From NCBI GenBank assembly GCA_965113315.1, contig OZ220375.1: DNA of 64,000 bases; one strand, 5' to 3'. The stretch is from Podarcis vaucheri. Taxonomy: Eukaryota. Made by a program: the position numbers and the translations under genes. How positions within the stretch are numbered: position 1 is the first letter of the stretch; every line of letters begins with the position of its first letter. Positions 1 to 64,000 of the stretch are shown here, in pieces. Under the pieces are notes generated by a model. The model was given only the letters and a program-made list of their open reading frames with translations, ran no database searches and was not told the origin of the DNA.

Positions 1-667
1 AGTGAAGCTGTCAAGTCAAATAGTAAAATGGTACAAAAGTTGCAGATTTGCAAATGATGTGTGTAGTCAGAATGAAACATGCAAGACATCATCATGGTGA
101 AATTAGGTCAGAACCTTATCCATTATGCTTCATGGAAGAGGAAATATCATGGCACTAATTACAACCAGCATTTGCTGTTTGAATGGCATTCCACTTGATG
201 ATATACTCAACATCTTTTCAGAGCTGAACAAGGTTGGAACTTTGTATTTGGCAATACAAGTTTCTGCCCATCATTTTGACAAAGGTTTTAGAATGCCTAG
301 CAATGGCTACTGGCACTTACTGAAGGAAAGGCAAAAACATCCTAACCCGGAGACAAATATGGGAGCAAAATTCACCCCCCCCCCACTTAACTGTCCACCC
401 AAAAAATCCAAGGTTCCACTAACTCTGCCATCTTGGTGCCATTGGTCAAAGACCCCCACCCTGCTGGGTGCACAGCATGGCTACTTAAAATGATTTAAAC
501 AAACCTATGTCAGATTCTGCAGGAAAGCAATGAGTAATTCAAATATACAACCAGCTATCTGCCGTAAGGAAGTTTCAAAAGAGATCATCAGGACCAATAA
601 TGGCTTCGCAGTAGGCAAAAAACACAGGTGAATTGCAAATGGAGTTTAACTTTCTTCTATTTGTCAG

Positions 668-1569
668 ATATGGCTCACTGCTTCAGATGCCCTGAAGATC
701 AGTATGCAAACAAGAAGAAAAATGGATGCATCCCTAAAACTATCAACTTTCTTTCTTATGAAGAACCTTTAGGGATCAGCTTGGCCTCACTTGCTCTTTC
801 TTTTTCCCTGATCACAACATTGGTGCTTGCAACGTTTATTCAGCACAAAGACACTCCCATTGTCAAAGCCAACAACAGGGGTCTCACCTACAGTCTCCTC
901 ATCACCCTCATATTCTGCTTCCTTTCATCTCTTCTATTCATTGGACACCCTGGCAAAATGACCTGCCTTCTTCGCCAATCAACTTTTGGCATCATCTTCT
1001 CTGTGGCAGTTTCCTGTGTGTTGGCCAAAACCATCACTGTAGTTGCAGCTTTCATGGCCATCAAGCCTGGGTCCAGTATGAGGAAGTGGATGGGGAAAAG
1101 ACTGACCAATTCTGTTATCCTTTCCTGCTCCCTCGTTCAAGTGATTATTTGTACTGGGTGGTTGATGACCTCTCCACCATTCCCTGCTCTTGACATGCAC
1201 TCGGTCATGGAAGAAACCATTGTGCAATGTATTGAAGGCTCAGTGACCATGTTTTACTGTGTCTTGGGCTACATGGGCCTCCTGGCTATTGCCAGCTTCA
1301 TTGTAGCATTTGCAGCTCGCAAATTGCCAGACAGTTTTAATGAAGCCAAGTTCATTACCTTCAGCATGTTGCTGTTCTGCAGTGTTTGGTTGTCTTTTGT
1401 CCCAACCTACCTGAGCAACAAAGGAAAATCCATGGTGGTGGTGGAGATCTTCTCTATCTTGTCCTCCAGTGCTGGGTTGTTGGTCTGCATCTTTGCCCCT
1501 AAATGCTACATCATTATTCTGAAGCCAGAGCTGAACAACAGGGAACAACTGATAAGGAGAAGAATGTAA
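668..1569 (+). CDS. V2R gene A, terminal exon 6 (end of Cys-rich domain + 7TM); exons 1-5 lie upstream of the window
   Basis: Acceptor ttgtcag|AT at 667/668. ORF has class C GPCR 7TM motifs (Cxx[51 protein letters not shown]); stop TAA at 1569. Confidence 0.93.
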
Positions 1570-1769
1570 ATTCAACCTTCCTTCTTCTTTCTCTTCTATT
1601 GTTATACAGAAGGAATTCTAGTATTAAAGTGGTTACTTTGAGTACCTCCTCCATTGTGATACTCTTTGGTGAGATCGATTTTGGAAAGTTTAGTGTTGTG
1701 AAATTATAGCAGATTAAATTGCTCTGTCACCTTAGCTCAGGAGCGAGGAACAACTTTCCGGGCAGGGGA

Positions 1770-2185
1770 TGTCAGATTCTCTAGCCGCAGTCAGAGGTAA
1801 CTGGCCTTACTCCAGGCATTCGGCTTGAGATCCTTGTTGACCTCCCTGTCTGTGTCTCCCGGCAGGATACAGGCAAGGTCACCAATCGGCGATCCCACTC
1901 AGCAGGGGTAAAGAGACAGACAGAAATCTATTTACATGTCTTTATTCCTGTCATTCCAGCAGTACAGAGAAACGTGTCTGCACTCTCCAGTCTCCAGCAG
2001 TAGAGTGAGAAACTCCACCCCTGTACTTCCAGTACAGGTCAGATGACACTCTGAGCTAACATCCGGTGCTCAGTACAAAGAATAGACTGCCCCTTTGTTC
2101 TAATAGTACAGTCCCACACATCAACATCCTGTTTTGCATTCCAGCCACCTGCAGCTGGCTTTCGCATTGCTGCTTTTTCCTGACA
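1770..2185 (-). mobile_element. Probable solo LTR
   Basis: TGTCAG...CTGACA termini, flanks gggga/ggggg (imperfect TSD), AATAAA on the - strand at ~1941. Confidence 0.5.
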
Positions 2186-2801
2186 GGGGGAGGGTGTTAC
2201 TTTCCATTGAAAGTGATAATAAAATGGATGCAGGGGGAGGGGAGCTTGGTTTTTTATAGAGAAACTGCTTCCACCTCATTGATCAAGCCTCTTTGTAGCT
2301 ATCTGTTTAAAAGACTCATTGCCTTCTGACACCCAGTGACAGACGGGTTGGTGGCCCCTTTCAAGTCCCAAACATTGGCCCTCAAGGCCTGGGAAAATGA
2401 TCAGTCTGGCCAACTGTGGGGAAATGTTACTGACTCCTGCCTTAAAGCAAGAAACTTATGAATAAAAATGGAGTTTTGTGGGTAGGGAAGCAATAGAGAA
2501 ATACATTGGAAAGTGTGGAATGAATGGTGGCTTTGATAACTTTGAATTACTTCCTATTCTCTTATATGGGACTGATTTACCTTATATTACTCTGTTCTTT
2601 AATTCCAAATTATATTTCCTTAAATAAAGAAACATGTTAACTAAAATTAAAGTTCTGAGAGTCTTCCTTGAACCTCAAATACCTTGCTGACAAATATGGA
2701 ACAGAACAGAACAAATCAACTGTTTGGATGGGCCCACAAAAAGAAAAAAAAGTTTTCAGCAGGCATCTAAAAGAGTTAAAGTATTGTGAACGTCCTAAAG
2801 T

Positions 2802-2888
<87 letters not shown>
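2802..2888. repeat. (AGT)n(AAT)n compound microsatellite at the L2 tail
   Basis: Read directly from the sequence. Confidence 0.95.
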
Positions 2889-2889
<1 letters not shown>

Positions 2890-3931
2890 TTATTTGTACC
2901 CCGCCCATCTGGCTGGGTTTCCCCAGCCACTCTGGGCGGCTTCCAACAAAGATGAAAAATACACTAAAATGTCACATATTAAAAACTTCCCTGAACAGGG
3001 CTGCCTTCAGATGTCTTCTGAATGTCAGGTAGTTGTTTATCGCTTTGACATCTGATGGGAGGGTGTTCCACAGGGCAGGCACCACTACCGAGAAGGCCCT
3101 CTGCCTGGTTCCCTGTAACTTGGCCTCTCGCAGTGAGGGAACCGCCACAAGGCCCTCGGAGCTGGACCTCAGTGTCCGGGCAGAACGATGGGGGAGGAGA
3201 CGCTCCTTCAGATATACTGGACTGAGGCTGTTTAGGGCTTTAAAGGTCATCACCAACACTTTGAATTGTGCTCGGAAACGTACTGGGAGCCAATGTAGGT
3301 CTTTCAAGACCGGTGTTATATGGTCTTGGCGGCCGCCCCCAGTCACCAGTCTAGCTGCCGCATTCTGGATTAGTTGTAGTTTCCGGGTCACCTTCAAAGG
3401 TCACCCCACGTAGAGCGCATTGCAGTAGTCCAAGCGGGAGATGACCAGAGCATGCACCACTCTGGTGAGACAGTCTGCAGGCAGATAGGGTCTCAGCCTA
3501 CGTACCAGATGGAGCTGGTAAACAGCTGCCCTGGATACAGATTTGACCTGTGCCTCCATGGACAGCTGTGAGTCCAAAATGACTCCCAGGCTGCGCACCT
3601 GGTCCTTCAGGGGCACAGTTACCCCATTCAGGACCAGGGAATCCTCCACACCTGCCCACCTCCTGTCCCCCCAAAACAGTACTTCTGTCTTGTCAGGATT
3701 CAACCTCAATCTGTTAGCCGCCATCCATCCTCCAACCGCCTCCAGACACTCACACAGGACCTTCACCGCCTTCACTGGTTCTGATTTAAAAGAGAGGTAG
3801 AGCTGGGTATCATCCACATACTGATAAACACCCAGCCCAAACCTCCTGATGATCTCTCCCAGTGGCTGCATGTAAATGTTGAAAAGCATGGGGGAGAGGC
3901 CAGAACCCTGAGGCACCCCACAAGTGAGAGT
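2889..3931 (-). mobile_element. 5'-truncated L2-clade LINE (RT C-terminal part)
   Basis: GVPQGS, YVDDTQLY, LNPDKTE, SRLDYCNAL, LQLIQNAAARL, LHWLPV. One in-frame TGA at 3403-3401 splits the ORF; tail abuts the microsatellite. Confidence 0.9.
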
Positions 3932-4996
3932 TGCAAACGTGCTGCCACATTTATTTATGTATTTTAAACTCTTTAAACAAGCATAACAGACACTGCAGGG
4001 CACTGGAAGAAGCTTAAATTCCTTACATGGAAGTTATTGGACTGGCACGTGTGAGGTAAAGCAATCCCTAAAGTAAACCGGTCCCAATATATTAAGGACT
4101 TCTTATATGAATGTGTTAGTAGGTGCCTGATAAATGGTTTTAATACAATGGGAGAGAGGGAACTTCAGTCAAAGGGGCTCTATGCCCTCCAAATGTCTCT
4201 TCCAGGCCCTCAGAAGTCTTCCCAGGTTGTATTCCTCACTGGCTTTGCTTCATATCCTGAGATTTTGCCTGCCTGGAATATGTCCTTGAACTTTGATAAT
4301 AATACTGCTTGGCCTGAATTAAAAAAAAAATATTGTGCCAGCTCACAAGAAATGTTTTAAATAATTGACAATAAATCATGTTTATCCACACCTGAGAGAC
4401 TCAGTTTTGGTCACCTCCTGAGTCATCTTCTAGTAAGCTTGTAGACAGGAAAAAGGGCTTTTCTCCTTTATTAAAAATAAAATAAGAATGCTTTCTGTTT
4501 TCTAAAAGAGTACAGAAACAAACTTTTTATTTATGGTTTTCTTTGCACAAACTGTATTTGCAATTCCTCTGCATTAGAGAAACTGGGGAGGACAAAAGTG
4601 GAAATGAAGATGAATTTATTTTTTTTATCTAAGTAACATGGTGGATACTGCCAATGCTGTGCCATACTTTATCCTCCAATTTTTCCAAGCTTCTCCTGTG
4701 ATTCAGTATTATATCTTACTACCTCATTTTCATGCTGCTTTGATGTTTCACTGGGGGTGGTAGAGAGTTGAATTTAGCTCTGGGTTGTGAGATTGCTGAC
4801 ATTGGAAAGAGTGTTTTTCTTTGATCAAATATTTCTTCTGTGCCTCCTGATCACAATTTGATGCACCTCCCTGGACTTTAATGTAAGTTCAGGAAGCTTG
4901 TGACGCTGGCTCCTCATCAACTTGGATCAGTACACTTGCTAATTTTGTTTTTCAAGGAAGTTCATACTTTTACTTAAACAGATAAGTACATTTATA

Positions 4997-5238
4997 CAGT
5001 GGTACCTCGGATTAAGTACTTAATTCGATCTGGAGGTCTGTTCTTAACCTGAAACTGTTTTTAACCTGAAGCACCACTTTAGCTAATAGGGCCTCCCGCT
5101 GCTGCCGTGCCGCAGCTGTGTGATTTCAGTGCTCATCCTGAAGCACAGATCTTAACCCAAGGTACTATTTCTGGGTTGGCGGAGTCTGTAACCAGAAGCA
5201 TATGTAACCTGAAGCATATGTAACCAGAGGTACCACTG
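4997..5238. mobile_element. Tc1/mariner (Tigger-like) MITE
   Basis: TA TSD; TIRs CAGTGGTACCTC...GAGGTACCACTG. Confidence 0.88.
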
Positions 5239-5470
5239 TATATAAAAAAGAACATATGTCAGTAGTAGAGTTTGCAGCTTCCACTGATTTGCACACCTAT
5301 AGAAATGTTAGTGGGGAATGTCATGACTCTTCAGGGAACTGGAACATCTGGAAAGGCTGAACATTGCAGATACATTTCCAGATTCACCCTCCACCCTCTA
5401 TTCTCCATGTAATGGGGGATGGCAAAGAAGTGGACAGCTCAGCTCAAAGAGTAATTCACATAATGCTATA

Positions 5471-5876
5471 CGTCTTGTGACATTTCCATTCTACCTTTAG
5501 TTACAGACGTGGGATTGTTACATGTCACATGTCTGTTTACATTCCAGCACTGTTTGATGGCGTAAGTGGAACTTCTGCTGTGTTGTATTGCTTTTGCTTT
5601 TCTCTCTCTCTCGGAAGAGACGGCAAAGAGAGACGACATGTTTCCTTGTCCTGATTTATGTTTAATAAATCCGTAGTTTATAGTATGTCTCCACAAGCCT
5701 CAAGCCTCTTTCATTGCACAGTTTGCTTTGCTAAATAAACTGTGCCCATCTCAGCAGACTTGGGTCACTGATTTATGTTGCACCAGAGGTCAAAGGATCT
5801 TCTCAGCATGACGTCTGGAAGGAGACGATCCAGCTGGGGGCTAGCCAGCTGGCCGTTTGACCCCCAGATGCTGACA
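5471..5876. mobile_element. Probable degenerate solo LTR interrupting a V2R intron-5/exon-6 relic
   Basis: (C/T)GTC...TGACA ends, internal AATAAA. The flanks rejoin to match 13692-13750. Confidence 0.45.
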
Positions 5877-5982
5877 ATATGACCATATCTTTTTCAAATA
5901 TGAATGACTGGACTCTTCTGGACAACCCTTTTTTATTGTGTAGAGAAATATTAACTGCTTGGGTTGGGCTAAAAGTGTTGTA

Positions 5983-6318
5983 CAGTGGTGCCTCGCAAGA
6001 CGAAAAGAATCCGTTCCACGAGTCTCTTCGTCTTGCGGTTTTTTCATCTTGTGAAGCAAGCCCATTAGCGGCTTAGCGGATTAGCGCTATTAGCGGCTTA
6101 GCGGGCTTAGCGGATCAGCTGATAAGCGGCTTAGCGGCTTAGGGTCAGCTGATAAGCGGCTTAGCAGCTTGAGGAAAAGGGGGAGGAAAAAAACCCCGCA
6201 GGAACTCGCAAGACATTTTCGTCTTGCGAAGCAAGCCCATAGGAAATTCGTTTTGCGAAGCACCTTCGTCTAGCGGGTTTTCCGTCTTGCGAGGCATCCG
6301 TCTTGCGGGGCACCACTG
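5983..6318. mobile_element. Tc1/mariner MITE with internal TTAGCGG(C) minisatellite
   Basis: TA TSD; ~20-bp TIRs CAGTGGTGCCTCGCAAGACG / CGTCTTGCGGGGCACCACTG; internal repeats at ~6064-6170. Confidence 0.88.
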
Positions 6319-6882
6319 TATTAGGATTTGGTGCTTTGCTAGCCCAAAGAAAACAACTTCACTCTGATTGGCATTGACTCAGATGGGAAAAATGAAAGCC
6401 AAATGGGATTGGTTGTGCCACAAAGGAGCAGAGGTAACAAACACCCAAAAGTGGCTCTCTGAGGAAGGGGAGAAAAGAACATCTAAGAAAGTTATTATCT
6501 CTCCCTGCAATCATCCAAATCACCATAATTAGTTCACATAATCAAAGCCAGAGAGGTTTTTAGTAGGCACTAACAAAGTCAAAAAGCAACTCTTTTATAA
6601 ATTATGACATGTTCTATGGATAGCTGTGAATAGGGGCAAGAGACAGGAAACTCTTCATCAGTTTCATTTCTGACTCCCCATTTTATTGACCAGCCTTGAA
6701 TTCAGATTGTTGACAATTTTATCTACTATGAAATACATTTGTTTGTAATTTTTGATTCTCAAAACCAGCTCACAGAACTATCTTCTAGAAAAGTGTTGCG
6801 AAATACAGGTATCACTCATAGTAGGTGGCTCAAGCCAGGAACCTGATAGTGACAGGCAGGTCTGCATTTCTAGTGAAGCAGG

Positions 6883-9800
6883 ATGTTGTGGCTCTTGGTT
6901 TTTATGTTTCTGTTGTCCCCTGTTGAGTGCAAAGAAATGACTTTGAGCTGCCCTCAGAGTGATCCTTTTCCTGTTCCACATGAGTGGTATCAGCCAGGTG
7001 GCCTCATCATTGGTGGAATCGCTTCTCAGCTGATTTATGTATTCTATGAAGTTTTCTTCAAAGAGCACCCTTCACAAAATCTGTTCCAGGTTCCACAGTA
7101 AGAGTATTTCCCTCTCTGCATCCTTTCTCTATGTGCCCTGCCTTTTATAATTGAAACCTTAGAGAAGGGAGTGTCCCCTTTCTCATTTACTTCATGTATT
7201 CTATATTGTGATCCCTAGGTTTTGTTGCAAAAATTAAATATTGCACAGTTTGAAGTGTCTGGAAGCATAAAAACTGACTACTGTGGAAATGATAAATTGT
7301 CCAGACCTTTGAACATGTTATTTAAACCTATGAAATAATCCAAAGGTGTCTCTCTCTTTCCTCTCTTCTTTTCTGCTGGTTTGCTGTTTCTTGTTTTATA
7401 AAAAGCATAGGCTAACTTTCATTTTAAAACTAAAACAAAGCAATTTTCTGGTATCTTTATAGCGAATAAAGCAGAATGTAAATAAATAAATGTTAAGAAT
7501 TCAATTCTCAGAAGACTTACTTGAGAGTTAAACCCACTGAACATTATAGGACAATATTCTGCATAGAAATGCGTAGGTCTTCCCTGGAAATTAAGTCAAA
7601 TGAGTTCCCATTAAAATTAGTGGAACTTCTAAAGCCATTATAATAACTCATCTCCTTGATTCCACTGTGACATAACTTTTAAGAAACTTTTAGTGTTTCC
7701 ATATAAACAAACACTGCCTTACACCAAGTCCCCCCAAATGTCCATCTAGCTCAATATCATCTGACCTGAATGTCAGGATTACACAAGGGTCTAAACCTTC
7801 CTGGAGATGCTAGATACGGGAAGTGATCACCTACCTAAAAGGAAATATGTGAGGGAAAGATTTGCACAATTCTTAAATCAACTGAGATGAAAAGATCAAG
7901 GAAGAGTTAAGAGTAGGTGGGTGTGTCAAAATACTATGCAGCATGCAAATGTCCTGATGAATCCTACATTTTCCTGATCTGCGTGTTATTTGACTTGAAA
8001 ACATTGATTAAGAATAAACCAATAACATTTAAATCCCAAACAGATTCAGGTTGAAATGCATAATATTTGGTATGTTGATTTCCTTCATTATGGAATTTTC
8101 CTCTGATATTATAAATTAATTAACTCCATTTGCAGTATGATGACAAAATGCTACCAGCACATACTTGCCTTGGCATTTGCTGTGAAAGAGATTAATGAGA
8201 ACGCCAAGATTTTACCCAACATCACGCTGGGCTTCCACATCCATGACAGCTATCATGATGCAAGGATGACCTATCGAAGTACTATTGACCTACTCTTCAA
8301 ATCACATAGATTTGTCCCCAACTATAAATGTGACACCCAGAAAAACCTCATAGCCATCATCGGGGGAATTAGCTATGATACCTCCTTCCACATGAGAGAC
8401 ATCATAGGCCTTTATAAGATTCCACAGGTAGGATTCCCCCCCCCTTTTGCTTTGCTGATGTGGTCCATAGGAAAATAGATTTGGCACCAGCTTAGCTGCA
8501 GGCATTGCCAGAAGGAGGCGTACAAGGCACCATCCAACTGACTTAGGGACTCTACTCTGGATTTGTGTATGGTTTACGGCTTAAGATTTTCTTCTCCTGA
8601 AATATCCCACAAGGCAGCAGAGATTTAGGATCAGAGTTTTTCCTGTTCCTAGATAGACTACCTTTCCAGGTGCTCAAACCCCTCATTTCCCACTACAGCA
8701 TGTGCAGTAACTGCCTTCTTGACTTTTGGACCCACTCTTTGTCGCATCCACTCAATCCACTGCATGCAGGGGAACCCATAACTCACCAAGGGTGTGAGAT
8801 CCATTGGCTGCCCTCCTCTGGTTTAGCCAGCTGGTCGAAATTGTTTCCTAGGGTATGGTTGACAGTTTCTAGGAGCCAAAGGTGATATCTGAGTGCACGG
8901 TGGAGACCAAAAGTAGACAGACTTCCAAAAAAGGAGCACAATGTGACCTGCACCTGAGATTCTACCCCTCCACTGACAACCCGAAGATCCCATAGTAGTT
9001 CCACTCCTTTTAAGATTGCATATTAAACAGTTGTGTCCTTTCCAGGGACCGTTATAGCTTTGCTATTGCTGCAGTTTTGTTCTTCATCAAAAGTCAAAGG
9101 CAACTTCCCAGAAAGGCGGTAATATAATTGTTGGATTTTTAATGTAAAAAATATTTGCATAACTGTAAAGGTAAAGGGACCCCTGAGCATTAAGTCCAGT
9201 CACTGACGACTCTGGGGTTGTGGCGCTCATCTCGCTTTACTGGCCGAGGGAGTGGGCGTTTGTCCGCAGAGAGTTTTTCCGGGTCATGTGGCCAGCATGG
9301 CTAAGCCGCTTCTGGTGAAACCAGATCAGTGCATGGAAACGCCACTTACCTTCCCGCCACAATGGTACCTATTTATCTACTTGTACATTGATGTGCTTTC
9401 GAACTGCTAGGTTGGCAGGATCAGGGACCAAGCAATGGGAGCTCACCCTGTTGCAGAGATTCAAACCACTGACCTTCAGATCGGTAAGCCCTAGGCTCAG
9501 TGGTTTAGACCACAGTGCCACTCGCGTCCCAACCTGTAGAAACGTTTAATTGAAAAAGTTGTTGAATTGAATTTTAATGGAAATTACAAATTGCTTAAAC
9601 ATTTTTGTTGGTGGTGATGTTTTAATGAAAGAGGCACATGTTCAGGAAGAAAGCTTACAGTGTAGCTCTGTAATATCCTTGTAATTTCTTTCAGCTTGCA
9701 TATGGTTCATTTTACACTGAGGAGGTAAGAGATACAAGTCGGATCCCTTCATTCTACCGAATGGTGCCAAATGAAGCCCAACAATACATAGGAATTATCA

Positions 9801-12800
9801 GATTACTTAAGCATTTTGAATGGACATGGGTTGGTCTATTTACTATGGACGATGACAGTGGACAAAATTTCTTGCAGACCATGGAACCTCTGCTTTCCCA
9901 AAATGGAATCTGCTCAGCCTTCACACAAAGAATCCCACATCAAATCCATCTTGATAACCTGGATGAAACACATGACATAGCCTTAAATATGTATGTACTG
10001 GTCACAGATAATAAAGTCACTACATTTATCGTCTATGGAGAATCTCTCACAATCATATGGCTTAGAGCCATTCTATTTATGCAAGATCCAACAAATAAGA
10101 TAGACACATCATTTAAAAGGGTGTGGATCTTGACAGCACATACTGATTTCATAGCAATAGGGCTTTTTAGATTCTGGGATTTTCAGGTCTTCCATGGTGC
10201 CATAACCTTCACAATTCATTCACAAAATCTTCTAAAGTTCAGTGAATTTCTTCAGAGGATCAAGCCTTCCTGGAGCCAGGGAGATGGCTTTTTCAAGGAC
10301 TTCTGGGAGCAAGTATTTGACTGTATATTTCCGAATCCCCATGTGGTAGTGGAGCCCAAAGAACTGTGTACCGGAGAGGAGAGCTTGGACAGTCTTCCAG
10401 GGGCTCTGTTTGAAATGGAGATATCTGGCCATAGCTACAGTATCTACAATGCTGTTTACACTGTGGCTCATGCCTTGCATAACACTTACTCATCTAGATC
10501 CAAGCAGAGAACAATGGAGAGGAGTGAAAGATTAAAACTTCAGGATGTGCAGCCTTGGCAGGTAACGCTTTGCAAACAAAGAGCAACAAACATATGATTC
10601 TTTCACTGAAACACTAAGTCCAAAAGTAGTAGTATTTTTTGCCACATACAAACGAAGCTTTATGCATTCATATTTCCTTCATATATTTGGTGTGTGTGTG
10701 TGTGTGTGTGCGCGCACGCATAACAATTTTTGCATCAACTCTGCCAAGACAACTGTTTTTTCACACTTGGTCTATGTACTGTAAAGCTACATAATTATAG
10801 CTATATAATGCTGATGAAGAAAGTTGTTGTAAATAATGACATTTTGTTCAATATCTCCATTATGTAGTTTCTCCTTCATCTCTCTTTCCCCTTTCATTTA
10901 GTTACACCGTTTTCTTAATGAAATTTCATTCAACAACTCAGCTGGAGAAACAATGTTCTTTACCAATAAGAGAGAAATGGGAGGTGGATTTGACATCATG
11001 AACTTGGTCACCTTCCCAAACAAGTCTTTCCTTCGAGTGAAGATTGGATGGGTGGATCCCAACGCTCTCAACAGAAAAGAATTCACCATTCATGAGGACC
11101 TGATTATATGGAACAAAGCCTTTAACCAGGTATAGAAACTGGGCATTCCTTTAATCCAAGGTAAAGGTAAAGGTACCCCTGACCAACAGGTCCAGTTGTG
11201 ACCAACTCTGGGGTTGCGCGCTCATCTCGCTCAAGAGGCCGGGAGCCGGCGCTTGTCCGAAGACAGCTTCCAGGTCACGTGGCCAGCGTGACTAAGCTGC
11301 AGCTGGCAAGCCAGCACCAGCGCAGCACACGGAAATGCCGTTTACCTTCCCGCTGGAGAGCAGTCCCTATTTATCTACTTGCAGTGCTTTTGAACTGCTA
11401 GGTGGGCAGGAGCTGGGACCGTGCAACAGGAGCTCACCCCGTCGCGGGGATTCAAACCGCCGACCTTTCGATCAGCAAGTCCTAGGCTCTGTGGTTTAAC
11501 CCACAGCGCCACCCGCGTCCCAAGGTGGCCAAGGTGGCCAAGGTGGCTAAGGTACTCGCCATATAATCACCATTTCTCTCTCTTGTGATTGACTGGTGGG
11601 CTAAGTGACCTTTCCCACCTGCTTCATACACCTACCCAGCAGTGCCAAATAGGTGCAATTACACATTACTTGAATTGGCTTTCTGGTCACTTGGCAGGTG
11701 GGTGCAGAAGAGGAAAGAGGTTGGCAAAGATGTTGAGCTCTTTGTGAATTCTGATTCTAGAGACTTGTCACTGCACTCTCTGAAACATGTGGCAGGGTAT
11801 GGGTGATTTTTGAAATTAACATGTGTTGCTAACTTAGAGTTGTGTGTCTCAAAGGCTGTGTGAATCAGAAAGACCTTGGTTAATCATGGCAGGTTTAGGA
11901 GCCTGATAGAAGATCTAAAGATTTCTTTATGCATGGGCTTTCCCCTTTGCCAGGCATAGGCAAACTCAGCCCTCCAGATGTTTTGGGACTACAACTCCCA
12001 TCATCCCTAGTTAACAGGACCAGTGGTCAAGGATGGGAACTGTAGTCTCAAAACATCTGGAGGGCCGAGTTTGATTATGCCTGCCCTTTGTTATTTATAA
12101 ATTCTTAAACGTACAACTAATAAAGTGGCCTTAGCTTAATTCATGTATTTTATCTTGCCTCTTTTTCTGGTTTACTAACAAAGAATGGGTCAATGGCTGT
12201 GATTTATATGAAGCAGCTTCTAAGGCTTTTTTTTGGGGGGGGAGAAGGGGGTGGTTGTGAGAGGTTTACTTTCTTATTTGAAGTGCAGTGACTGAACGTT
12301 TTTTAAGAAAGAAGCCTCCCTTATGAAATTAGTTCCTGTGTATGGATAGATGACACCCATTTCTGTGTGTAATGACTACTGCCGGCCTGGTAATCAGAAG
12401 AACAGGAAGGAAGCGCAGAAATTTTGCTGCTACGATTGTACTCCATGTCCAGAAGGGAAGATGTCAGACCAGAATGGTACAGGACACTTTTCATTGTTCA
12501 ATATTAATAAAGATTATTGTGTCAGATCTATTTAAAATAATTTAATTACTACATTTTTGCATGTATCTGCACTATCCTACTTGGAGTGGTGTGTTCATAT
12601 TTTTCTGCTGTTTTCCAGCAACCTCTGAAGAAAGCATTTAAAAACCAATAAGTCTGGTGCAATACAATGCACATAGATTTGAAAGTGCTCCCCACTCATT
12701 TCAAATGTATTGTTAAATGCATCTCTAGAAGTACAATCATCTGCAAGTTGCAAGTTTGCGACTTGTTAGTATGACTGGAATGTTAGTATGACAACTATGC

Positions 12801-12997
12801 TAGGTGAAATCCGGTCAGACATTTATTATGCCTCAGGTAAGCAGGTTTGGGAAAGGAGTAGGGTGAAGAGAAGGTTATCATTTCAGTGAGCACCTGCTAT
12901 TCAAATTCCACTCAGTGGTTGAGATGCACCCATTACCCTTAGGAGTTGACCAGCATTGGAGAGTGGTGTGCCACAGGACAGGTATCACAGATCTCAC

Positions 12998-13038
<41 letters not shown>

Positions 13039-14636
13039 TACCTTTATTGTCATTGTACAACCTGTGTACAATGAAATTAAACAAGCCTCCCTCCCCACCC
13101 CCAAACACTCAGTCTCTTATTGAACGACACACCACCTCTCAAGTCAATTTTGCTATGTTATTTTCTGCTCAACAGCCTAACAGCCCATGGATAGAAGCTA
13201 TTTTTTAGCCTGTTGTTACGGCTGATTATACTTCTATATCTCCTGCCCGAGGGTAGAAGATAAAAGAGGTGATGTCCGGGGTGTGAGTCATCCCTAAGAA
13301 TTTTTCTCACTCTCCTAAGGCAATGATCCCTTGCGATGTCATCTAGCAGGCTCAAGGGACAGCCCATGATATCATGTGCTGTATTCACCACCCTCTGTAG
13401 AGACTTTCTGTCTGTGGCTGTCAGGCCAGCATACCACACTGTGATACAATATGAAAGCAACCATGGGAGGAGTTTAAGAAAGGGCAGCCTCATCTCAACT
13501 AGGGGCATGCTTTCATTCTGTGCCCTGTCATGTGCCTTGTCCCCTGCCAGCAACAAAAAGCGCCAACTTGTGCCTAATTCTCTGCCCCACAACTGTATCA
13601 GTGGTGTAAGAGGAAGCCCCCCCAGGGGCAGGATGCATGGCAAAGCAGCTTAATATTGTTTAAACTCAAACAGGATAAATTCAGCAGATAACTCAAAGAG
13701 TAATTCACATAATGCTATATGACCATATGTTTTTCAGATATGGATGACTGCATCAGATGCCCAGAAGATCAGTATGCAAACAAGAAGAAAAATGGGTGCA
13801 TCCAAAAAAGAATAAGCTTTCTTTCTTATGATGAATCTTTTGGGATCAGCTTGGCTTCCTTTGCCCTTTCTTTTTCCCTGATCACAACTTTGGTGATAGG
13901 AACTTTTATTAAATACAATGACACTCCCATTGTCAAAGCTAACAACAGGGATCTCACCTACACTCTCCTCATTGCCCTCCTACTCTGCTTCCTCTCATCA
14001 TTTCTGTTCATCGGACACCCTGGGGAAGTGACCTGCCTTCTTCGCCAACCAATGTTTGGCATTGTCTTCTCATTGGCTGTTTCATGTGTGTTGGCAAAGA
14101 CTGTCACTGTAGTTGTAGCTTTCATGGCCACTAAGCCAGGGTCTAGCATGAGGAAGTGGGTGGGAAAGCGGCTGGCCTATGTTATTGTCCTTTCCTGCTC
14201 TCTTACTCAAGCTAGTATTTGTACTGTGTGGTTGATGACTTCTCCCCCATTCCCCCAACTAGACATGCACTCAGTAGCAGAAGAAACCATTGTGCAGTGC
14301 AATGAAGGCTCAGTAACCATGTTTTACTGTGTCCTTGGCTACATGGGCCTCCTGGCTATTGCCAGCTTCATTGTGGCATTTGCAGCTCGCAAATTACCAG
14401 ACAGTTTTAATGAAGCCAAGTTCATTACCTTCAGCATGTTGCTGTTCTGCAGTGTTTGGATGTCCTTTCTTCCAACATACTTGAGCACCAAAGGAAAATC
14501 CATGGTGGTGGTGGAGATCTTCTCCATCTTGTCTTCCAGTGCTGGATTGTTGGGCTACATCTTTTCTCCTAAATGTTACATCATTTTCCTGAGGCCTGAG
14601 CTGAACAATAGGGATCACATAATGAGAAAGAACTGA
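6883..14636 (+). CDS. V2R gene B, vomeronasal type-2 receptor (Vmn2r26-like), apparently intact, ~875 aa
   Basis: join(6883..7097,8136..8427,9695..10561,10902..11129,12350..12476,13738..14636). All introns GT-AG; exon sizes 215/292/867/228/127/899 sum to 2628 nt in frame. Signal peptide, Venus-flytrap domain, Cys-rich domain (CCYDCxPCPEG) and 7TM present. Confidence 0.93.
9165..9530 (-). mobile_element. Sauria SINE (Squam1)
   Basis: GGGACGCGAGTGGCACTGTGG head on the - strand, (ACCTTT)n tail, core TAGATAAATAGGTACC. Confidence 0.88.
11158..11521 (-). mobile_element. Sauria SINE
   Basis: Same head, core and tail as 9165-9530. Confidence 0.88.
11951..12083. mobile_element. hAT (URR1-like) MITE
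   Basis: TIRs CAGGCATAGGCAAACTC/GAGTTTGATTATGCCTG; 8-bp TSD ccctttgc/ccctttgt; GGGACTACAACTCCC motif. Confidence 0.82.
12998..13452 (-). mobile_element. 5'-truncated Rex1/Babar-type LINE 3' end with (ATT)n tail
   Basis: YCITVWY...LQRVV...[21 protein letters not shown]...[14 protein letters not shown]. The flanks rejoin to match the paralogous intron 5 of gene D (~32330-32380). Confidence 0.8.
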
Positions 14637-15840
14637 GCAATACCTTTGTTTTCATCTTACTGATTTATTATAAGATATATTTATTATAAATGTCTCCAGC
14701 ATGCCACTGTTTTGTTGGGAAGGGGGATTTAGTTTAGATTTTTTTTTAAAAAAAACTATGTTAATATGCTCTGTCACCCTAGAACAGGGATGGGGAACCT
14801 TCCCAATTTTTCCCTAGCAGGGGCCCCAGCTGACAGGCCATTCCAGACACAGCAAACCTACCAACACCACTCCTGACATTCTATGTGCCATCAAGTGTGG
14901 GGTGGGTACTGATAATGCTCCAGAAGAAGAATCATGAGCTGAAAGGGAGTTCTCAGTTTTTAGTTTGCTGGAGGAATGTGCTCTCCCAAGGTCAATAATG
15001 GAGGAACACCTCGCTCCAGCATCATATACAAAACGCACTATTAGAAAAGTTAACGAACAAACTTAAACTAGCATAGGGACAAGCAAGTGAGGACATGTTC
15101 ACACTGTTGTGGTATCACATATACAGCGCAAGACAATTGCTGGTTACACTCCTATCATGCCGATCATCAGGCCATTATTTTTTTCTGCACACCATTGGTC
15201 TTCAATTATTATCTAAAAGCCACAACCATTTGCAACTCATAGTGCCTGGCATAACCTGTCGTTCAGCTTCAAGCAAGAGGTCCTACCTCCAGAATGCCAC
15301 CCCATTATACTCAAAGTGAAATTCAAGCCACATTTGTAAGTCAGTCTGAACATGATTCAACTTTATCCAGTCCCTGACCCTATCATCAGAAAAAGTGGTG
15401 CAAAAGTGCCTTTACCAGAGAGATAAGCAATCACAATACTGATTAGATTCTGATGCCTTACGTCCAGATTTGCATATGGCTGTGGAGCCTCTCGGACTTG
15501 CCCATAAGTCTGAAGTGGTTAAGCTTTTGGATACAGAACTGGGACTGGGAGTGTGCACCAAGTAGGAAGAGGGTGGCTTGAAGAGATTGTGATGGATTAG
15601 AAACTGGAAACATGCTTCAAAACAATAAGTTGTTACTGCGCTGCTATTGGGTTAAGCATGTGTCTGTGTTTGACAGCAGAAAGGGTGACATAAGCCAAAC
15701 TCTATTTGAAGGGTTTGGCTTCCCTTTGCAAGGCTTTGGGTGTCTCAAGGAGCAGTAGCTCTGCTCCAGAATGGCGTTTGGATCCCGTGTGCTTTATCCC
15801 AGCCTTATTTACATTTACACCAGCTTCCAATACAACAATA

Positions 15841-16196
15841 AAGGTAAATGTAAAGGTACCCCTGCCCAAACAGGCCAGTCTTGACAGACTCTGGGGTTTG
15901 TGCGCCCATCTCACTCAAGAGGGCCAGCGCTGTCCGGAGACACTTCCGGTCACGTGACCAGCGTGACAAAGCTGCATCTGGCGAGCCAGCGCAGCACACG
16001 GAACGCCGTTTACCTTCCCGCTGGTAAGCAGTACCTATTTATCTACTTGCACCCGGGGGTGCTTTCGAACTGCTAGGTTGGCAGGCGCTGGGACCGAGCA
16101 GCGGGAGCGCACCCCGCCGCGGGGATTCGAACCGCCGACCTTTCGATCGGCAAGCCCTAGGCGCTGAGGCTTTTACCCACAGCGCCACCCGCGTCC
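15841..16196 (-). mobile_element. Sauria SINE (young, CpG-rich)
   Basis: Head, core and tail as in the other copies. Confidence 0.88.
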
Positions 16197-16727
16197 TTTA
16201 CAACAATACAACAATACCTGCATATAATACAACAATACCTGCATATAATTCATGCAATGAGACAAGTTGCCTGGTTTTAAATCATAGTTTGAAAATGGAG
16301 TTGAGAAGTGGCTTTAATCTAAATATATAACACTTCTGCTTTGTATCCGGAAACTAGTGCCTTTGCTCTTGAGTTTCCTGTTGTTGTTAGTTCACCAAGG
16401 AAAAGTTCTTCTGCGCCCCACCCCATGTGGAGCAGAACTGGGCGTAAAAAATAGCAAAAGTGTCATTCAGACTCCAAACTCTGAACAAGTGATTAATACT
16501 CCTATACTACAATTACTCAAATGACTGCAATCTCTTCACCAGGTAAAGCCCCCAGATGGTTTCATGAGGTAGGTAGAAAACAATCAACAAGGAAGCCAGA
16601 AAGTATTTAAAAAATAAGCTCATATGCTATGGAGAGTCAGGCAGGTCACGATTTATGAGAATATAATCTCTGTTACTGCTACAGAAATGTATTTGATTAA
16701 ATGTATATCATAAGCTTGGCTGCCAGG

Positions 16728-19700
16728 ATGCTGCTGCTCTTGATGTTGCTGTTTCTAATAATTCCTGTTTCTAATACCTCTGTCTGGTGCCCCAGGAATA
16801 ATCCTTTTTCTGTTCCACATGAGTGGTACCAGCCAGGTGACCTCATCATTGGTGGGATTGTGTCTCAGAGCTATTACATTTTCTATGAAGTTTTATTCAA
16901 GGAACACCCATCACAGAACCTGTTTGATGTTTCATAGTAAGAAACTTCCATTCCCCCTCTAGACTGCCTTTCTCTTTTTCTCATGTCTTTCAGACAGGAA
17001 TCTTAAGGGGAAGGAATATCTTATCACCAACATTTTCAAGCTGCAACCACATTTTGGCTGAATGGTGTTATTAAAAAGTTGTTTTAATAACAGCAATAAA
17101 AGCCTATCAGCTCACAAAGAATGTTTAATGAAATAAAAGCAGTGTATTTGCAATTTCTCTGCAGTATACATATTACGAGGAGTGGGGAAGATAAGGGTGA
17201 AAATGAAAATAAATAGATAAGATTACATTGCAGAGAAATTCAAAACATAAAATTAGAGCTGTACCATGCACTATCCTGCAAAATCGCCAAAGTTTCCTTG
17301 CCTTTTGAAAGAGTTTTATATATGACCACCTCTTATCACAGGTGATTTAAAGTTTCGGTGTGTGCTGAGATGAAATTACTTCTTAGGTTAGGTGCGATGC
17401 GGCTGACATTTGTGAGGGCATTTGTCTTTCAGTTAAACTTTTCTTATGAGACTCCTGATCTGAAAAAAGCTCCATGGGAGGAATAACATTGTGGTGAAAC
17501 TCCCTGGGCTTTAACGTAAGTACTGTAAGTGGGTGTATTTGGAGGGATCCAGAGATTGGATGGGTTGTATTGCTGCAACAGGGATTGCTAGCACTTCAGG
17601 TTGGATGGCACAGGGAGACCTGAGGTTGTCAGGCTGAGGCCTTAGGCAAGCAGGAGAGGCAGGTATTGAGCTGGAAAACCAAGAAAAAAATCTGAGACAA
17701 ATTTTACAACTAGCGGTCTCTTCCAGTGAGAAGGTAAATCCATTCCCACTTGATGCCCCCTTCTCCCAGATGCCCTGCAGCCCTAATGACTGTGCTTAGC
17801 TACTGTGGACTGCACACCTCAAATCTGTGGTTCGGATGTGCAAGGAGCTTTCCTGGCTCTACCCCAGCTGTGTGCTGAGAAACAAGCCCAATGAATTCAA
17901 TGCAACTTTCAGATAATGGGGTATAAGATGGTAGCTTTCATGATGCGGAACATACTTATTCAGTTAAAAATGAAGTTGTCACCAAATAAAGGATAAACAG
18001 ATTTGTTTTATTATTTTTTTCGTGATCAACTAAGATGAAAAGCTGAAGAACAGCAAGTATATGAAAGTATCATGCAAAACAGAAATGACCTGTTCAATCA
18101 TGGATTTTCTCTGGAAGTATGATTTTTATTCACTTTGATGTATTAATCACAAATAAAATAATTTCAGTTTGAAACAGAATGTGTCCAGTATTGCTATATC
18201 ATCTATATCTATATCTATATCTATATCTATATCTATATCTATATCTATATCTATATCTATATCTATATCTATATCTATATCTTTACTTTATTTGCAGTAT
18301 GGTGACAAAATTCTATCAGCACATTCTTGCATTGGCATTTGCTGTGAAAGAAGTCAATGAGAATCCCAACATCTTGCCCAATATCACGCTTGGCTTCCAC
18401 ATCTATGACAGCTATTATGATGCAAGGATGACCTACCGTACGACTCTAGACCTCCTCTTCAAAATGAGGACATTTGTCCCCAACTACAAATGTGACACCC
18501 AGAAAACCCTCATATCCACCATTGGAGGACTTGGCCATGATACCACCTTCCATATGGCAGACACATTAGGTCTCTACAAGATTCCACAGGTAAGAGATAT
18601 GAAGGGGCGGAAGGGAATTTTTTCTTCCTGCCTCTATGGGTTGCTTCCATGTTTGTTCTAGACAGAGCGGACCCATTGGGAAGTATTCTAGCCAGTAGCT
18701 TTACTGAGAACAGACTCAACAAAATTAATGGATCTATTTTAGTCATGTAGTCATGATCAATAATTTAAAATTTAGTTGTACACAAGCCTACATCTTTGAC
18801 CCATATTGCTTTCCCTTTTTTCTGCTTTATTTTTAGGGATGTGAGACTGATCTGCTCACAGCTCAAATCAAAATGTGCAATTAGAAAAAAATGAAAGCTT
18901 AGAATTTTTTCAATAAAAAGGAAAATGGTCATGATCATTACTTTAAAAATTAGTACAATTCTACATCTTTATCCCATTTTCCCTGGATAGTTTTTCAACA
19001 GATAATTCAACAGATAATTGTTGAATAAAAAGCCAAATGGTACAGGATGAATTCTTTCAACATAACCTGAAAATATATGTGCATTCCCTTTTAGTTTGCA
19101 TATGGTTCATTTCCTGCAGTGGAGAGTGATACAAATCAGGTTCCTTCTTTTTACCGTATGGTGCCCAATGAAGCCCACCAGTTTCTTGGGATTATCCGCT
19201 TGCTTAAGCATTTTGGATGGACGTGGATCGGACTCCTTGCTCTGAATGATAACAGTGGAGAACATTTCTTGCAGACCCTGGAGCCATTGCTTTTTCAAAA
19301 TGGAATTTGCTCAGCCTTCACACAAAAAATCCCAAAACAACTCCACATTGATAATGTGGATGAAATGCATGATATAGCTTTAAATATGTACGTACAAATC
19401 AGAGATAATAAAGTCACTACATTTATTGTTTATGGAGAATCTCTAGCCATTATAGCACTGAGAGCTATCATATTTGTGCCAGATCCTACAAATAAGAAAA
19501 ACACATCATTTAAAAAGGTATGGATCTTTACAGCACAGACAGATTTCATATCTATGGGTCTTCTTAAGGTTTGGAATGTTCTGCTCTTCCAGGGTTCCCT
19601 TTCCTTCACAATCCACTCACAAAATCTTCCAGCTTTCAAGGAATTTCTTCACAACATAAAACCTTCCTGGACCCAGGGAGATGGTTTCATCAAAGGCTTC

Positions 19701-22700
19701 TGGGAGCAAGCATTTGACTGTATTCTTCCCAATTTTGATGCACCAATGGAGGTCTATGGTATGTGTTCTGGGGAGGAGAGATTGCAGAGTCTTCCTAGGT
19801 CTCTGTTTGAAGTGGGCATGACTGGTCACAGCTATAGCATCTATAATGGTGTCTATGCTGTGGCTCATGCCTTGCAGAACATTCACTCACCCAGATCCAA
19901 GCAAAGAGCAATGGGGAAAAGTGAAAGATTAAAACTTCAGGACCTGGAGCCTTGGCAGGTAATGTACTGAGAATGAAGGGAAGCAAAAGTCATTTTCTGC
20001 ATGACCAGAGCAGAAAGCTTTATATATCCTTGGATACTAAAACTTTTCTGCTTGGTTGTTTAAGAGAAGTTACTCCGGAAAATGATCCAGAAATAATTTT
20101 CAACCTTATAACTCATACTAAGAATACAATGACTAAGAATATCTGAATGGATTGAGGAAAATTTTGTCCATAGTTACTTTCATTACACTAACATTTAAAC
20201 CTTAATGGCGTGTGTGTGTATTTTTTTGTATGTTTTGGAATAACAAATTCAATTATAATGTCCGAACTTGTCCTGCTTTCAGCCTGTTTTAATAATATTT
20301 ATTTGGGCTCCTTATTTTGAGTTTGTTTTATTTACTAGAAAAAAATATTTTAAAAAAACAAAAAAATACTTTGTTGCATTATGATCCAGAGGTGCTGTTG
20401 AAATGCTATTGCAGATCATATACACTGAAAATGATTGATGTTTTCCACAATACAATAATATAACATCTCTAAAAAACCACAACTAGAATACCAAGAATTC
20501 TTAGCCCCCACCACCTACAGAGAATAGCAGTCCTTTCCAGCTCTCACCTGTGATCCCTTTGCAAATAATGACATTTTGTTCAAAAACTCCAGCAAGTTAT
20601 TTTCTATTCTACTCTCTTTTCTCTCTTTATTAGCTCCACCTTATTCTTCATGACATTTCATTTAACAACTCAGCTGGAGAAATTGTGTCCTTTACTGATC
20701 AAAGAGAAATGGGAGGTGGCTTTGACATTGTGAATACGGTCACATTCCCAAACAGGTCCTTCCTTCAAGTGAAGGTGGGATGGGTTGATTCTGATGCTGT
20801 TGATGGAAAAGAATTCATCATTCACGAGGACATGATTATGTGGCACAACGATTTTAACCAGGTCTGAAATCTAGGGTTTTCTTGTGCGCCGCACATTCTC
20901 CAGATGTGTCATTCACATTCTCCAAATAACCCTTGATGTTAAATTGTATGGGTTCATTGAAACAGTTGAATCCTGATTTAAGAGACTTATACTATGGCCT
21001 CAAGCCTGTGGGGCAGAGAATGGATGCATTTCCAGGTTGACTTGTTTCACTCACATGGAGTCTTATGCCTCAAAAATTTCCTAAATACTGTATTTCCTAA
21101 ATACTGACAGGTTTAGGAAAGTGTTAGAAGCATTGAACATTTGCCACGCGTCGGCTTATCCATATACAGTTTATAATTTCTTAAATTTAGAGTTATTAAA
21201 ATAGCTTTAGTTTACTCCATATATAAAACAAATGGACCAATAGTTCAACTTGATATGAATCAACTGTCCTGTGAAAATGTTTATGAGAGGTCTACTTTCT
21301 TATTTGAAGTTTAGAGACTGAAAGTTTCTTTCAAATATTCCTTCCTTCTGAAATTGTTTCCTGTTCATAGGTGATGCCTGTTTCTGTATGCAATGACTGC
21401 TGCCTCCCAGGTAATCAGAAGAAAAGTAAGGAAGGACAGAAATTTTGCTGCTATGATTGTACTCCATGTCCAGAAGGGAAGATTTCAAACCAGAATGGTA
21501 AATAACATTTTTCATTGTAGAAGATTAGCAAATATGTGTTGAAATGAATTTAAATACAATGTTGTGCATGTGACCGCAGTATCTTCTTTGGAGTGGTGTG
21601 AATATTTTGTTGCTACTTTCCAGTAACTTCTCATCAAAACCTTAAAAAACTCATAAGCCTGGTAAAATCCCATGCATTCAGACCTGAAAGTAGGCCCCAG
21701 AAAATGACATAATCTAAGTGAACACATAATTTAAGTGAACCTGTCAAGTAATAAAATGGTCCAGAACTTGCAGATTGGAGAATGTTTGTGGCTGGAATGA
21801 AATGTCCATCTTGGGTTGAATTAGGGCAGAACTTTATTCATTATGCTTCAGGTCAGAGGGGATGGCATGGGACTATGGTGAATATAGGGTCCTGATTCCA
21901 ATCAGCACTTGCTTTTTGAATTGCATTCCACTTGATGTTTAACACCCTTCAGAGCTTAACAATGTTGGACTTGTGTGTATGGCAAGACAAGCATCCAGGT
22001 TCCAAGCAGGCAACTGTGGGATGGGTTAAGGGAAGCCTGGGCCTCATCTGACCAAGGGACATGCTTTGCTCCTACTCTTTGCTAGAAGCTTTATGGTCCA
22101 CTCATTTTGTTGTGACTCTGCCTAGTTGATTTTCTGCTTTAGAATGCCTAACACTGGGTACTACCACATACAAAAGGAAAGGTGTAAACTTCCTAAACCA
22201 GAGAAATTAAATATGGGAGTAAAATACATTTTTGTCCCAATTTACTGTTGGTTCAAGAAATCAAGTTTCCACCCATTCTGCCATTTTGGTGCAATCCTGG
22301 TGCAGCTTGGTTGCCTAAAATGGTTCAAACAAACCTGTCAGATTGAGCAGAAAACTCAAAGAGTAATTCAACTATACAACCTAAAAATCAGAAGGTTCAG
22401 AACAACAGGAAAAACAATTATTAAATAGCAGGGCAGGCAAAAAAACCCCACATGAATCGAAACTGGAGTTTAACCTTGTTCTACTTTTCAGACATGGCTG
22501 ACTGTTTCAGATGCCCAGAAGATCAGTATCCAAACAAGAAGAAAAATAGATGCATCTCCAAAACAATAAGCTTTCTTTCTTATGAGGAACCCTTAGGGAT
22601 CGGCTTGGCCTCTGTTGCTCTTCCTTTTTCCCTGATCACAGCTTTGGTACTAGGAACTTTTATCCAACACAGAGACACTCCCATTGTCAAAGCCAACAAC

Positions 22701-23393
22701 AGAGATCTCACCTATGCTCTCCTCATTGCCCTTCTACTCTGCTTCCTCTCATCTTTTCTGTTTATTGGACGCCCTGGGAAAGTGACCTGCCTTCTTCGGC
22801 AACCAACTTTTGGCATCGTCTTCTCTGTGGCAGTTTCCTGTGTGTTGGCCAAAACCATCACTGTAGTTGCAGCTTTCATGGCCACCAAGCCAGGGTCCAG
22901 TATGAGGAAGTGGGTAGGGAAAAAAATGACCAACTCCGTTGTCCTCTCCTGCTCTCTTTTTCAAGTGATTATTTGTAGTGGCTGGCTGATGACCTCTCCC
23001 CCATTCCCTGCTTTAGACCTGCACTCGGTAATGGAAGAAACCATTGTGCAGTGCAATGAAGGCTCAGTGACCATGTTTTATTGTGTCTTGGGTTACATGG
23101 GCCTTCTGGCCATTGCCAGCTTCATTGTGGCATTTGCAGCTCGCAAATTACCAGACAGTTTCAATGAAGCCAAGTTCATTACATTCAGCATGTTGCTGTT
23201 CTGCAGTGTTTGGCTTTCTTTTGTTCCAACCTATCTGAGCACCAAAGGAAAATACATGGTGTTGGTGGAGATCTTCTCCATCTTGTCCTCCAGTGCTGGA
23301 TTGTTGGGCTGCATCTTTGCCCCTAAATGTTACATCATTGTTCTGAGGCCTGAGCTGAACAAAAAGGAGCAAATGATAAGGAAAAAGATGTAA
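16728..23393 (+). CDS. V2R gene C, apparently intact, ~873 aa
   Basis: join(16728..16936,18298..18589,19095..19958,20634..20861,21371..21497,22492..23393). GT-AG junctions, phases 2/0/0/0/1, 2622 nt in frame. The apparent TAG at the end of exon 1 is TA|gt, completed to TAT by exon 2. Confidence 0.93.
18195..18281. repeat. (TATATC)n microsatellite just upstream of the gene C exon 2 acceptor
   Basis: Read directly from the sequence. Confidence 0.95.
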
Positions 23394-24024
23394 ATTGCTT
23401 CTTTTTATTCTTTCTTATTGCATTGTTATATATGAAGGGTTTTAGTATAAAAGTGGTTACTTTGGGTCCCTCCTCCATGGTGATAATTTATTGTGAGATC
23501 AATTTTGGAAAGTTTAGCTTTGTGAAATAAAAACAGAGGTGAGGAATGTCTGGCCAGTAGGCCCTATTTTGCCCGGCTGTTGTCCCAATTCCCAGGCCAT
23601 TCCTGGCAAACCACACCCACCTTCTTTACAGCTGACATCGTATATGTCTTCAAAGTAACAATTAGGAGCTTAAAGTGAGTTCAGTTTTTCTCTTCTCGGA
23701 GGGTCTCCCTGGAGGGCTGCTTCCAGTTATCCCATCCCCTGCTTTTGAAACTCTTTTAAGAAGGTTCTGCAAGAGAAGGACTGTGAGGAGCATAATAAGA
23801 GTGGTCTTTCTAGGAGTATTTGAAACTACTCTGTTCCTTGTTAAGTTTGCTGTTGCCAGGAGATGTAATGCTGAATCATGTAATCTTGTTGTTTTATAGT
23901 CCTCAGACCTTGCTTTTTGGGATGTTTGCTATTATGGTGTTTTGTTACTTTATTCTGAAATTATTCTATGACTGATTTTCAAATATATTCCTTCATTCTT
24001 CAGTTGAACCACTTTGTCCCCTTT

Positions 24025-24180
24025 TCATAGAACCATAGAATCATAGATTTGTATAGTTGGAAGGGTTCCTGGGGCCCACCACCTTCTGAAGGAGTCCATT
24101 CCTCTGTCAAACATCTCTTACCATCATAAAGTTATTTCCAATGTTTAGCAGGAATCTCCTTTCTTACAGTTCCTATCTGA
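24025..24180 (-). mobile_element. Old CR1 3' fragment
   Basis: Degenerate catagaa tail and similarity to 34571-34800. Confidence 0.5.
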
Positions 24181-24646
24181 ACTAGGTTGTGTGTGGCAGG
24201 GGAAAGCGTCATTTTAATGATAATGATGGGAGCCCACCTTGCTCCAATAGGGGAGGCAGCTTTCCTCAAAACTCCTATTGAAATGGACTGAGGCGGGGGG
24301 GGGGCGGCTCCATTTCAACAGGAAAAACTCCTTCTACCTCCTAGGACAAGCCTCTTTGGAGCTATGCCTTTAAAGGAAACATTGACTTGTGATGTCCTAT
24401 GACTGACAGGTTGGTGGACCCATACACCTATCAATCTTTGGCTCGTAAGGGGTGGAAGAACAAGCAATCTGGACAGCTGGGGGAAAATGTACCTGACTCC
24501 TGCACTAGCACAAGAAACTCAGCAATAAAGATGGAGTTTTTGTGGTTAGGAAAACAATGGACATGTAGATTGAGTGATGGCTTTGATTTACTTTGCATTG
24601 ACTTATTAATATATATATTATTTGGGTGCGATTTACCTTATATTAT

Positions 24647-25030
24647 GGGACGTGGGTGGTGCTGTGGTCTAAACCACTGAGCTGTGGGCTTGCCGATCAA
24701 AAGGTTGGCAGTTCGAATCCCCGCAACAGGGTGCGCTCCCATTGTTCGGTCCAAACGTCTGCCAACCTAGCAGTTCAAAAGCACCCCAATAGGTAGATTG
24801 ATAGGTACCGCTCTAGGGGGAAGGTAAACGGCATTTCCGTGCACTGCCCTGGTGTCGGTGTTCCGTTGCTCCAGAAGCGGCACAGTCATGCTGGCCACAT
24901 GACCCAAAAAAACTGTCTGTGAAGTGGACAAACGCTGGCTCCCTTGGCCTGTAAAGCGAGATGAGCACCACAACCCCAGGGTTGTTCCCGACTGGACTTA
25001 ACTGTCAGAGTTCCTTTTACTTTTACCTTA
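24647..25030 (+). mobile_element. Sauria SINE
   Basis: GGGACGTGGGTGGTGCTGTGG head, ccttttacttttacc tail, TSD-like taccttatatta on both sides. Confidence 0.88.
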
Positions 25031-27215
25031 TATTACTCTGTTGTATAATACTGAACTATATTTGCTTAAGCAAAGAAACATGCAGGCGTGCCAAATTGGG
25101 AGAAACATTGGGGGAGTGGGCCTTGCATGATGACACATGCACGATGCCCCACCCCCGTCGGGCCAAGCCTTCCGGGATGCATAGGAGTCCTTTTGACATG
25201 CTCCATGCCAGTGTTCATGGGCATCCCCACCCCCTGGCAAGAGGCCCAAAATGGACAGCCATCTCCTGGGACAAGCACTTAGTGGAGGGACAAGTAGGTA
25301 AGGGGGCAGGTGAAGCCTAGCGTGCTGGCACCGGAAAGACTGAAAAAGAGGGCAGTGAGAGTGGTGGGCTTGACCCAGCAAGCCAGCCAGGAGGGGAGTG
25401 AGGTTGGCGCCCCAGGGACAGCATGGCATCCATCCTGCTCTAGCTGGATCCACCAGCTCCAAGATCCCCCAGGCGGCTTGGATGTTTGCAGAGAGCCCTT
25501 CGCTGCCAGCCTTTCAACTAAGGAGCTGACTCTCTTGCTCCTTTTTTCCCTTGCATACAGGCTGGCAGGCAGGCGACAGCAGCAGCAGCAGCTCAACTCT
25601 GCTCCAAACACCTTTGCATTTCCAACAGTTTTTACAATAACACAAATATCTGTATAGGTGTTTCTCTCTCTCTACTCACCTCCTCTCAATCTGAATTGTG
25701 ATTGCAAGGGGAGCCACAAAGATGCACAAACTCTCATCTTTCTCTCATTTCCCCACCTCTCTCTCCCCTCTTCACGAGGGAAAGGGTCCCTGCGAAATCC
25801 ACAGGAACTGGTTAAGGGCATAGTGCAAACTCGGGGCTGATCTGAAGGGAGCTGGGCTGCAGGCTAAGTAAAAAATGGGCAAATTGGTAATTATGGTAAG
25901 TTATGGTGGAGCTCCATGCACCTCCCCAATACATTCCTATACAGTGGAGGCTAATAAACCAAGACAGCTGTATTTTTATGCAGCTCCCCTCGCAAGTTTC
26001 TTTTTGAAGGCATTCCTACAGTTATAACAGACCTCCACACACATACAAACACACCAGGCAAGGTTAACCCCTAATTCTGATTTTACCCTGCAACCCTCCC
26101 AACCCAACCCAGTGGGCCAGCGTTTGCCGAGGGGCAGTGAGGGATGGTGGCCCCCTCAATAATGGGGAGGGGGCTCATCCCCTTGCCTTGAAATATGGAG
26201 GGAACTGAAGCCAGCGGCGTAGCGTGAGTTGTCAGCACCCGGGGCAAGGCAAGTAATTTGCGCCCCCTAACCCGGGGCAAGGCAAGTAATTTGCACCCCC
26301 AACCCCTAACCTGCCGTGTCAGGTGATCTGAGGCGAGTTGCCGCTGGCGCTGCCGCCCAAACGACGCCGCTTGCCCGGAGGAGGAGGGGGGCAGAGAGGC
26401 GAGGAAAATGGAACATGGCCCAGCAGCTGCAGCAGCAGCGGCGGAGGCGGGGCTGTGAGGAGGGGCTGCCTGGCGCGTCCAAGACAGTACTGTGGATGCT
26501 TGGGTTGTGAATGTGATCTGTGCGGGATGCATGTTCGCAACCTGCAGCATTCGCAACCCGCATCTGCACACGTGCGGGTTGCAATTCAGCGCTTCTGTGC
26601 ATGCAAAAAGTGTGATGTAGTGCTTCTGTGCATGTGTGACCGCCGAAACCTGGAAGTAACCCATTCTGGTACTTCCGGGTTTCAGCGGTCCATAACCTGA
26701 AAAAACGCAACCTGAAGTGTCTGTAACGTGAGGCACAGTGATCATGTCATTAGCTCACCATGGAAAATTCATTTGGTCACTTCTTCTGCCTATAAGGAGC
26801 AGAATGGGAATTTTTTATAAAGCAAAACTGCTACTCAGACACCAGACTCTGAAGAAGTAAATCATAATTCTACCCTGTAATTACCCAAATCACTGCAATT
26901 TCTTCACCAGCTGAAACCTCCAAATGCTTCCTGGAAGCAACTAGAAAACAATCAACATGCAAGCCTGAAAGTGGTTATAACGAATCCTGTGTACTGAGAG
27001 CTGGGTCCAGAGGCACACAGGGATATGCCAATTTAATTTCTGAATCTGTGATATCTGTTAGTATTCAAGAAATGCATTGTTTGTAGCACTCGGAGGCAGA
27101 TCACACTCTCTATTATAGAACAGAGCCATGCATCTTTCAATGTAGCCTTTTCTTAGGAAAATAGTATGAATGAAGACAGGAGAGTCTGCATTCAGAGAGA
27201 AGCTAGACTGCCAGA

Positions 27216-30200
27216 ATGTTGCTGTTATTGGTTTTGCTGCTCCTAATACCTCCTCTTTCTGGTCCCTCTAATACCATGAGGTGCCCTGTGAATGATCCTA
27301 TTCCTGTTCCACAAGATTGGTACCAGCCAGGTGACTTCATCATTGGTGGAATAGCATCTCATATATGTTATTTTTTCTATGAGGTATTCTTCAAGGAACA
27401 CCCAACACAGAACCTGTTTGATGTTTCATAGTAAGAATCTTCCATACGTCAAACATTCCTGCAAATCACATTTCCCTTTGTCCCATGTCATGTAGAAAAG
27501 AATCCTAAGGAAGGGAGGGCCTAATTGCTGACATTTGGAATCTGAAATGGGAGGCATTTGGGGGATGAATGGTGGAATATAAAATCTACCCTCAATTTCA
27601 ATCACCCCGAAGTCTTTTACAGTCTACTAAACTGGCTAATAGAAAATATGACTTTTCCTATCTCATAAAAAAGCTTTTGGCTTTCTAAAGGGATACAGAA
27701 AGAGACTTTGTTTTCTTCACACAAACTGTATTTGCAATTATTCTGCAGTATACATATTGGGGAGGAGAATGGAGAAAATGGAAATAAATAAATTATTAAA
27801 AATGTGACATGGAGGAAAAATTCAAAACATACAATTAGAGCTCTGCCAATCCTGCCAATCCTGGTCCTCCAATATGCAATCCAAATGTATTTTCTAGACT
27901 GACTGGCATGCTCCCTTTTTAGGGAAATAAATCTAGAAAGCATTAGGACTACACTAGATTTGTTGGAATCACTATTACTAATACTATTTGTATTTGAAGG
28001 GATGTAGAGATTAGCTGAATTGCAATGAGGCAATCAAGGATCACCAGAGTTCAGGTTGGATGCTGCAGAGACATCTGAGGCTGTCAAAATGGGACATCAG
28101 GCAGAAAAGAGAGTCAGGCATTGGGTGCAAAAACCTGAAGAAGGGCAAGACCATTTTGTCTTGCAGCTGTGTTTTCCTGGGAGAAGGTAAAACTAATGCT
28201 AGCAGACTGCTCTTTCTATCAAATGCCAGGCAGGATAACTTTCTCTGCTTAATTAATGTGGAATGGACACATCAAATGGACACATGCGGTTCTTTATAAG
28301 CAAATTTCCTTACCCTTTCCCAAATTTGTATTGAGAAGAAAGCCCCACAAGGTTCAGTAGGACTTTCAGTGAAATGAATATAAGATTGTAGCTTGCAAAA
28401 GTGAAATGTTTAAGCAAGAGTTGAATGAATAACACCATTGCCATGAGCAATGATCAGTATTCATTGGACTGCATGGTGCTATTAAATTAAATGATTTAAA
28501 TACAAATAAAACAATTTCTTTTCAATATTAACGTATTTCAAACAGAATGTTTCCAGTATTGTGGTGCATCCATGTTTTGAATTCATTTACTTTGTTTGCA
28601 GTGTATTGACAAAATTCTACCAACATGTCCTTGCCTTGGCATTTGCTGTGAAAGAAATAAATGAGAATCCTAACATCTTGCCCAATGTCACACTGGGGTT
28701 CCACACCTATGATAGCTATTATGATGCAAGGATGACCTACCGTACTGCATTAGACCTCCTCTTCAATATGTCTAGATTTGTCCCCAATTACAAATGTGAC
28801 ACCCAGAAAAACCTCATATCTATCATTGGAGGCCTTGGTTCTGATACGTCCTTCCTTATTGCAGATGCATCAGGTCTCTACAAGATTCCCCAGGTAGGAT
28901 ACATGGGAAATTATTTCTTCCTTCCTCAATTCAATTTTTGTTCTACTCAGAGAAGACCCATCAGGTAATATTAGCTCTGTAATTTTACTCAGAGCAGCCT
29001 TACTGATTCATTTCAGTCGGACTTCTGTCAATAAGATTTGGTTTGATACAATTCTAAATATCTATCTCATCATCCCTGTAGACTCCTTTTTCTATTTTAT
29101 TTCTAAGGATATGAGACTGATCTGGTCAAATGTCAAATCAAAATGCAATTTTAAAGGAAGCATATAAAAAAGCCTCTATTGGAAGAATCATTGGATGCAA
29201 ACTTTAAATATTGGTAAAAATAAAAAGTTGCATGACGCAGGATGAATTTTTTGCACATAACTTTATAACAGCTGTACATTTCTTAATTTTAATTTTAGTT
29301 TGCATATGGTTCATTTCCTCCAGAAGAGAGTGACAGAACTGAATTCCCATCCTTTTATCGCATGGTACCCAACGAAGCCCATCAGTTTGTGGGGATTATC
29401 CGCTTGCTTAAGCATTTTGGATGGATGTGGGTTGGACTTTTTGCTCCTAAAGATAACAGTGGAGAATGTTTCATCAAGACCATGGAGCCACTGCTTTCTC
29501 AAAATGGAATTTGTTCAGCCTTTACACAAAGAATCGTACGTCAACCTCACTTTGATAACCTGGATGAAATAAATGATGAAGCTTTAAATGTATATATGCT
29601 ATTCACAGGAAATAAAGTCACTACATTTATTGTCTATGGGGATATTATGACAATGCTAGCGATGAAAGCTGTTGTATTTTTGCGAGACCCAACCAATAAG
29701 GAAAATACAGAATTTAAAAAGGTATGGATCTTGACAGCCCAGATTGATTTTATATTACCGGGCCTTGTTAGGTTTTGGGATTTTCAGTTCTTCCAAGGTG
29801 CTATATCTTTCACAATTCATTCACAAAATCTTCTAGCATTCAAGGAATTCCTTCAGAGCATGAAGCCTTCCTGGACCCAGGGCAATGGTTTCTTCAAAGA
29901 CTTCTGGGAGCAAGCATTTGACTGTATATTTCCAAATCTCAGTGCACCAAAGGAGGTCAATGGCATGTGTACTGGGGAGGAGAGGCTGCAGAGTCTTCCA
30001 AGGTCTCTGTTTGAAATGGAACTATCTGGCCATAGCTACAGTATCTACAATGCTGTTTATGTTGTGGCTCAAACTTTGCATGCCATTTGCATGTCTAGAT
30101 CCAAGCAGAGAGTAATGGGGAGCATTGGAAGATTAAAAATTCAAGATCAGCAGCCTTGGCAGGTAATGCTGTACAAATGAAGAATATCAAAAGTACAATA

Positions 30201-33200
30201 ATTTCATTGAAATAATAAGAGAAAGTAAGATTCCATCACAATTTTCTTGCTCATGGCACTAACTGATAATTTTTTATGTTTTCATATTTGCTTCAGTTTT
30301 TGTTTTTGTTCACTGAATGCATAAAAACTTCCATCTGTTATGTCAAAAGAGCTGATTTTTAACACTTGATCTATGTAAAATGAAACTACATAACTATATC
30401 TGAATAATGCTTATAGAAAGGTATTTGCAAACCAATGCATTTTTTTGTTCAATAACCAGTTTATGTTCTTTCCCCCTTCATCCCTCTTTTCTCTTTCAAT
30501 TAGCTGCATCATTTTCTCCCTGACATTTCCTTTAACAACTCAGCTGGAGAAAAAGTGTCCTTTACTAATAACAGAGAAATGGGAGGCGGTTTTGACATCA
30601 CAAACATAGTCACCTTCCCAAACAAGTCTTTCCTTCGAGTGAAGGTTGGATGGGTGGATCCCAATGCTCCCGACAGAAAAGAATTCATTATTCATGAAGA
30701 CATGATTATGTGGAACAAAGGCTTTAATCAGGTCTGGAATCAGGGTATTCCTTTGAGCTGATGCACTCTCCAGATGGCCACCACTTTTCTATTTGATAGC
30801 TTCATGAGAAAGATCTGGAAACCTAGCTGGAGGCAAATATGAAGCTAGAAAATAAAACTATGTTCTTAGTTGAAAAGAAGTTTAATTATATTTGTTTCGC
30901 TTTGTTTACTGTATGTATGGCAGAGTATAGTGTTATTAAGATAAAATTTATTCATGGGGGAAATATGGGTATTTTCTGCTTCAGTTGGAAAGGATCCATG
31001 ACCTATCGGAAGACCCCCATATCAAATCATTTCCATGTCTAAATAGTGCTGACCAAACCCCAACTTTTGCAGTATTCCTAGCGAGCTAATGCTGCCTTCC
31101 AATCTGAATCCTGTCTGGGATGGGTCAAAACCTTTCAATTGGTTTCTTCGGGCTTTCTTTGTGGATGTGTGATGCTGCCAGTTAGGAGCCAACAGCATAC
31201 TCTCCAACATTTCATAATTCCAGGACTGTCCCTGGAAAATCTGGACACAGAGGATATAAGGTGTTGTGGAGACTCCGTAAAAGATGTGGCCAGATTGGGT
31301 TTAGGCTTGATGCCATTCAGCGGTCAATAAGCAACATTGCAAGCTTGCAAAAATAATTGTGTTGTCTCCTCCCTGCTTTATATGACATGCGTTTAATTAT
31401 GTGAATTGGCTTTCTGGCCACTTGGCAAGTGGGTGCACTAAAAGAAACAGGTAGAGGTTTACCTTGGGCAAAGTCTGATTCCGGAGACTTGCCACAGGGC
31501 TCGGTGAAACTTTTTTGGGGAGGGGATGAGTAGTTCATTTTCTGATTTGAAGAGCAGCGACTGATACACAGGATCTATCCTGTGTATGGATAGATGATGC
31601 CCATTTCTGTGTGCAATGACTACTGCCGGCCTGGTAATCAGAAGAAAAGTAAGGAAGGACAGAAATTTTGCTGCTATGATTGTACTCCATGTCCAGAAGG
31701 GAAGATTTCAAACCAGAATGGTAAATAACATTTTTCATTGTAAAATATTAGCAAATATCTGTTGAAAAGAATGTAAATATATGCTGTGCACGTAACCACC
31801 CAGTCCAGCTTAACAGTGCACAGGAAATATTTGAAACAAGAATGGTACATAACATTTTTCATCAAACTCAATTAAGCAATGATTATTGAGTCACATTGAT
31901 TTAAATGAATTTAAATACTATGTTGTGCACGTACCAACACTATCCTTCTTAAAGTAGTATGGGTAATTGTTGCCTTCCTGTAACTTCTGAAGGAAACATT
32001 CAAAAACTAATAACCCTGGTGCAATACCATGCACATAGATATGAAAGTGCTCCCGAGTTATCCCAAAGGTCTTTTTCTTGTACACATATCAAGAGGTGCA
32101 GATTTGTGCCTTGTGTGTATGACTGGAATGAAACACACTAGGCATCCATCCTGGTTGAAATTAGGCCAGACTTATTTTCATGACTGCACAGGTAATCAGG
32201 GTTGCCAAACCTGTAGTGCAAAAAGAAAGTTAGCATTTCAATGAGCACCTGCTGTTCAAATTCCACTCAATGGCTGAGATGCACCCAATACTCTTGGGAG
32301 TTGACCAGCACTGGGCACTATTATGCCACAGGACAAGAACCACTAAGATTCCAATAAGCTACTATGGGATGAGTTTAGGTAAATCCAGCCTCACTTGACC
32401 TAGGGAAATGCTTGGATTCTGTGTCCCCGCCAGCAACAAAAAGAGTGTATCAGTGCAGCTGGAGTAAGACCCCCCATGTTCGGTGTGCAAGGAGGAGCAG
32501 CTTAATATTGTTTGTAGGATAAATTCAGCCGACTACTCAAATAGTAATTCACATACTGTTATATGATCACCTGCTCCCTAAAAATCAGAAGGTTAAGATC
32601 AACAGGAAGCAATGGCACACATGAATTGCCAATGGAATTTGACCCTATCCTCTTTTTCAGATATGGATGACTGTGTCAGATGCCCAGCAGATCAATATCC
32701 AAACAAGAACAAGAACGGATGCATCCTCAAAATAATAAACTTTCTTTCTTACGATGAATCTTTTGGCATCAGCTTGGCCTCACTTGCTCTTTCTTTTTCA
32801 CTACTCACAAGTTTGGTGATAGGAACTTTTATTAAATACAAAGATACTCCCATTGTCAAAGCCAACAACCGGGATCTCACTTACATTCTCCTACTTTCCC
32901 TATTGCTCTGCTTCCTCTCATCTTTGCTATTCATTGGGAAACCTGGGGAAGTGACCTGCATTCTTCGCCAACCAACGTTTGGCATCGTCTTCTCACTGGC
33001 TGTTTCATGTGTGTTGGCAAAGACTGTCACTGTAGTTGTAGCTTTCATGGCCACTAAGCCAGGATCTAGCATGAGGAAGTGGGTGGGGAAAAGACTGAGC
33101 AACTCCATTGTCCTTTCTGGCTCACTCATTCAAATGAGTATTTGTACTGGGTGGTTGATGACCTCTCCCCCATTCCCTGATCTAGACATGCACTCAGTAA

Positions 33201-33562
33201 CAGAGGAAACCATTGTGCAATGTAATGAAGGCTCAGTGACCATGTTCTACTGTGTCCTGGGCTACATGGGCCTCCTGGCCATTGCCAGCTTCATTGTGGC
33301 ATTTGCAGCTCGCAAATTACCTGACAGCTTTAATGAAGCCAAGTTCATTACCTTCAGCATGTTGCTGTTTTGCAGTGTGTGGCTGACCTTTGTTCCAACC
33401 TATCTGAGCACCAAAGGGAAATCCACGGTGGTGGTGGAGATCTTCTCCATCTTGTCTTCCAGTGCTGGATTGTTGGGATGCATCTTTGCCCCGAAATGTT
33501 ACATCATTGTGCTGAGGCCAGAGCTGAATAGCAGAGAGCAACTAATAAGGAGAAAGAAGTGA
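27216..33562 (+). CDS. V2R gene D, apparently intact, ~875 aa
   Basis: join(27216..27430,28602..28893,29299..30162,30504..30731,31594..31720,32661..33562). GT-AG junctions, 2628 nt in frame, same motifs as the paralogs. Confidence 0.93.
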
Positions 33563-33618
33563 ACAATATTTTTGTTTTTATCTTATTGTTTTGTTGTGTA
33601 TCAAGGCTTTTAGTGTAG

Positions 33619-34102
33619 CTGACAGATGCAATAAGAGATATACCTAAAAAGATGGTGAAAGAAGAATGGGAATGTTTAAATAATTATCTAGGGGATAAGG
33701 GTTCATCAAGAAAGACCTGGTTATGTTTAGAATGATACTGCATAGGGAAATGTTCCCTGATACCAAGATGAGGAATAATATGGAATGCAGATAGAGAGAA
33801 TTGATAAGAATAATGCTCTGTTGTCATCTTGACGGAAGCATACAATAGGTGAGCCTTTTTGTGTTTTGGCTCATCTTTCTCTTTTTCTTCTTCTTTTTCT
33901 CCCCCTCCCCCCTTTTCCTTTCTTTCCTTTTTCTTTTTTCTTTCCCATAATGGCTTATATTCTATGCCACGTACTTTGATATTTTTTGTAGTTATTTTTA
34001 GCTTTTTCAATTATTATTATTATTAAGGCTTTTTCTTTTGTAATTTTGGTTGTTTATATTTATCTGTATTTGTTTAAAGCAAAACAAAAGTATTTTTTAA
34101 GA
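33619..34102 (+). mobile_element. 5'-truncated L1-type LINE just 3' of the gene D stop
   Basis: 16-bp TSD aaggcttttagtgtag (33603-33618 / 34103-34118); ORF2-end-like LTDAIRD...EEWECLNNYL; A-rich end. Confidence 0.72.
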
Positions 34103-34570
34103 AAGGCTTTTAGTGTAGAGGTGGTTAAAAGTGATGTCTCCAGAGTGTCACTGTTTTGCTGGAGGGATTCAAACACACAGTAAGAAGTTAAGATTTTTTA
34201 AAAACTAAGTGCTCTGTCACCATAGTGCAGCATGGGGAGCTTACTCAAATTTTGCCTGTCAGACTGTTGTCAGGCTGTTCCCAACACAGCACACCCACCT
34301 GCACCACACCTGACAAGTATGGCGTGGGTACTGATATGGCTTTAGAAGAAGAACCAAGAGCTTAAAGGGAGTTACCAGTTGTTAGTTTTTTTGGAGGAAT
34401 TTATCCACTCCCCCCATCCTGGAACAGCTTATGGGTAATGAAGGCACAGGAGCATCAATAGCCACCACTGAACTTGCTACCAAAAGAGTGAGGAAAAAAA
34501 GAGAAGTGGTTTCACTACAGTTGGGGGTTGGGGAAAGGACTTCAGGCCCAGTAGCCCTACAAACCTCTTT

Positions 34571-35025
34571 ATCATAGAATCATAGAATCATAGAGTTGGA
34601 AGAGACCACAAGGGCCATCGAGTCCAACCCCCTGCCAGGCAGGAAACACCATCAGAGCACTCCTGACATATGGTTATCAAGCCTCTGCTTAAAGACCTCC
34701 AAAGAAGGAGACTCCACCACACTCCTTGGCAGCAAATTCCACTGTCAAACAGCTCTTACTGTCAGGAAGTTCTTCCTAATGTTTAGGTGGAATCTTCTTT
34801 CTTGTAGTTTGGATCCATTGCTCTGTGTCCGCTTCTCTGGAGCAGCAGAAAACAACCTTTCTCCCTCCTCTATGTGACATCCTTTTATATATTTGAACAT
34901 GGCTATCATATCACCCCTTAACCTCCTCTTCTCCAGGCTAAACATGCCCAGCTCCCTTAGCCGTTCCTCATAAGGCATCGTTTCCAGGCCTTTGACCATT
35001 TTGGTTGCCCTCCTCTGGACACGTT
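34571..35025 (-). mobile_element. CR1 LINE 3' end
   Basis: (TTCTATGA)n tail; [23 protein letters not shown]...[10 protein letters not shown]. Confidence 0.92.
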
Positions 35026-35907
35026 TATCATGCCATCAGGACTGTCTCTGGGTTATACTGTTAAGTTTCATAACCTGAGTGTCTTTGCCTCCCTGGAATG
35101 TGTCCTTGAACTCTGATAATGTCTCTTGATAGTCTCAATGCTGTATTTCAAGCGGTGTGTACATGCTATACACTGTACGAAGGTAAAGTTTACATGAATT
35201 GCTCTGCCCATAATCAACTCTGGCCCCACTCAATACTGGCCTTGAAAAGTTAGTGGGAAGGGAATTCTGTCCCCAGGTTGCAAAAAGATTCCCCATGAGT
35301 ATAGCAGTGTATTCATTTGTTTTGTACAGGAGAGTCAAACAACTTGTTTTAAATCTATAGTTTAAAGCTACAGAGAAATATTGACTCCCATCACTTTGAA
35401 GAAAACTGGAGTTGGGAAGTGGCTGTAATCTCAAAATGTTGCCCTGCTGCTTTGTACCCTAAAGCTAATGACCTCACTCTGAGTTTCCTGTTGGTGTTTG
35501 TTAATCTTGTAAAACTCAGTCTGACACTGTTTTTCTAGTAAGGAGCAGGAGAGACTTCTGGTATGAATTGGGATTTTTAAAAAGAGCAAAAGTGCCACTC
35601 AGTAATTGTTCAAATCACTGTAATTTCTTCACCAGGTCAACACTTCAGAGACTTTCTACAAGGAACCAGAAAACAATCAGTTAGCAAACCTGAAAGTGGG
35701 TATAAATAATCCCATGTGCTTTGGAGAGTTGGGGCAGGGCTAAGAGGCAGGGTTTTGTCCTTTCATGGTGGGATGTTATAATCTCTGTTAGGTATTCATG
35801 GGATTTATTTGTAGCACTTTGATTAAACACAGTTCAGCTTCTCTCTTCTAGAGATGTATTGACTGAGCCATGCACTGTTCAATGTAGTGTCTTCAAATAC
35901 AGCTACT

Positions 35908-38900
35908 ATGGATGGACGGACACAACAGAGTGTGCATACCTTGAAAAACCTGGCTGCCAGGGTCTTGTGGCTATTGGTGTTGCTGTTTCTAATTCCTTCT
36001 GCTGTGTTCAAAGCAGATACTACAAAGTGTCCCTGGGGTGATCCTTTTCCTGTTCCACATGAGTGGTACCAGCCAGGTGACCTCATCATTGGTGGGATTG
36101 CTTCTCAGATCTGTTATATTTTCTATGAAGTTTCATTCAAGGAACACCCATCACAAAAACTATTTGATGTTGCATAGTAAGAGTCTCCCCACCCACATCA
36201 ATCTTCCAAGTAACTTTTTTATTTTATTTTTACCTTTTTCTCTTGTCTAAAGGTAGCGCTTGTCATTTCACTGACATTTGTAACTTGCATTGAGAGCTTT
36301 TGTGGGCAAACAGTGGGCTTAAAAATGCTTTTCATTTTCAATTCCTTTGTGAACCTTTTGCAGTCTGCTAAAACTACCAGAAGGAGGGATGTTTTCTATT
36401 TTGTAAAAGAATGAGGAAAGTGACTATGATTTTGGTTTTATATGCACCAAGAATGATTGCAATACAGATATTGAGGAGCATAAGGCTGAAAATGAAAATA
36501 AATAAATGGGGGAAAAAAGGTAACCCAGGGATGAAATTCAAAATAATAATACAAACCAACCTGTGCTAAATCCTTCCTCCATTTTCCCCAAAGCTTCCTT
36601 TCCACTTTTAGGGTGCTTTCAATTTTCAGTGTGCGGGGAGTTGAGATTAACTTTTGGGTTTGAGGTGGCTAACACTGGTGAGGGTGGTTATCTTTCTATT
36701 AGTCATTTCATTTATGCCACCTGATTTGAAAGAAAAAGTTCTGTTGTGAAATATCCTGGGCTTTAATTGGGAAGTTGGCTTCTAACCACAGGTAGTCAAC
36801 ACTTGCTGATTTTCCTTTTAAAGTCCAAGTCCTTCCTTCTAAGTACACAAATGCATAAAATATTTCCATACGGGAAGGAATCTTTTTTTTTTAAAGAAAA
36901 TCCACACTTTTCAGGAGCACATTGTCCAGCCTCTGAACATCCCCACACTTTGTCCTGAGCCCAATCAGCCAAGGAAGGCAGACATCAGATAGTTAATTCT
37001 TTATTAACAAATGTGTGCACTTCCAGCAGCAACTACGGCAACTGCATACACACGAACATACACGCTTATATCTCAGCAGCTATTCCTTGGTCCATGCCCT
37101 ATGAAGCAGTTGCAGCAACCATGGGACTATCCACCCCAGCTTATGTATCTTCCTCTGATGGGGTGTATGCATGGGATCTGAGGCTTCTCCTACATGGAAA
37201 TTGTCACAGTTCTTCCCTCTTCTAGGACACAAATTTGCCTGGACAGCCTCTTCTTCCTGTACCTGCTCTTTTACCTCTGACTGCTTTGACCTGTCCTCTT
37301 TCCCCTTCCCTGGCTCCTGCCTCATGAGAGGCACCAAATCCCATAAATCACTGGTCCCCTCTCCCAGGTCTTCCGCTGACCCCTCTGCACCCACCATACA
37401 CTTATGAGTAAACAAACAAATCCCTGTGTTGCAAAATATGAATCAGCAATATCAAAAGCAACATGATGGCCAGAAACAATTACAATATGAAAAAGTGAAA
37501 GTCTCTGAAAGTCCTTAAATGAATCACAGTGCCAGACTTTACCTGGCGGAGAACAAGCTGTGAAGCTTTGAATAACCAGCAAATGTCCAATTGTCCAATT
37601 CTGATGTCCAACTCTGAACTCTGATGAACAGTGTTTCTGGATAACAACTACTGTTTCGTTGAATTCTTCATCAGCAAATTAGTTCAACACTTGTAAGTAG
37701 AAAGATATTCATTAACCAATCCTTTTTTCAATAGAACAGTGACTACATAATCGCATGAGCACTGTTTCAGAGTACTTTTCATTCTCATGTATATTATATC
37801 TATTCGAAAAAAAGATTGGTAAAGTCTGGCACCATGATTCATTTAAGGAAGTCCAGAGACTTTCAGAGACTTCAGTTTGTTAGTTTTGATGTTTTGAATT
37901 ATTCCATAATGTTTTTCATATTGTAACTGTTTATGGTCATGGTGTTGCTTTTGATATTGCTGACCCACCATACAGTCATCAGAGTTCTGCCAGTCCCAGA
38001 GACACTTATAAGAAAGTCAGGAAGGTGAACCACCAAAGAAGGTCGTAGTATGCACACCACAAGAAAGATTACTTGTGGACAGAAATAAAGGTCAGTCATA
38101 AAAAACACTGTCCACTTAGGAAGTAAGTAATTACCCCCCCCCGCCCGCCCCCAAAATCCCTCACATCCCATGCATGGTAATTTAGTAGAAAATTCCTCTA
38201 AACACATAATTTAATTCCATTCCTTTGGAAATAGGAGGAATTTGTATGAAGCCTAAGGTGTTACCAAGCATTTCCTGTGGAAGCTGAGGATTAAACTGGG
38301 GACTTCCTGCATGTAAAATTTATTTGTTTGTTTTATTTATTAAATGTGTATACTACCATATACTCTATACCATAGATATCTGGGTGGTCCACAGCATAAC
38401 ATTTAAATTATAAACTATCATAGCTCTGCATGACTGCTGTTGTGGTACAGAGCAATGGCCTTTCCCCAACTGTCTACTGAGAAGAAAGCCCTGCTGAATC
38501 CATATTTTGTAATATGTTGAAATTTTAATAAATATCTTTAAAAAAAAAAAAAAGCCCTGCTGAATCCATCGGGACATACTTTAAGTGAATAAATGATTAC
38601 AACTTTCATGGTCCAGAGCATAGTTCTGAGATATGTGAAGATGATATGCTTAGCGAGAAACAGGGTTATTTTATTGTATTTTATTTTATTTTGTACACTG
38701 AGATGAAAAGCCCAAAGACAGGATGAGCCCAATAGATGTGTAAAAGTACTATGGAAAGCAGGAGTGCCCTAATCAACCATTAATTTTCTGTAGGGATATT
38801 CTACAGAATAATCTAAGGTAATAGATTAATGGCAAATAAATAAATAAGTAAATAAATAAATTTCAATCTAAATCAGTTTCAGGCAGAAAATGTTTGATAT

Positions 38901-41900
38901 TGTGGAGCATTGATCTTGGAAATAATTAACTTTATTTTCAGCATAGTGACAAAATTCTACCAACATGTTCTTGCCTTGGCTTTTGCTGTGAAAGAAATAA
39001 ATGAGAGTCCTAACATCTTGCCCAACTTCACTCTTGGCTTCCACATCTATGATAGCTATTATGATGCAAGGATGACCTACCGTACTACCCTAGACCTGCT
39101 CTTCAAAATGCACAAATTCGTCCCCAACTACAAATGTGACTTTCAGAAAAACCTCATATCCATCATTGGGGGACTCGGGGCTGGTACCTCCTTTCTTATG
39201 GCAGACATATTAGGTCTCTATAAGATTCCACAGGTAGGATGTATGAATGGGAGCCTGGTGTTTTTTGTTTTGTTTTGGTTTGGTTTTGCTCCCTTTATGT
39301 GCTTTATCCAATGAGTGTTCTCCTCAGAGTAGACACATCAGGTAGCATTTAGGATTGTTATGAGTTTGCTTGCCTAGGCTTCCCTTCTAATTCTTGGAGG
39401 TGGATTTAACAAAGTGCTAAAATAAAGGCCAAACCATTTTCCCATGTCTAGTAAACCACCCGACAGAGGAACCATCAAGGAAAACAAAGAATGGTAATGG
39501 CTGAGTTGGTAACCAAACAAAGGGTAGGAAGTGGGGCCATTTAAAAAGCTGAGATTTGGCAAGTGGGGGAAGCCCCTCTCTGAGCCCAATGAGTAGAAAG
39601 ACAAAACCTTGGAAGGAGATGAGAGAGGTGAGGGGTTTTTTTTGGGGGGGGTAGAGCAGTTTTGCTTGATGTAAGCAAGAGTCAAAAGTTGTGTTTTGAA
39701 AGCAATTTGCAAGCTGGGGAAAAAGCAATCAAAGCAATGTGGGCTGGGAGTTTTGAATCCGAGGTGACCACTTTGAAAGAAACAAGACCCTCTTGGAGTG
39801 CAATGTTCAGGTTGTACAGGATGAGTCTTTTAAAAGAGGCCCCATGGAACATGTGTATTCTGTATCCACAGGGCCTCTTTTAAAGGACTCACACTGTATA
39901 TATGTGTAAATAAACCATATATCATAAAGACACCGTGGTCTCTAGTGTGCCTCATTTCCAAAGGAAACACAAACCCTCCATAAGTGCCTTGACCTCTGCA
40001 GTCTCACACTGCTATGGAGATTGGGCTGGTGTGTTAAAGTATCATGACTAAGTTAGGTCCTTTAATTTCTATGGGCGTATCCTTTATTCTGTTTTTCCTA
40101 CATCTTTATTTAATTTTTCCTGTCCATGTCATTCTCTTTGTGTTATTTTTAGGGATGTGCAACTGATCTGTTCAAATTTCAAATCAAAATGGGGAATGGG
40201 GAAAGAAACTTATAATAAACCCCAACTGGATAAATCCTTAGCTTTAACCTGTGGATTACTCCAAAAATATCTGTTGAATAAGAAATCATGTTGTATAGCA
40301 TGAGTGCTCTTGACATAACTAGATAATATGTGTACATTTCCTTTCAGCTCACGTATGGTTCATTTCCCCCAGAGGAGAGTGATTCAAAACAGGTTTCTGC
40401 ATTTTACCGAATGGTACCCAATGAACTCCATCAGTACATAGGGATTATCAGCTTGCTTAAGCATTTTGGATGGACATGGGTTGGACTCTTTGCTCAAGAT
40501 GATGCCAAAGGAGAATATTTCATCAACATCCTGGAGCCACTGCTTTCTCAAAATGGAATTTGTTCAGCCTTCACACAAAGAGTCCCACAACTAGTGCACT
40601 ATGATGACTTGGGTAAAATTAGTGATATAGCCTTAAATATGTATGTACTATTCACAGATAATAAAACCACTACATTCATCATCTATGGAGAATCTTTGAT
40701 GATTATATGGCTGAGAGCTATCATATTTTTGCGAGATCCTGCAAATGAGGAAGACATTTCATTTAGAAAGGTGTGGATCTTGACAGCCCAGATTGATTTC
40801 ATATTAATGGGCTTTCATAAGACTTGGGGACTCCAGCTCTTCCATGGTGCCATTTCATTCACAATTCACTCACAAAATCTTCTAAAGTTCACCGAATTTC
40901 TTCAGAGCATTAAGCATTCCCAGAGCCAGGGAGATGGTTTTTTCAAAGACTTCTGGGAACAAGCATTTGATTGTTTCTTACCAAATCCCAATGTGCCAAT
41001 GAATGCCAATGACATATGCACTGGGGAAGAGAGGTTGCAGAGTCTTCCAGGTCCTCTTTTTGAAATGTGCATGACTGGCCACAGCTACAGTATCTACAAA
41101 GCTGTCAATGTTGTGGCTCATGCCTTGCATGACTTTTATTCATCTAGATCCAGGCAGCGAACAATGGGAGGAAGTCAAATAGTAGAACTTCGGGATCTGC
41201 AGCCTTGGCAGGTAATGCTGTACAAATGAAGTGAAACAAAATATATTATTATTTAAATCAACAATTTATTACATGATCGATTAAGACAAGTAACAGCTGA
41301 AATGATGTTCCACATCCTACTGACTGCCAATGTTTTATGTTTCCATATTAATCTCTCTACATTTTGCCTGAAAATATTTTTTTTTGTGTGTTCCATCAAT
41401 CCATAATAAAATGCCCAATGTAAAAACAAAAGAAAACTGATTTTTAACACTTGCTCTTTGTTAGATGATGTTAAATAAATATATCTAAAAAGGATTCTGG
41501 TAAGGCATGTCATTGTCGCCAATATTTTCATAACATTCTTTCCCCCTCATGTCTCTTTTCTCCTTTAATTAGCTTCACCCCATTTTTCATAGCATTTCAT
41601 TTAACAACTCAGCTGGAGAAACAGTATCATTTACAGATAACAGAGAAATGCGAGGTGGATTTGACATAATGAACATGGTCACATTTCCAAACAAGTCCTT
41701 CATTCGAATGAAAATAGGATGGGTGAATCCTAATGCTCTTGATGGAAAAGAATTCATCATTCATGAGGACATGATCATTTGGCACAATGGTTTTAACCAG
41801 GTTAGGTTCTGGGGTATTCTTGTGGGCTCCTCACTTTCCACATCAATCCTTCAAATGCTCAGAATAACCACCATTCTTCTCTTGGAGAAGTTCATAGAAA

Positions 41901-44900
41901 TAATATGTATATTTTCTAACAATATTTGGAAATAAACTTCTAATAATATTTACTATGCCTCATTTATATATGACAGGGCTCAGGATGATCCAAATGAAAA
42001 TTATTCATGAAGCAAAAATTGGTTGATTCAGTTTTAATGGAAACAGGGGCATGGCTCAGTTGAAGTTCCATATCATATTCTTTTCAGGTCTAGGTAGGGC
42101 TGAACCACCCGACCTCATCTGCATTCCTATAGAGCTGATATTGCTTCCCCCATCATCCTCAAAGCATCAAGGTGGAAGCATATTTGTGAGACTTGCCAGA
42201 AGCCTGGAAACAGTAATCCACAGATGGGTGGTTTATATTTGGGATGCATAAACAGAGAATATATAACGCTTTCCCACCAGCTTCCTTCATTGAAGCCATA
42301 GCACCCATCTCTTGCTCCTGGTAGACTGCATGAGATATGCTGGTTGCCACAGTTGGGGCCAGGTAAAATATTTTGTTCTCTTCTTTCTTTGTCTGGCTCA
42401 GGTTGGAGGTATTTTTCCTTCTACTTCATATACCTAACCAGAATCTCCAGATAACTGCAGTTACTTGTGGGAGTCAGATAATTAGTTGAATTTGTTTTCT
42501 GGTCATTTGACATATATATACAGGAGAGGAAAAAGGTTGCCAAAACTGGTTTGTATGCTGTTGTCAGGGACTGTGCTGAGGAGGACTGTACTGAGGAGGA
42601 ATGGTGGGAGCCTCCCCCTCCCCCTGCTCCAGATCCTGACTCTTCCCAGAAGCAGGAGGACAGTATAGATTTGGAACAGTGATTTGCAGAGGGTCATTGT
42701 TCAGAAGGCAGAAGCTGGGAAATACTGGATGGGAAACAGATAGGAGAATCATAGAATCATAGAATCATAGAGTTGGAAGAGACCACAAGGGCCATCGAGT
42801 CCAACCCCCTGCCAAGCAGGAAACACCATCAGAGCACTCCTGACATATGGTTGTCAAGCCTCTGCTTAAAGACCTCCAAAGTAGGAGACTCCACCACACT
42901 CCTTGGCAGCAAATTCCACTGTCGAACAGCTCTTACTGTCAGGAAGTTCTTCCTAATGTTTAGGTGGAATCTTCTTTCTTGTAGAAGAAGAAACACTGGA
43001 AGAGAGAGGGTTAACAGATTCACAGTCTCTGGACAGCATTCACACACACACACTTCTCCAAAGTCATGGAGAGCTCAGAAAGTGGCAGAAGAGAAAGCAC
43101 AGAGGGTACAAGCTCAGATTGCATGACGTAAGAGTGACATAGATTAATAGGAAGGGAAGGGGGTGTGATCCTTAATTGGGAGCACTGCCTTTTCTAGGAG
43201 ATGTGTTCTTTGTTCTCTTGCTGTGATTATTAAAGTTTCTAACTTGTGAGAAGACTCCTTTTCTGCTTGTTATATTTGTCTACTGCCCTGGGGGGAAGAA
43301 GCCAATTCCTTGAAGCCTGACAGCTGTGGTCTCTATAGCCTGTTCAACAGGGTATGGTCACTTTACATATTAATCAATGTGGGCCTTAGATGGGGTGGTG
43401 AATCAGGAAGATCTCACCCAATCAAGAAAGGCTTAGGAGAGTGATAGAGGTTTGCCACACCTGGTCTTCTCCCTATATAGTTTACAATTTCTTAGCATTA
43501 ATAAAATGGTCCTAATTTAATATGTATATTGTGTTTTGCATCTTTACTTCTGATTTCCTAAGACAAACATTTAACTTCATATAAAATACATTTTCTGTAA
43601 AAATGTTTAAGGGATGACTGGTCCACTTTCTTATTCGAAGTTCAACAACTTAAAATTTCTTTCAAGTATTTCACCCTTTGGAAATTATTTCTGGTTTATT
43701 GATAGGTGGTGCCTATTTCTGTGTGTAATGACTACTGCTGCCCTGGTAATCAGAAGAAAAAGAAGGAAGGCGGGAAATTTTGCTGCTATGATTGTGTTCC
43801 ATGTCCAGAAGGGAAGGTCTCAAACAGAAATGGTATATGACAATGATCCCCTACCTACTGTGTGGCATCATGGTTAGAGTGTCAGACTATGATCTGGGAG
43901 ACCATGGTTCAAAACCCCACAGGGTTCAAATGAAGCCCACTGGGTTGCCTTGGGCCAATCATAAAAAAAATAATTTTATCATTTATTCCCTGTCCTTTTG
44001 CCTGGGTTCCCCCAGCCACTCTGGGCAGCTTACAGCACATATAAAATCACAGAAAACCTCAACCATTAAAAACTTCCCTATTCAAGTCTTCTTTCAGATG
44101 TCTTCTAAAAGTCATGAAGTTGTTTATCTTTGGCATCTGATGGGAGGGCATTCCACAAGGAAGGCACCACTGCCAAGAAGGTCCTCCGCCTGGTTTTAAC
44201 CAGGAGACCCTTGGAGGAGGAGCTCAGTTTCTGGGCTGAATGATAGAGGTGATGATGCTCCTTCAGGTATACTGGACCAAGGCTATTTAGGGCTTTAAAG
44301 GTCACCATCTCTTAACCTAACCTACATCACAGGGTGGTTGTGAGGTTGAAATGGGGAGGCAGAGAACCATGTACACTACCCTGAGCTCCATGGAAGAAAA
44401 TGGAGGTATATAATTGTATAATGATGATGATGATGATACTGTCAGAGAGTATTGGCTTCAGACCCCATTTTTACTTTTGTTTTTGAATAAAGAGGGCATG
44501 GGGTGAGGACACTGATGTAGAAATAAATCCCCCTATTTTCATCAAAGGAATGCTGGAGGGTATGGAATTGGCATGGCAGCATTGTTTCACTTGGATCTGC
44601 CATCCTGAAATCACCAGATAAAGCCTATTGACCTCCACCTGCAGGTTGAATGGAGTGGCAGCTTAAACTGCTTTAAGCAAAACTTTGATAATTTCAGTCA
44701 ACATCTTTAACAACAATTCAAATCATTCCACATCAAATCATGCTCATTCAGAATAAGAAGGTTCAGATGAACAGTAGCAACAATTGTTACATAGGAGGAA
44801 AACAAAACAAAACAAAACAAAACAAAACAGACATGCATTGCCACTGAAATTTTATCCTCTTCTGTTTTTTCAGATATGGAAAACTGCTTCAGATGCCCAG

Positions 44901-45775
44901 AAGATCAGTATCCAAACCAGAACAAAAATGGATGCATCCCCAAAATAATAAGCTTTCTTTCTTATGAGGAACCATTAGGGATCATCTTAGCCTCAGTTGC
45001 TCTTACTTTTTCCCTGATCACAATATTGGTGCTAGGAATGTTTATTCAACAAAAAAACACTCCCATAGTGAAAGCCAACAACTGGGACCTCACATTCACT
45101 CTCCTAGTCTCCCTCCTGCTCTGCTTCCTCTCATCTTTGCTGTTCCTAGGAAAACCTGGGAAAGTGACCTGCCTTCTTCGCCAACCAACTTTTGGCATTG
45201 TCTTCTCAGTAGCTATTTCTTGTGTGTTGGCCAAAACCATCACCGTAGTTGTAGCTTTCATGGCCACAAAGCCAGGCTCCAGTATGAGGAAGTGGGTGGG
45301 AAAAAGACTGACCAGTGTCATTGTTCTCCCCTGCTCTCTTACTCAAGCAAGCATCTGTACTGTGTGGTTGATGACTTCGCCTCCATTTCCTGCTCTAGAC
45401 ATGTACTCAGTAATGGAAGAAACCATTGTGCAGTGCAATGAAGGGTCAACTACCTTGTTTTACTGTGTCTTGGGCTACATGGGCTTCCTGGCCATTGCCA
45501 GCTTCATTGTGGCATTCAAAGCTCGTGAATTACCTGACAGTTTTAATGAGGCCAAGTTTATTACCTTCAGCATGTTGCTGTTTTGCAGTGTTTGGCTGAC
45601 CTTTGTTCCAACCTATCTGAGCACCAAAGGGAAATCCATGGTGGTGGTGGAGATCTTCTCCATCTTGTCTTCCAGTGCTGGATTGTTGGGATGCATCTTT
45701 GCCCCGAAATGTTACATCATTATGCTGAGGCCAGAGCTGAATAGCAGAGAGCAACTAATAAGGAGAAAGAAGTGA
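35908..45775 (+). CDS. V2R gene E, open frame, ~893 aa if the upstream ATG at 35908 is used
   Basis: join(35908..36176,38942..39233,40348..41211,41573..41800,43706..43832,44874..45775), 2682 nt in frame. The position homologous to the paralogs' start codon (35962) is GTC, so the start is uncertain. Confidence 0.88.
42562..43322 (+). mobile_element. Solo LTR with a nested CR1 fragment, in gene E intron 4
   Basis: TGTCAG...CTGACA termini; perfect 5-bp TSD GCTGT (42557-42561 / 43323-43327); a related copy lies at 56907-57441. Confidence 0.8.
42746..42981 (-). mobile_element. CR1 3' end nested in the solo LTR
   Basis: Near-identical to 34571-34805. Confidence 0.9.
43858..44438 (+). mobile_element. 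Old tRNA-derived SINE (Squam3/MIR-like) interrupted by an L2 3' fragment (~43975-44308, - strand)
   Basis: A/B-box-like tggcatcatggttagag...ggttcaaaacc; (ATG)n tail. The internal segment matches the L2 end at 2889-3255. Confidence 0.65.
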
Positions 45776-47039
45776 ACAATATTTTTGTTTTTATCCTATT
45801 GTATTGTTATATGTCCAACTCCCAAGAGACTGCGATCTACTCCCACTATGAAAAAAACTGACAGTGATCTACCTATTGGATTGACCAAACTTATTGGATT
45901 GATGAAAGTTGTTGAGCTTTTTTGGGGGACAAAGAACCAAAGTTGTTGGACATGCCAGTTATATACTAAGGGGTTTAGTATGTAAGTGGTTACTATGGAT
46001 GTCCTCTGAATCCCATGCTTTTGAGGAAGCTATTTCAAATTAATGTCACTTTCCAGCTTTGTTCTCCCCCCCCTCCAGGGGAAGGCAGCCAGCATTTCTC
46101 TGTAGTTTAAAAACAAGTGTCTTTACTCACCTGCATGAACAAACAAAAGTTTTCACTGTACTTGATTGAATGGGAACCCTTTTCAGACTGAGGACTAAAT
46201 TCCCCTCTGAGGACTATATTCCAATGGTGGGTGTCTCGAGAGATGAAAGTGGACAGAGCACCTAATGACATTCTCAGATTTCAAGGGCACTTCCAGCCAC
46301 ACAAAAAACACATGGGTGTTTGTGAAGTGGAGTCAGTGAAGGCTATAACCTGGGGAGAGTTCAGAGGGCCAGAGAGGGAAGTTTGGGGCTGACTTACAGC
46401 TTCTGAGATCCACCTTCCCCTGACTGAAACCACATGCCAGATGCCTATTCTCAACCATCCCACAGTATAGTTCTTCTCTCCTCAGTCTCTTCTTTCTATT
46501 TTGTTTCCCCTAAGCACTGTTTCCCCTTTGTTTCCCCTTTACTTTCCCCTAAGCACTGAGTTATTCTCAGCCTATCCTGTATTAGATTGTAATGAACCTC
46601 ACTGTAATAAAAAGGAATACTAAAGAAAAAGCAAGCTCAGCCTGTGTTCTTACCCAGTGCCAGTTAGCTCATCTTAATTCTCAAAGCACTGATTAAATCC
46701 CAGTACCCAGGAATCTAGAGGGAGTCGGGGCACCCACAAACCCATGATATTTACTGTGTGTAATCTCAAAAAAAAATGCAAAGGGATCTGGAAGTGATTG
46801 AAGAGAACTAAAAATATTTTTTTATAAGTTATTTAAATGATTCCATGTGAACCAGTTGATCTATTTACTTGAAGCACTACTTTTCTCTCACTCTTCAACC
46901 AAAAAGGTCTCCCACAGCAGTTTCTGCCAGTGATAGCCTGGGGTCAGCACTGGAGTCCATAACCTAAAATACATGAGTAAAATGGGAAAGGGGATTTGGA
47001 GGAATGTAGATGCCAGGGAATAAATTTAAAGGTTTACCG

Positions 47040-47089
47040 CTGCTGCTGCTGCTGCTGCTGCCGCTACTACTACTACTACTACTACTACT
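47040..47089. repeat. (CTG)n(CTA)n microsatellite
   Basis: Read directly from the sequence. Confidence 0.9.
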
Positions 47090-47334
47090 AATTGCCAGCA
47101 TATGTAATGCTTCTAATAATACAAACACTAATAATGTGACTGAGAAAGAGGAGGGGCCAAGGTGAAACAAGACAGATCCTTGAGAACTCATATATTTATT
47201 GATTCAAGAATTTATTTGTCCCTCTCTTCACTTAAGCAAATCTGCCACACCAGTAATTAGTATTAAAAACATGACACTCCATGACACAAATGGAAAGGAA
47301 ATTTGGAGAGATGTAGAGAGGGAAATAGTCTTAC

Positions 47335-47544
47335 TGTGGAACTTCAGACAGATTCTGTGATGGAAGCTCTTTGAAGAACACGTCATAAAATACATAATAG
47401 AGCAGAGAAACAATCCCACCATTGATGAGACCACTTGGATGGTACCACTCATGTGGAACAGGAAACGGATAATTCACAGGGCACCTCAAAGTATCTTCTT
47501 TGCAGTCGACAATACCAAGAGCCAAAAATACCGACCCCCAACAT
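47335..47544 (-). pseudogene. V2R pseudogene F: orphan, frameshifted exon 1
   Basis: Encodes ...[30 protein letters not shown]...SQNLSEVP, then donor gtaag (47334-47330). The ATG at 47544 (gccaggATGttg context, as in paralogs) is out of frame with this and reaches TGA. No exons 2-6 between here and gene E. Confidence 0.85.
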
Positions 47545-47602
47545 CCTGGCCTCCTAGCTTCTCTAAAAATACAGACCTTCCTGTGCCCATCAGTATCAAG
47601 TT

Positions 47603-49519
47603 GTGTGGCAAGTTCCCTCCCCCAAAGAAATGAAGGCACAGGACACGTTAGTTAAGGTTAATGGGCGTAAATGGCCACAACTTTATTGATTACAGAATTG
47701 AAGGTATTGGCCTTAGGCATTGGTTCCTATGACTACCCGGCATGGTAACCGGGAAGGGTTGAACACAAACCGTGGGGGTGTCCTGCTGGAGTACGCCAGC
47801 TAGGACCCCCACGGGTGTCACCGCTCGTGGGCGTGCCGGCGGCCCTCACCTTACTAGGTCTCGGACAAGGCAAACGCCCCCGGAGTCCTCTACCGGACTA
47901 CCCTTTTCTCGGGGGAAGGTGATGGCGTGTCCTTCCCCCCCATCCATTTGCATCACAATAGACCCCTGCCAATGCCTAACCGCCAAAACCGTGAAAGTTG
48001 TGACGATTTGCTACGAGGTAGGCGAAAAAACCAAAAGGCTGCAAAGTCGCCAACTTGGAAAAATTCCTACCAGGCCCCTTGCGGCGACCAACCGAAGTCC
48101 ATAGCAAGGTCAAGACTGCCTAACCTAAGGGTGGGTGGGCTGGGAAAAGCTTCTCTGCTGCCGAGGGGAAAGAGGGGGATCCCGGGGCGTGCCTGGCCTT
48201 AAATAGCCCAGGCCACGCCTCCCCAGCCCGCCTATTGGCGGGCAGGGGGAAGGCGGAGAGGCACGCCCCCGGGGATTCCCTGGCTCTCGCGGGGCTAAAC
48301 TCCAGCCCCGCGCTTGTGGGAGGGGCCAGCCCACAACACCCTCTCCTCCCGAGGCTCGGAAATGGCTTTGTGTGGCAAGTTCCCTCCCCCAAAGAAATGA
48401 AGACACAGGACACGTTAGTTAAGGTTAATGGGCGTAAATGGCCACAACTTTATTGATTACAGAATTGAAGGTATTGGCCTTAGGCATTGGTTCCTATGAC
48501 TACCCGGCATGGTAACCGGGAAGGGTTGAACACAAACCGTGGGGGTGTCCTGCTGGAGTACGCCAGCTAGGACCCCCACGGGTGTCACCGCTCGTGGGCG
48601 TGCCGGCGGCCCTCACCTTACTAGGTCTCGGACAAGGCAAACGCCCCCGGAGTCCTCTACCGGACTACCCTTTTCTCGGGGGAAGGTGATGGCGTGTCCT
48701 TCCCCCCCATCCATTTGCATCACAATAGACCCCTGCCAATGCCTAACCGCCAAAACCGTGAAAGTTGTGACGATTTGCTACGAGGTAGGCGAAAAAACCA
48801 AAAGGCTGCAAAGTCGCCAACTTGGAAAAATTCCTACCAGGCCCCTTGCGGCGACCAACCGAAGTCCATAGCAAGGTCAAGACTGCCTAACCTAAGGGTG
48901 GGTGGGCTGGGAAAAGCTTCTCTGCTGCCGAGGGGAAAGAGGGGGATCCCGGGGCGTGCCTGGCCTTAAATAGCCCAGGCCACGCCTCCCCAGCCCGCCT
49001 ATTGGCGGGCAGGGGGAAGGCGGAGAGGCACGCCCCCGGGGATTCCCTGGCTCTCGCGGGGCTAAACTCCAGCCCCGCGCTTGTGGGAGGGGCCAGCCCA
49101 CAACACCCTCTCCTCCCGAGGCTCGGAAATGGCTTTGTGTGGCAAGTTCCCTCCCCCAAAGAAATGAAGACACAGGACACGTTAGTTAAGGTTAATGGGC
49201 GTAAATGGCCACAACTTTATTGATTACAGAATTGAAGGTATTGGCCTTAGGCATTGGTTCCTATGACTACCCGGCATGGTAACCGGGAAGGGTTGAACAC
49301 AAACCGTGGGGGTGTCCTGCTGGAGTACGCCAGCTAGGACCCCCACGGGTGTCACCGCTCGTGGGCGTGCCGGCGGCCCTCACCTTACTAGGTCTCGGAC
49401 AAGGCAAACGCCCCCGGAGTCCTCTACCGGACTACCCTTTTCTCGGGGGAAGGTGATGGCGTGTCCTTCCCCCCCATCCATTTGCATCACAATAGACCCC
49501 TGCCAATGCCTAACCGCCA
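47603..49519 (-). repeat. 3' split-direct-repeat block of the Ngaro element; 767-bp period, ~2.5 copies (B3-X-A3-B2-X-A2-B1)
   Basis: B = 47603-47985, 48370-48752, 49137-49519 (383 bp). X = 47986-48145, 48753-48912 (160 bp). A = 48146-48369, 48913-49136 (224 bp). Copies look identical except G/A at 47636. Confidence 0.95.
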
Positions 49520-49546
49520 CTCGAGCAAAGCTCGCCGCCAATACCT

Positions 49547-50161
49547 TCAGGCCTGTAACCAACCCCTAATCCCTGCTATGATATCTCCCAACCATATATC
49601 ATTCCCTGCATCGGACAAATGCACGCCATCCCGCCTGTAGAGGGCCTCGTTGCTGAACTGTATGTTTGGGTGTCGGATGATGCACCCGCCCAAGGCCACC
49701 ACTCTACGTTCCACTGCCCGCTCTAAAACTTTCCTTGCTTTATTCACACCCACTGGGCTCGCGCAGTCCCTCCATGTCCTCCTCTCAAGCAACGAGGACC
49801 ACAGTATATTGATGTTTGGGTACACTGTCACCAGCTCGGACAGGTCATCAAAAATGTTCCATCTGAGGTCTATCGCCTTGCGGTATGCGAGGTCGTTCTC
49901 GCCCAACTGAATCACTAATGCATCCGGAGGCCCTTCAAAGGCAGCCTTCGCCATCACTGCTGGCTTGAACTCACTCCAGCGCATCCCTCTCCACGCTAGC
50001 CACGCCAGCTCCACCTTCGCAGGCAACTTCAGATTTTGCCCTAGCCCTGTACTCATGGCCCGAATCCTGGCCCAATGAACTATACTGTGGCCCACCAACC
50101 AGATGCGCGCCTTTTTAGATCCTGGAAAGCAAGCAGACGGGGAAAAGGGGTTTAGCGGCAT
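49547..50161 (-). CDS. SGNH/GDSL-type hydrolase ORF of the Ngaro element
   Basis: Block I LVGHS, block II RGM, block III QLGEND, block V DGVHLS: S-G-N-H residues plus DxxH. Confidence 0.85.
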   Translation of the reverse strand: MPLNPFSPSACFPGSKKARIWLVGHSIVHWARIRAMSTGLGQNLKLPAKVELAWLAWRGMRWSEFKPAVMAKAAFEGPPDALVIQLGENDLAYRKAIDLRWNIFDDLSELVTVYPNINILWSSLLERRTWRDCASPVGVNKARKVLERAVERRVVALGGCIIRHPNIQFSNEALYRRDGVHLSDAGNDIWLGDIIAGIRGWLQA

Positions 50162-50170
50162 ACCTCTTAG

Positions 50171-51061
50171 TCATACGCTATTTCTGACATATGTTTTATA
50201 AGCATTGGATCTCCATCTCCCCATTTCCTTAATCCTGTTGGTGGAGAGCCCCAGATGCACTGCGGTGGTGGCCGCCCCAATGCGGAAAGAATGTGCCGCA
50301 AACTCAGCCGCTGGTAGCCCACATGCCGTCAAAGCCATACGCATCACCCTGGTGAATTGCTGCCTGGCCAATCGCGACCCGTCTGCGTGGATCAGCAGGG
50401 GACCCGGGTTTTTTGGCCTGAGGTATAGAAAGCGTCTCGTGTCCCTTACCGGACAGGGGCCCTTGTCTTGGACTGCTGGAAGGCGGAGAAGAGTCCCTTT
50501 TCCCTGTTGGTCTGTCTTTGAGCTCCGCACCCTAACTATTAGATCCGACTGTGACAGGGTCAGATCGCTTAACAGGATGCCCCTCTGTGTATGGTTGACC
50601 CCCCCTTCGCAGACGACCTCCCCAATACGTAGTGCGCCAAAAAATGATATAGAGAACGCAGCCGAGAATAGGCGTGCTTCGTACTTAGACCAGCACACTG
50701 AGCGTAATGCTTTGTGAATCTGTGACAAGATGTCATACGTTATAGGCCGCCTCCTATCTGCACTAGGGGGGTGCTGTCTGCGCCATCCTTCCAGTGTCTT
50801 GCGTACGATAAAAGCCGCGCACGGGTCGGTCGCAAAAAAGGCTTTACAAAAGTAAGAAATCCCTGCTGACTGGATATTAAGGGTTTTGGGTGCCCTGCCT
50901 AACTCTTTCAGGTGAGCCAAGTAGTGGAGGACCTCTCTCGTTGAGGGTGTAGCGAAGGGCCTGGCGCCCGGTGTATTACTACGGAATTTTAGAAAATCCG
51001 CCCAAGCTTTCTTGTATGAACGCATTGTGGACGGAGCCACAGCACCGAATACTCCCTTCAT
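50171..51061 (-). CDS. Tyrosine recombinase (296 aa)
   Basis: FFGALRIGE (catalytic R), SKTDQ, CPV, HSFRIGAAT (HxxR), GRWRSNAYKTY (W and catalytic Y). The ATG overlaps the RT stop as TAATG. Confidence 0.95.
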   Translation of the reverse strand: MKGVFGAVAPSTMRSYKKAWADFLKFRSNTPGARPFATPSTREVLHYLAHLKELGRAPKTLNIQSAGISYFCKAFFATDPCAAFIVRKTLEGWRRQHPPSADRRRPITYDILSQIHKALRSVCWSKYEARLFSAAFSISFFGALRIGEVVCEGGVNHTQRGILLSDLTLSQSDLIVRVRSSKTDQQGKGTLLRLPAVQDKGPCPVRDTRRFLYLRPKNPGPLLIHADGSRLARQQFTRVMRMALTACGLPAAEFAAHSFRIGAATTAVHLGLSTNRIKEMGRWRSNAYKTYVRNSV

Positions 51062-52914
51062 TACTTCTCTCTCCCAAGATTCCAGAGATGCTCCGGGAAA
51101 GGCATCGATGATTGCTCCGCATCCGGCGCTAAAGAGCGAAAGCGCTCCATCTGAAAACGAGACAGAGCATCCGCGATGTCATTATTAACGCCAGGTACGA
51201 ATTTGGCCGAAAAGTATATGTTCCGTTCCAGACACAGAAGTACAAAGGATCGTAGGAGGTTTCCTACTCTGGAGGAGCGTGCGGATTGTCTAGCCAGGAC
51301 CGAAACCACTGCCTGATTGTCTGTATTGAAACAAACCCTATGATTGCTAAACTGCTCCGCCCAAAGATGTACCGCTACTACTATCGGGAAAAATTCCAAA
51401 AATGTAAGGTCGCGGGTAATGGGCTGACCCCGCCATTCCTGGGGCCACTCTCTGGCGCACCATTGGCCTTTAAAGTAGACCCCAAAACCCAGCGACCCTG
51501 CCGCATCTGACTGAACCTGGAAGTCCGCGCTCAGTGCCATGGAGTCCTGCCATAGAGATATACCGTTGTACCTTTCCAAAAATTGCAGCCAGACGCCCAG
51601 GTCAGCCTTGACTTCCTTGGATAGGCGTACCCTATGCTGTGGTGCCTTAAGGCCCGCCGATAATCTGGCCAAGCGGTTACAAAAGGGGCGCCCCGGCGCC
51701 ACCACCCTACAGGCGAAATTTAAATGACCCAGCAATGATTGAATCTGTTTCAGGGTGATTTTCTTTAGGGGCAACAGCTGTTGAATCAATGCCTTGAGTG
51801 CCAAGAGCTTATCTACTGGCAACCGTGAGGTCTGGGCCACAGTATCCAGCTCAATACCCAAATACACTAAACAGGTGGCCGGGCCCTCCGTTTTGTCAGC
51901 GGCTAGAGGTACCCCCAATTCCCTCGCCAAGGCTGTGAAGGCCTCGAGGAGGGCTGAACAACGGGCTTTACTGTCAGCAGCCAAAATAAAATCATCAAGA
52001 TAATGCGACACACCCAACGACCCAGTTTTGTGTTGTAAAGCCCAATCCAGAAATGTGCTAAAGGATTCAAAGGCCGCGCAAGCCACGGAGCAGCCCATGG
52101 GCATCGCCTTGTCGATAAAATAAGCCCCTTCAAATTTAAAGCCTAACCATCGGAAGTCCTCTGGACGCACTGGGAGAAGGCGGAAGGCCGACTCGATGTC
52201 ACACTTTGCTAAGAATGCCCCCTGCCCAAATCTCCGAATCATTTTTACTGCCTGATCGAAGGAGGCGTATTTGACTGAACAGAGCTCCTGGGGAATTGCA
52301 TCGTTGACTGAGCCCCCCCTAGGGTATGAGAGGTTATGAATCATCCGAAATTCCCCAGGGGCCTTTTTTGGAACGATGCCCAGGGGAGATAGATGAAGTC
52401 CTGCCAAGGGTGGCTCATCGAAGGGACCAGCCACTCTTCCTGCCCTGATTTCTTTCTCTATCTTTTTCCTAGCTATATCGGGCCTCTCCCTAACTGATTT
52501 TTGATTTTGGGGTACGCCGGAATTGGGGGGAACAGCGACCGGGATTCTGAAACCTTTGGAGAAACCTTCCCATAGATAGTGTGCGGCTTCACGATCAGGG
52601 TATATTTTTAGCAGGGTATTTAAAGGCTGTAAGCGGATAGGGGAAAAAGCCATGCCAAGATCGAAATTATTAACGGATACCTGAAACCTAGTGGAGGGAT
52701 CCGCTGATGCCTCTGGTAAAGCTGTGTTGATATTATTGGCGGTTACCTGCTCCCAGTTGTGCGGATCCGGGGGCGCCCCTGGCGTTGCTGTGGGAGTACC
52801 CCCTGCCACCCCGAAAGGGCTGTTGTTTACCCTTGAAGCAGGCAGAGGCGGGATGGTTACCCCAGCAGCGCTCACACTCGTGGAGGTACTTACAGAAGGG
52901 GCGTGTGCATGCAC
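51061..52914 (-). CDS. Ngaro reverse transcriptase / RNase H
   Basis: SPLGIVPKK, FRMIHNLS, KCDIESAFR, MPMG, YLDD, YLGI. RNase H motifs SDAAG, LEFFPI, TDN, NNDIADALSR. Overlaps the gag 3' end in another frame; the true start is uncertain. Confidence 0.93.
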   Translation of the reverse strand: MHAHAPSVSTSTSVSAAGVTIPPLPASRVNNSPFGVAGGTPTATPGAPPDPHNWEQVTANNINTALPEASADPSTRFQVSVNNFDLGMAFSPIRLQPLNTLLKIYPDREAAHYLWEGFSKGFRIPVAVPPNSGVPQNQKSVRERPDIARKKIEKEIRAGRVAGPFDEPPLAGLHLSPLGIVPKKAPGEFRMIHNLSYPRGGSVNDAIPQELCSVKYASFDQAVKMIRRFGQGAFLAKCDIESAFRLLPVRPEDFRWLGFKFEGAYFIDKAMPMGCSVACAAFESFSTFLDWALQHKTGSLGVSHYLDDFILAADSKARCSALLEAFTALARELGVPLAADKTEGPATCLVYLGIELDTVAQTSRLPVDKLLALKALIQQLLPLKKITLKQIQSLLGHLNFACRVVAPGRPFCNRLARLSAGLKAPQHRVRLSKEVKADLGVWLQFLERYNGISLWQDSMALSADFQVQSDAAGSLGFGVYFKGQWCAREWPQEWRGQPITRDLTFLEFFPIVVAVHLWAEQFSNHRVCFNTDNQAVVSVLARQSARSSRVGNLLRSFVLLCLERNIYFSAKFVPGVNNDIADALSRFQMERFRSLAPDAEQSSMPFPEHLWNLGREK

Positions 52915-54253
52915 CCCTGTTGAACTCCCAACACTGGCGCCGCCGTTTTACCTCGGTCTTGCCCACTTTAGCCGAATCCAGATTTTTCTTATCAATGTAT
53001 GGATTCACATCTTCTCCCCAGTAGTTTGGATCAGTAAGGTCCCATCGGGTGGTAGGGTGCAGAGACGCGTTTCTGCGGAAATTCTCATCATATATCAGTG
53101 CAGCATTTTCTCCCGCGAGTGCGCGGGCCCTCCTTACGTGAGCCATATAGGCCACGAGATCCATGGAGCGTCTGGGATAAGCAGCGCACACGACCCCCAT
53201 AAACACCTGATAGCCATCTAGCCAGTTCTCGAAAGTGCGCTCCGCTCTAGGCGTTCTATACCTTCTCTTACCGTAAGAGCGCCTCTTTTCACCTCTTCCC
53301 ACTAATTTGTTAGGAGGAAGGAGGGTAAATATATCCACGTACTCCCCATTAAGGATTTTATTCCTCTTTTTCTGTGATAGATGGTTCCCCAATATGAAAT
53401 CCGTGGGCTGGTTGGTGGCAACTTTTACCTCCTCTACTAGAGCCCCGTCCTTCCAATCAAGCACCCCATTAAAGGTCTTCCGATGGGAATTGGCCCTCCG
53501 TTGATGTGCCCACAAAGGAATCCCATGAATACTTTCACCTTGACCCCAGTAGCCATCCATGGGGCCCTCACTATCAGAATCTGAAGAGGACGTACCTGTA
53601 TCCTCATCCGAGTCCGATTTGCTGCTCCTCTTCTTTTTTGCGGAGGTGTGCTTCTTCTTTGACTTCCTCTTACCCCCTTGCGTGCCTGTGTCGGCTGAGT
53701 TGGTCTCCGCGGCCGACTGAGGTGGTTGAGGTTCCACTCGGTCCTCGTCGGACCCCGAACCTGCGCTGTCCTCGGTGGAGCTATGCTGAGGCTCTTCCTC
53801 CTGAAAAACACTCGGAATACCTGATGTTTGTGAGAGGGGTATGACATTGGCCCCCTTAGCCGGAGTCTTCCCTTTGTCCCCACGCTTCGCAGGTGCCTTG
53901 CCCTTGCTGCCACCTTGTGCCGCCTTCCTGGATAGCGCGGACTGGGCACGTGTATTGGGGCGGCTTGCGGTTGATGTCACAGGCAGGGCATTGGCTGCTG
54001 CCACGAGAGGTGCACCAACCTGACCTTGATTGGCTGGTGGCGTGTCAGGTATGATGTTCTGTGAGGGCTCTGGGGCCGGAAGAGCCCCGGGCACGGGTCT
54101 GCATTGTCTATAAAAAGATTCAAATGCCCTGAAAAGCTGGTCAAAAGTTTGAGGATTGCAAGATATTGACACCATGCGTGCGCCCTCACTACCTGCAGCA
54201 CCCGCTGACTGATTACCGGAGGTGGAGGGCTGTTGCTCGCCTCCGGAAGCCAT
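52733..54253 (-). CDS. Ngaro Gag-like ORF1 (506 aa)
   Basis: Low-complexity N-terminal half, basic/acidic linker, and C-terminal zinc fingers CWEFNRGACTRPFCKYLH (CCCH) followed by CERCWGNHPASAC, as expected for YR-retrotransposon ORF1. Confidence 0.85.
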   Translation of the reverse strand: MASGGEQQPSTSGNQSAGAAGSEGARMVSISCNPQTFDQLFRAFESFYRQCRPVPGALPAPEPSQNIIPDTPPANQGQVGAPLVAAANALPVTSTASRPNTRAQSALSRKAAQGGSKGKAPAKRGDKGKTPAKGANVIPLSQTSGIPSVFQEEEPQHSSTEDSAGSGSDEDRVEPQPPQSAAETNSADTGTQGGKRKSKKKHTSAKKKRSSKSDSDEDTGTSSSDSDSEGPMDGYWGQGESIHGIPLWAHQRRANSHRKTFNGVLDWKDGALVEEVKVATNQPTDFILGNHLSQKKRNKILNGEYVDIFTLLPPNKLVGRGEKRRSYGKRRYRTPRAERTFENWLDGYQVFMGVVCAAYPRRSMDLVAYMAHVRRARALAGENAALIYDENFRRNASLHPTTRWDLTDPNYWGEDVNPYIDKKNLDSAKVGKTEVKRRRQCWEFNRGACTRPFCKYLHECERCWGNHPASACFKGKQQPFRGGRGYSHSNARGAPGSAQLGAGNRQ

Positions 54254-54350
54254 TGCAATCGCAACTGTTTTTTAACAAACCTGCAAATCTAGCAAGGCGA
54301 ACAGACCCCCCCTTCCACCTCTACTTTTCTTTTATAAATAAACTTTATTT

Positions 54351-54528
54351 NNNNNNNNNNNNNNNNNNNNNNNNNNNNNNNNNNNNNNNNNNNNNNNNNN
54401 NNNNNNNNNNNNNNNNNNNNNNNNNNNNNNNNNNNNNNNNNNNNNNNNNNNNNNNNNNNNNNNNNNNNNNNNNNNNNNNNNNNNNNNNNNNNNNNNNNNN
54501 NNNNNNNNNNNNNNNNNNNNNNNNNNNN
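54351..54528. other. Assembly gap (178 N)
   Basis: Run of N in the 5' untranslated part of the Ngaro element. Confidence 0.99.
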
Positions 54529-56126
54529 TAGTTATATAACCACACCAGTAAGAATTATTATCAAGTGTATCTGTAAATTTTATTCAAAGGGATTAGAGGG
54601 AGGGGAATTAACCTAAAGAGGACGCCTGACCGGTAAGTATGTAAACAAATCCGATGCCAATTAAACGCTTACAAGCTAATCAGCGTATATCTAAACAGTC
54701 AGCTTCGCACCACTCGCCTCTTGCACCAGGTCCAATTGCTTATGCTTAATCTGAACTTGAGTGGAGCACCAAAGGGAGAACAGCGAGAGCTATGCCCCAA
54801 TGAATGACCTTAAGTCTGTTTCCAAATTTTATTGCCAGGAATTATAGTGGAGGCCGCCTATCCGGCCTTATGTAATTAATTCTGATGCCAATTAAATGCT
54901 TTACCACGCTAATCCAGCTTAAAAGCTCCTCAACTAGTACTAAAAAAGATTTGTAACAATAAAGGAAATTTTTAATTCTATTTTATTTATTCTATTTTTC
55001 AAAAAAAAAAAAAAACCAACTATTTAACTAATACTCTTCTTGTATTGCCAGAAATCTCTTACAATGCATAAACATGAACTGTTGTGTGACTAGCCTGGCT
55101 GCTAAAGGAGATATAACGCTGTAAAATAAGGTCTCCAAATCGCAGGCTGCAATAACAACTCCTGCCGCTAGGTGGCAGTGTTCCCTAGGAATTAGCAGAA
55201 AACAAACCCTCGGCTGCAGACAGAAAGGCAGTTCAATCACCAGAATATAAAGCAGCAAAAACTACTGAAAAACGGGCAATAACAGAAGGAAAAGCAACTA
55301 AATAATCTCTAAATAACAGAAGGAAAAGCGGAGATAAAAGTTAAATGGCCCTACTCAAAATGGCTGCCGGGACGCACCACGGCGACCTTACCAAGATGGC
55401 GGCCGGGAGGGAGATGCCCTCAGTCAAACTGGCGTCCCTCAACAATTATGGCCCTAAGTAACCAAACGTCCAGAAAGCGGTATTAAATGCAGGTACAACA
55501 ACAACCACTAAATATCAGAGGCAGAAACGGAGAAAACAATAAAATGTCACACTCAAAATGGCCGCCGCTGGAATGCCACGTGGACCTTCCCAAGATGGCG
55601 GCCGCTGTGACCTTCCTCCCTTACACAATTTCTGCTTCGTTTGCCCTTAAATATGGCGCCTGCCTCTCCTTAGCAGACTCCCTTGCCAAAGATGGCTGCC
55701 GCGACTTCAATCACCCCCCCCCCCACAAATACAGACAGCTGAAGAAACCACAGAAAAAACACAGCGATTTCGGCAAAATCAGCAGGTAAAATCGGAGGCA
55801 GCACGGGAGGGCTAGTGGCAAGGCACAGCGGCAGCGAAGTGAGAGGGGAGAGGAGAGGGGAGGGTTATGAGCAGAGGAAAGGCTACGGAGATGCAGCGCC
55901 ACGGGGATGGGACGGCAGCAGTACAGCAGAAATAGGCAGAATTAAAGCGACCAAGTTGTGGAACCAGCAGAATAAAGCAGGCAATCGCCGCGCAGGGGAA
56001 AATTCGGTCCTGTGGCCGCAGTGATACTATACCCGTCTTCTTTGCTGGTGTTCCGGTCTGAGCTGAAGGAAGCACCCTGCTCTGGACGGATTTTTGTGCA
56101 GGTAGAGTAGGAAGGTAAGGAAAAAG

Positions 56127-56350
56127 AAAGCTTCTCTGCTGCCGAGGGGAAAGAGGGGGATCCCGGGGCGTGCCTGGCCTTAAATAGCCCAGGCCACGCC
56201 TCCCCAGCCCGCCTATTGGCGGGCAGGGGGAAGGCGGAGAGGCACGCCCCCGGGGATTCCCTGGCTCTCGCGGGGCTAAACTCCAGCCCCGCGCTTGTGG
56301 GAGGGGCCAGCCCACAACACCCTCTCCTCCCGAGGCTCGGAAATGGCTTT
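56127..56350 (-). promoter_or_regulatory. Ngaro 5' repeat A1 with candidate Pol II promoter
   Basis: Identical to A2/A3. On the - strand: CCAAT (56219-56215), GC-box-like GGGGAGGCGTGGC, and TATTTAA (56186-56180), in canonical order facing gag. Confidence 0.65.
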
Positions 56351-56625
56351 ATCGTCTTGAGCATGATACTATGAGTGATGCTTGGCCTTGCCAACTCAGT
56401 TCTAAAACAGAGTTCTGTGAGCTGTTTCTGATAGTCAAAAGATTACAAATGAAACAGTAGATGAGATTGCCAACACTCTGATTTAGGTCTGGCAAAAAAG
56501 TCAGAAATTAAACTGATGAAGTATTGTTCATCTTTTGCCCCTATTCCCAGTTCTCCATGGCACCTGGTATTATTTATAATGGTTTCCAGGCTTGTATTTT
56601 TGACATCCATAGTGACAGTGCTTAA

Positions 56626-56889
56626 GTGTAGTGTTTAAGAGTGGTGGACTCGTAATTTGATGAACCGGGTTTGCTTCCCTGCACCTCCACATGCAGCTGC
56701 TGGGTGACCTTGGGCTAGACACACTTCTCTGAAGTCTCTCGGCCTCACTTACCTCACAGAGTGTTTGTTGTAGGGGAGGAAGGGAAAAGAGATTGTTAGC
56801 CGCTTTCAGACTCCTTAAGGGGAGTGAAAGGCAGGATATCAAGTCCAAACTCCTCCTCCTCCTCCTCTTCTTCCTCTTCCTCTTCCTTC
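56626..56889 (+). mobile_element. Squam3-like tRNA-derived SINE
   Basis: gtgtagtgtttaagagtggtggactc head, ctgctgggtgaccttgggctag body, (CTC/CTT)n tail. Confidence 0.78.
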
Positions 56890-56906
56890 TAAGAAACCTC
56901 TATGGC

Positions 56907-57441
56907 TGTCAGGCTTCAGGGAATTAGCTTCTTCCCACTGTGGTGGCAGTAGATAAGCAGAACAAAGGAAAGGAGTCTTCTTACCAGTTAGAAACTTTAA
57001 TAATCACAGCGAGAGAACAAAGAACAAACTTCCTAGAAATGGCGGTGCTCCCAATTAAGTTCACCAACTCTCCCATCCCTTATTAATCTACATCTTCTAA
57101 TCTGAGTTTGGAACTGCTGTGTTTTCTATTCTGCCACTTTCTGAGCTCTCTGGGACTTTGGGGAAGGGGAGGTAGATACTCTCCAGAAACTGTAAATCTG
57201 TTAACCCTCTCTCTTCCAGTGTTTCTTCTCGTAGTTGTTCCCCATCCAGTATTTCCCAGCTTCTGCCTTCTGAACTATATCCTTCTGCAAACCACTGTTC
57301 CAAATCTTTACTGTCCTCCTGCTCCTGTGAAGATTCAGGATTTGGATCAGGAGCTCCTGTGAAGATTCAGGATCCAGATCAGGAGGGGGAGGCTCCCACC
57401 ATTCCTCCTCAGTGCAGCCCTCCTCAGAACGGTCCCTGATA
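56907..57441 (-). mobile_element. Solo LTR, same family as 42562-43322
   Basis: Reverse-complement similarity along its length (gaggaatggtgggagcctcccc, cagaaggcagaagctgggaaatactggatggg, gattattaaagtttctaac, tgaagcctgaca). Confidence 0.78.
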
Positions 57442-57916
57442 CTGCATTTGATTATGGTGAACAAATCATGGTGATTTGGATGATTGCAGGGAGAGATAAT
57501 AACTTTCTCAGATGTTTAGCTCAGAGTGGCACTTTTGGCAACCAAGATGCTGGTGCTTGTGTGTTTACTCTAAATTGACTACGTTTCTGCTCCCTTATGG
57601 CACAAAAAATGGCAATTGGTTTTCTGTTTTCCCATGTGAGTCAATGCCAATCAAAGTGAAGCCATTTTCTTTGGAGTTGCAAAACGTAGCAAATTCAAAT
57701 ACAATGGAATCAGTTTAAGACAAAGGTATCACTCAGTTTTTCTCAATATTTGCTCCCTATTGTCCAGCTCAGGCCTCAGCACAATGGTGTAACACTTCAG
57801 GGCAAAGACAATCCCTCCCTCAAAAGACTGCCACTCTGGAGACATTCTTAGTCATGGGCTGTATACTAAAACCCTTAATATAGAAAAAATCAATAAGATA
57901 ATAACAAAAGTATTAC

Positions 57917-60900
57917 TCAGTTCTTTCTCATTATTTGCTCCCTATTGTTCAGCTCAGGCCTCAGCACAATGATGTAGCATTTACGGGCAAAAATGCAGCC
58001 CAATAATCCAGCGCTGGAGGACAAGATGGAGAAGATCTCCACCTCCACCATGGATTTCCCTTTGGTGTTTAGATATGTTGGGATAAAGGTCAGCCAAACA
58101 CTGCAAAACAACAACATGCTGAAGGTAATAAACTTGGCTTCATTAAAACTGTCTGGTAATTTGCGAGCTGCAAATGCCACAATGAAGCTGGCAAGAGCCA
58201 GGAGGCCCATGTAGCCCAGAACAAGATAAAACAGGGTCACAGACCCTTCATTACATTGCACAATGGTCTCTTCTGCTACAGAGTCCATGTCTAGATCGGG
58301 GAATGGGGGAGAAGTCATCAACCACACAGTACAAATACTTGCTTGAGTAAGAGAGCAGGAAAGGAAAATGGCATAAGCCAGACGTTTTCCTACCCACTTC
58401 CTTGTGCTAGATCCTGGGTTAGTGGCCATAAAAGCTACAACTACAGTGACAGTTTTCGCCAACACACATGAAACAGCCAGTGAGAAGACGATGCCAAATG
58501 TTGGTTGGCGAAGAATGCAGGTCACTTCCCCAGGTTTTCCAACGAATAGCAAAGATGAGAGGAAGCAGAACAGTAGCGAGATGAGGAGAATGTAAGTTAG
58601 ATCCCGGTTGTTGGCTTTGACAATGGGAGTATCTTTGTATTTAATAAAAGTTCCTATCACCAAACTTGTGAGCAGTGAAAAAGAAAGAGCAAGTGAGGCC
58701 AAGCTGATCCCAAATGATTCATTGTAAGAAAGAAAGCTTATTATTTTGGGGATGCATCCAGTTTTGTTCTTGTTTGGATACTGATCTCCTGGGCATATGA
58801 TACACTCATCCATATCTGAAAAGTAGAATAAGGTCAAATTCCAGTAGCAATTCATGTGTGCTCTTTACGTCTTTTTTTATCTTATCCTTCTGATTTTAAG
58901 GGATTTATAATTATATAACAGTATGTGAAATAATTTTTTTGAGTATTCTGCTGAATGTATGATGTTTGAATTTAAACAATATTAAGCTGCTGCTCCATGC
59001 ACCCTGCACATCAGGGCTTGTTACAACTACACGTAAATGGGGGGGCATCAGGCATCAGTGGGCTCTTGTGTTGCTTGGGAGGGCACAAGGGGCCTGGTAG
59101 AGCATAGAATGAAAGCATGCCCCCAGATCAAGTGAGACTGGCCTTACATAACTCATCCCATGGTTGCCTTCTGGGATCCAGGATACTTGTCTTATGACAC
59201 ACCAGTGCTGGTCAACTCCTAAGGGTATTGATTGGATGCATTTCAACCATCAAGTGGAATTTGAACTGCACGTGCTCATTGAAATGATAACCCTTATGCT
59301 TTTGCCAGCCCTGCTTGCCTGTGCAATAATGAATACAAATCTGGCCTCATTGCAACCTAATTGCAACTCCTAGGCAATTATAGCTCAAACATAACTTTGT
59401 TTATTTGGCGATCTGTACTATGAACGCGAGTGGCACTGTGGGGGACACGGGTGGCACTGTGGTCTAAACCACAGAGCCTAGGGCTTGCCGATCAGAAGGT
59501 TGGCAGTTTGAATCCCCACGATGGGGTGGGCTCCCATTGCTCAGTCCCTGCTCCTGCCAACCTAGCAGTTCCAAAGCACCTCAAAGTGCAAGTAGATATC
59601 TACCTTAAGGACTACTATAAACTCGCTGAATGTTAGAATGTCGAGGTTTGAGTAAGAAAGGGTTACAGCGAAATAAGATTAGATTGAAGAAAAGATTAAG
59701 AAGACAGAGGACTGACAGATGTACTTAGAGTTGCTAAAAACTTTTGGACAGTTGGATGCAGAAAGGGGAGGTATGGGGAAGTCGGAGAAACATGGTTTAT
59801 GAAAAAAGGTTATGAAACTATACGTGTTTGTATGTCTTTTTACATGTTTGTATTGTCCTAAAAAAAATGTAAAACCAATAAAAAATTTATAAAAAACAAA
59901 AAAACAAAGTGCAAGTAGATAAATAGGTACCGCTCCAGAGAAAAGGTAAATGGTATTTCCGTGCACTGCTCTGGTTCACCAGAAGCGGCTTAGTCATGGT
60001 GGCCACATGACCTGGAAGCTGTATGCTGGCTCCCATGGCCAGTAAAACGAGATGAGCGCCACAACCCCAGAGTCATCTGCAAGTGGACCTAATTGTCAGG
60101 GGTCCCTTTTCCTTCACCTTTAGGCAATTATAGTACTTGATATGTGTACAACAAAATACATTTGAGCGAAGTGGGGAGCACTTCCGTATCTAGGTTCATA
60201 GTATTGCAACAGGTTTATTTGTTTTTGAATATTTCCTTCACATGTTACTGAAAAAATGCAGAAAAACATTAGCACACAGCTCTAAGCAGGATAGTCTGGT
60301 TGCATGTAAAAATGTAGCATTTAAATCGATTTGACACAATAATCTTTACTAAAATTGAACAATGAAAAATGTTGTGTACCATTTTGGTTGGAAATCTTCC
60401 CTTCTGGACATGGAGTACAATCATAGCAGCAAAATTTCTGCCCTTCCTTCCTTTTCTTCTGACTACCAGGGCGGCAGTAGTCATTACACAGAGAAATGGG
60501 CATCACCTTTCCAGAAACAAGAAATAATTTCATAAGGGAGAAACTGAACGTCTTATCCAAAGTGCTTCATATGAAGTGCAGCAATTAGCCCATATTTTGT
60601 TAGGGGACCAGAAAAAGCAGCAAGACACAAGACCAGAAAAAATGCAAGATACATGAAATAAGCTAGGGCCATTTTATCAGCTGTAACTTTAGGAATTTAT
60701 AAATAGCAAAGGACATGTGTGGAAAATGCTTAAATCAATCAGGCTCCTAAACTGGCACTAATTGGGTGAGGTCTTCATGATTCATAACACCTTTAAAATC
60801 TTGCAGGTTCTTACACAGAGCACTGTGACAAGTCTCTAGAATTAGAATCCACAAGGGGCTCAATTTCTTTGCCAACCTCTTTCCTTTCCCACACCCACCT

Positions 60901-63439
60901 GCCAAGTGACCAGAAAGCCAATTCAAGTAATGTGTATCCCACCTGTCGTTCCTGGTGGAAGTATCAAAGTAGGTGGAAGGAAGGTAGGTGGAAAAGGTCA
61001 ACCAGCCCATTTTGACCAGTCAAACATAGGAAGGAACATAAATTCCTGCTTGACACCAACTATGATGACAAGCTTATCTCATACTGCATAGTGGGAGGGA
61101 AGGCTTGGTGCAAACTCTCCTAAGAAGGAGGGGCAGAGGTAGGTGGAAATGACTTTATATCCTTTGTGATTTACTAACTAGCAGTAGCTCAAAACCACGC
61201 ATGAAGCCAGAAAATGAGTTCTGGGCCTTCTAAGGTGGGGTTCAGATTGTGAAGCAATATTAGTTCTCTAGGAATACTGCAAAAGGTTGGGTTTTTGTCA
61301 GTCCTATTGTCATGAAATTAATTTGATATGGGATCTGCAACTGAGCCATGGACCCTTTTCAAATGAAGCAGTAACCATCCATATCTGCCCCATGACTAAA
61401 TTTTATCTGAATCTTTCTAAGCTCTGTCATACAAAATAAAACCCAATGAATATTGTTAAAACTTCATTTTAACTAAGAACATAGAAATTAAAGCGCTTTT
61501 CGCAGTTGCATCCAGCTAGGTTTTCAGATTTTTCCCATGAAGCAGTCAAAAAGAAAAGTGGTGCTTATCAAGAGAGTGCATTGGGTCAAAGAAATACCCA
61601 ATTTCCAGACCTGGTTAAAGCCTTTGTTCCACAAAATAATGTCCTCATGAATGATTATCTCGTTTCTATTGACAGCAAGGGGATCCACCCATCCAACCTT
61701 CACTCGAAGGAAAGACTTGTTTGGGAAGGTGACCATGTTTGTGATGTCAAATCTACCTCCCATTTCTCTTTTATTAGCAAAAGACACTCTTTCTCCAGCT
61801 GAGTTGTTAAATGAAATGTCAGGAAGAAAATGGTGCAACTAATTGAAAGAGAAAAGAAAGATTAAGGGGAAATAACATAATAGAGATATTGAAGAAAATG
61901 GCTTGATGTATAAATGAGCACCATTTACATATAATTATGTTTGCTTGACAAAGCAGATGAAAAAATTGTTATGCATACAGTGAAAATAAATTCAGCCAAA
62001 TGCACAGGATTTAATATGAAAACATAAAGCTTTGCCAGTTAGTGACATGAGGAATACCACTGCAGCATTACTTCTGCATGAAAATTGTGATGAAATCTTA
62101 AGATGTATATTTGTAAAGTATTACCTGCCAAGGCTGCAGATCTTGAAGTTTTAATTTTCCACTGATACCCAATGTTCTCTGCTTGGATGTAGACAAGTAA
62201 ATAGCATGCAAAGTGTGAGCCACAACATAAACAGCATTGTAGATACTGTAACTATGGCCAGATAGTTCCATTGCAAAAAGAGAGCCTGGAAGACTCTCCA
62301 AACTCTCCTCCCCAGTACACAGTTCTTTGAGCTCCACTGTCAGATGGGGATTTGGAACTATACAGTCAAATGCTTGCTCCCAGAAGTCCTTGAGAAAATG
62401 ATCTCCCTGGCTCCAGGAAGGCTTGATGGTCAGAAGAAAATCTTTGAAATTTAGAAGATTTTGTGAATGAATTGTGAGGGATATGGCGCCTTGAAAGAGT
62501 TGAAAATCCCAAGAACTAACAAGCCCCGTTGCAATGAAATCAGTATGCGCTGTCAAAATCCACACCTTTTTAATTGCTAAGTTTTCCTTATTGGTTGGAT
62601 CTCGCAAAAATATAATAGCTCTCAGCGCTATAATTGTCAGAGATTCTCCATAGACAACAAATGTAGTTACTTTATTATCTGTGAGCAATGCATACAAATT
62701 TAAGGCTACCTCATGCATTTCATCCAGCTTATCAAGATGGAGTTGACGTGGGATTCTTTGTGTAAAGGCTGAACAAATTCCATTTTGAGAAAGCAGTGGC
62801 TCCAAGGTCTTGATGAAATATTCTCCAGTGTTATCATTTGGAGCAAAGAGTCCAACCCAGATCCATCCAAAATGCTTAAGCAAGCTAATAACCCCCCAAA
62901 ATTGATGGGCTTCATTGGGCACCATTCGATAAAAGGACGGGGACTGACTTGTGTCACCCTCTGGAGGAAATGAACCATATGCAAGCTATATATATATAAA
63001 AATCAGTTATGAAGTTATGTGAAAAGAATTCATAATGTGCAATGTGAAATTTCATTTAACAAATATTTGTTTAAACAATGTATAGGTTAAATCCAATATG
63101 GTCAGTAGGAATACAAACATTCCTATGCACCCCTTCAGACATCTTACCTGGGGAATTTTGTAGAGACTTAATATATCAGCCATATGTAAGGAGGTATCAG
63201 AGCCAAGTCCTCCAATGATGGATATGAGGGTTTTCTGGGTGTCACATTTGTAGTTGGAAATAAATGTACCCATTTTGAAGAGGAGGTCTAATGTAGTGCG
63301 GTAGGTCATCCTTGCATCATAGTAGCTATCATAGATGTGGAACCCCAGTGTGACATTGTGCAAAATGTTGGGATTCTCATTTATTTCTTTCACAGCAAAT
63401 GCCAAGGCAAGGACATGTTGGTAGAATTTGGTCACCACA
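57917..63439 (-). CDS. V2R gene G, exons 2-6 (exon 1 beyond the window end)
   Basis: complement(join(57917..58815,60380..60506,61611..61838,62125..62985,63148..63439)). Exon sizes 292/861/228/127/899, GT-AG, open frame. Confidence 0.9.
59442..60121 (+). mobile_element. Sauria SINE interrupted by an L1-type fragment (59599-59904)
   Basis: The SINE halves are separated by a ~306-bp A-tailed insert with a 17-bp TSD caaagtgcaagtagata (59582-59598 / 59905-59921). Confidence 0.85.
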
Positions 63440-63544
63440 CTGCAAATAAAGTAAAGGAATTACAGAAATGAATAAACCACAATACTGGACACATTCCTCA
63501 TCAAATTAATCAAAACCGAAAGAAATTATTGGAAACCAAGCATT

Positions 63545-63795
63545 ATGTGGAGCGGTTGAAAGAGCTGGGTATGTAGATCCGGGAAAAGAGGAGACTCAGA
63601 AGAGATATGATAGCCGTCTTCCAATATCTCAAGGGCTGTCACATGGAAGATGGAGCAAGCTTGTTTTCTCCTGCTTTGGAGGGTAGGACTCAAGACAATG
63701 GCTTCAAGTTACAATAAATGAGATTCTGGGTAAACATCAGGAAGAACTTTCTACAAGAGCACTCTGACTGTAAGAGTTGTTCACCAATGCAACTG
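63545..63795 (+). mobile_element. Degenerate CR1 RT fragment in gene G intron 1
   Basis: YVERLKELGM...RRLRRDMIAVFQYLKGCHMEDGASLFS...IRKNFL, with a stop and a frameshift. Confidence 0.8.
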
Positions 63796-64000
63796 TCTTA
63801 CTGTCCCTCACTTTTTATTTTTTCTGCCCCAACCTTCCTCTGTATACAATGTCTCACATCAAATGTAACTGTTCTGTAGAAAGAACTCTACAGCCTGAAA
63901 AAGAGATGATGCACATACTTTTGTAAATGAAGAAAATCTTTAATAAAAATTATTTAAAGAAAACAGTAGGTGACTGAAATGAGGAGTCCCTCAAGGGTGG

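Follow-up and report, generated by a model that had tools for sequence, protein, structure and literature searches.

The window, by which we mean the whole 64-kb stretch of lizard DNA analyzed here, contains a minus-strand element of about 8.75 kb that, judged from its sequence, appears to be a young and intact Ngaro retrotransposon. The two flanking frames that we scanned matched 7tm_3 and ANF_receptor, and we take these frames to resemble vomeronasal type-2 receptor clusters. Receptor genes at 40327-45775 and 57917-62985 flank the element in inverted orientation and are 77 to 93% alike, and more frames of 290 to 320 aa recur across 601-33562. The features of the element, in its own 5′-to-3′ order, are as follows.

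47601..56350, minus strand: whole element, about 8.75 kb, read as Ngaro; TT-core insertion among exons of the vomeronasal-receptor type (7tm_3/ANF)
56127..56350, minus strand: A1, 5′ repeat, 224 bp; CCAAT at A132, TATA-like TATTTAA at 56180-56186 (A165)
52733..54271, minus strand: ORF1, gag-like, 512 aa stop to stop; C-terminal CCCH zinc finger (zf-CCCH_10, E 0.016, below the cut-off)
51061..52947, minus strand: ORF2, reverse transcriptase with RNase H-like tail, 628 aa (RVT_1, E 4e-14; RVT_3, E 0.021)
50171..51178, minus strand: ORF3, tyrosine recombinase, 335 aa; R184/H296/R299/Y330 present
49547..50170, minus strand: ORF4, SGNH-hydrolase-like, 207 aa (Lipase_GDSL_2, E 0.017, below the cut-off)
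49135..49519, minus strand: B1, 385 bp with the TT core; AATAAA at 49216-49221
48913..49136, minus strand: A2, from self-comparison
48753..48912, minus strand: X, first copy, 160 bp; B-proximal arm at 48761-48776
48368..48752, minus strand: B2, identical to B1; AATAAA at 48449-48454
48146..48369, minus strand: A3, part of the extra unit, from self-comparison
47986..48145, minus strand: X, second copy; arm at 47994-48009
47601..47985, minus strand: B3, terminal; private difference at 47636, AATAAA at 47682-47687

All of the N in the window form a single run of 178 in the 5′ noncoding part of the element, probably an assembly gap. The motif AANATGGCNGCC, which presumably resembles a YY1 site, occurs five times at 55357-55700 in the 5′ noncoding region (0.15 expected by chance), its copies sitting in a degenerate repeat with a 199-bp period. 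A SINE-like stretch at 56660-56890, presumably a Sauria SINE, has relatives elsewhere in the window, and its end matches 43230-43324.

Repeat structure of the element tail

Comparing the window with itself, we found that 47601-48752 equals 48368-49519 at a lag of 767, with a single mismatch at 47636. This 1,152-bp repeat, at 99.9% identity, far exceeds what chance would produce. Read along the minus strand, the element runs A1-ORFs-B1-A2-X-B2-A3-X-B3, and its three copies of A are 100% identical. This confirms the order, the copy sizes, and the single difference in the outermost copy that a first-pass annotation had described, and the same annotation was right that the internal B/A junctions recreate the joined ends of the element. 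Both internal junctions read GGCT-TT-GTGT, the left end CAAG-TT-GTGT, and the right end GGCT-TT-ATCG, and TT, counted in both A and B, is the sole core common to all of them. X had no real match in the remainder of the element (best E value, 1.8).

There was 1 difference in 609 independent bp of repeat (0.16%; 95% range, 0.004 to 0.9%), and this low divergence would mark a young insertion. The one private base, in B3, lies 34 bp from the element end and 36 bp from the unique flank. A1 is likely the promoter, to judge from its CCAAT and TATA-like boxes, and B has one AATAAA, at B299. All of the junction types in the array (B/A, A/X, and X/B) are also present in an element with one unit, and short reads are therefore unable to test the extra unit.

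Coding content and assignment to Ngaro

The stretch from A1 to B1 holds four open frames. In an alignment of 26 sequences with ORF3, H296 and R299 were invariant and R184 and Y330 nearly so; going by excerpts of PMC8547959, these four residues would be the catalytic set of the recombinase. The best recombinase matches that carry an annotation were from Podarcis muralis (93% identity across 85% of the query), which makes a lacertid lizard the likely host; matches were named only "xerD homolog" or uncharacterized. The RNase H and gag matches are weaker than the Pfam cut-off. A homolog of ORF4 was found downstream of the recombinase (YR) in 13 other loci, and a comparison of ORF4 with the PDB gave no useful match.

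Ngaro elements are defined by split direct repeats in the order A1...B1-A2-B2 (PMC9210276, in excerpt). The lizard element has such repeats, with A1 equal to A2 and B1 equal to B2 plus the one extra unit, and its frames follow the order gag, reverse transcriptase/RNase H (RT/RH), and tyrosine recombinase, the last with its R, H-x-x-R, and Y residues. It shows no target duplication beyond the short TT core, and the methyltransferase domain is absent after RT/RH: Pfam profiles revealed no Dam/MT methyltransferase family in ORF2 at E values up to 5. PAT-like DIRS elements are described as combining a methyltransferase domain with split repeats (PMC4157794 and PMC7192593, in excerpt), and we rejected this assignment on the lack of that domain in ORF2. 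A DIRS1-like assignment was rejected as well, the repeats being direct and inverted terminal repeats with an internal complementary region being absent.

The spacer X is normal for the family

To place the tail among related elements, we used the best 80 of 589 metagenome loci confirmed in a recombinase alignment and screened 38 of them for repeats downstream of the recombinase; these relatives are distant, with recombinases 32 to 38% identical to that of the lizard. A spacer separated A2 from B2 in all six relatives in which both the A and the B pairs were resolved, measuring 64 bp in L045, 61 bp in L054, 272 bp in L055, 208 bp in L065, 106 bp in L073, and 272 bp in L076 (61 to 272 bp across four families), although a single assembly series supplied all six, which are therefore not independent samples. 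B was also followed by X, with variable linkers, in 4/4 lizard sequencing runs. X thus appears to be a family-normal spacer and not an unusual feature, because a spacer recurs in every resolved relative and B-X in every lizard run, and its reading as a distinctive feature was not supported. TOC1 likewise has a unique spacer. Other repeat configurations are also stated to exist (PMC8969392, in excerpt).

Three relatives (L054, L055, and L065) have the same AT-rich core at the left end, at the B1/A2 junction, and at the end of B2, and L076 has it at B1/A2 and at the end of B2. Internal B/A junctions that match the joined ends are hence a trait of the family and not the sign of a live minicircle route that had been proposed for the lizard array. 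Two of the six resolved relatives have irregular edges. In L076, A1 is missing its initial 30 bp, and each flank carries a copy of a 96-bp T-rich stretch (3466-3561 and 10301-10396), which is unusual for an element without target duplication, and in L045 (9769-9928) B2 ends after 160 bp of the 230-bp B and is followed by unrelated flank.

Tail units vary in number

A B pair was found in 12 relatives, 9 of which had room for a further unit, and none of these 9 had a third B; 8 of the 9 are from the same assembly series. The extra unit of the lizard element thus appears atypical, since 0/9 relatives with room for it have one. We found no extra units described for Ngaro in the literature searched, which excluded the founding papers and Repbase reports; for TATE copies, an excerpt of PMC6681497 mentions "more complex patterns of repetitions."

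Units can also be missing. L064 has the structure A1-ORFs-B-flank, without A2-X-B2, and is 98.6% identical to the one-unit elements L055 and L076; a second copy of the same family begins 6.4 kb downstream of it (15714-16588). L067 and L070 represent two copies, on one contig, of a 13-kb segment; the copies are 97.8% identical (2.2% different overall) and share the same insertion site. L067 has B1, 258 bp, and B2; in L070, which lacks the interval from B1 to B2, only one B precedes that flank. Both zero-unit tails end precisely at the core, and the single B of L070 carries the B1 alleles at 3/3 sites where B1 and B2 of L067 differ. Tails with zero, one, and, in the lizard element, two units therefore exist in the assemblies. 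Because L067 and L070 share an insertion site and differ in unit number, at least one change of unit number would have come after insertion or segmental duplication, unless it is an assembly collapse. The part of the first-pass annotation that foresaw arrays of variable number is in this sense supported by the zero-unit tails, as is its view of the extra unit as atypical, but nothing in these data singles out a recombinase as the cause.

Unattached copies did not turn up where we looked. There were no free A-X-B copies in the 64-kb window and no solo units of the six relatives in 472 kb of the relatives' loci; pattern scans of metagenome, viral, and prokaryote collections gave 0 matches to copies of the lizard element, and no relatives of its recombinase were found in viral contigs.

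Origin of the extra unit

The likeliest cause of the extra unit, which we put forward tentatively and at somewhat less than an even chance, is mispairing of the identical 385-bp B repeats after insertion. Transcription would start late in A, at the TATA-like box at A165, and end late in B, at the AATAAA at B299, so that the RNA would contain neither the bulk of A1 nor the final stretch of the terminal B, and the internal B/A junction would serve as the template for rebuilding both ends. The junction likely equals the joined ends because the RNA lacks exactly the parts joined there, and not as the product of a minicircle route. Two B copies 767 bp apart would then make the tail an unstable direct repeat, in which mispairing during replication or sister-chromatid exchange would yield a two-unit tail, as in the lizard copy, and a reciprocal zero-unit tail, as in L064 and L070. 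On this reading the extra unit would simply be carried along as a passenger, with no need for a recombinase step. LTR elements commonly form tandem arrays with shared internal repeats; these arrays are polymorphic, and unequal recombination has been proposed for them (PMC11899658 and PMC7215508, in excerpts).

The private base at 47636 fits this explanation without deciding the matter. An unequal exchange between B1 and B2 predicts the difference only in the outermost B for crossovers in 351 of the 385 bp, but the likelihood ratio of late duplication or artifact over birth at insertion is only 1.6 to 2.8, so the base is no certificate that the unit is real. Its G allele is not among the 40 variants listed of 353. 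The zero-unit tails, for their part, could result from collapse in assembly or from excision by the recombinase, and the B1-type alleles of L070 may reflect a crossover at the B end or core or else later mutation in B2 of L067. In two lizard runs, contig depth of B over the ORFs for the piece next to B1 was 2.1 in run X3 and 2.5 in run X1, and it ranged from 1.8 to 3.8 over other pieces; these are depths of exact-match contigs and do not equal copy numbers. As the ratio depends on the piece, extra units in the family are neither excluded nor shown by it.

An artifact is unlikely in our judgment but deserves weight: the animal would carry an ordinary B1-A2-X-B2 tail, and an assembler or gap filler would have gone around the B-A-X-B loop a second time. 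Across 1,152 bp the two units differ at one base, close to the unique flank in which locus-specific reads would be anchored; the 178-N run lies in the same element, near-identical family copies are present in the lizard runs as exact pieces at high depth, and the structure occurs in 0/9 relatives. Against over-expansion, no N falls within the array, unit number does vary among relatives, and 6.9 kb of a young multicopy element with four open ORFs runs unbroken into unique flank, pointing to long or locally phased data; short-read assemblers, moreover, tend to collapse rather than expand such repeats. Somewhat less probable still is that the unit was born in retrotransposition, the strand having run on through A2-X-B2 or made an extra template switch, so that the insert already had two units. 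The architecture would require template switches between repeats, given the positions of the TATA-like box (A165) and AATAAA (B299), the copies are nearly identical as expected (1/609 bp), and template switching and read-through have been proposed as sources of tandem LTRs (PMC7215508 and PMC11899658, in excerpts). However, the SNP pattern favors late duplication by the ratio given above, L067 and L070 differ in unit number although they share an insertion site, and no relative with room for a further unit has a two-unit tail.

The first-pass annotation proposed instead that the recombinase releases 767-bp A-X-B circles that reinsert at B/A junctions or at new TT sites, and we consider this quite improbable. 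The ORF3 recombinase is intact by sequence, and the B/A junction is its predicted joined-end site. The zero-unit tails stop precisely at the core, with the B of L070 of the B1 type throughout, but a homologous exchange between B1 and B2 ends precisely at the core too. Reinsertion would also have to find the junction among abundant TT targets, and a circle cut from the element's own end after the SNP arose would have left G in two B copies, whereas it is seen in one. Short motifs of X and B reach 53 to 123 times ORF depth in two raw-read runs, which is compatible with many ORF-less relatives, but 78% of the matching reads enter unlike sequence, and the peaks may be motifs of diverged full-length families or ordinary solo units. 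Excerpts of the literature offer precedents in SIRE, the described A-unique-B mini-element of VIPER (PMC6681497), and in DIRS-1, reported to insert into itself (PMC7192593). Solo A-X-B units, suggested earlier as a test for the recombinase, would not discriminate, because A1-by-A2 exchange leaves them too, flanked by the original cores, as proposed for the solo repeats of Cafeteria (PMC8547959, in excerpt). In the same way, no result singles out the recombinase at the internal junctions, which had been read as live recombination sites, since B1-by-B2 exchange gives the same products. Mispairing of the B repeats after insertion hence remains our preferred explanation.

Predicted RNA pairing around the poly(A) signal of B

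The RNA of the tail is predicted to pair around the AAUAAA of B through two arms, one in X and the following one at the end of ORF4.

49537..49562, minus strand: U arm, 26 nt across the ORF4 stop; 24/26 pairing with B275-300 (49220-49245 in B1), running into AAUAAA

The U arm pairing with B scored 19, a score reached by 0/2046 background windows from the rest of the 64 kb (background maximum, 15); the first test of this arm (0/417) had used an arm picked after the match was noticed. The X arm (48761-48776) is complementary to B302-317 (48436-48451), that is, to the latter half of the hexamer plus the bases that follow, with a score of 12.5 that was matched or exceeded in 16/2046 background windows. 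Both contexts folded better than 100/100 shuffles (z, -4.6 for U and -4.3 for X), partly owing to hairpins inside B. Among distant relatives, the U-B helix was in the top 5% of background at 6/9 loci (5/7 families) and the X-B helix at 3/9 loci (2/7 families), against backgrounds of ORF DNA of different composition. At least two variants fall at the U helix among the 40 listed of 353, one at a mismatch (49551) and one that turns an adjacent G.U into A-U (49563), and these are too few for covariation.

In one raw-read run, the 60-bp bins containing the X arm and its B partner had 123 and 95 times the mean ORF depth, and in a second run 72 and 53 times; contigs of two other lizard runs peak at the same bins. 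Since the raw-read runs are capture libraries and 78% of those reads continue into unlike sequence, the peaks would be short motifs common to many diverged relatives. The X arm and its B partner are the most widely shared parts of the element among lizard relatives.

We rejected the model in which the U helix masks the poly(A) signal of B1. The whole-B duplex energy was nonsignificant (25/111 background, 18/100 shuffles), the cost of opening the hexamer was 1.7 to 3.3 kcal/mol at B1 versus 2.5 to 3.7 kcal/mol after X and so not higher at B1, and a comparable ORF4-end helix reaching the hexamer was found in 0/13 distant SGNH-bearing loci (best score, 11.5 versus 19). The predicted U helix itself stands despite the rejection of masking, and B1 and the terminal B would be predicted to fold differently around the poly(A) signal. 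In an ordinary element, X is likely functional, its B-proximal end pairing just after AAUAAA where the end of ORF4 pairs just before it; as a guess, the X arm might define a fold-back 3′ end or act as a priming signal. A further AATAAA lies inside ORF4 on the minus strand (49739-49744), upstream of B1, and full-length RNA must pass it. Rfam gave only five chance matches of the miRNA type in the repeats (E 3.8 to 4.7) and neither a ribozyme nor another known RNA. A hairpin at the B/A junction, considered as a recombinase site, was weak (z, -2.2; 9/300 shuffles) and off-center from the core, and we set it aside.

Possible mini-element and significance

A bolder reading, which we regard as improbable, is that A-X-B is a self-contained mini-element, with a promoter in A and a poly(A) signal in B; its X arm would fold back onto the final bases of the RNA, beyond AAUAAA, and so define the 3′ end or prime reverse transcription. 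The recombinase would move units at the B/A core and so produce the tails with zero, one, and two units; A2-X-B2-A3-X-B3 (1,536 bp) would be a complete ORF-less Ngaro, one of a large nonautonomous lacertid family far outnumbering the coding copies. Were this true, the X-arm step would be new for the whole order; priming of reverse transcription is described as unknown even for DIRS-1 (PMC7192593, in excerpt).

Should the extra unit prove to be no more than a product of exchange or of faulty assembly, its interest would be minor. Tails with zero, one, and two units would nevertheless be natural products of the split-repeat architecture, and their breakpoints would separate homologous exchange from recombinase action. 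The spacer, which is omitted from the usual diagrams, is general among the relatives examined, and in this lizard family the predicted pairing of its widely shared arm with the poly(A)-signal region of B makes it a mutable candidate cis signal.

Comparison with known elements

The lizard element resembles the Ngaro elements of Xenopus (DIRS-53_XT; PMC9210276) and Cafeteria (types 1 to 4; PMC8547959) in its A1-ORFs-B1-A2-B2 plan, with gag, RT/RH, and YR and with no methyltransferase found. Its repeats are near in size to those of DIRS-53_XT (A, 236 bp; B, 152 bp; PMC9210276), and it carries a putative SGNH-type ORF after YR, the position of the SGNH-type ORF in amphibian Ngaro elements. The schemes in the excerpts of PMC9210276 and PMC8547959 draw no spacer between A2 and B2, whereas all of the relatives resolved here have one. 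Unlike the Xenopus and Cafeteria elements as presented there, the lizard element has one extra A-X-B unit; this unit is what appears to be new here, the underlying element being, by its sequence, a Ngaro of the ordinary type with a normal spacer.

In combining A, a short unique segment, and B, the lizard unit is like SIRE of the Trypanosoma cruzi element VIPER, which consists of A, about 30 unique bp, and B (PMC6681497), and like the solo AB repeats of Cafeteria (PMC8547959). The authors of both papers, as excerpted, left open whether these arose by repeat recombination or by mobility in trans. SIRE and the Cafeteria solo repeats are free-standing, whereas we observed the lizard unit only within a full element, where it forms an additional tandem copy. 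The helix around the poly(A) signal recalls the HIV-1 polyA hairpin (PMC2645353, in excerpt), in which part of the AAUAAA of a repeated terminal sequence is likewise taken up in an RNA helix, but here the calculated opening cost of the hexamer at B1 does not exceed that at B2 and B3, and the same function is unsupported.

The closest parallel for the array as a whole is found among tandem LTR structures and tandem-array TRIMs such as Cassandra, which likewise form variable-number arrays that share internal terminal repeats within a single insertion, and for which unequal recombination and an origin in reverse transcription have likewise both been proposed (PMC11899658 and PMC7215508, in excerpts). 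Those arrays are built of whole LTRs in integrase-bearing elements, whereas the unit repeated in the lizard is the ORF-less split-repeat tail of a recombinase element.

Follow-up and report, generated by a model that had tools for sequence, protein, structure and literature searches.

DIRS-53_XT of Xenopus is an SGNH-hydrolase Ngaro retrotransposon that, in the part of its description considered here, has the order A1-gag-RT/RH-YR-SGNH-B1-A2-B2 (RT/RH, reverse transcriptase/RNase H; YR, tyrosine recombinase) with identical repeat copies (PMC9210276). In the sections of the respective reports drawn on here, SIRE of Trypanosoma cruzi corresponds to A2, approximately 30 unique bp and B2 of VIPER (PMC6681497), and solo AB repeats occur among the Cafeteria Ngaros (PMC8547959). 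For DIRS-1, the relevant part of the account describes a single-stranded cDNA route in which a non-coding cis repeat signal is needed after first-strand synthesis, and states that the primer is unknown (PMC7192593). The conserved C-rich box described below bears on priming and end rebuilding in YR retrotransposons with split direct repeats.

A Ngaro element with an additional A-X-B unit

The window, i.e. the whole 64-kb stretch of DNA analysed here, consists of class C GPCR genes of the V2R type arranged as a tandem cluster, as judged from matches to 7tm_3 and ANF_receptor. About six V2R-type units of ~10 kb each occupy positions 1-46000 and 57000-64000, the last one being inverted, and an RT fragment lies within this array at 3401-4033. 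A single GC-rich element extends on the minus strand from 56350 to 47601 with the layout A1-gag-RT/RH-YR-SGNH-B1-A2-X-B2-A3-X-B3.

The element begins with the A1 repeat (56127..56350), which is not followed by a C-rich box. Four open reading frames, all open and all on the minus strand, come next: ORF1 (52733..54271), assigned as gag-like solely by its position and a weak Pfam match of a C-terminal CCCH-like finger (E 0.016); the RT/RNase H ORF (51061..52947; RVT_1, E 4e-14); the YR ORF (50171..51178); and the SGNH hydrolase ORF (49547..50170), which spans 207 amino acids from stop to stop and has a weak match to Lipase_GDSL_2, with PF13472 carried by several of its homologues. The YR residues R, K, H-x-x-R, W and Y are invariant across 41 aligned proteins, and the nearest named YR is from Podarcis muralis (93%), which makes a lacertid lizard the probable host. 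No Pfam match to a methyltransferase was found in the element ORFs at E <= 1. The leader between A1 and gag is ~1.8 kb long (54350-56126), includes an N gap (~54350-54528) and carries two internal imperfect repeats (55301-55405/55500-55604 and 54618-54681/54850-54914); it is far longer than in the invertebrate-type relatives, in which the first ATG is at most ~60 nt from A1.

The 3' end, also read on the minus strand, consists of B1 (49135..49519), A2 (48913..49136), X2 (48753..48912), B2 (48368..48752), A3 (48146..48369; 224 nt), X3 (47986..48145; 160 nt) and B3 (47601..47985; 385 nt, starting with TGGCGG). B and A overlap by an AA dinucleotide, and the B1-A2 junction is a copy of the circle junction. 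The three A copies are identical letter for letter, as are X2 and X3 and also B1 and B2, while B3 is off by one base at 47636. The same dinucleotide AA is common to both element ends, and a paralogous copy of the site in the window, which lacks the element, can be aligned through the point of insertion at this AA, i.e. the insertion took place at a short shared core without a target-site duplication. In total, the element has split direct repeats of the type A1...B1 A2 B2 with one additional A-X-B unit, a gag-like ORF followed by RT/RNase H and YR ORFs, the optional SGNH hydrolase 3' of YR, and no methyltransferase domain. We conclude that it is an ordinary member of the Ngaro tyrosine-recombinase retrotransposons and, in evolutionary terms, apparently young.

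The number of A-X-B units varies among relatives. L087 has two units, and hence the same triple layout as the window; L073 has one, and its paralogue L076 has none in the same flanks. L073 and L076 lie on one contig and are paralogous copies of a single insertion, related by a natural B-to-B deletion of A2-X-B2. Thus, unit number changes through exchange between B copies and, given this natural variation, the extra unit in the window needs no special function. No solo A-X-B copies were found in the 64-kb window. Whatever the mechanism by which the unit acts, its third occurrence, A3-X-B3, might instead be an artefact in which the assembly over-expanded a canonical B1-A2-X-B2 end. An identity of 99.9% over 1152 nt and the N gap in the leader would fit such an artefact; however, the base at which B3 differs from B1 and B2, the triple layout in L087 and the loss of a unit between L073 and L076 argue against it, and we regard it as unlikely.

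A conserved C-rich box at the A-X boundary

Using the 41-protein YR alignment as query, we recovered 80 metagenome loci and 50 genome-bin loci, the contigs of which we take to be animal host DNA. Many of the genome bins from GTDB (L081-L130) carry complete eukaryote-type Ngaro elements, which are probably host contamination. A search of IMG/VR returned no relative. Repeat boundaries were determined by self-BLAST and thus blind to motifs. In 131 sequences with a placed YR end, repeat pairs were found in 38 and all four repeats in 14 loci. Short, collapsed or ambiguous loci are omitted from the main count; L046, which belongs to the same family as L055, was left out and L075, in which only A1 and A2 were defined, was added, giving 15 families in the boundary count. 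L091 resembled an inverted assembly artefact.

The original prediction was to fall if X were absent or unconserved in related Ngaros. X was present in all 15 resolved elements (the window included) and has a box conserved in most families, so that on this point the prediction was not refuted. The length of X ranges from 48 to 950 nt, and no sequence common to the relatives was found in X beyond the box; similarly, A, X and B of the window had no nucleotide similarity to the first 80 loci except short words.

In the window, the box opens X3 at 48129..48144 (minus strand) with four C3 tracts, which on the cDNA strand make up a strict G-quadruplex motif; the box of X2 is at 48911-48896. The 20-nt G4Hunter minimum was <= -1.2 at the A2-X boundary in 12/15 families, whereas it reached this value in 0/15 at the boundary between A1 and the sequence that follows it, a control with the same upstream sequence (Wilcoxon p 4e-4); because families share ancestry, the counts are not wholly independent. 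After re-alignment, the count rose to 13/15 as L100 joined, BLAST having overrun its true repeat end. The signal was restricted to the first 20 nt of X (G4Hunter means -1.8 and -1.0) and was ~0 on both flanks. The strict four-C3 motif was detected at the A2-X boundary in 8/15 families compared to 0/15 controls, and a relaxed motif in 12 compared to 2. Moreover, the first C-tract is at most 1 nt from the end of the exact A1/A2 identity in 10 of the 12 box families; in the other two, it is at +1 once the BLAST overhang is trimmed (L108) and at +1 of the BLAST end (L126).

The repeat end could be defined in another seven loci, and six of them begin with the box (L041, L083, L092, L096, L107 and L111); in L015, which has a 55-nt repeat, no box follows the repeat. 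L093 and L095 have a T-run in place of the box. Box-bearing elements are present in both main branches of the YR tree (30 rows), and the recombinases of box-bearing families are ~33-42% identical to the YR of the window. The letters between the C-tracts vary (A, T or G); this variation speaks for a structure or a protein site rather than for a fixed primer. As a candidate for a cis base-pairing partner of the box, self stems of 6-9 bp were compared with cross-element means of 7.6-8.5 in 11 elements, and the candidate was rejected. In the literature searched, no mention of the C-rich box was found; the founding Ngaro paper or the later Poulter reviews may contain one.

Promoter-like motifs, folds and reads over the A-X-B unit

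The original prediction read A-X-B as a small transcription unit for a ~0.5-kb non-coding RNA. The motifs on which this reading was based are all present in the last unit. On the minus strand, A3 carries CCAAT at 48238-48234, GC-box-like words at 48269-48262 and 48222-48213, and TATTTAA at 48205-48199, 53 nt before the A end, with these promoter-like motifs lying inside a strong fold. B3 carries AATAAA at 47687-47682, 81 nt before the B end, followed by a GT/T-rich stretch, and X plus B has no convincing ORF, the longest ATG-started frame 3' of the TATA having 35 codons. In 5000 dinucleotide shuffles, TATWWAW in A had a probability of 0.004, and of 0.0004 when combined with CCAAT 20-90 nt upstream; AATAAA in B had a probability of 0.057 anywhere and of 0.019 in the final 130 nt. 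Thus, TATA and CCAAT are beyond chance, with borderline significance for the poly(A) hexamer. However, A3 and B3 have these motifs because they copy A1 and B1: judging from the family layout, the full-length RNA must start from A1 and end in a distal B, and any A-X-B will consequently resemble a transcription unit, as any LTR does. Among distant relatives, AATAAA was found in B in 1/14 and a strict TATA within the last 100 nt of A in 2/14. The Pol II signals are not general among Ngaros.

The A repeat folds strongly (z -4.8 as RNA and -5.6 as DNA), and its CCAAT and TATTTAA lie in the loops of hairpins; B folds moderately (z -2.6), and X alone is unstructured (z -0.9). As a general feature, the strong A hairpin was rejected, z being <= -2 in 4/14 only. 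In B3, an 11-bp closing stem (47979-47969 with 47723-47713, minus strand) surrounds a multi-hairpin domain. AATAAA is partly paired in both of its contexts, i.e. in B1 and in B2/B3. Upstream of B1, a segment that overlaps the SGNH stop (Y; 49537..49563, minus strand) is predicted to pair with 49245-49219 of B1 over 13 + 12 bp, covering AAT of AATAAA. By comparison, a block at the 3' end of X (47994..48004, minus strand) has a predicted 11-bp pairing with 47684-47674 (p 0.90-0.97), which at B2/B3 would cover the AAA half; given this pairing in the window, an X-B RNA would take up a defined fold of its own. The alternative helices mask different AATAAA halves at B1 and at B2/B3 and might act as a read-through switch.

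To compare elements, we determined the longest stem with B relative to 40 shuffles (p <= 0.05) in 14 elements. The 50 nt before B1 scored positive in 9/14, the X end in 3/14 and the control after A1 in 0/14. The Y-B1 stems are 10-13 bp long and have unrelated letters among elements. An energy-based duplex test was weak, with z <= -2 in 3/14 for Y-B, 2/14 for X-B and 2/14 for the control, and a value of -0.9 for Y-B in the window. X-B pairing as a general feature was therefore rejected by both the longest stem (3/14) and the energy (2/14). The most widely kept stem, accordingly, uses sequence upstream of B1 that is present in the long RNA only. In the second YR clade, the word CTTGGG recurs before B1 with its partner CCCAAG inside B (L046, L053, L073, L085, L095, L098, L100, L114 and L121).

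Of the first 80 loci, 14 carry SGNH, and three of these, all SGNH-type Ngaros far from lizards (L013:4440-4870, L019:2275-2680 and L065:6679-7055), share the B layout of the window, TGGCGG-hairpin-TGGCGG-long stem-TGYGGCC, in which the last word corresponds to TGTGGCC of B3 (47679-47673, minus strand). Their stem letters are wholly different and they are without AATAAA; such B stems occur at 0.7-3.3% of random starts. This covarying B stem also belongs to the long RNA.

As single-stranded DNA, the B-A junction folds with z <= -1.9 in 14/14 elements, including B1-A2 of the window (z -2.4), and a folded single-stranded junction is a possible substrate of the recombinase. On either side of the shared AA at B1-A2 of the window (49090-49170) lie the arms of an imperfect inverted repeat, an arrangement resembling a YR core site. 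In L085, L095, L098, L100 and L126, TTAA words with ~11-bp spacing are present at the start of A after the B-A junction and are candidate recombinase binding sites. The region before B1 is G-rich, with a mean G4Hunter score of +0.6 to +1.2.

Sequence runs were compared with 48753-50552, i.e. Logan contigs from three runs that are RNA only by guess (X15-X17) and raw reads from a DNA capture run (X24). In X24, from a related organism, depth at 80% likeness peaked at ~330 and 190 at the X 3' block and the AATAAA block, respectively, and was 6-11 over most of the SGNH ORF; because the library is a targeted capture, these peaks show shared sequence and not copy number. The X 3' block is common to many diverged lizard copies, the junction letters of which retain it, and no compensatory changes were seen in the X 3' block of these copies. 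In the contigs guessed to be RNA, the part of A that precedes the TATA had a depth near zero, and X and B were covered, a pattern compatible with short starts; of the contigs listed, two cross AATAAA and B-A (run X15, record 1; run X17, record 14, which includes the B end and all of A), as read-through would produce. The patterns thus point both ways. These contigs carry no start, strand or level, they come from different organisms, and A is fast-diverging and hairpin-rich, and the patterns were given no weight in either direction.

Proposed function of the A-X-B unit

Based on the anatomy of these elements, we suggest that A-X-B is probably the normal 3' end apparatus of Ngaro, present twice in the window and acting in cis during reverse transcription. 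The long RNA would start after the TATA of A1 and end in the distal B, and RT would make minus-strand cDNA from it. Synthesis of a plus-strand copy of B1-A2 would begin in the structured, G-rich region that precedes B1 and halt at the box, a stop for which a G-quadruplex on the cDNA template is the most likely cause. Because the repeats are direct, incomplete cDNA ends should be mendable only by an opposite-strand copy of B-A; this bridge would anneal to both incomplete ends, restore them and close the circle, which the recombinase would integrate at the B-A junction. Any transcripts initiating in A2 or A3 would arise as by-products of the second promoter copy, much as 3'-LTR transcripts do.

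When a polymerase stops at a G-quadruplex in its template, the edge is sharp and lies immediately ahead of the first tract. The proposed stop would account for the first C-tract marking the end of the A1/A2 identity, and for a box that is found behind A2 but never behind A1. However, two of the 15 families (L093 and L095) have a T-run instead, the strict pattern is present in just 8/15, and an edge just as sharp would be expected from a site that binds a primer or a protein. We assign this specific job to the box only tentatively, at somewhat below even odds.

Were the box an initiation site, it would act much as a retroviral primer-binding site does at the edge of an LTR: a primer, or a protein that primes, would be bound there, and the minus strand started at this point would define the A end. 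The sharp boundary fits this idea equally well, and the order Y-[B1 A2]-box may resemble PPT-LTR-PBS; however, the variable linker letters fit no fixed primer, the self stems reveal no covarying cis partner, and X and B2 would require a second priming event, making such a role quite improbable. Spaced C-tracts match the binding preference of poly(C)-binding proteins and of Sp/KLF proteins, and the box could accordingly act on RNA or transcription by binding one or the other, in the case of Sp/KLF as a CACCC box, with the distal B serving as 3' end, with RNA stabilisation or with tuning of an internal promoter; the helices over AATAAA, in which Y masks one register at B1 and X another at B2/B3, would in that case set read-through at B1 and cleavage at B2. 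These RNA-level roles, even taken together, appear improbable, as they leave the end of the A1/A2 identity at the first C-tract unexplained and as AATAAA is missing from B in 13/14 relatives. None of these alternatives for the box requires a separate RNA.

A separate RNA was at the centre of the original prediction, in which a short X-B RNA from A2 or A3 could serve RT as primer, template or scaffold; we considered it as a selected 0.5-kb RNA used in trans. Because X is universal and carries a conserved box, a short RNA started in A2 is plausible, and the chances that an X-B RNA exists as a by-product are about even. In addition to TATA and CCAAT, a role in trans could draw on the predicted well-defined X-B domain closed by an X-B helix, on the B stem layout that L013, L019 and L065 retain despite their different letters, and on the primer of the DIRS order being stated as unknown in the part of the DIRS-1 report considered here (PMC7192593). 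Against it, the motifs are imposed by A1/B1 identity and mostly lacking in distant relatives, the X spacers have nothing in common beyond the box, and stems of B involve Y at B1 three times as often as the X end (9/14 versus 3/14). A conserved covarying fold specific to a separate RNA was not found, X being unstructured and the X-end/B stem present in 3/14, and seven Rfam matches, all at ~18-20 bits compared to gathering scores of 60-80, are within noise, i.e. no known RNA family was found. We consider a selected RNA used in trans very improbable, and a dedicated, retron-like RNA for RT likewise. Also highly improbable is the broader reading in which Ngaros across animals make a short RNA from an internal A, with the C-rich box at its 5' end and a folded B domain, as a working part of the replication complex, supplying or positioning the primer while a cDNA G-quadruplex at the box fixes the repeat boundary. 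If true, it would amount to a module of RT, recombinase and small RNA, plus a replication stop defined by a G-quadruplex in a eukaryotic retrotransposon.

Altogether, a cis-acting end apparatus is likely to be the correct reading rather than a dedicated non-coding RNA gene. The observation behind the original prediction is confirmed and its interpretation is partly supported: the unit does have promoter motifs beyond chance, which are nevertheless those that identity with A1 and B1 imposes, and the idea of an RNA module dedicated to RT is not supported. The element is itself an ordinary Ngaro; the finding of use is the box that is conserved at its repeat boundary. Located at the exact A end and kept across families, the box offers a target of 16 nt together with a predicted position for the stop; the Y-B1 stem and the folded B-A junction are further directly testable sites.

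Retroviruses use short cis signals, i.e. the PBS, the PPT and the central termination sequence, to fix the start and stop of repeat copying. The box would have the same fixing role; by contrast, it is defined by C-tracts and lacks a fixed primer sequence of the tRNA-like kind. In Chlamydomonas, TOC1 reportedly has split repeats with a unique spacer at its right end, and that repeat unit is said to yield a discrete ~450-nt sense RNA, a likeness in favour of an X-B RNA; to our knowledge, no function is known for it. TOC1 is, by the same account, a non-autonomous element of the PAT group, unlike the element in the window; it is a lead only.

The gene and repeat layout of DIRS-53_XT is like that of the element in the window, the additional A-X-B unit being present only in the latter, and the part of the DIRS-53_XT description considered here mentions neither a signal in the spacer nor a C-rich box or an RNA fold (PMC9210276). 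With SIRE and the Cafeteria AB repeats, as far as the relevant sections describe them, the window shares a unit of A, unique spacer and B as a recognised entity; those units are dispersed and solo, whereas in the window the unit is in tandem inside a full element (PMC6681497, PMC8547959). Finally, the internal complementary region of DIRS-1, as presented in the part of the report considered here, is like A-X-B a non-coding cis signal to rebuild the ends; in DIRS-1, the inverted repeats anneal within one strand, whereas the direct repeats of Ngaro would need a bridge copied from the opposite strand (PMC7192593).

Follow-up and report, generated by a model that had tools for sequence, protein, structure and literature searches.

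The minus strand of the window, the 64,000-nt stretch of Podarcis vaucheri DNA analysed here, harbors a Ngaro retrotransposon in which a 5' splice site inside gag and a 3' splice site ahead of an SGNH hydrolase open reading frame (ORF), both of them real as sites, are predicted to join the N-terminal part of Gag to the hydrolase. The two sites, their matching phases and the completeness of the domain after the junction are read directly, and the same joint is found in gene models of relatives; we place the probability of this Gag-N/esterase splice at roughly 0.78. No description of such a splice was found in the literature searched, which takes in neither Goodwin and Poulter 2004 nor Poulter and Butler 2015, nor the supplements of PMC9210276, nor the Repbase entries, and it is probably an undescribed variant of subgenomic splicing. 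For elements of the DIRS order, translation of the overlapping 3' ORFs has so far been guessed at (frameshifting), and a defined splice names actual proteins for study.

The Ngaro element and its reading frames

Based on its repeats and its set of ORFs, the element is assigned as an intact Ngaro retrotransposon. It displays the split direct repeats of Ngaro in the order A1 ... B1 A2 B2, the gag, reverse transcriptase/RNase H (RT/RH) and tyrosine recombinase (YR) ORFs typical of the group, and an SGNH ORF located after YR, as in the hydrolase-bearing members. No methyltransferase domain was detected by a Pfam scan of the four ORFs.

56127..56350, minus strand: A1 split direct repeat, 5' end of the element, 224 nt
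52733..54253, minus strand: gag-like ORF1, 506 aa, start ATG at 54253
51061..52947, minus strand: RT/RNase H ORF of 628 codons when read stop to stop, with 52653 as first Met
50171..51178, minus strand: YR ORF, 335 codons, first ATG at 51061 (codon 40)
47601..49519, minus strand: 3' repeats, B1 (49137-49519), A2 (48913-49136), spacer, B2, then one extra tandem copy

A1 is 100% identical to 48913-49136 and to 48146-48369, and the 3' repeat comparison shows one mismatch over 1,152 nt. The extra tandem copy at the 3' end (A3, spacer, B3) measures 767 nt, a poly(A) hexamer is present in every B copy (49221, 48454 and 47687), and the leader holds two upstream ATGs. The N-terminal half of Gag is of low complexity, with a Lys/Arg-rich motif at about residues 195-209, and the C-terminal half is conserved and carries two Cys/His motifs (zinc fingers) read by eye. 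Gag has 51 homologues, the closest 75% identical, and no Pfam match; a search of the structure Atlas with Gag-N returned no usable match. The RT/RNase H ORF lies in the +1 frame relative to gag and matches PF00078 (E 4e-14), and YR, gag and the hydrolase share one common frame in the window. For YR, Pfam integrase matches are weak, a sequence search against the PDB gave nothing significant, and the first helix spans residues 34-45 in a predicted model of moderate confidence.

The catalytic residues of the hydrolase (S12, G45, N75, D164 and H167) are all kept in the alignment, where S, G, N and D-x-x-H are spread over four blocks, which suggests that the protein is made somehow. The hydrolase exon is modeled with a pLDDT of 97, its first strand beginning at residue 4, and a fold search with this model retrieves the SGNH fold. 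The window hydrolase itself has no Pfam match and a sequence search against the PDB gave nothing significant; nevertheless, since relatives match PF13472 (26 of the 33 members of the alignment) and the predicted fold is SGNH, we consider it an SGNH/GDSL hydrolase whose esterase activity is predicted only. Among viral contigs 11 pattern matches were obtained and none was confirmed, and for metagenomes the outcome was one of 55, a hydrolase of 23% identity carried by a 1.5-kb contig, which is uninformative. No homologous DNA locus was recovered.

The predicted splice between gag and the hydrolase

53596..54253, minus strand: shared first exon (coding portion), Gag 1-219 plus one base, fitting the N-terminal part of the fused public models
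53590..53598, minus strand: 5' splice site, phase 1, last exon base 53596 (53596/53595)
50122..53595, minus strand: predicted GT-AG intron, 3,474 nt, holding the Gag C-half, RT/RH and YR
50121..50167, minus strand: hydrolase 3' splice site with branch-point-like pentamers and pyrimidine tract, 50122/50121, phase 1, including the non-conserved ATG at 50161
49547..50121, minus strand: exon of the SGNH hydrolase, with 190 residues following the junction codon

From the gag ATG to the donor there are 658 nt, that is 219 codons plus one base, and the exon starting at 50121 begins 49 nt (16 codons plus one base) into the stop-to-stop hydrolase frame and 13 codons plus one base from ATG 50161. When recomputed from the sequence, the donor and acceptor coordinates and the phase 1 at both sites given by an earlier, sequence-only reading proved exact, and the fusion it had put at about 410 aa came to 410 aa, Gag 1-219 followed by the complete SGNH domain. 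The removal of the Gag zinc fingers, RT/RNase H and YR that it had proposed likewise agrees with the computed intron, which takes out the Gag C-half, the zinc fingers being those read by eye. Scored with home-made matrices of splice-site frequencies, the donor comes first of 318 GT sites (minus strand, 56000-49547) and the acceptor first of 356 AG sites (54330-49547); in the window, 21 of 6,404 GT sites on both strands score as high as the donor and 41 of 8,591 AG sites as high as the acceptor. The acceptor is preceded by a 40-nt AG-free zone, pentamers resembling a branch point lie 31 and 46 nt upstream, and the features of a major-class intron (GT-AG ends, pyrimidine tract, AG-free zone and matching phase) are all present. 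The Lys/Arg-rich motif of Gag ends 10 residues before the junction.

Relatives, sequencing runs and alternative explanations

Compared with full-length Gags, 15 of 21 candidate proteins exit Gag at the aligned donor position and read on into SGNH, although these are gene models of annotation pipelines and the same pipelines use both sites for other joins. The fused models belong to Podarcis muralis, Zootoca vivipara and, in a record outside RefSeq, P. lilfordi; the 15 lacertid models fall in two separate clades, and in P0013 and P0086 a duplicated Gag piece precedes the fusion. The in-frame joint foreseen by the sequence-only reading is present in public gene models, including an isoform pair of Zootoca LOC118082278, in which XP_034965331.1 (isoform X2, 497 aa) is a full Gag and XP_034965332.1 (isoform X3, 397 aa) is Gag(1-207)-hydrolase; the two are 100% identical over residues 1-207 and diverge at the donor. 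In RefSeq, alternative isoforms are as a rule given only with transcript support. The 17 longer matches comprise seven Gag-N/SGNH proteins, five chimeras with host exons and five YR pieces joined to SGNH, six Gag models (P0044, P0045, P0063, P0067, P0068 and P0073) break at or beside the donor and resume inside gag, and none of the five Logan-called hydrolase proteins is a fusion.

At the donor, Gly220 is found in 41 of 41 aligned Gag rows (the 41 of 49 alignment rows with residues at the site), preceded in all of them by S, T or A and followed by T in 38 of 41, and the conserved S/T/A-G-T fits the codons xCA-GGT-A. Conservation at the neighbouring Gag residues 222-224, 227 and 228 is likewise 93-100%, and Gly220 may therefore reflect protein constraint. 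At the acceptor, in 12 read-through ORFs hand-picked by eye, F, L, S or P account for 67 of the 108 residues before the junction, versus 26% within the domain, and at the junction itself 9 of the 12 have G, each time after S, P or L. Two clades with about 47% identity both show a pyrimidine tract and a phase-1 junction at equal distance from the active site. Only 3 of 11 read-through rows carry a Met 11-30 residues ahead of the active-site motif, at differing places, and in at least six relatives the YR end is read in a shifted frame, one that is closed in the window. Judged from these protein alignments, the acceptor is conserved, whereas ATG 50161 and the hydrolase frame relative to YR are not; the donor position and the phase recur as well, in line with what the sequence-only reading had anticipated for relatives.

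A run search listed no RNA run as a carrier of the element. From three runs taken as RNA or RNA-like, 54, 48 and 50 records fall on the element; these runs (X1, X9 and X10; for X1 this is a guess) reach only its 3' part and have zero depth over the donor exon; among the joints listed for them none is at the predicted sites, the donor exon being uncovered. In X1, an 88%-identical contig crosses the acceptor unspliced at depth 85, and coverage extends over YR, the hydrolase and B and is zero over 51228-51923 and 52272-54330, a pattern that fits either RNA entering at the YR acceptor described below or plain 3' bias. In the DNA run X6 (836 records), whose contigs are evidence of presence and not of absence, none of the seven joints listed is at these sites, hence no intron-less DNA copy is in evidence.

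The lack of a junction read and the unspliced X1 contig, together with the many other predicted joins in which the same donor and acceptor occur, would also be expected if these were strong cryptic sites used opportunistically by gene predictors or host transcripts, the fusion being an annotation artefact or a rare by-product devoid of function. We regard this as unlikely, given that the tract and junction keep their distance from the active site in the two diverged clades, that the Zootoca isoforms share a common exon 1, and that the catalytic residues are kept while alternative routes to the hydrolase are not conserved. One such route, to which we assign a slightly smaller chance still, is translation of the hydrolase alone from its own ATG (50161 or, in relatives, an ATG inside YR Arg-Trp codons), via reinitiation after YR or a short RNA, the acceptor, if used, being joined from a non-coding leader. 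ATG 50161 does lie 9 nt past the YR stop with a G at -3, and in P0018, P0089, P0115 and P0162 the frame is open from a Met in the YR end; yet that frame, shifted against YR, is closed in the window, a Met near the domain is missing from 8 of 11 read-through rows, ORF calling is biased towards copies that chance to carry one, and the N-terminus so produced would be a translated pyrimidine tract of variable length outside the fold. Synthesis of YR and hydrolase as a single protein by read-through of the YR stop seems very improbable: in the window the two are in frame and the stop, TGA with CTA directly after it, has a leaky context, but the shift seen in at least six relatives implies that this arrangement is not conserved.

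The tyrosine recombinase, a putative mechanism and known systems

A second phase-1 acceptor, able to feed YR from the same donor, was absent from the sequence-only reading.

51150..51170, minus strand: additional 3' splice site, entering the YR frame in phase 1, exon start 51150

This acceptor ranks fourth of 356 AG sites, the donor joined to it gives a predicted Gag-N/YR protein of 545 aa, and all three models examined that have a YR N-terminus join a Gag exon at this position. We give even odds that the donor is also spliced here. Such a splice rivals the published proposal for YR, quoted in PMC13003380, in which Poulter and Butler 2015 put its expression down to frameshifting. In neither ORF overlap did we find a canonical slippery heptamer of the right phase; one non-canonical heptamer at 51100 means that YR may nonetheless be frameshifted. 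A three-way scheme in which RT also shares the exon was discarded as unsupported, since a search for an in-phase RT acceptor for this donor found none: the strong acceptor at 52626 is out of the RT frame, and upstream of the RT core no phase-1 site scores above 0.07.

We hypothesize that transcription would start from A1 and that the unspliced RNA would be both genome and mRNA for Gag. The spliceosome of the host would join the mid-gag phase-1 donor, just past the Lys/Arg-rich motif, to the phase-1 hydrolase acceptor, which lies three residues ahead of the first SGNH strand, yielding a 410-aa Gag-N/esterase devoid of zinc fingers, the RNA of which may be present in the germline and translated. 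Gag-N would supply the start codon and a basic RNA-binding or nuclear-targeting motif, and may bring a lipid-binding esterase to the ribonucleoprotein of the element, as proposed for LINE ORF1p esterases. If true, the splice explains how buried 3' ORFs (the hydrolase and possibly YR) get translated, provides a tyrosine-recombinase retrotransposon with retrovirus-like subgenomic splicing, and turns many "uncharacterized" gene models of reptiles, amphibians and molluscs into element products; two unrelated retroelement orders would have reached a structural protein with a basic motif and an SGNH esterase, lending weight to the view that lipids or membranes play a part in retrotransposition. A broader proposal, tentative and at somewhat less than even odds, is that in hydrolase-bearing Ngaro elements throughout the animals a single Gag 5' exon acts as a shared start-and-targeting module, spliced in phase 1 to both YR (without frameshift) and the esterase, that the resulting Gag-N/basic motif/esterase protein is a convergent copy of the LINE esterase ORF1p, and that through the same acceptor squamate host genes have captured the esterase exon.

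In murine leukaemia virus an alternative donor inside gag gives Gag-N fusion proteins, likewise joining an in-gag donor to a 3' acceptor and Gag-N to a downstream frame, although this is a retrovirus and the partner is an integrase fragment instead of an esterase. Known hydrolase-bearing Ngaro elements, DIRS-53_XT and DIRS-54_XT of Xenopus, share with the window element the split direct repeats as well as gag, RT/RH and YR, and in them too YR is followed by a fourth ORF, of SGNH type and "with no proven function" (PMC9210276); their four ORFs are described as overlapping, and "splic" and "intron" occur 0 times in the main text of that paper. The bdelloid Vesta LTR elements also carry a 3' accessory SGNH-type ORF, a GDSL ORF3, and ORF3s are typically expressed from spliced messages (PMC5408684), but they belong to another retrotransposon order and ORF3 is described there as a separate unit with no fusion to 219 Gag residues. 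ZfL2-1 ORF1p, of the CR1/L2/RTEX LINEs, is described as having an arginine-rich motif with an SGNH esterase C-terminal to it and as lacking a structured RNA-binding domain (PMC3905857). The parallel with LINE ORF1p drawn by the sequence-only reading holds as architecture, since both are structural first-ORF proteins with a basic motif before a C-terminal esterase, rather than as demonstrated homology: the ZfL2-1 esterase (4c1b) comes 14th in the fold search of the hydrolase, behind bacterial SGNH enzymes, so that the likeness does not establish a common origin. Moreover, the LINE protein is one unspliced ORF1 of a non-LTR element with an N-terminal coiled coil, whereas the fusion comprises two exons of a YR element; the Gag-N/esterase would work like an esterase-type LINE ORF1p and is not a member of that family.

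Layout of the element and the predicted splice

The Ngaro element lies on the minus strand and is organized as follows:

56350-56127, minus: A1 repeat
54253-52733, minus: gag, 506 aa
52947-51061, minus: RT/RNase H
51178-50171, minus: tyrosine recombinase (YR)
50170-49547, minus: SGNH hydrolase frame
47601-49519, minus: 3' repeats B1-A2-B2 plus one additional 767-nt copy

None of the four frames is interrupted and the A copies do not differ from one another, so the insertion is young; gag, YR and hydrolase share one frame in the window. The extra 767-nt tandem unit at the 3' end, which brings the B copies to three and the A copies to two, with a single mismatch over 1,152 nt, could be a true duplication or an assembly effect. 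The nearest named relatives belong to lacertid lizards, with Podarcis proteins up to 75% (Gag) and 81% (hydrolase) identical. In the leader 5' of gag (55696-55364, minus) there are six YY1-like motifs, some inside short direct repeats, and an acceptor-like site at 54280 (minus, rank 7 of 356) is found 27 nt ahead of the gag ATG, with an N gap (54351-54528) just upstream; this 1.9-kb leader may contain an intron. The element is flanked by an 896-nt inverted pair (44867-45762 and 57927-58822, 85% complementary, 12 kb apart), probably two copies of a different repeat, and a 26-nt inverted pair (85%) comprises 49220-49245, immediately ahead of the poly(A) hexamer of B, and 49537-49562, in the hydrolase stop region.

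A sequence-only reading had proposed that Gag residues 1-219 (Gag-N) are spliced in phase 1 to the hydrolase, giving a product of about 410 residues, and its sites and phases proved exact: the donor (53596/53595) comes after 658 coding bases of gag, the exon behind the acceptor begins at 50121, the two sites agree in phase (1), and removal of the 3,474-nt intron would yield 410 aa. Scored with home-made matrices, the donor ranks first among the 318 GT sites of the element and the acceptor first among its 356 AG sites, with equal or higher scores at 21 of 6,404 and 41 of 8,591 sites, respectively, in the whole window. Branch-like pentamers lie at -31 and -46 from the acceptor, which also has an AG-free zone of 40 nt. 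The hydrolase exon alone, which retains S12, G45, N75, D164 and H167, is predicted to form a complete SGNH domain (pLDDT 97) with its first strand from residue 4, which places the acceptor at the domain boundary, and the predicted fold resembles SGNH enzymes of known structure (165 matches at E <=0.001). We consider host splicing of Gag-N to the hydrolase probable (roughly 0.78).

The same joint in relatives

The proposed fusion is upheld by comparison with relatives' gene models and not by reads. The 17 longer hydrolase relatives include seven Gag-N/SGNH proteins, five host-exon chimeras and five YR pieces joined to SGNH. When 21 candidate proteins were aligned to full-length Gags, 15 departed from Gag at the donor-aligned position and the host chimera P0083 had the same joint, judged by eye, the remainder giving weak matches (three) or none (two). 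The closest fused model, XP_077790728.1 (428 aa, from Podarcis muralis), shares 92% identity with a full-length Gag as far as the break. At Zootoca LOC118082278, the 497-aa isoform X2, a full Gag, and the 397-aa isoform X3 are identical over residues 1-207 and diverge at the donor. RefSeq, to our knowledge, requires transcript evidence before adding an isoform; one fused model, from P. lilfordi, belongs to a non-RefSeq annotation. In a tree that excludes P0016, a protein without the motif, fused models fall into two starred clades (99/93 and 99/96), intermingled with unspliced read-through calls, and between these clades the hydrolases are about 47% and the Gags 37-39% identical. In public gene models the fusion is present under the label 'uncharacterized'. 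Host-gene models of Ig-superfamily, ZNF638/SRRM2-like, ZNF318-like and OCRL-like types (P0002, P0004-P0006, P0016, P0083, P0106) also splice into the Ngaro hydrolase exon, using this acceptor or a position close to it.

Among the 41 of 49 Gag alignment rows with residues at the donor, 41 carry S, T or A at position 219, 41 carry G at 220 and 38 carry T at 221, a pattern that fits donor codons xCA-GGT-A; nevertheless, residues 222-224, 227 and 228 are likewise 93-100% conserved, so conservation at the donor is no proof of a splice. In 12 read-through ORFs picked by eye, F/L/S/P make up 62% of the nine residues preceding the junction (26% in the domain) and K/E/D/N/R/G 5% (34% in the domain), and the junction residue is G in nine, each time after S, P or L, as expected from a translated pyrimidine tract followed by a phase-1 acceptor. 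The hydrolase might instead be made by read-through of the YR stop, the two frames being in register in the window, but they are shifted in at least six relatives. Translation from a fixed start codon of its own, for which ATG 50161 is the candidate, is opposed by the scattered methionines: one is located 11-30 residues ahead of the active-site motif in just 3 of 11 rows, at differing positions. Conservation of donor, acceptor and phase against a variable ATG was the comparative test put forward by the sequence-only reading, and at protein level the relatives agree with it.

From two single-cell runs and a contig set that resembles RNA, 54, 48 and 50 records matched the element; the donor exon is uncovered in all, and the joints listed include none at either splice site. 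In the contig set, possibly RNA, a contig of 88% identity (49490-51109, depth 85) runs unspliced through the hydrolase acceptor, which is what genomic or YR mRNA would give.

A search of cluster representatives with the hydrolase returned 1,398 proteins at E <=0.001. The 137 new proteins among the matches listed comprise 44 with a long N-terminus before the hydrolase, classed as low-complexity and not by match to Gag, 36 short, 8 that carry YR or RT pieces and 49 unclassed; named ones come from geckos, Anolis, Pogona, Hemicordylus, three frogs, a caecilian and Mytilus. P0097 (Sphaerodactylus LOC125439779), P0098, P0104, P0105, P0113 and P0114 are long proteins, often multi-isoform, that carry multiple tandem hydrolase copies (up to six matched stretches), and such squamate proteins possibly reflect domestication.

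Possible expression of the YR and RT frames

An acceptor-like site at 51150 (minus, rank 4 of 356), in phase 1 in YR, opens the YR frame, and exactly at that codon a Gag-type exon is joined in all three examined proteins that include the YR N-terminus, two of them from Podarcis and one from Eublepharis. The joint uses the studied donor in one case, a donor some 16 codons further on in another and a distant element in the third. Two of these models come from decayed copies, and the site lies within conserved RNase H codons, of whose conservation it may be a by-product. In the YR model, of moderate confidence (local pLDDT about 70, mean 62), the first helix spans residues 34-45 and would be cut by a start at the first ATG, codon 40; translation is thus likely to be entered from upstream. 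Frameshifting, which Poulter and Butler proposed (cited in PMC13003380), may still apply, given a slippery heptamer at 51100, albeit non-canonical. No in-frame acceptor for RT from the studied donor was found in the element; a strong acceptor-like site near the RT start (52626, minus, rank 2 of 356, phase 0 in RT) is compatible only with phase-0 gag donors, such as those at 53428 and 52951, and not with the studied one.

Proposed mechanism and comparison with known systems

Most likely, the spliceosome converts genomic RNA into a subgenomic Gag-N/hydrolase mRNA and perhaps also into a Gag-N/YR mRNA, the start codon being supplied by the shared gag exon, which terminates ten residues past a Lys/Arg-rich motif. 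A Gag-hydrolase splice in Ngaro is not described in the accessible portions of the literature searched (PMC9210276, PMC7192593, PMC9341512, PMC13003380, PMC5408684, PMC3905857, PMC8547959, PMC3783388, PMC4495291, PMC4157794), which lay short of the primary Ngaro papers. The splice acceptor that PMC4495291 infers in the DIRS gag sequence from which LAP2alpha arose is a different site. The layout is that of the hydrolase-bearing Ngaro elements known in Xenopus, whose hydrolase has 'no proven function' according to PMC9210276.

According to PMC3905857, ORF1p of the LINE ZfL2-1 combines a coiled coil and an arginine-rich motif with an SGNH esterase that is active and binds phospholipids; the predicted fusion likewise has a basic motif ahead of an SGNH domain. 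By analogy, the Gag-N/hydrolase protein might link the RNA particle of the element to membranes. The ZfL2-1 esterase is no nearer in fold to the window hydrolase than bacterial enzymes are, and esterases of this kind are reported to have been captured independently (PMC5408684), so convergence is the simpler reading of this likeness.
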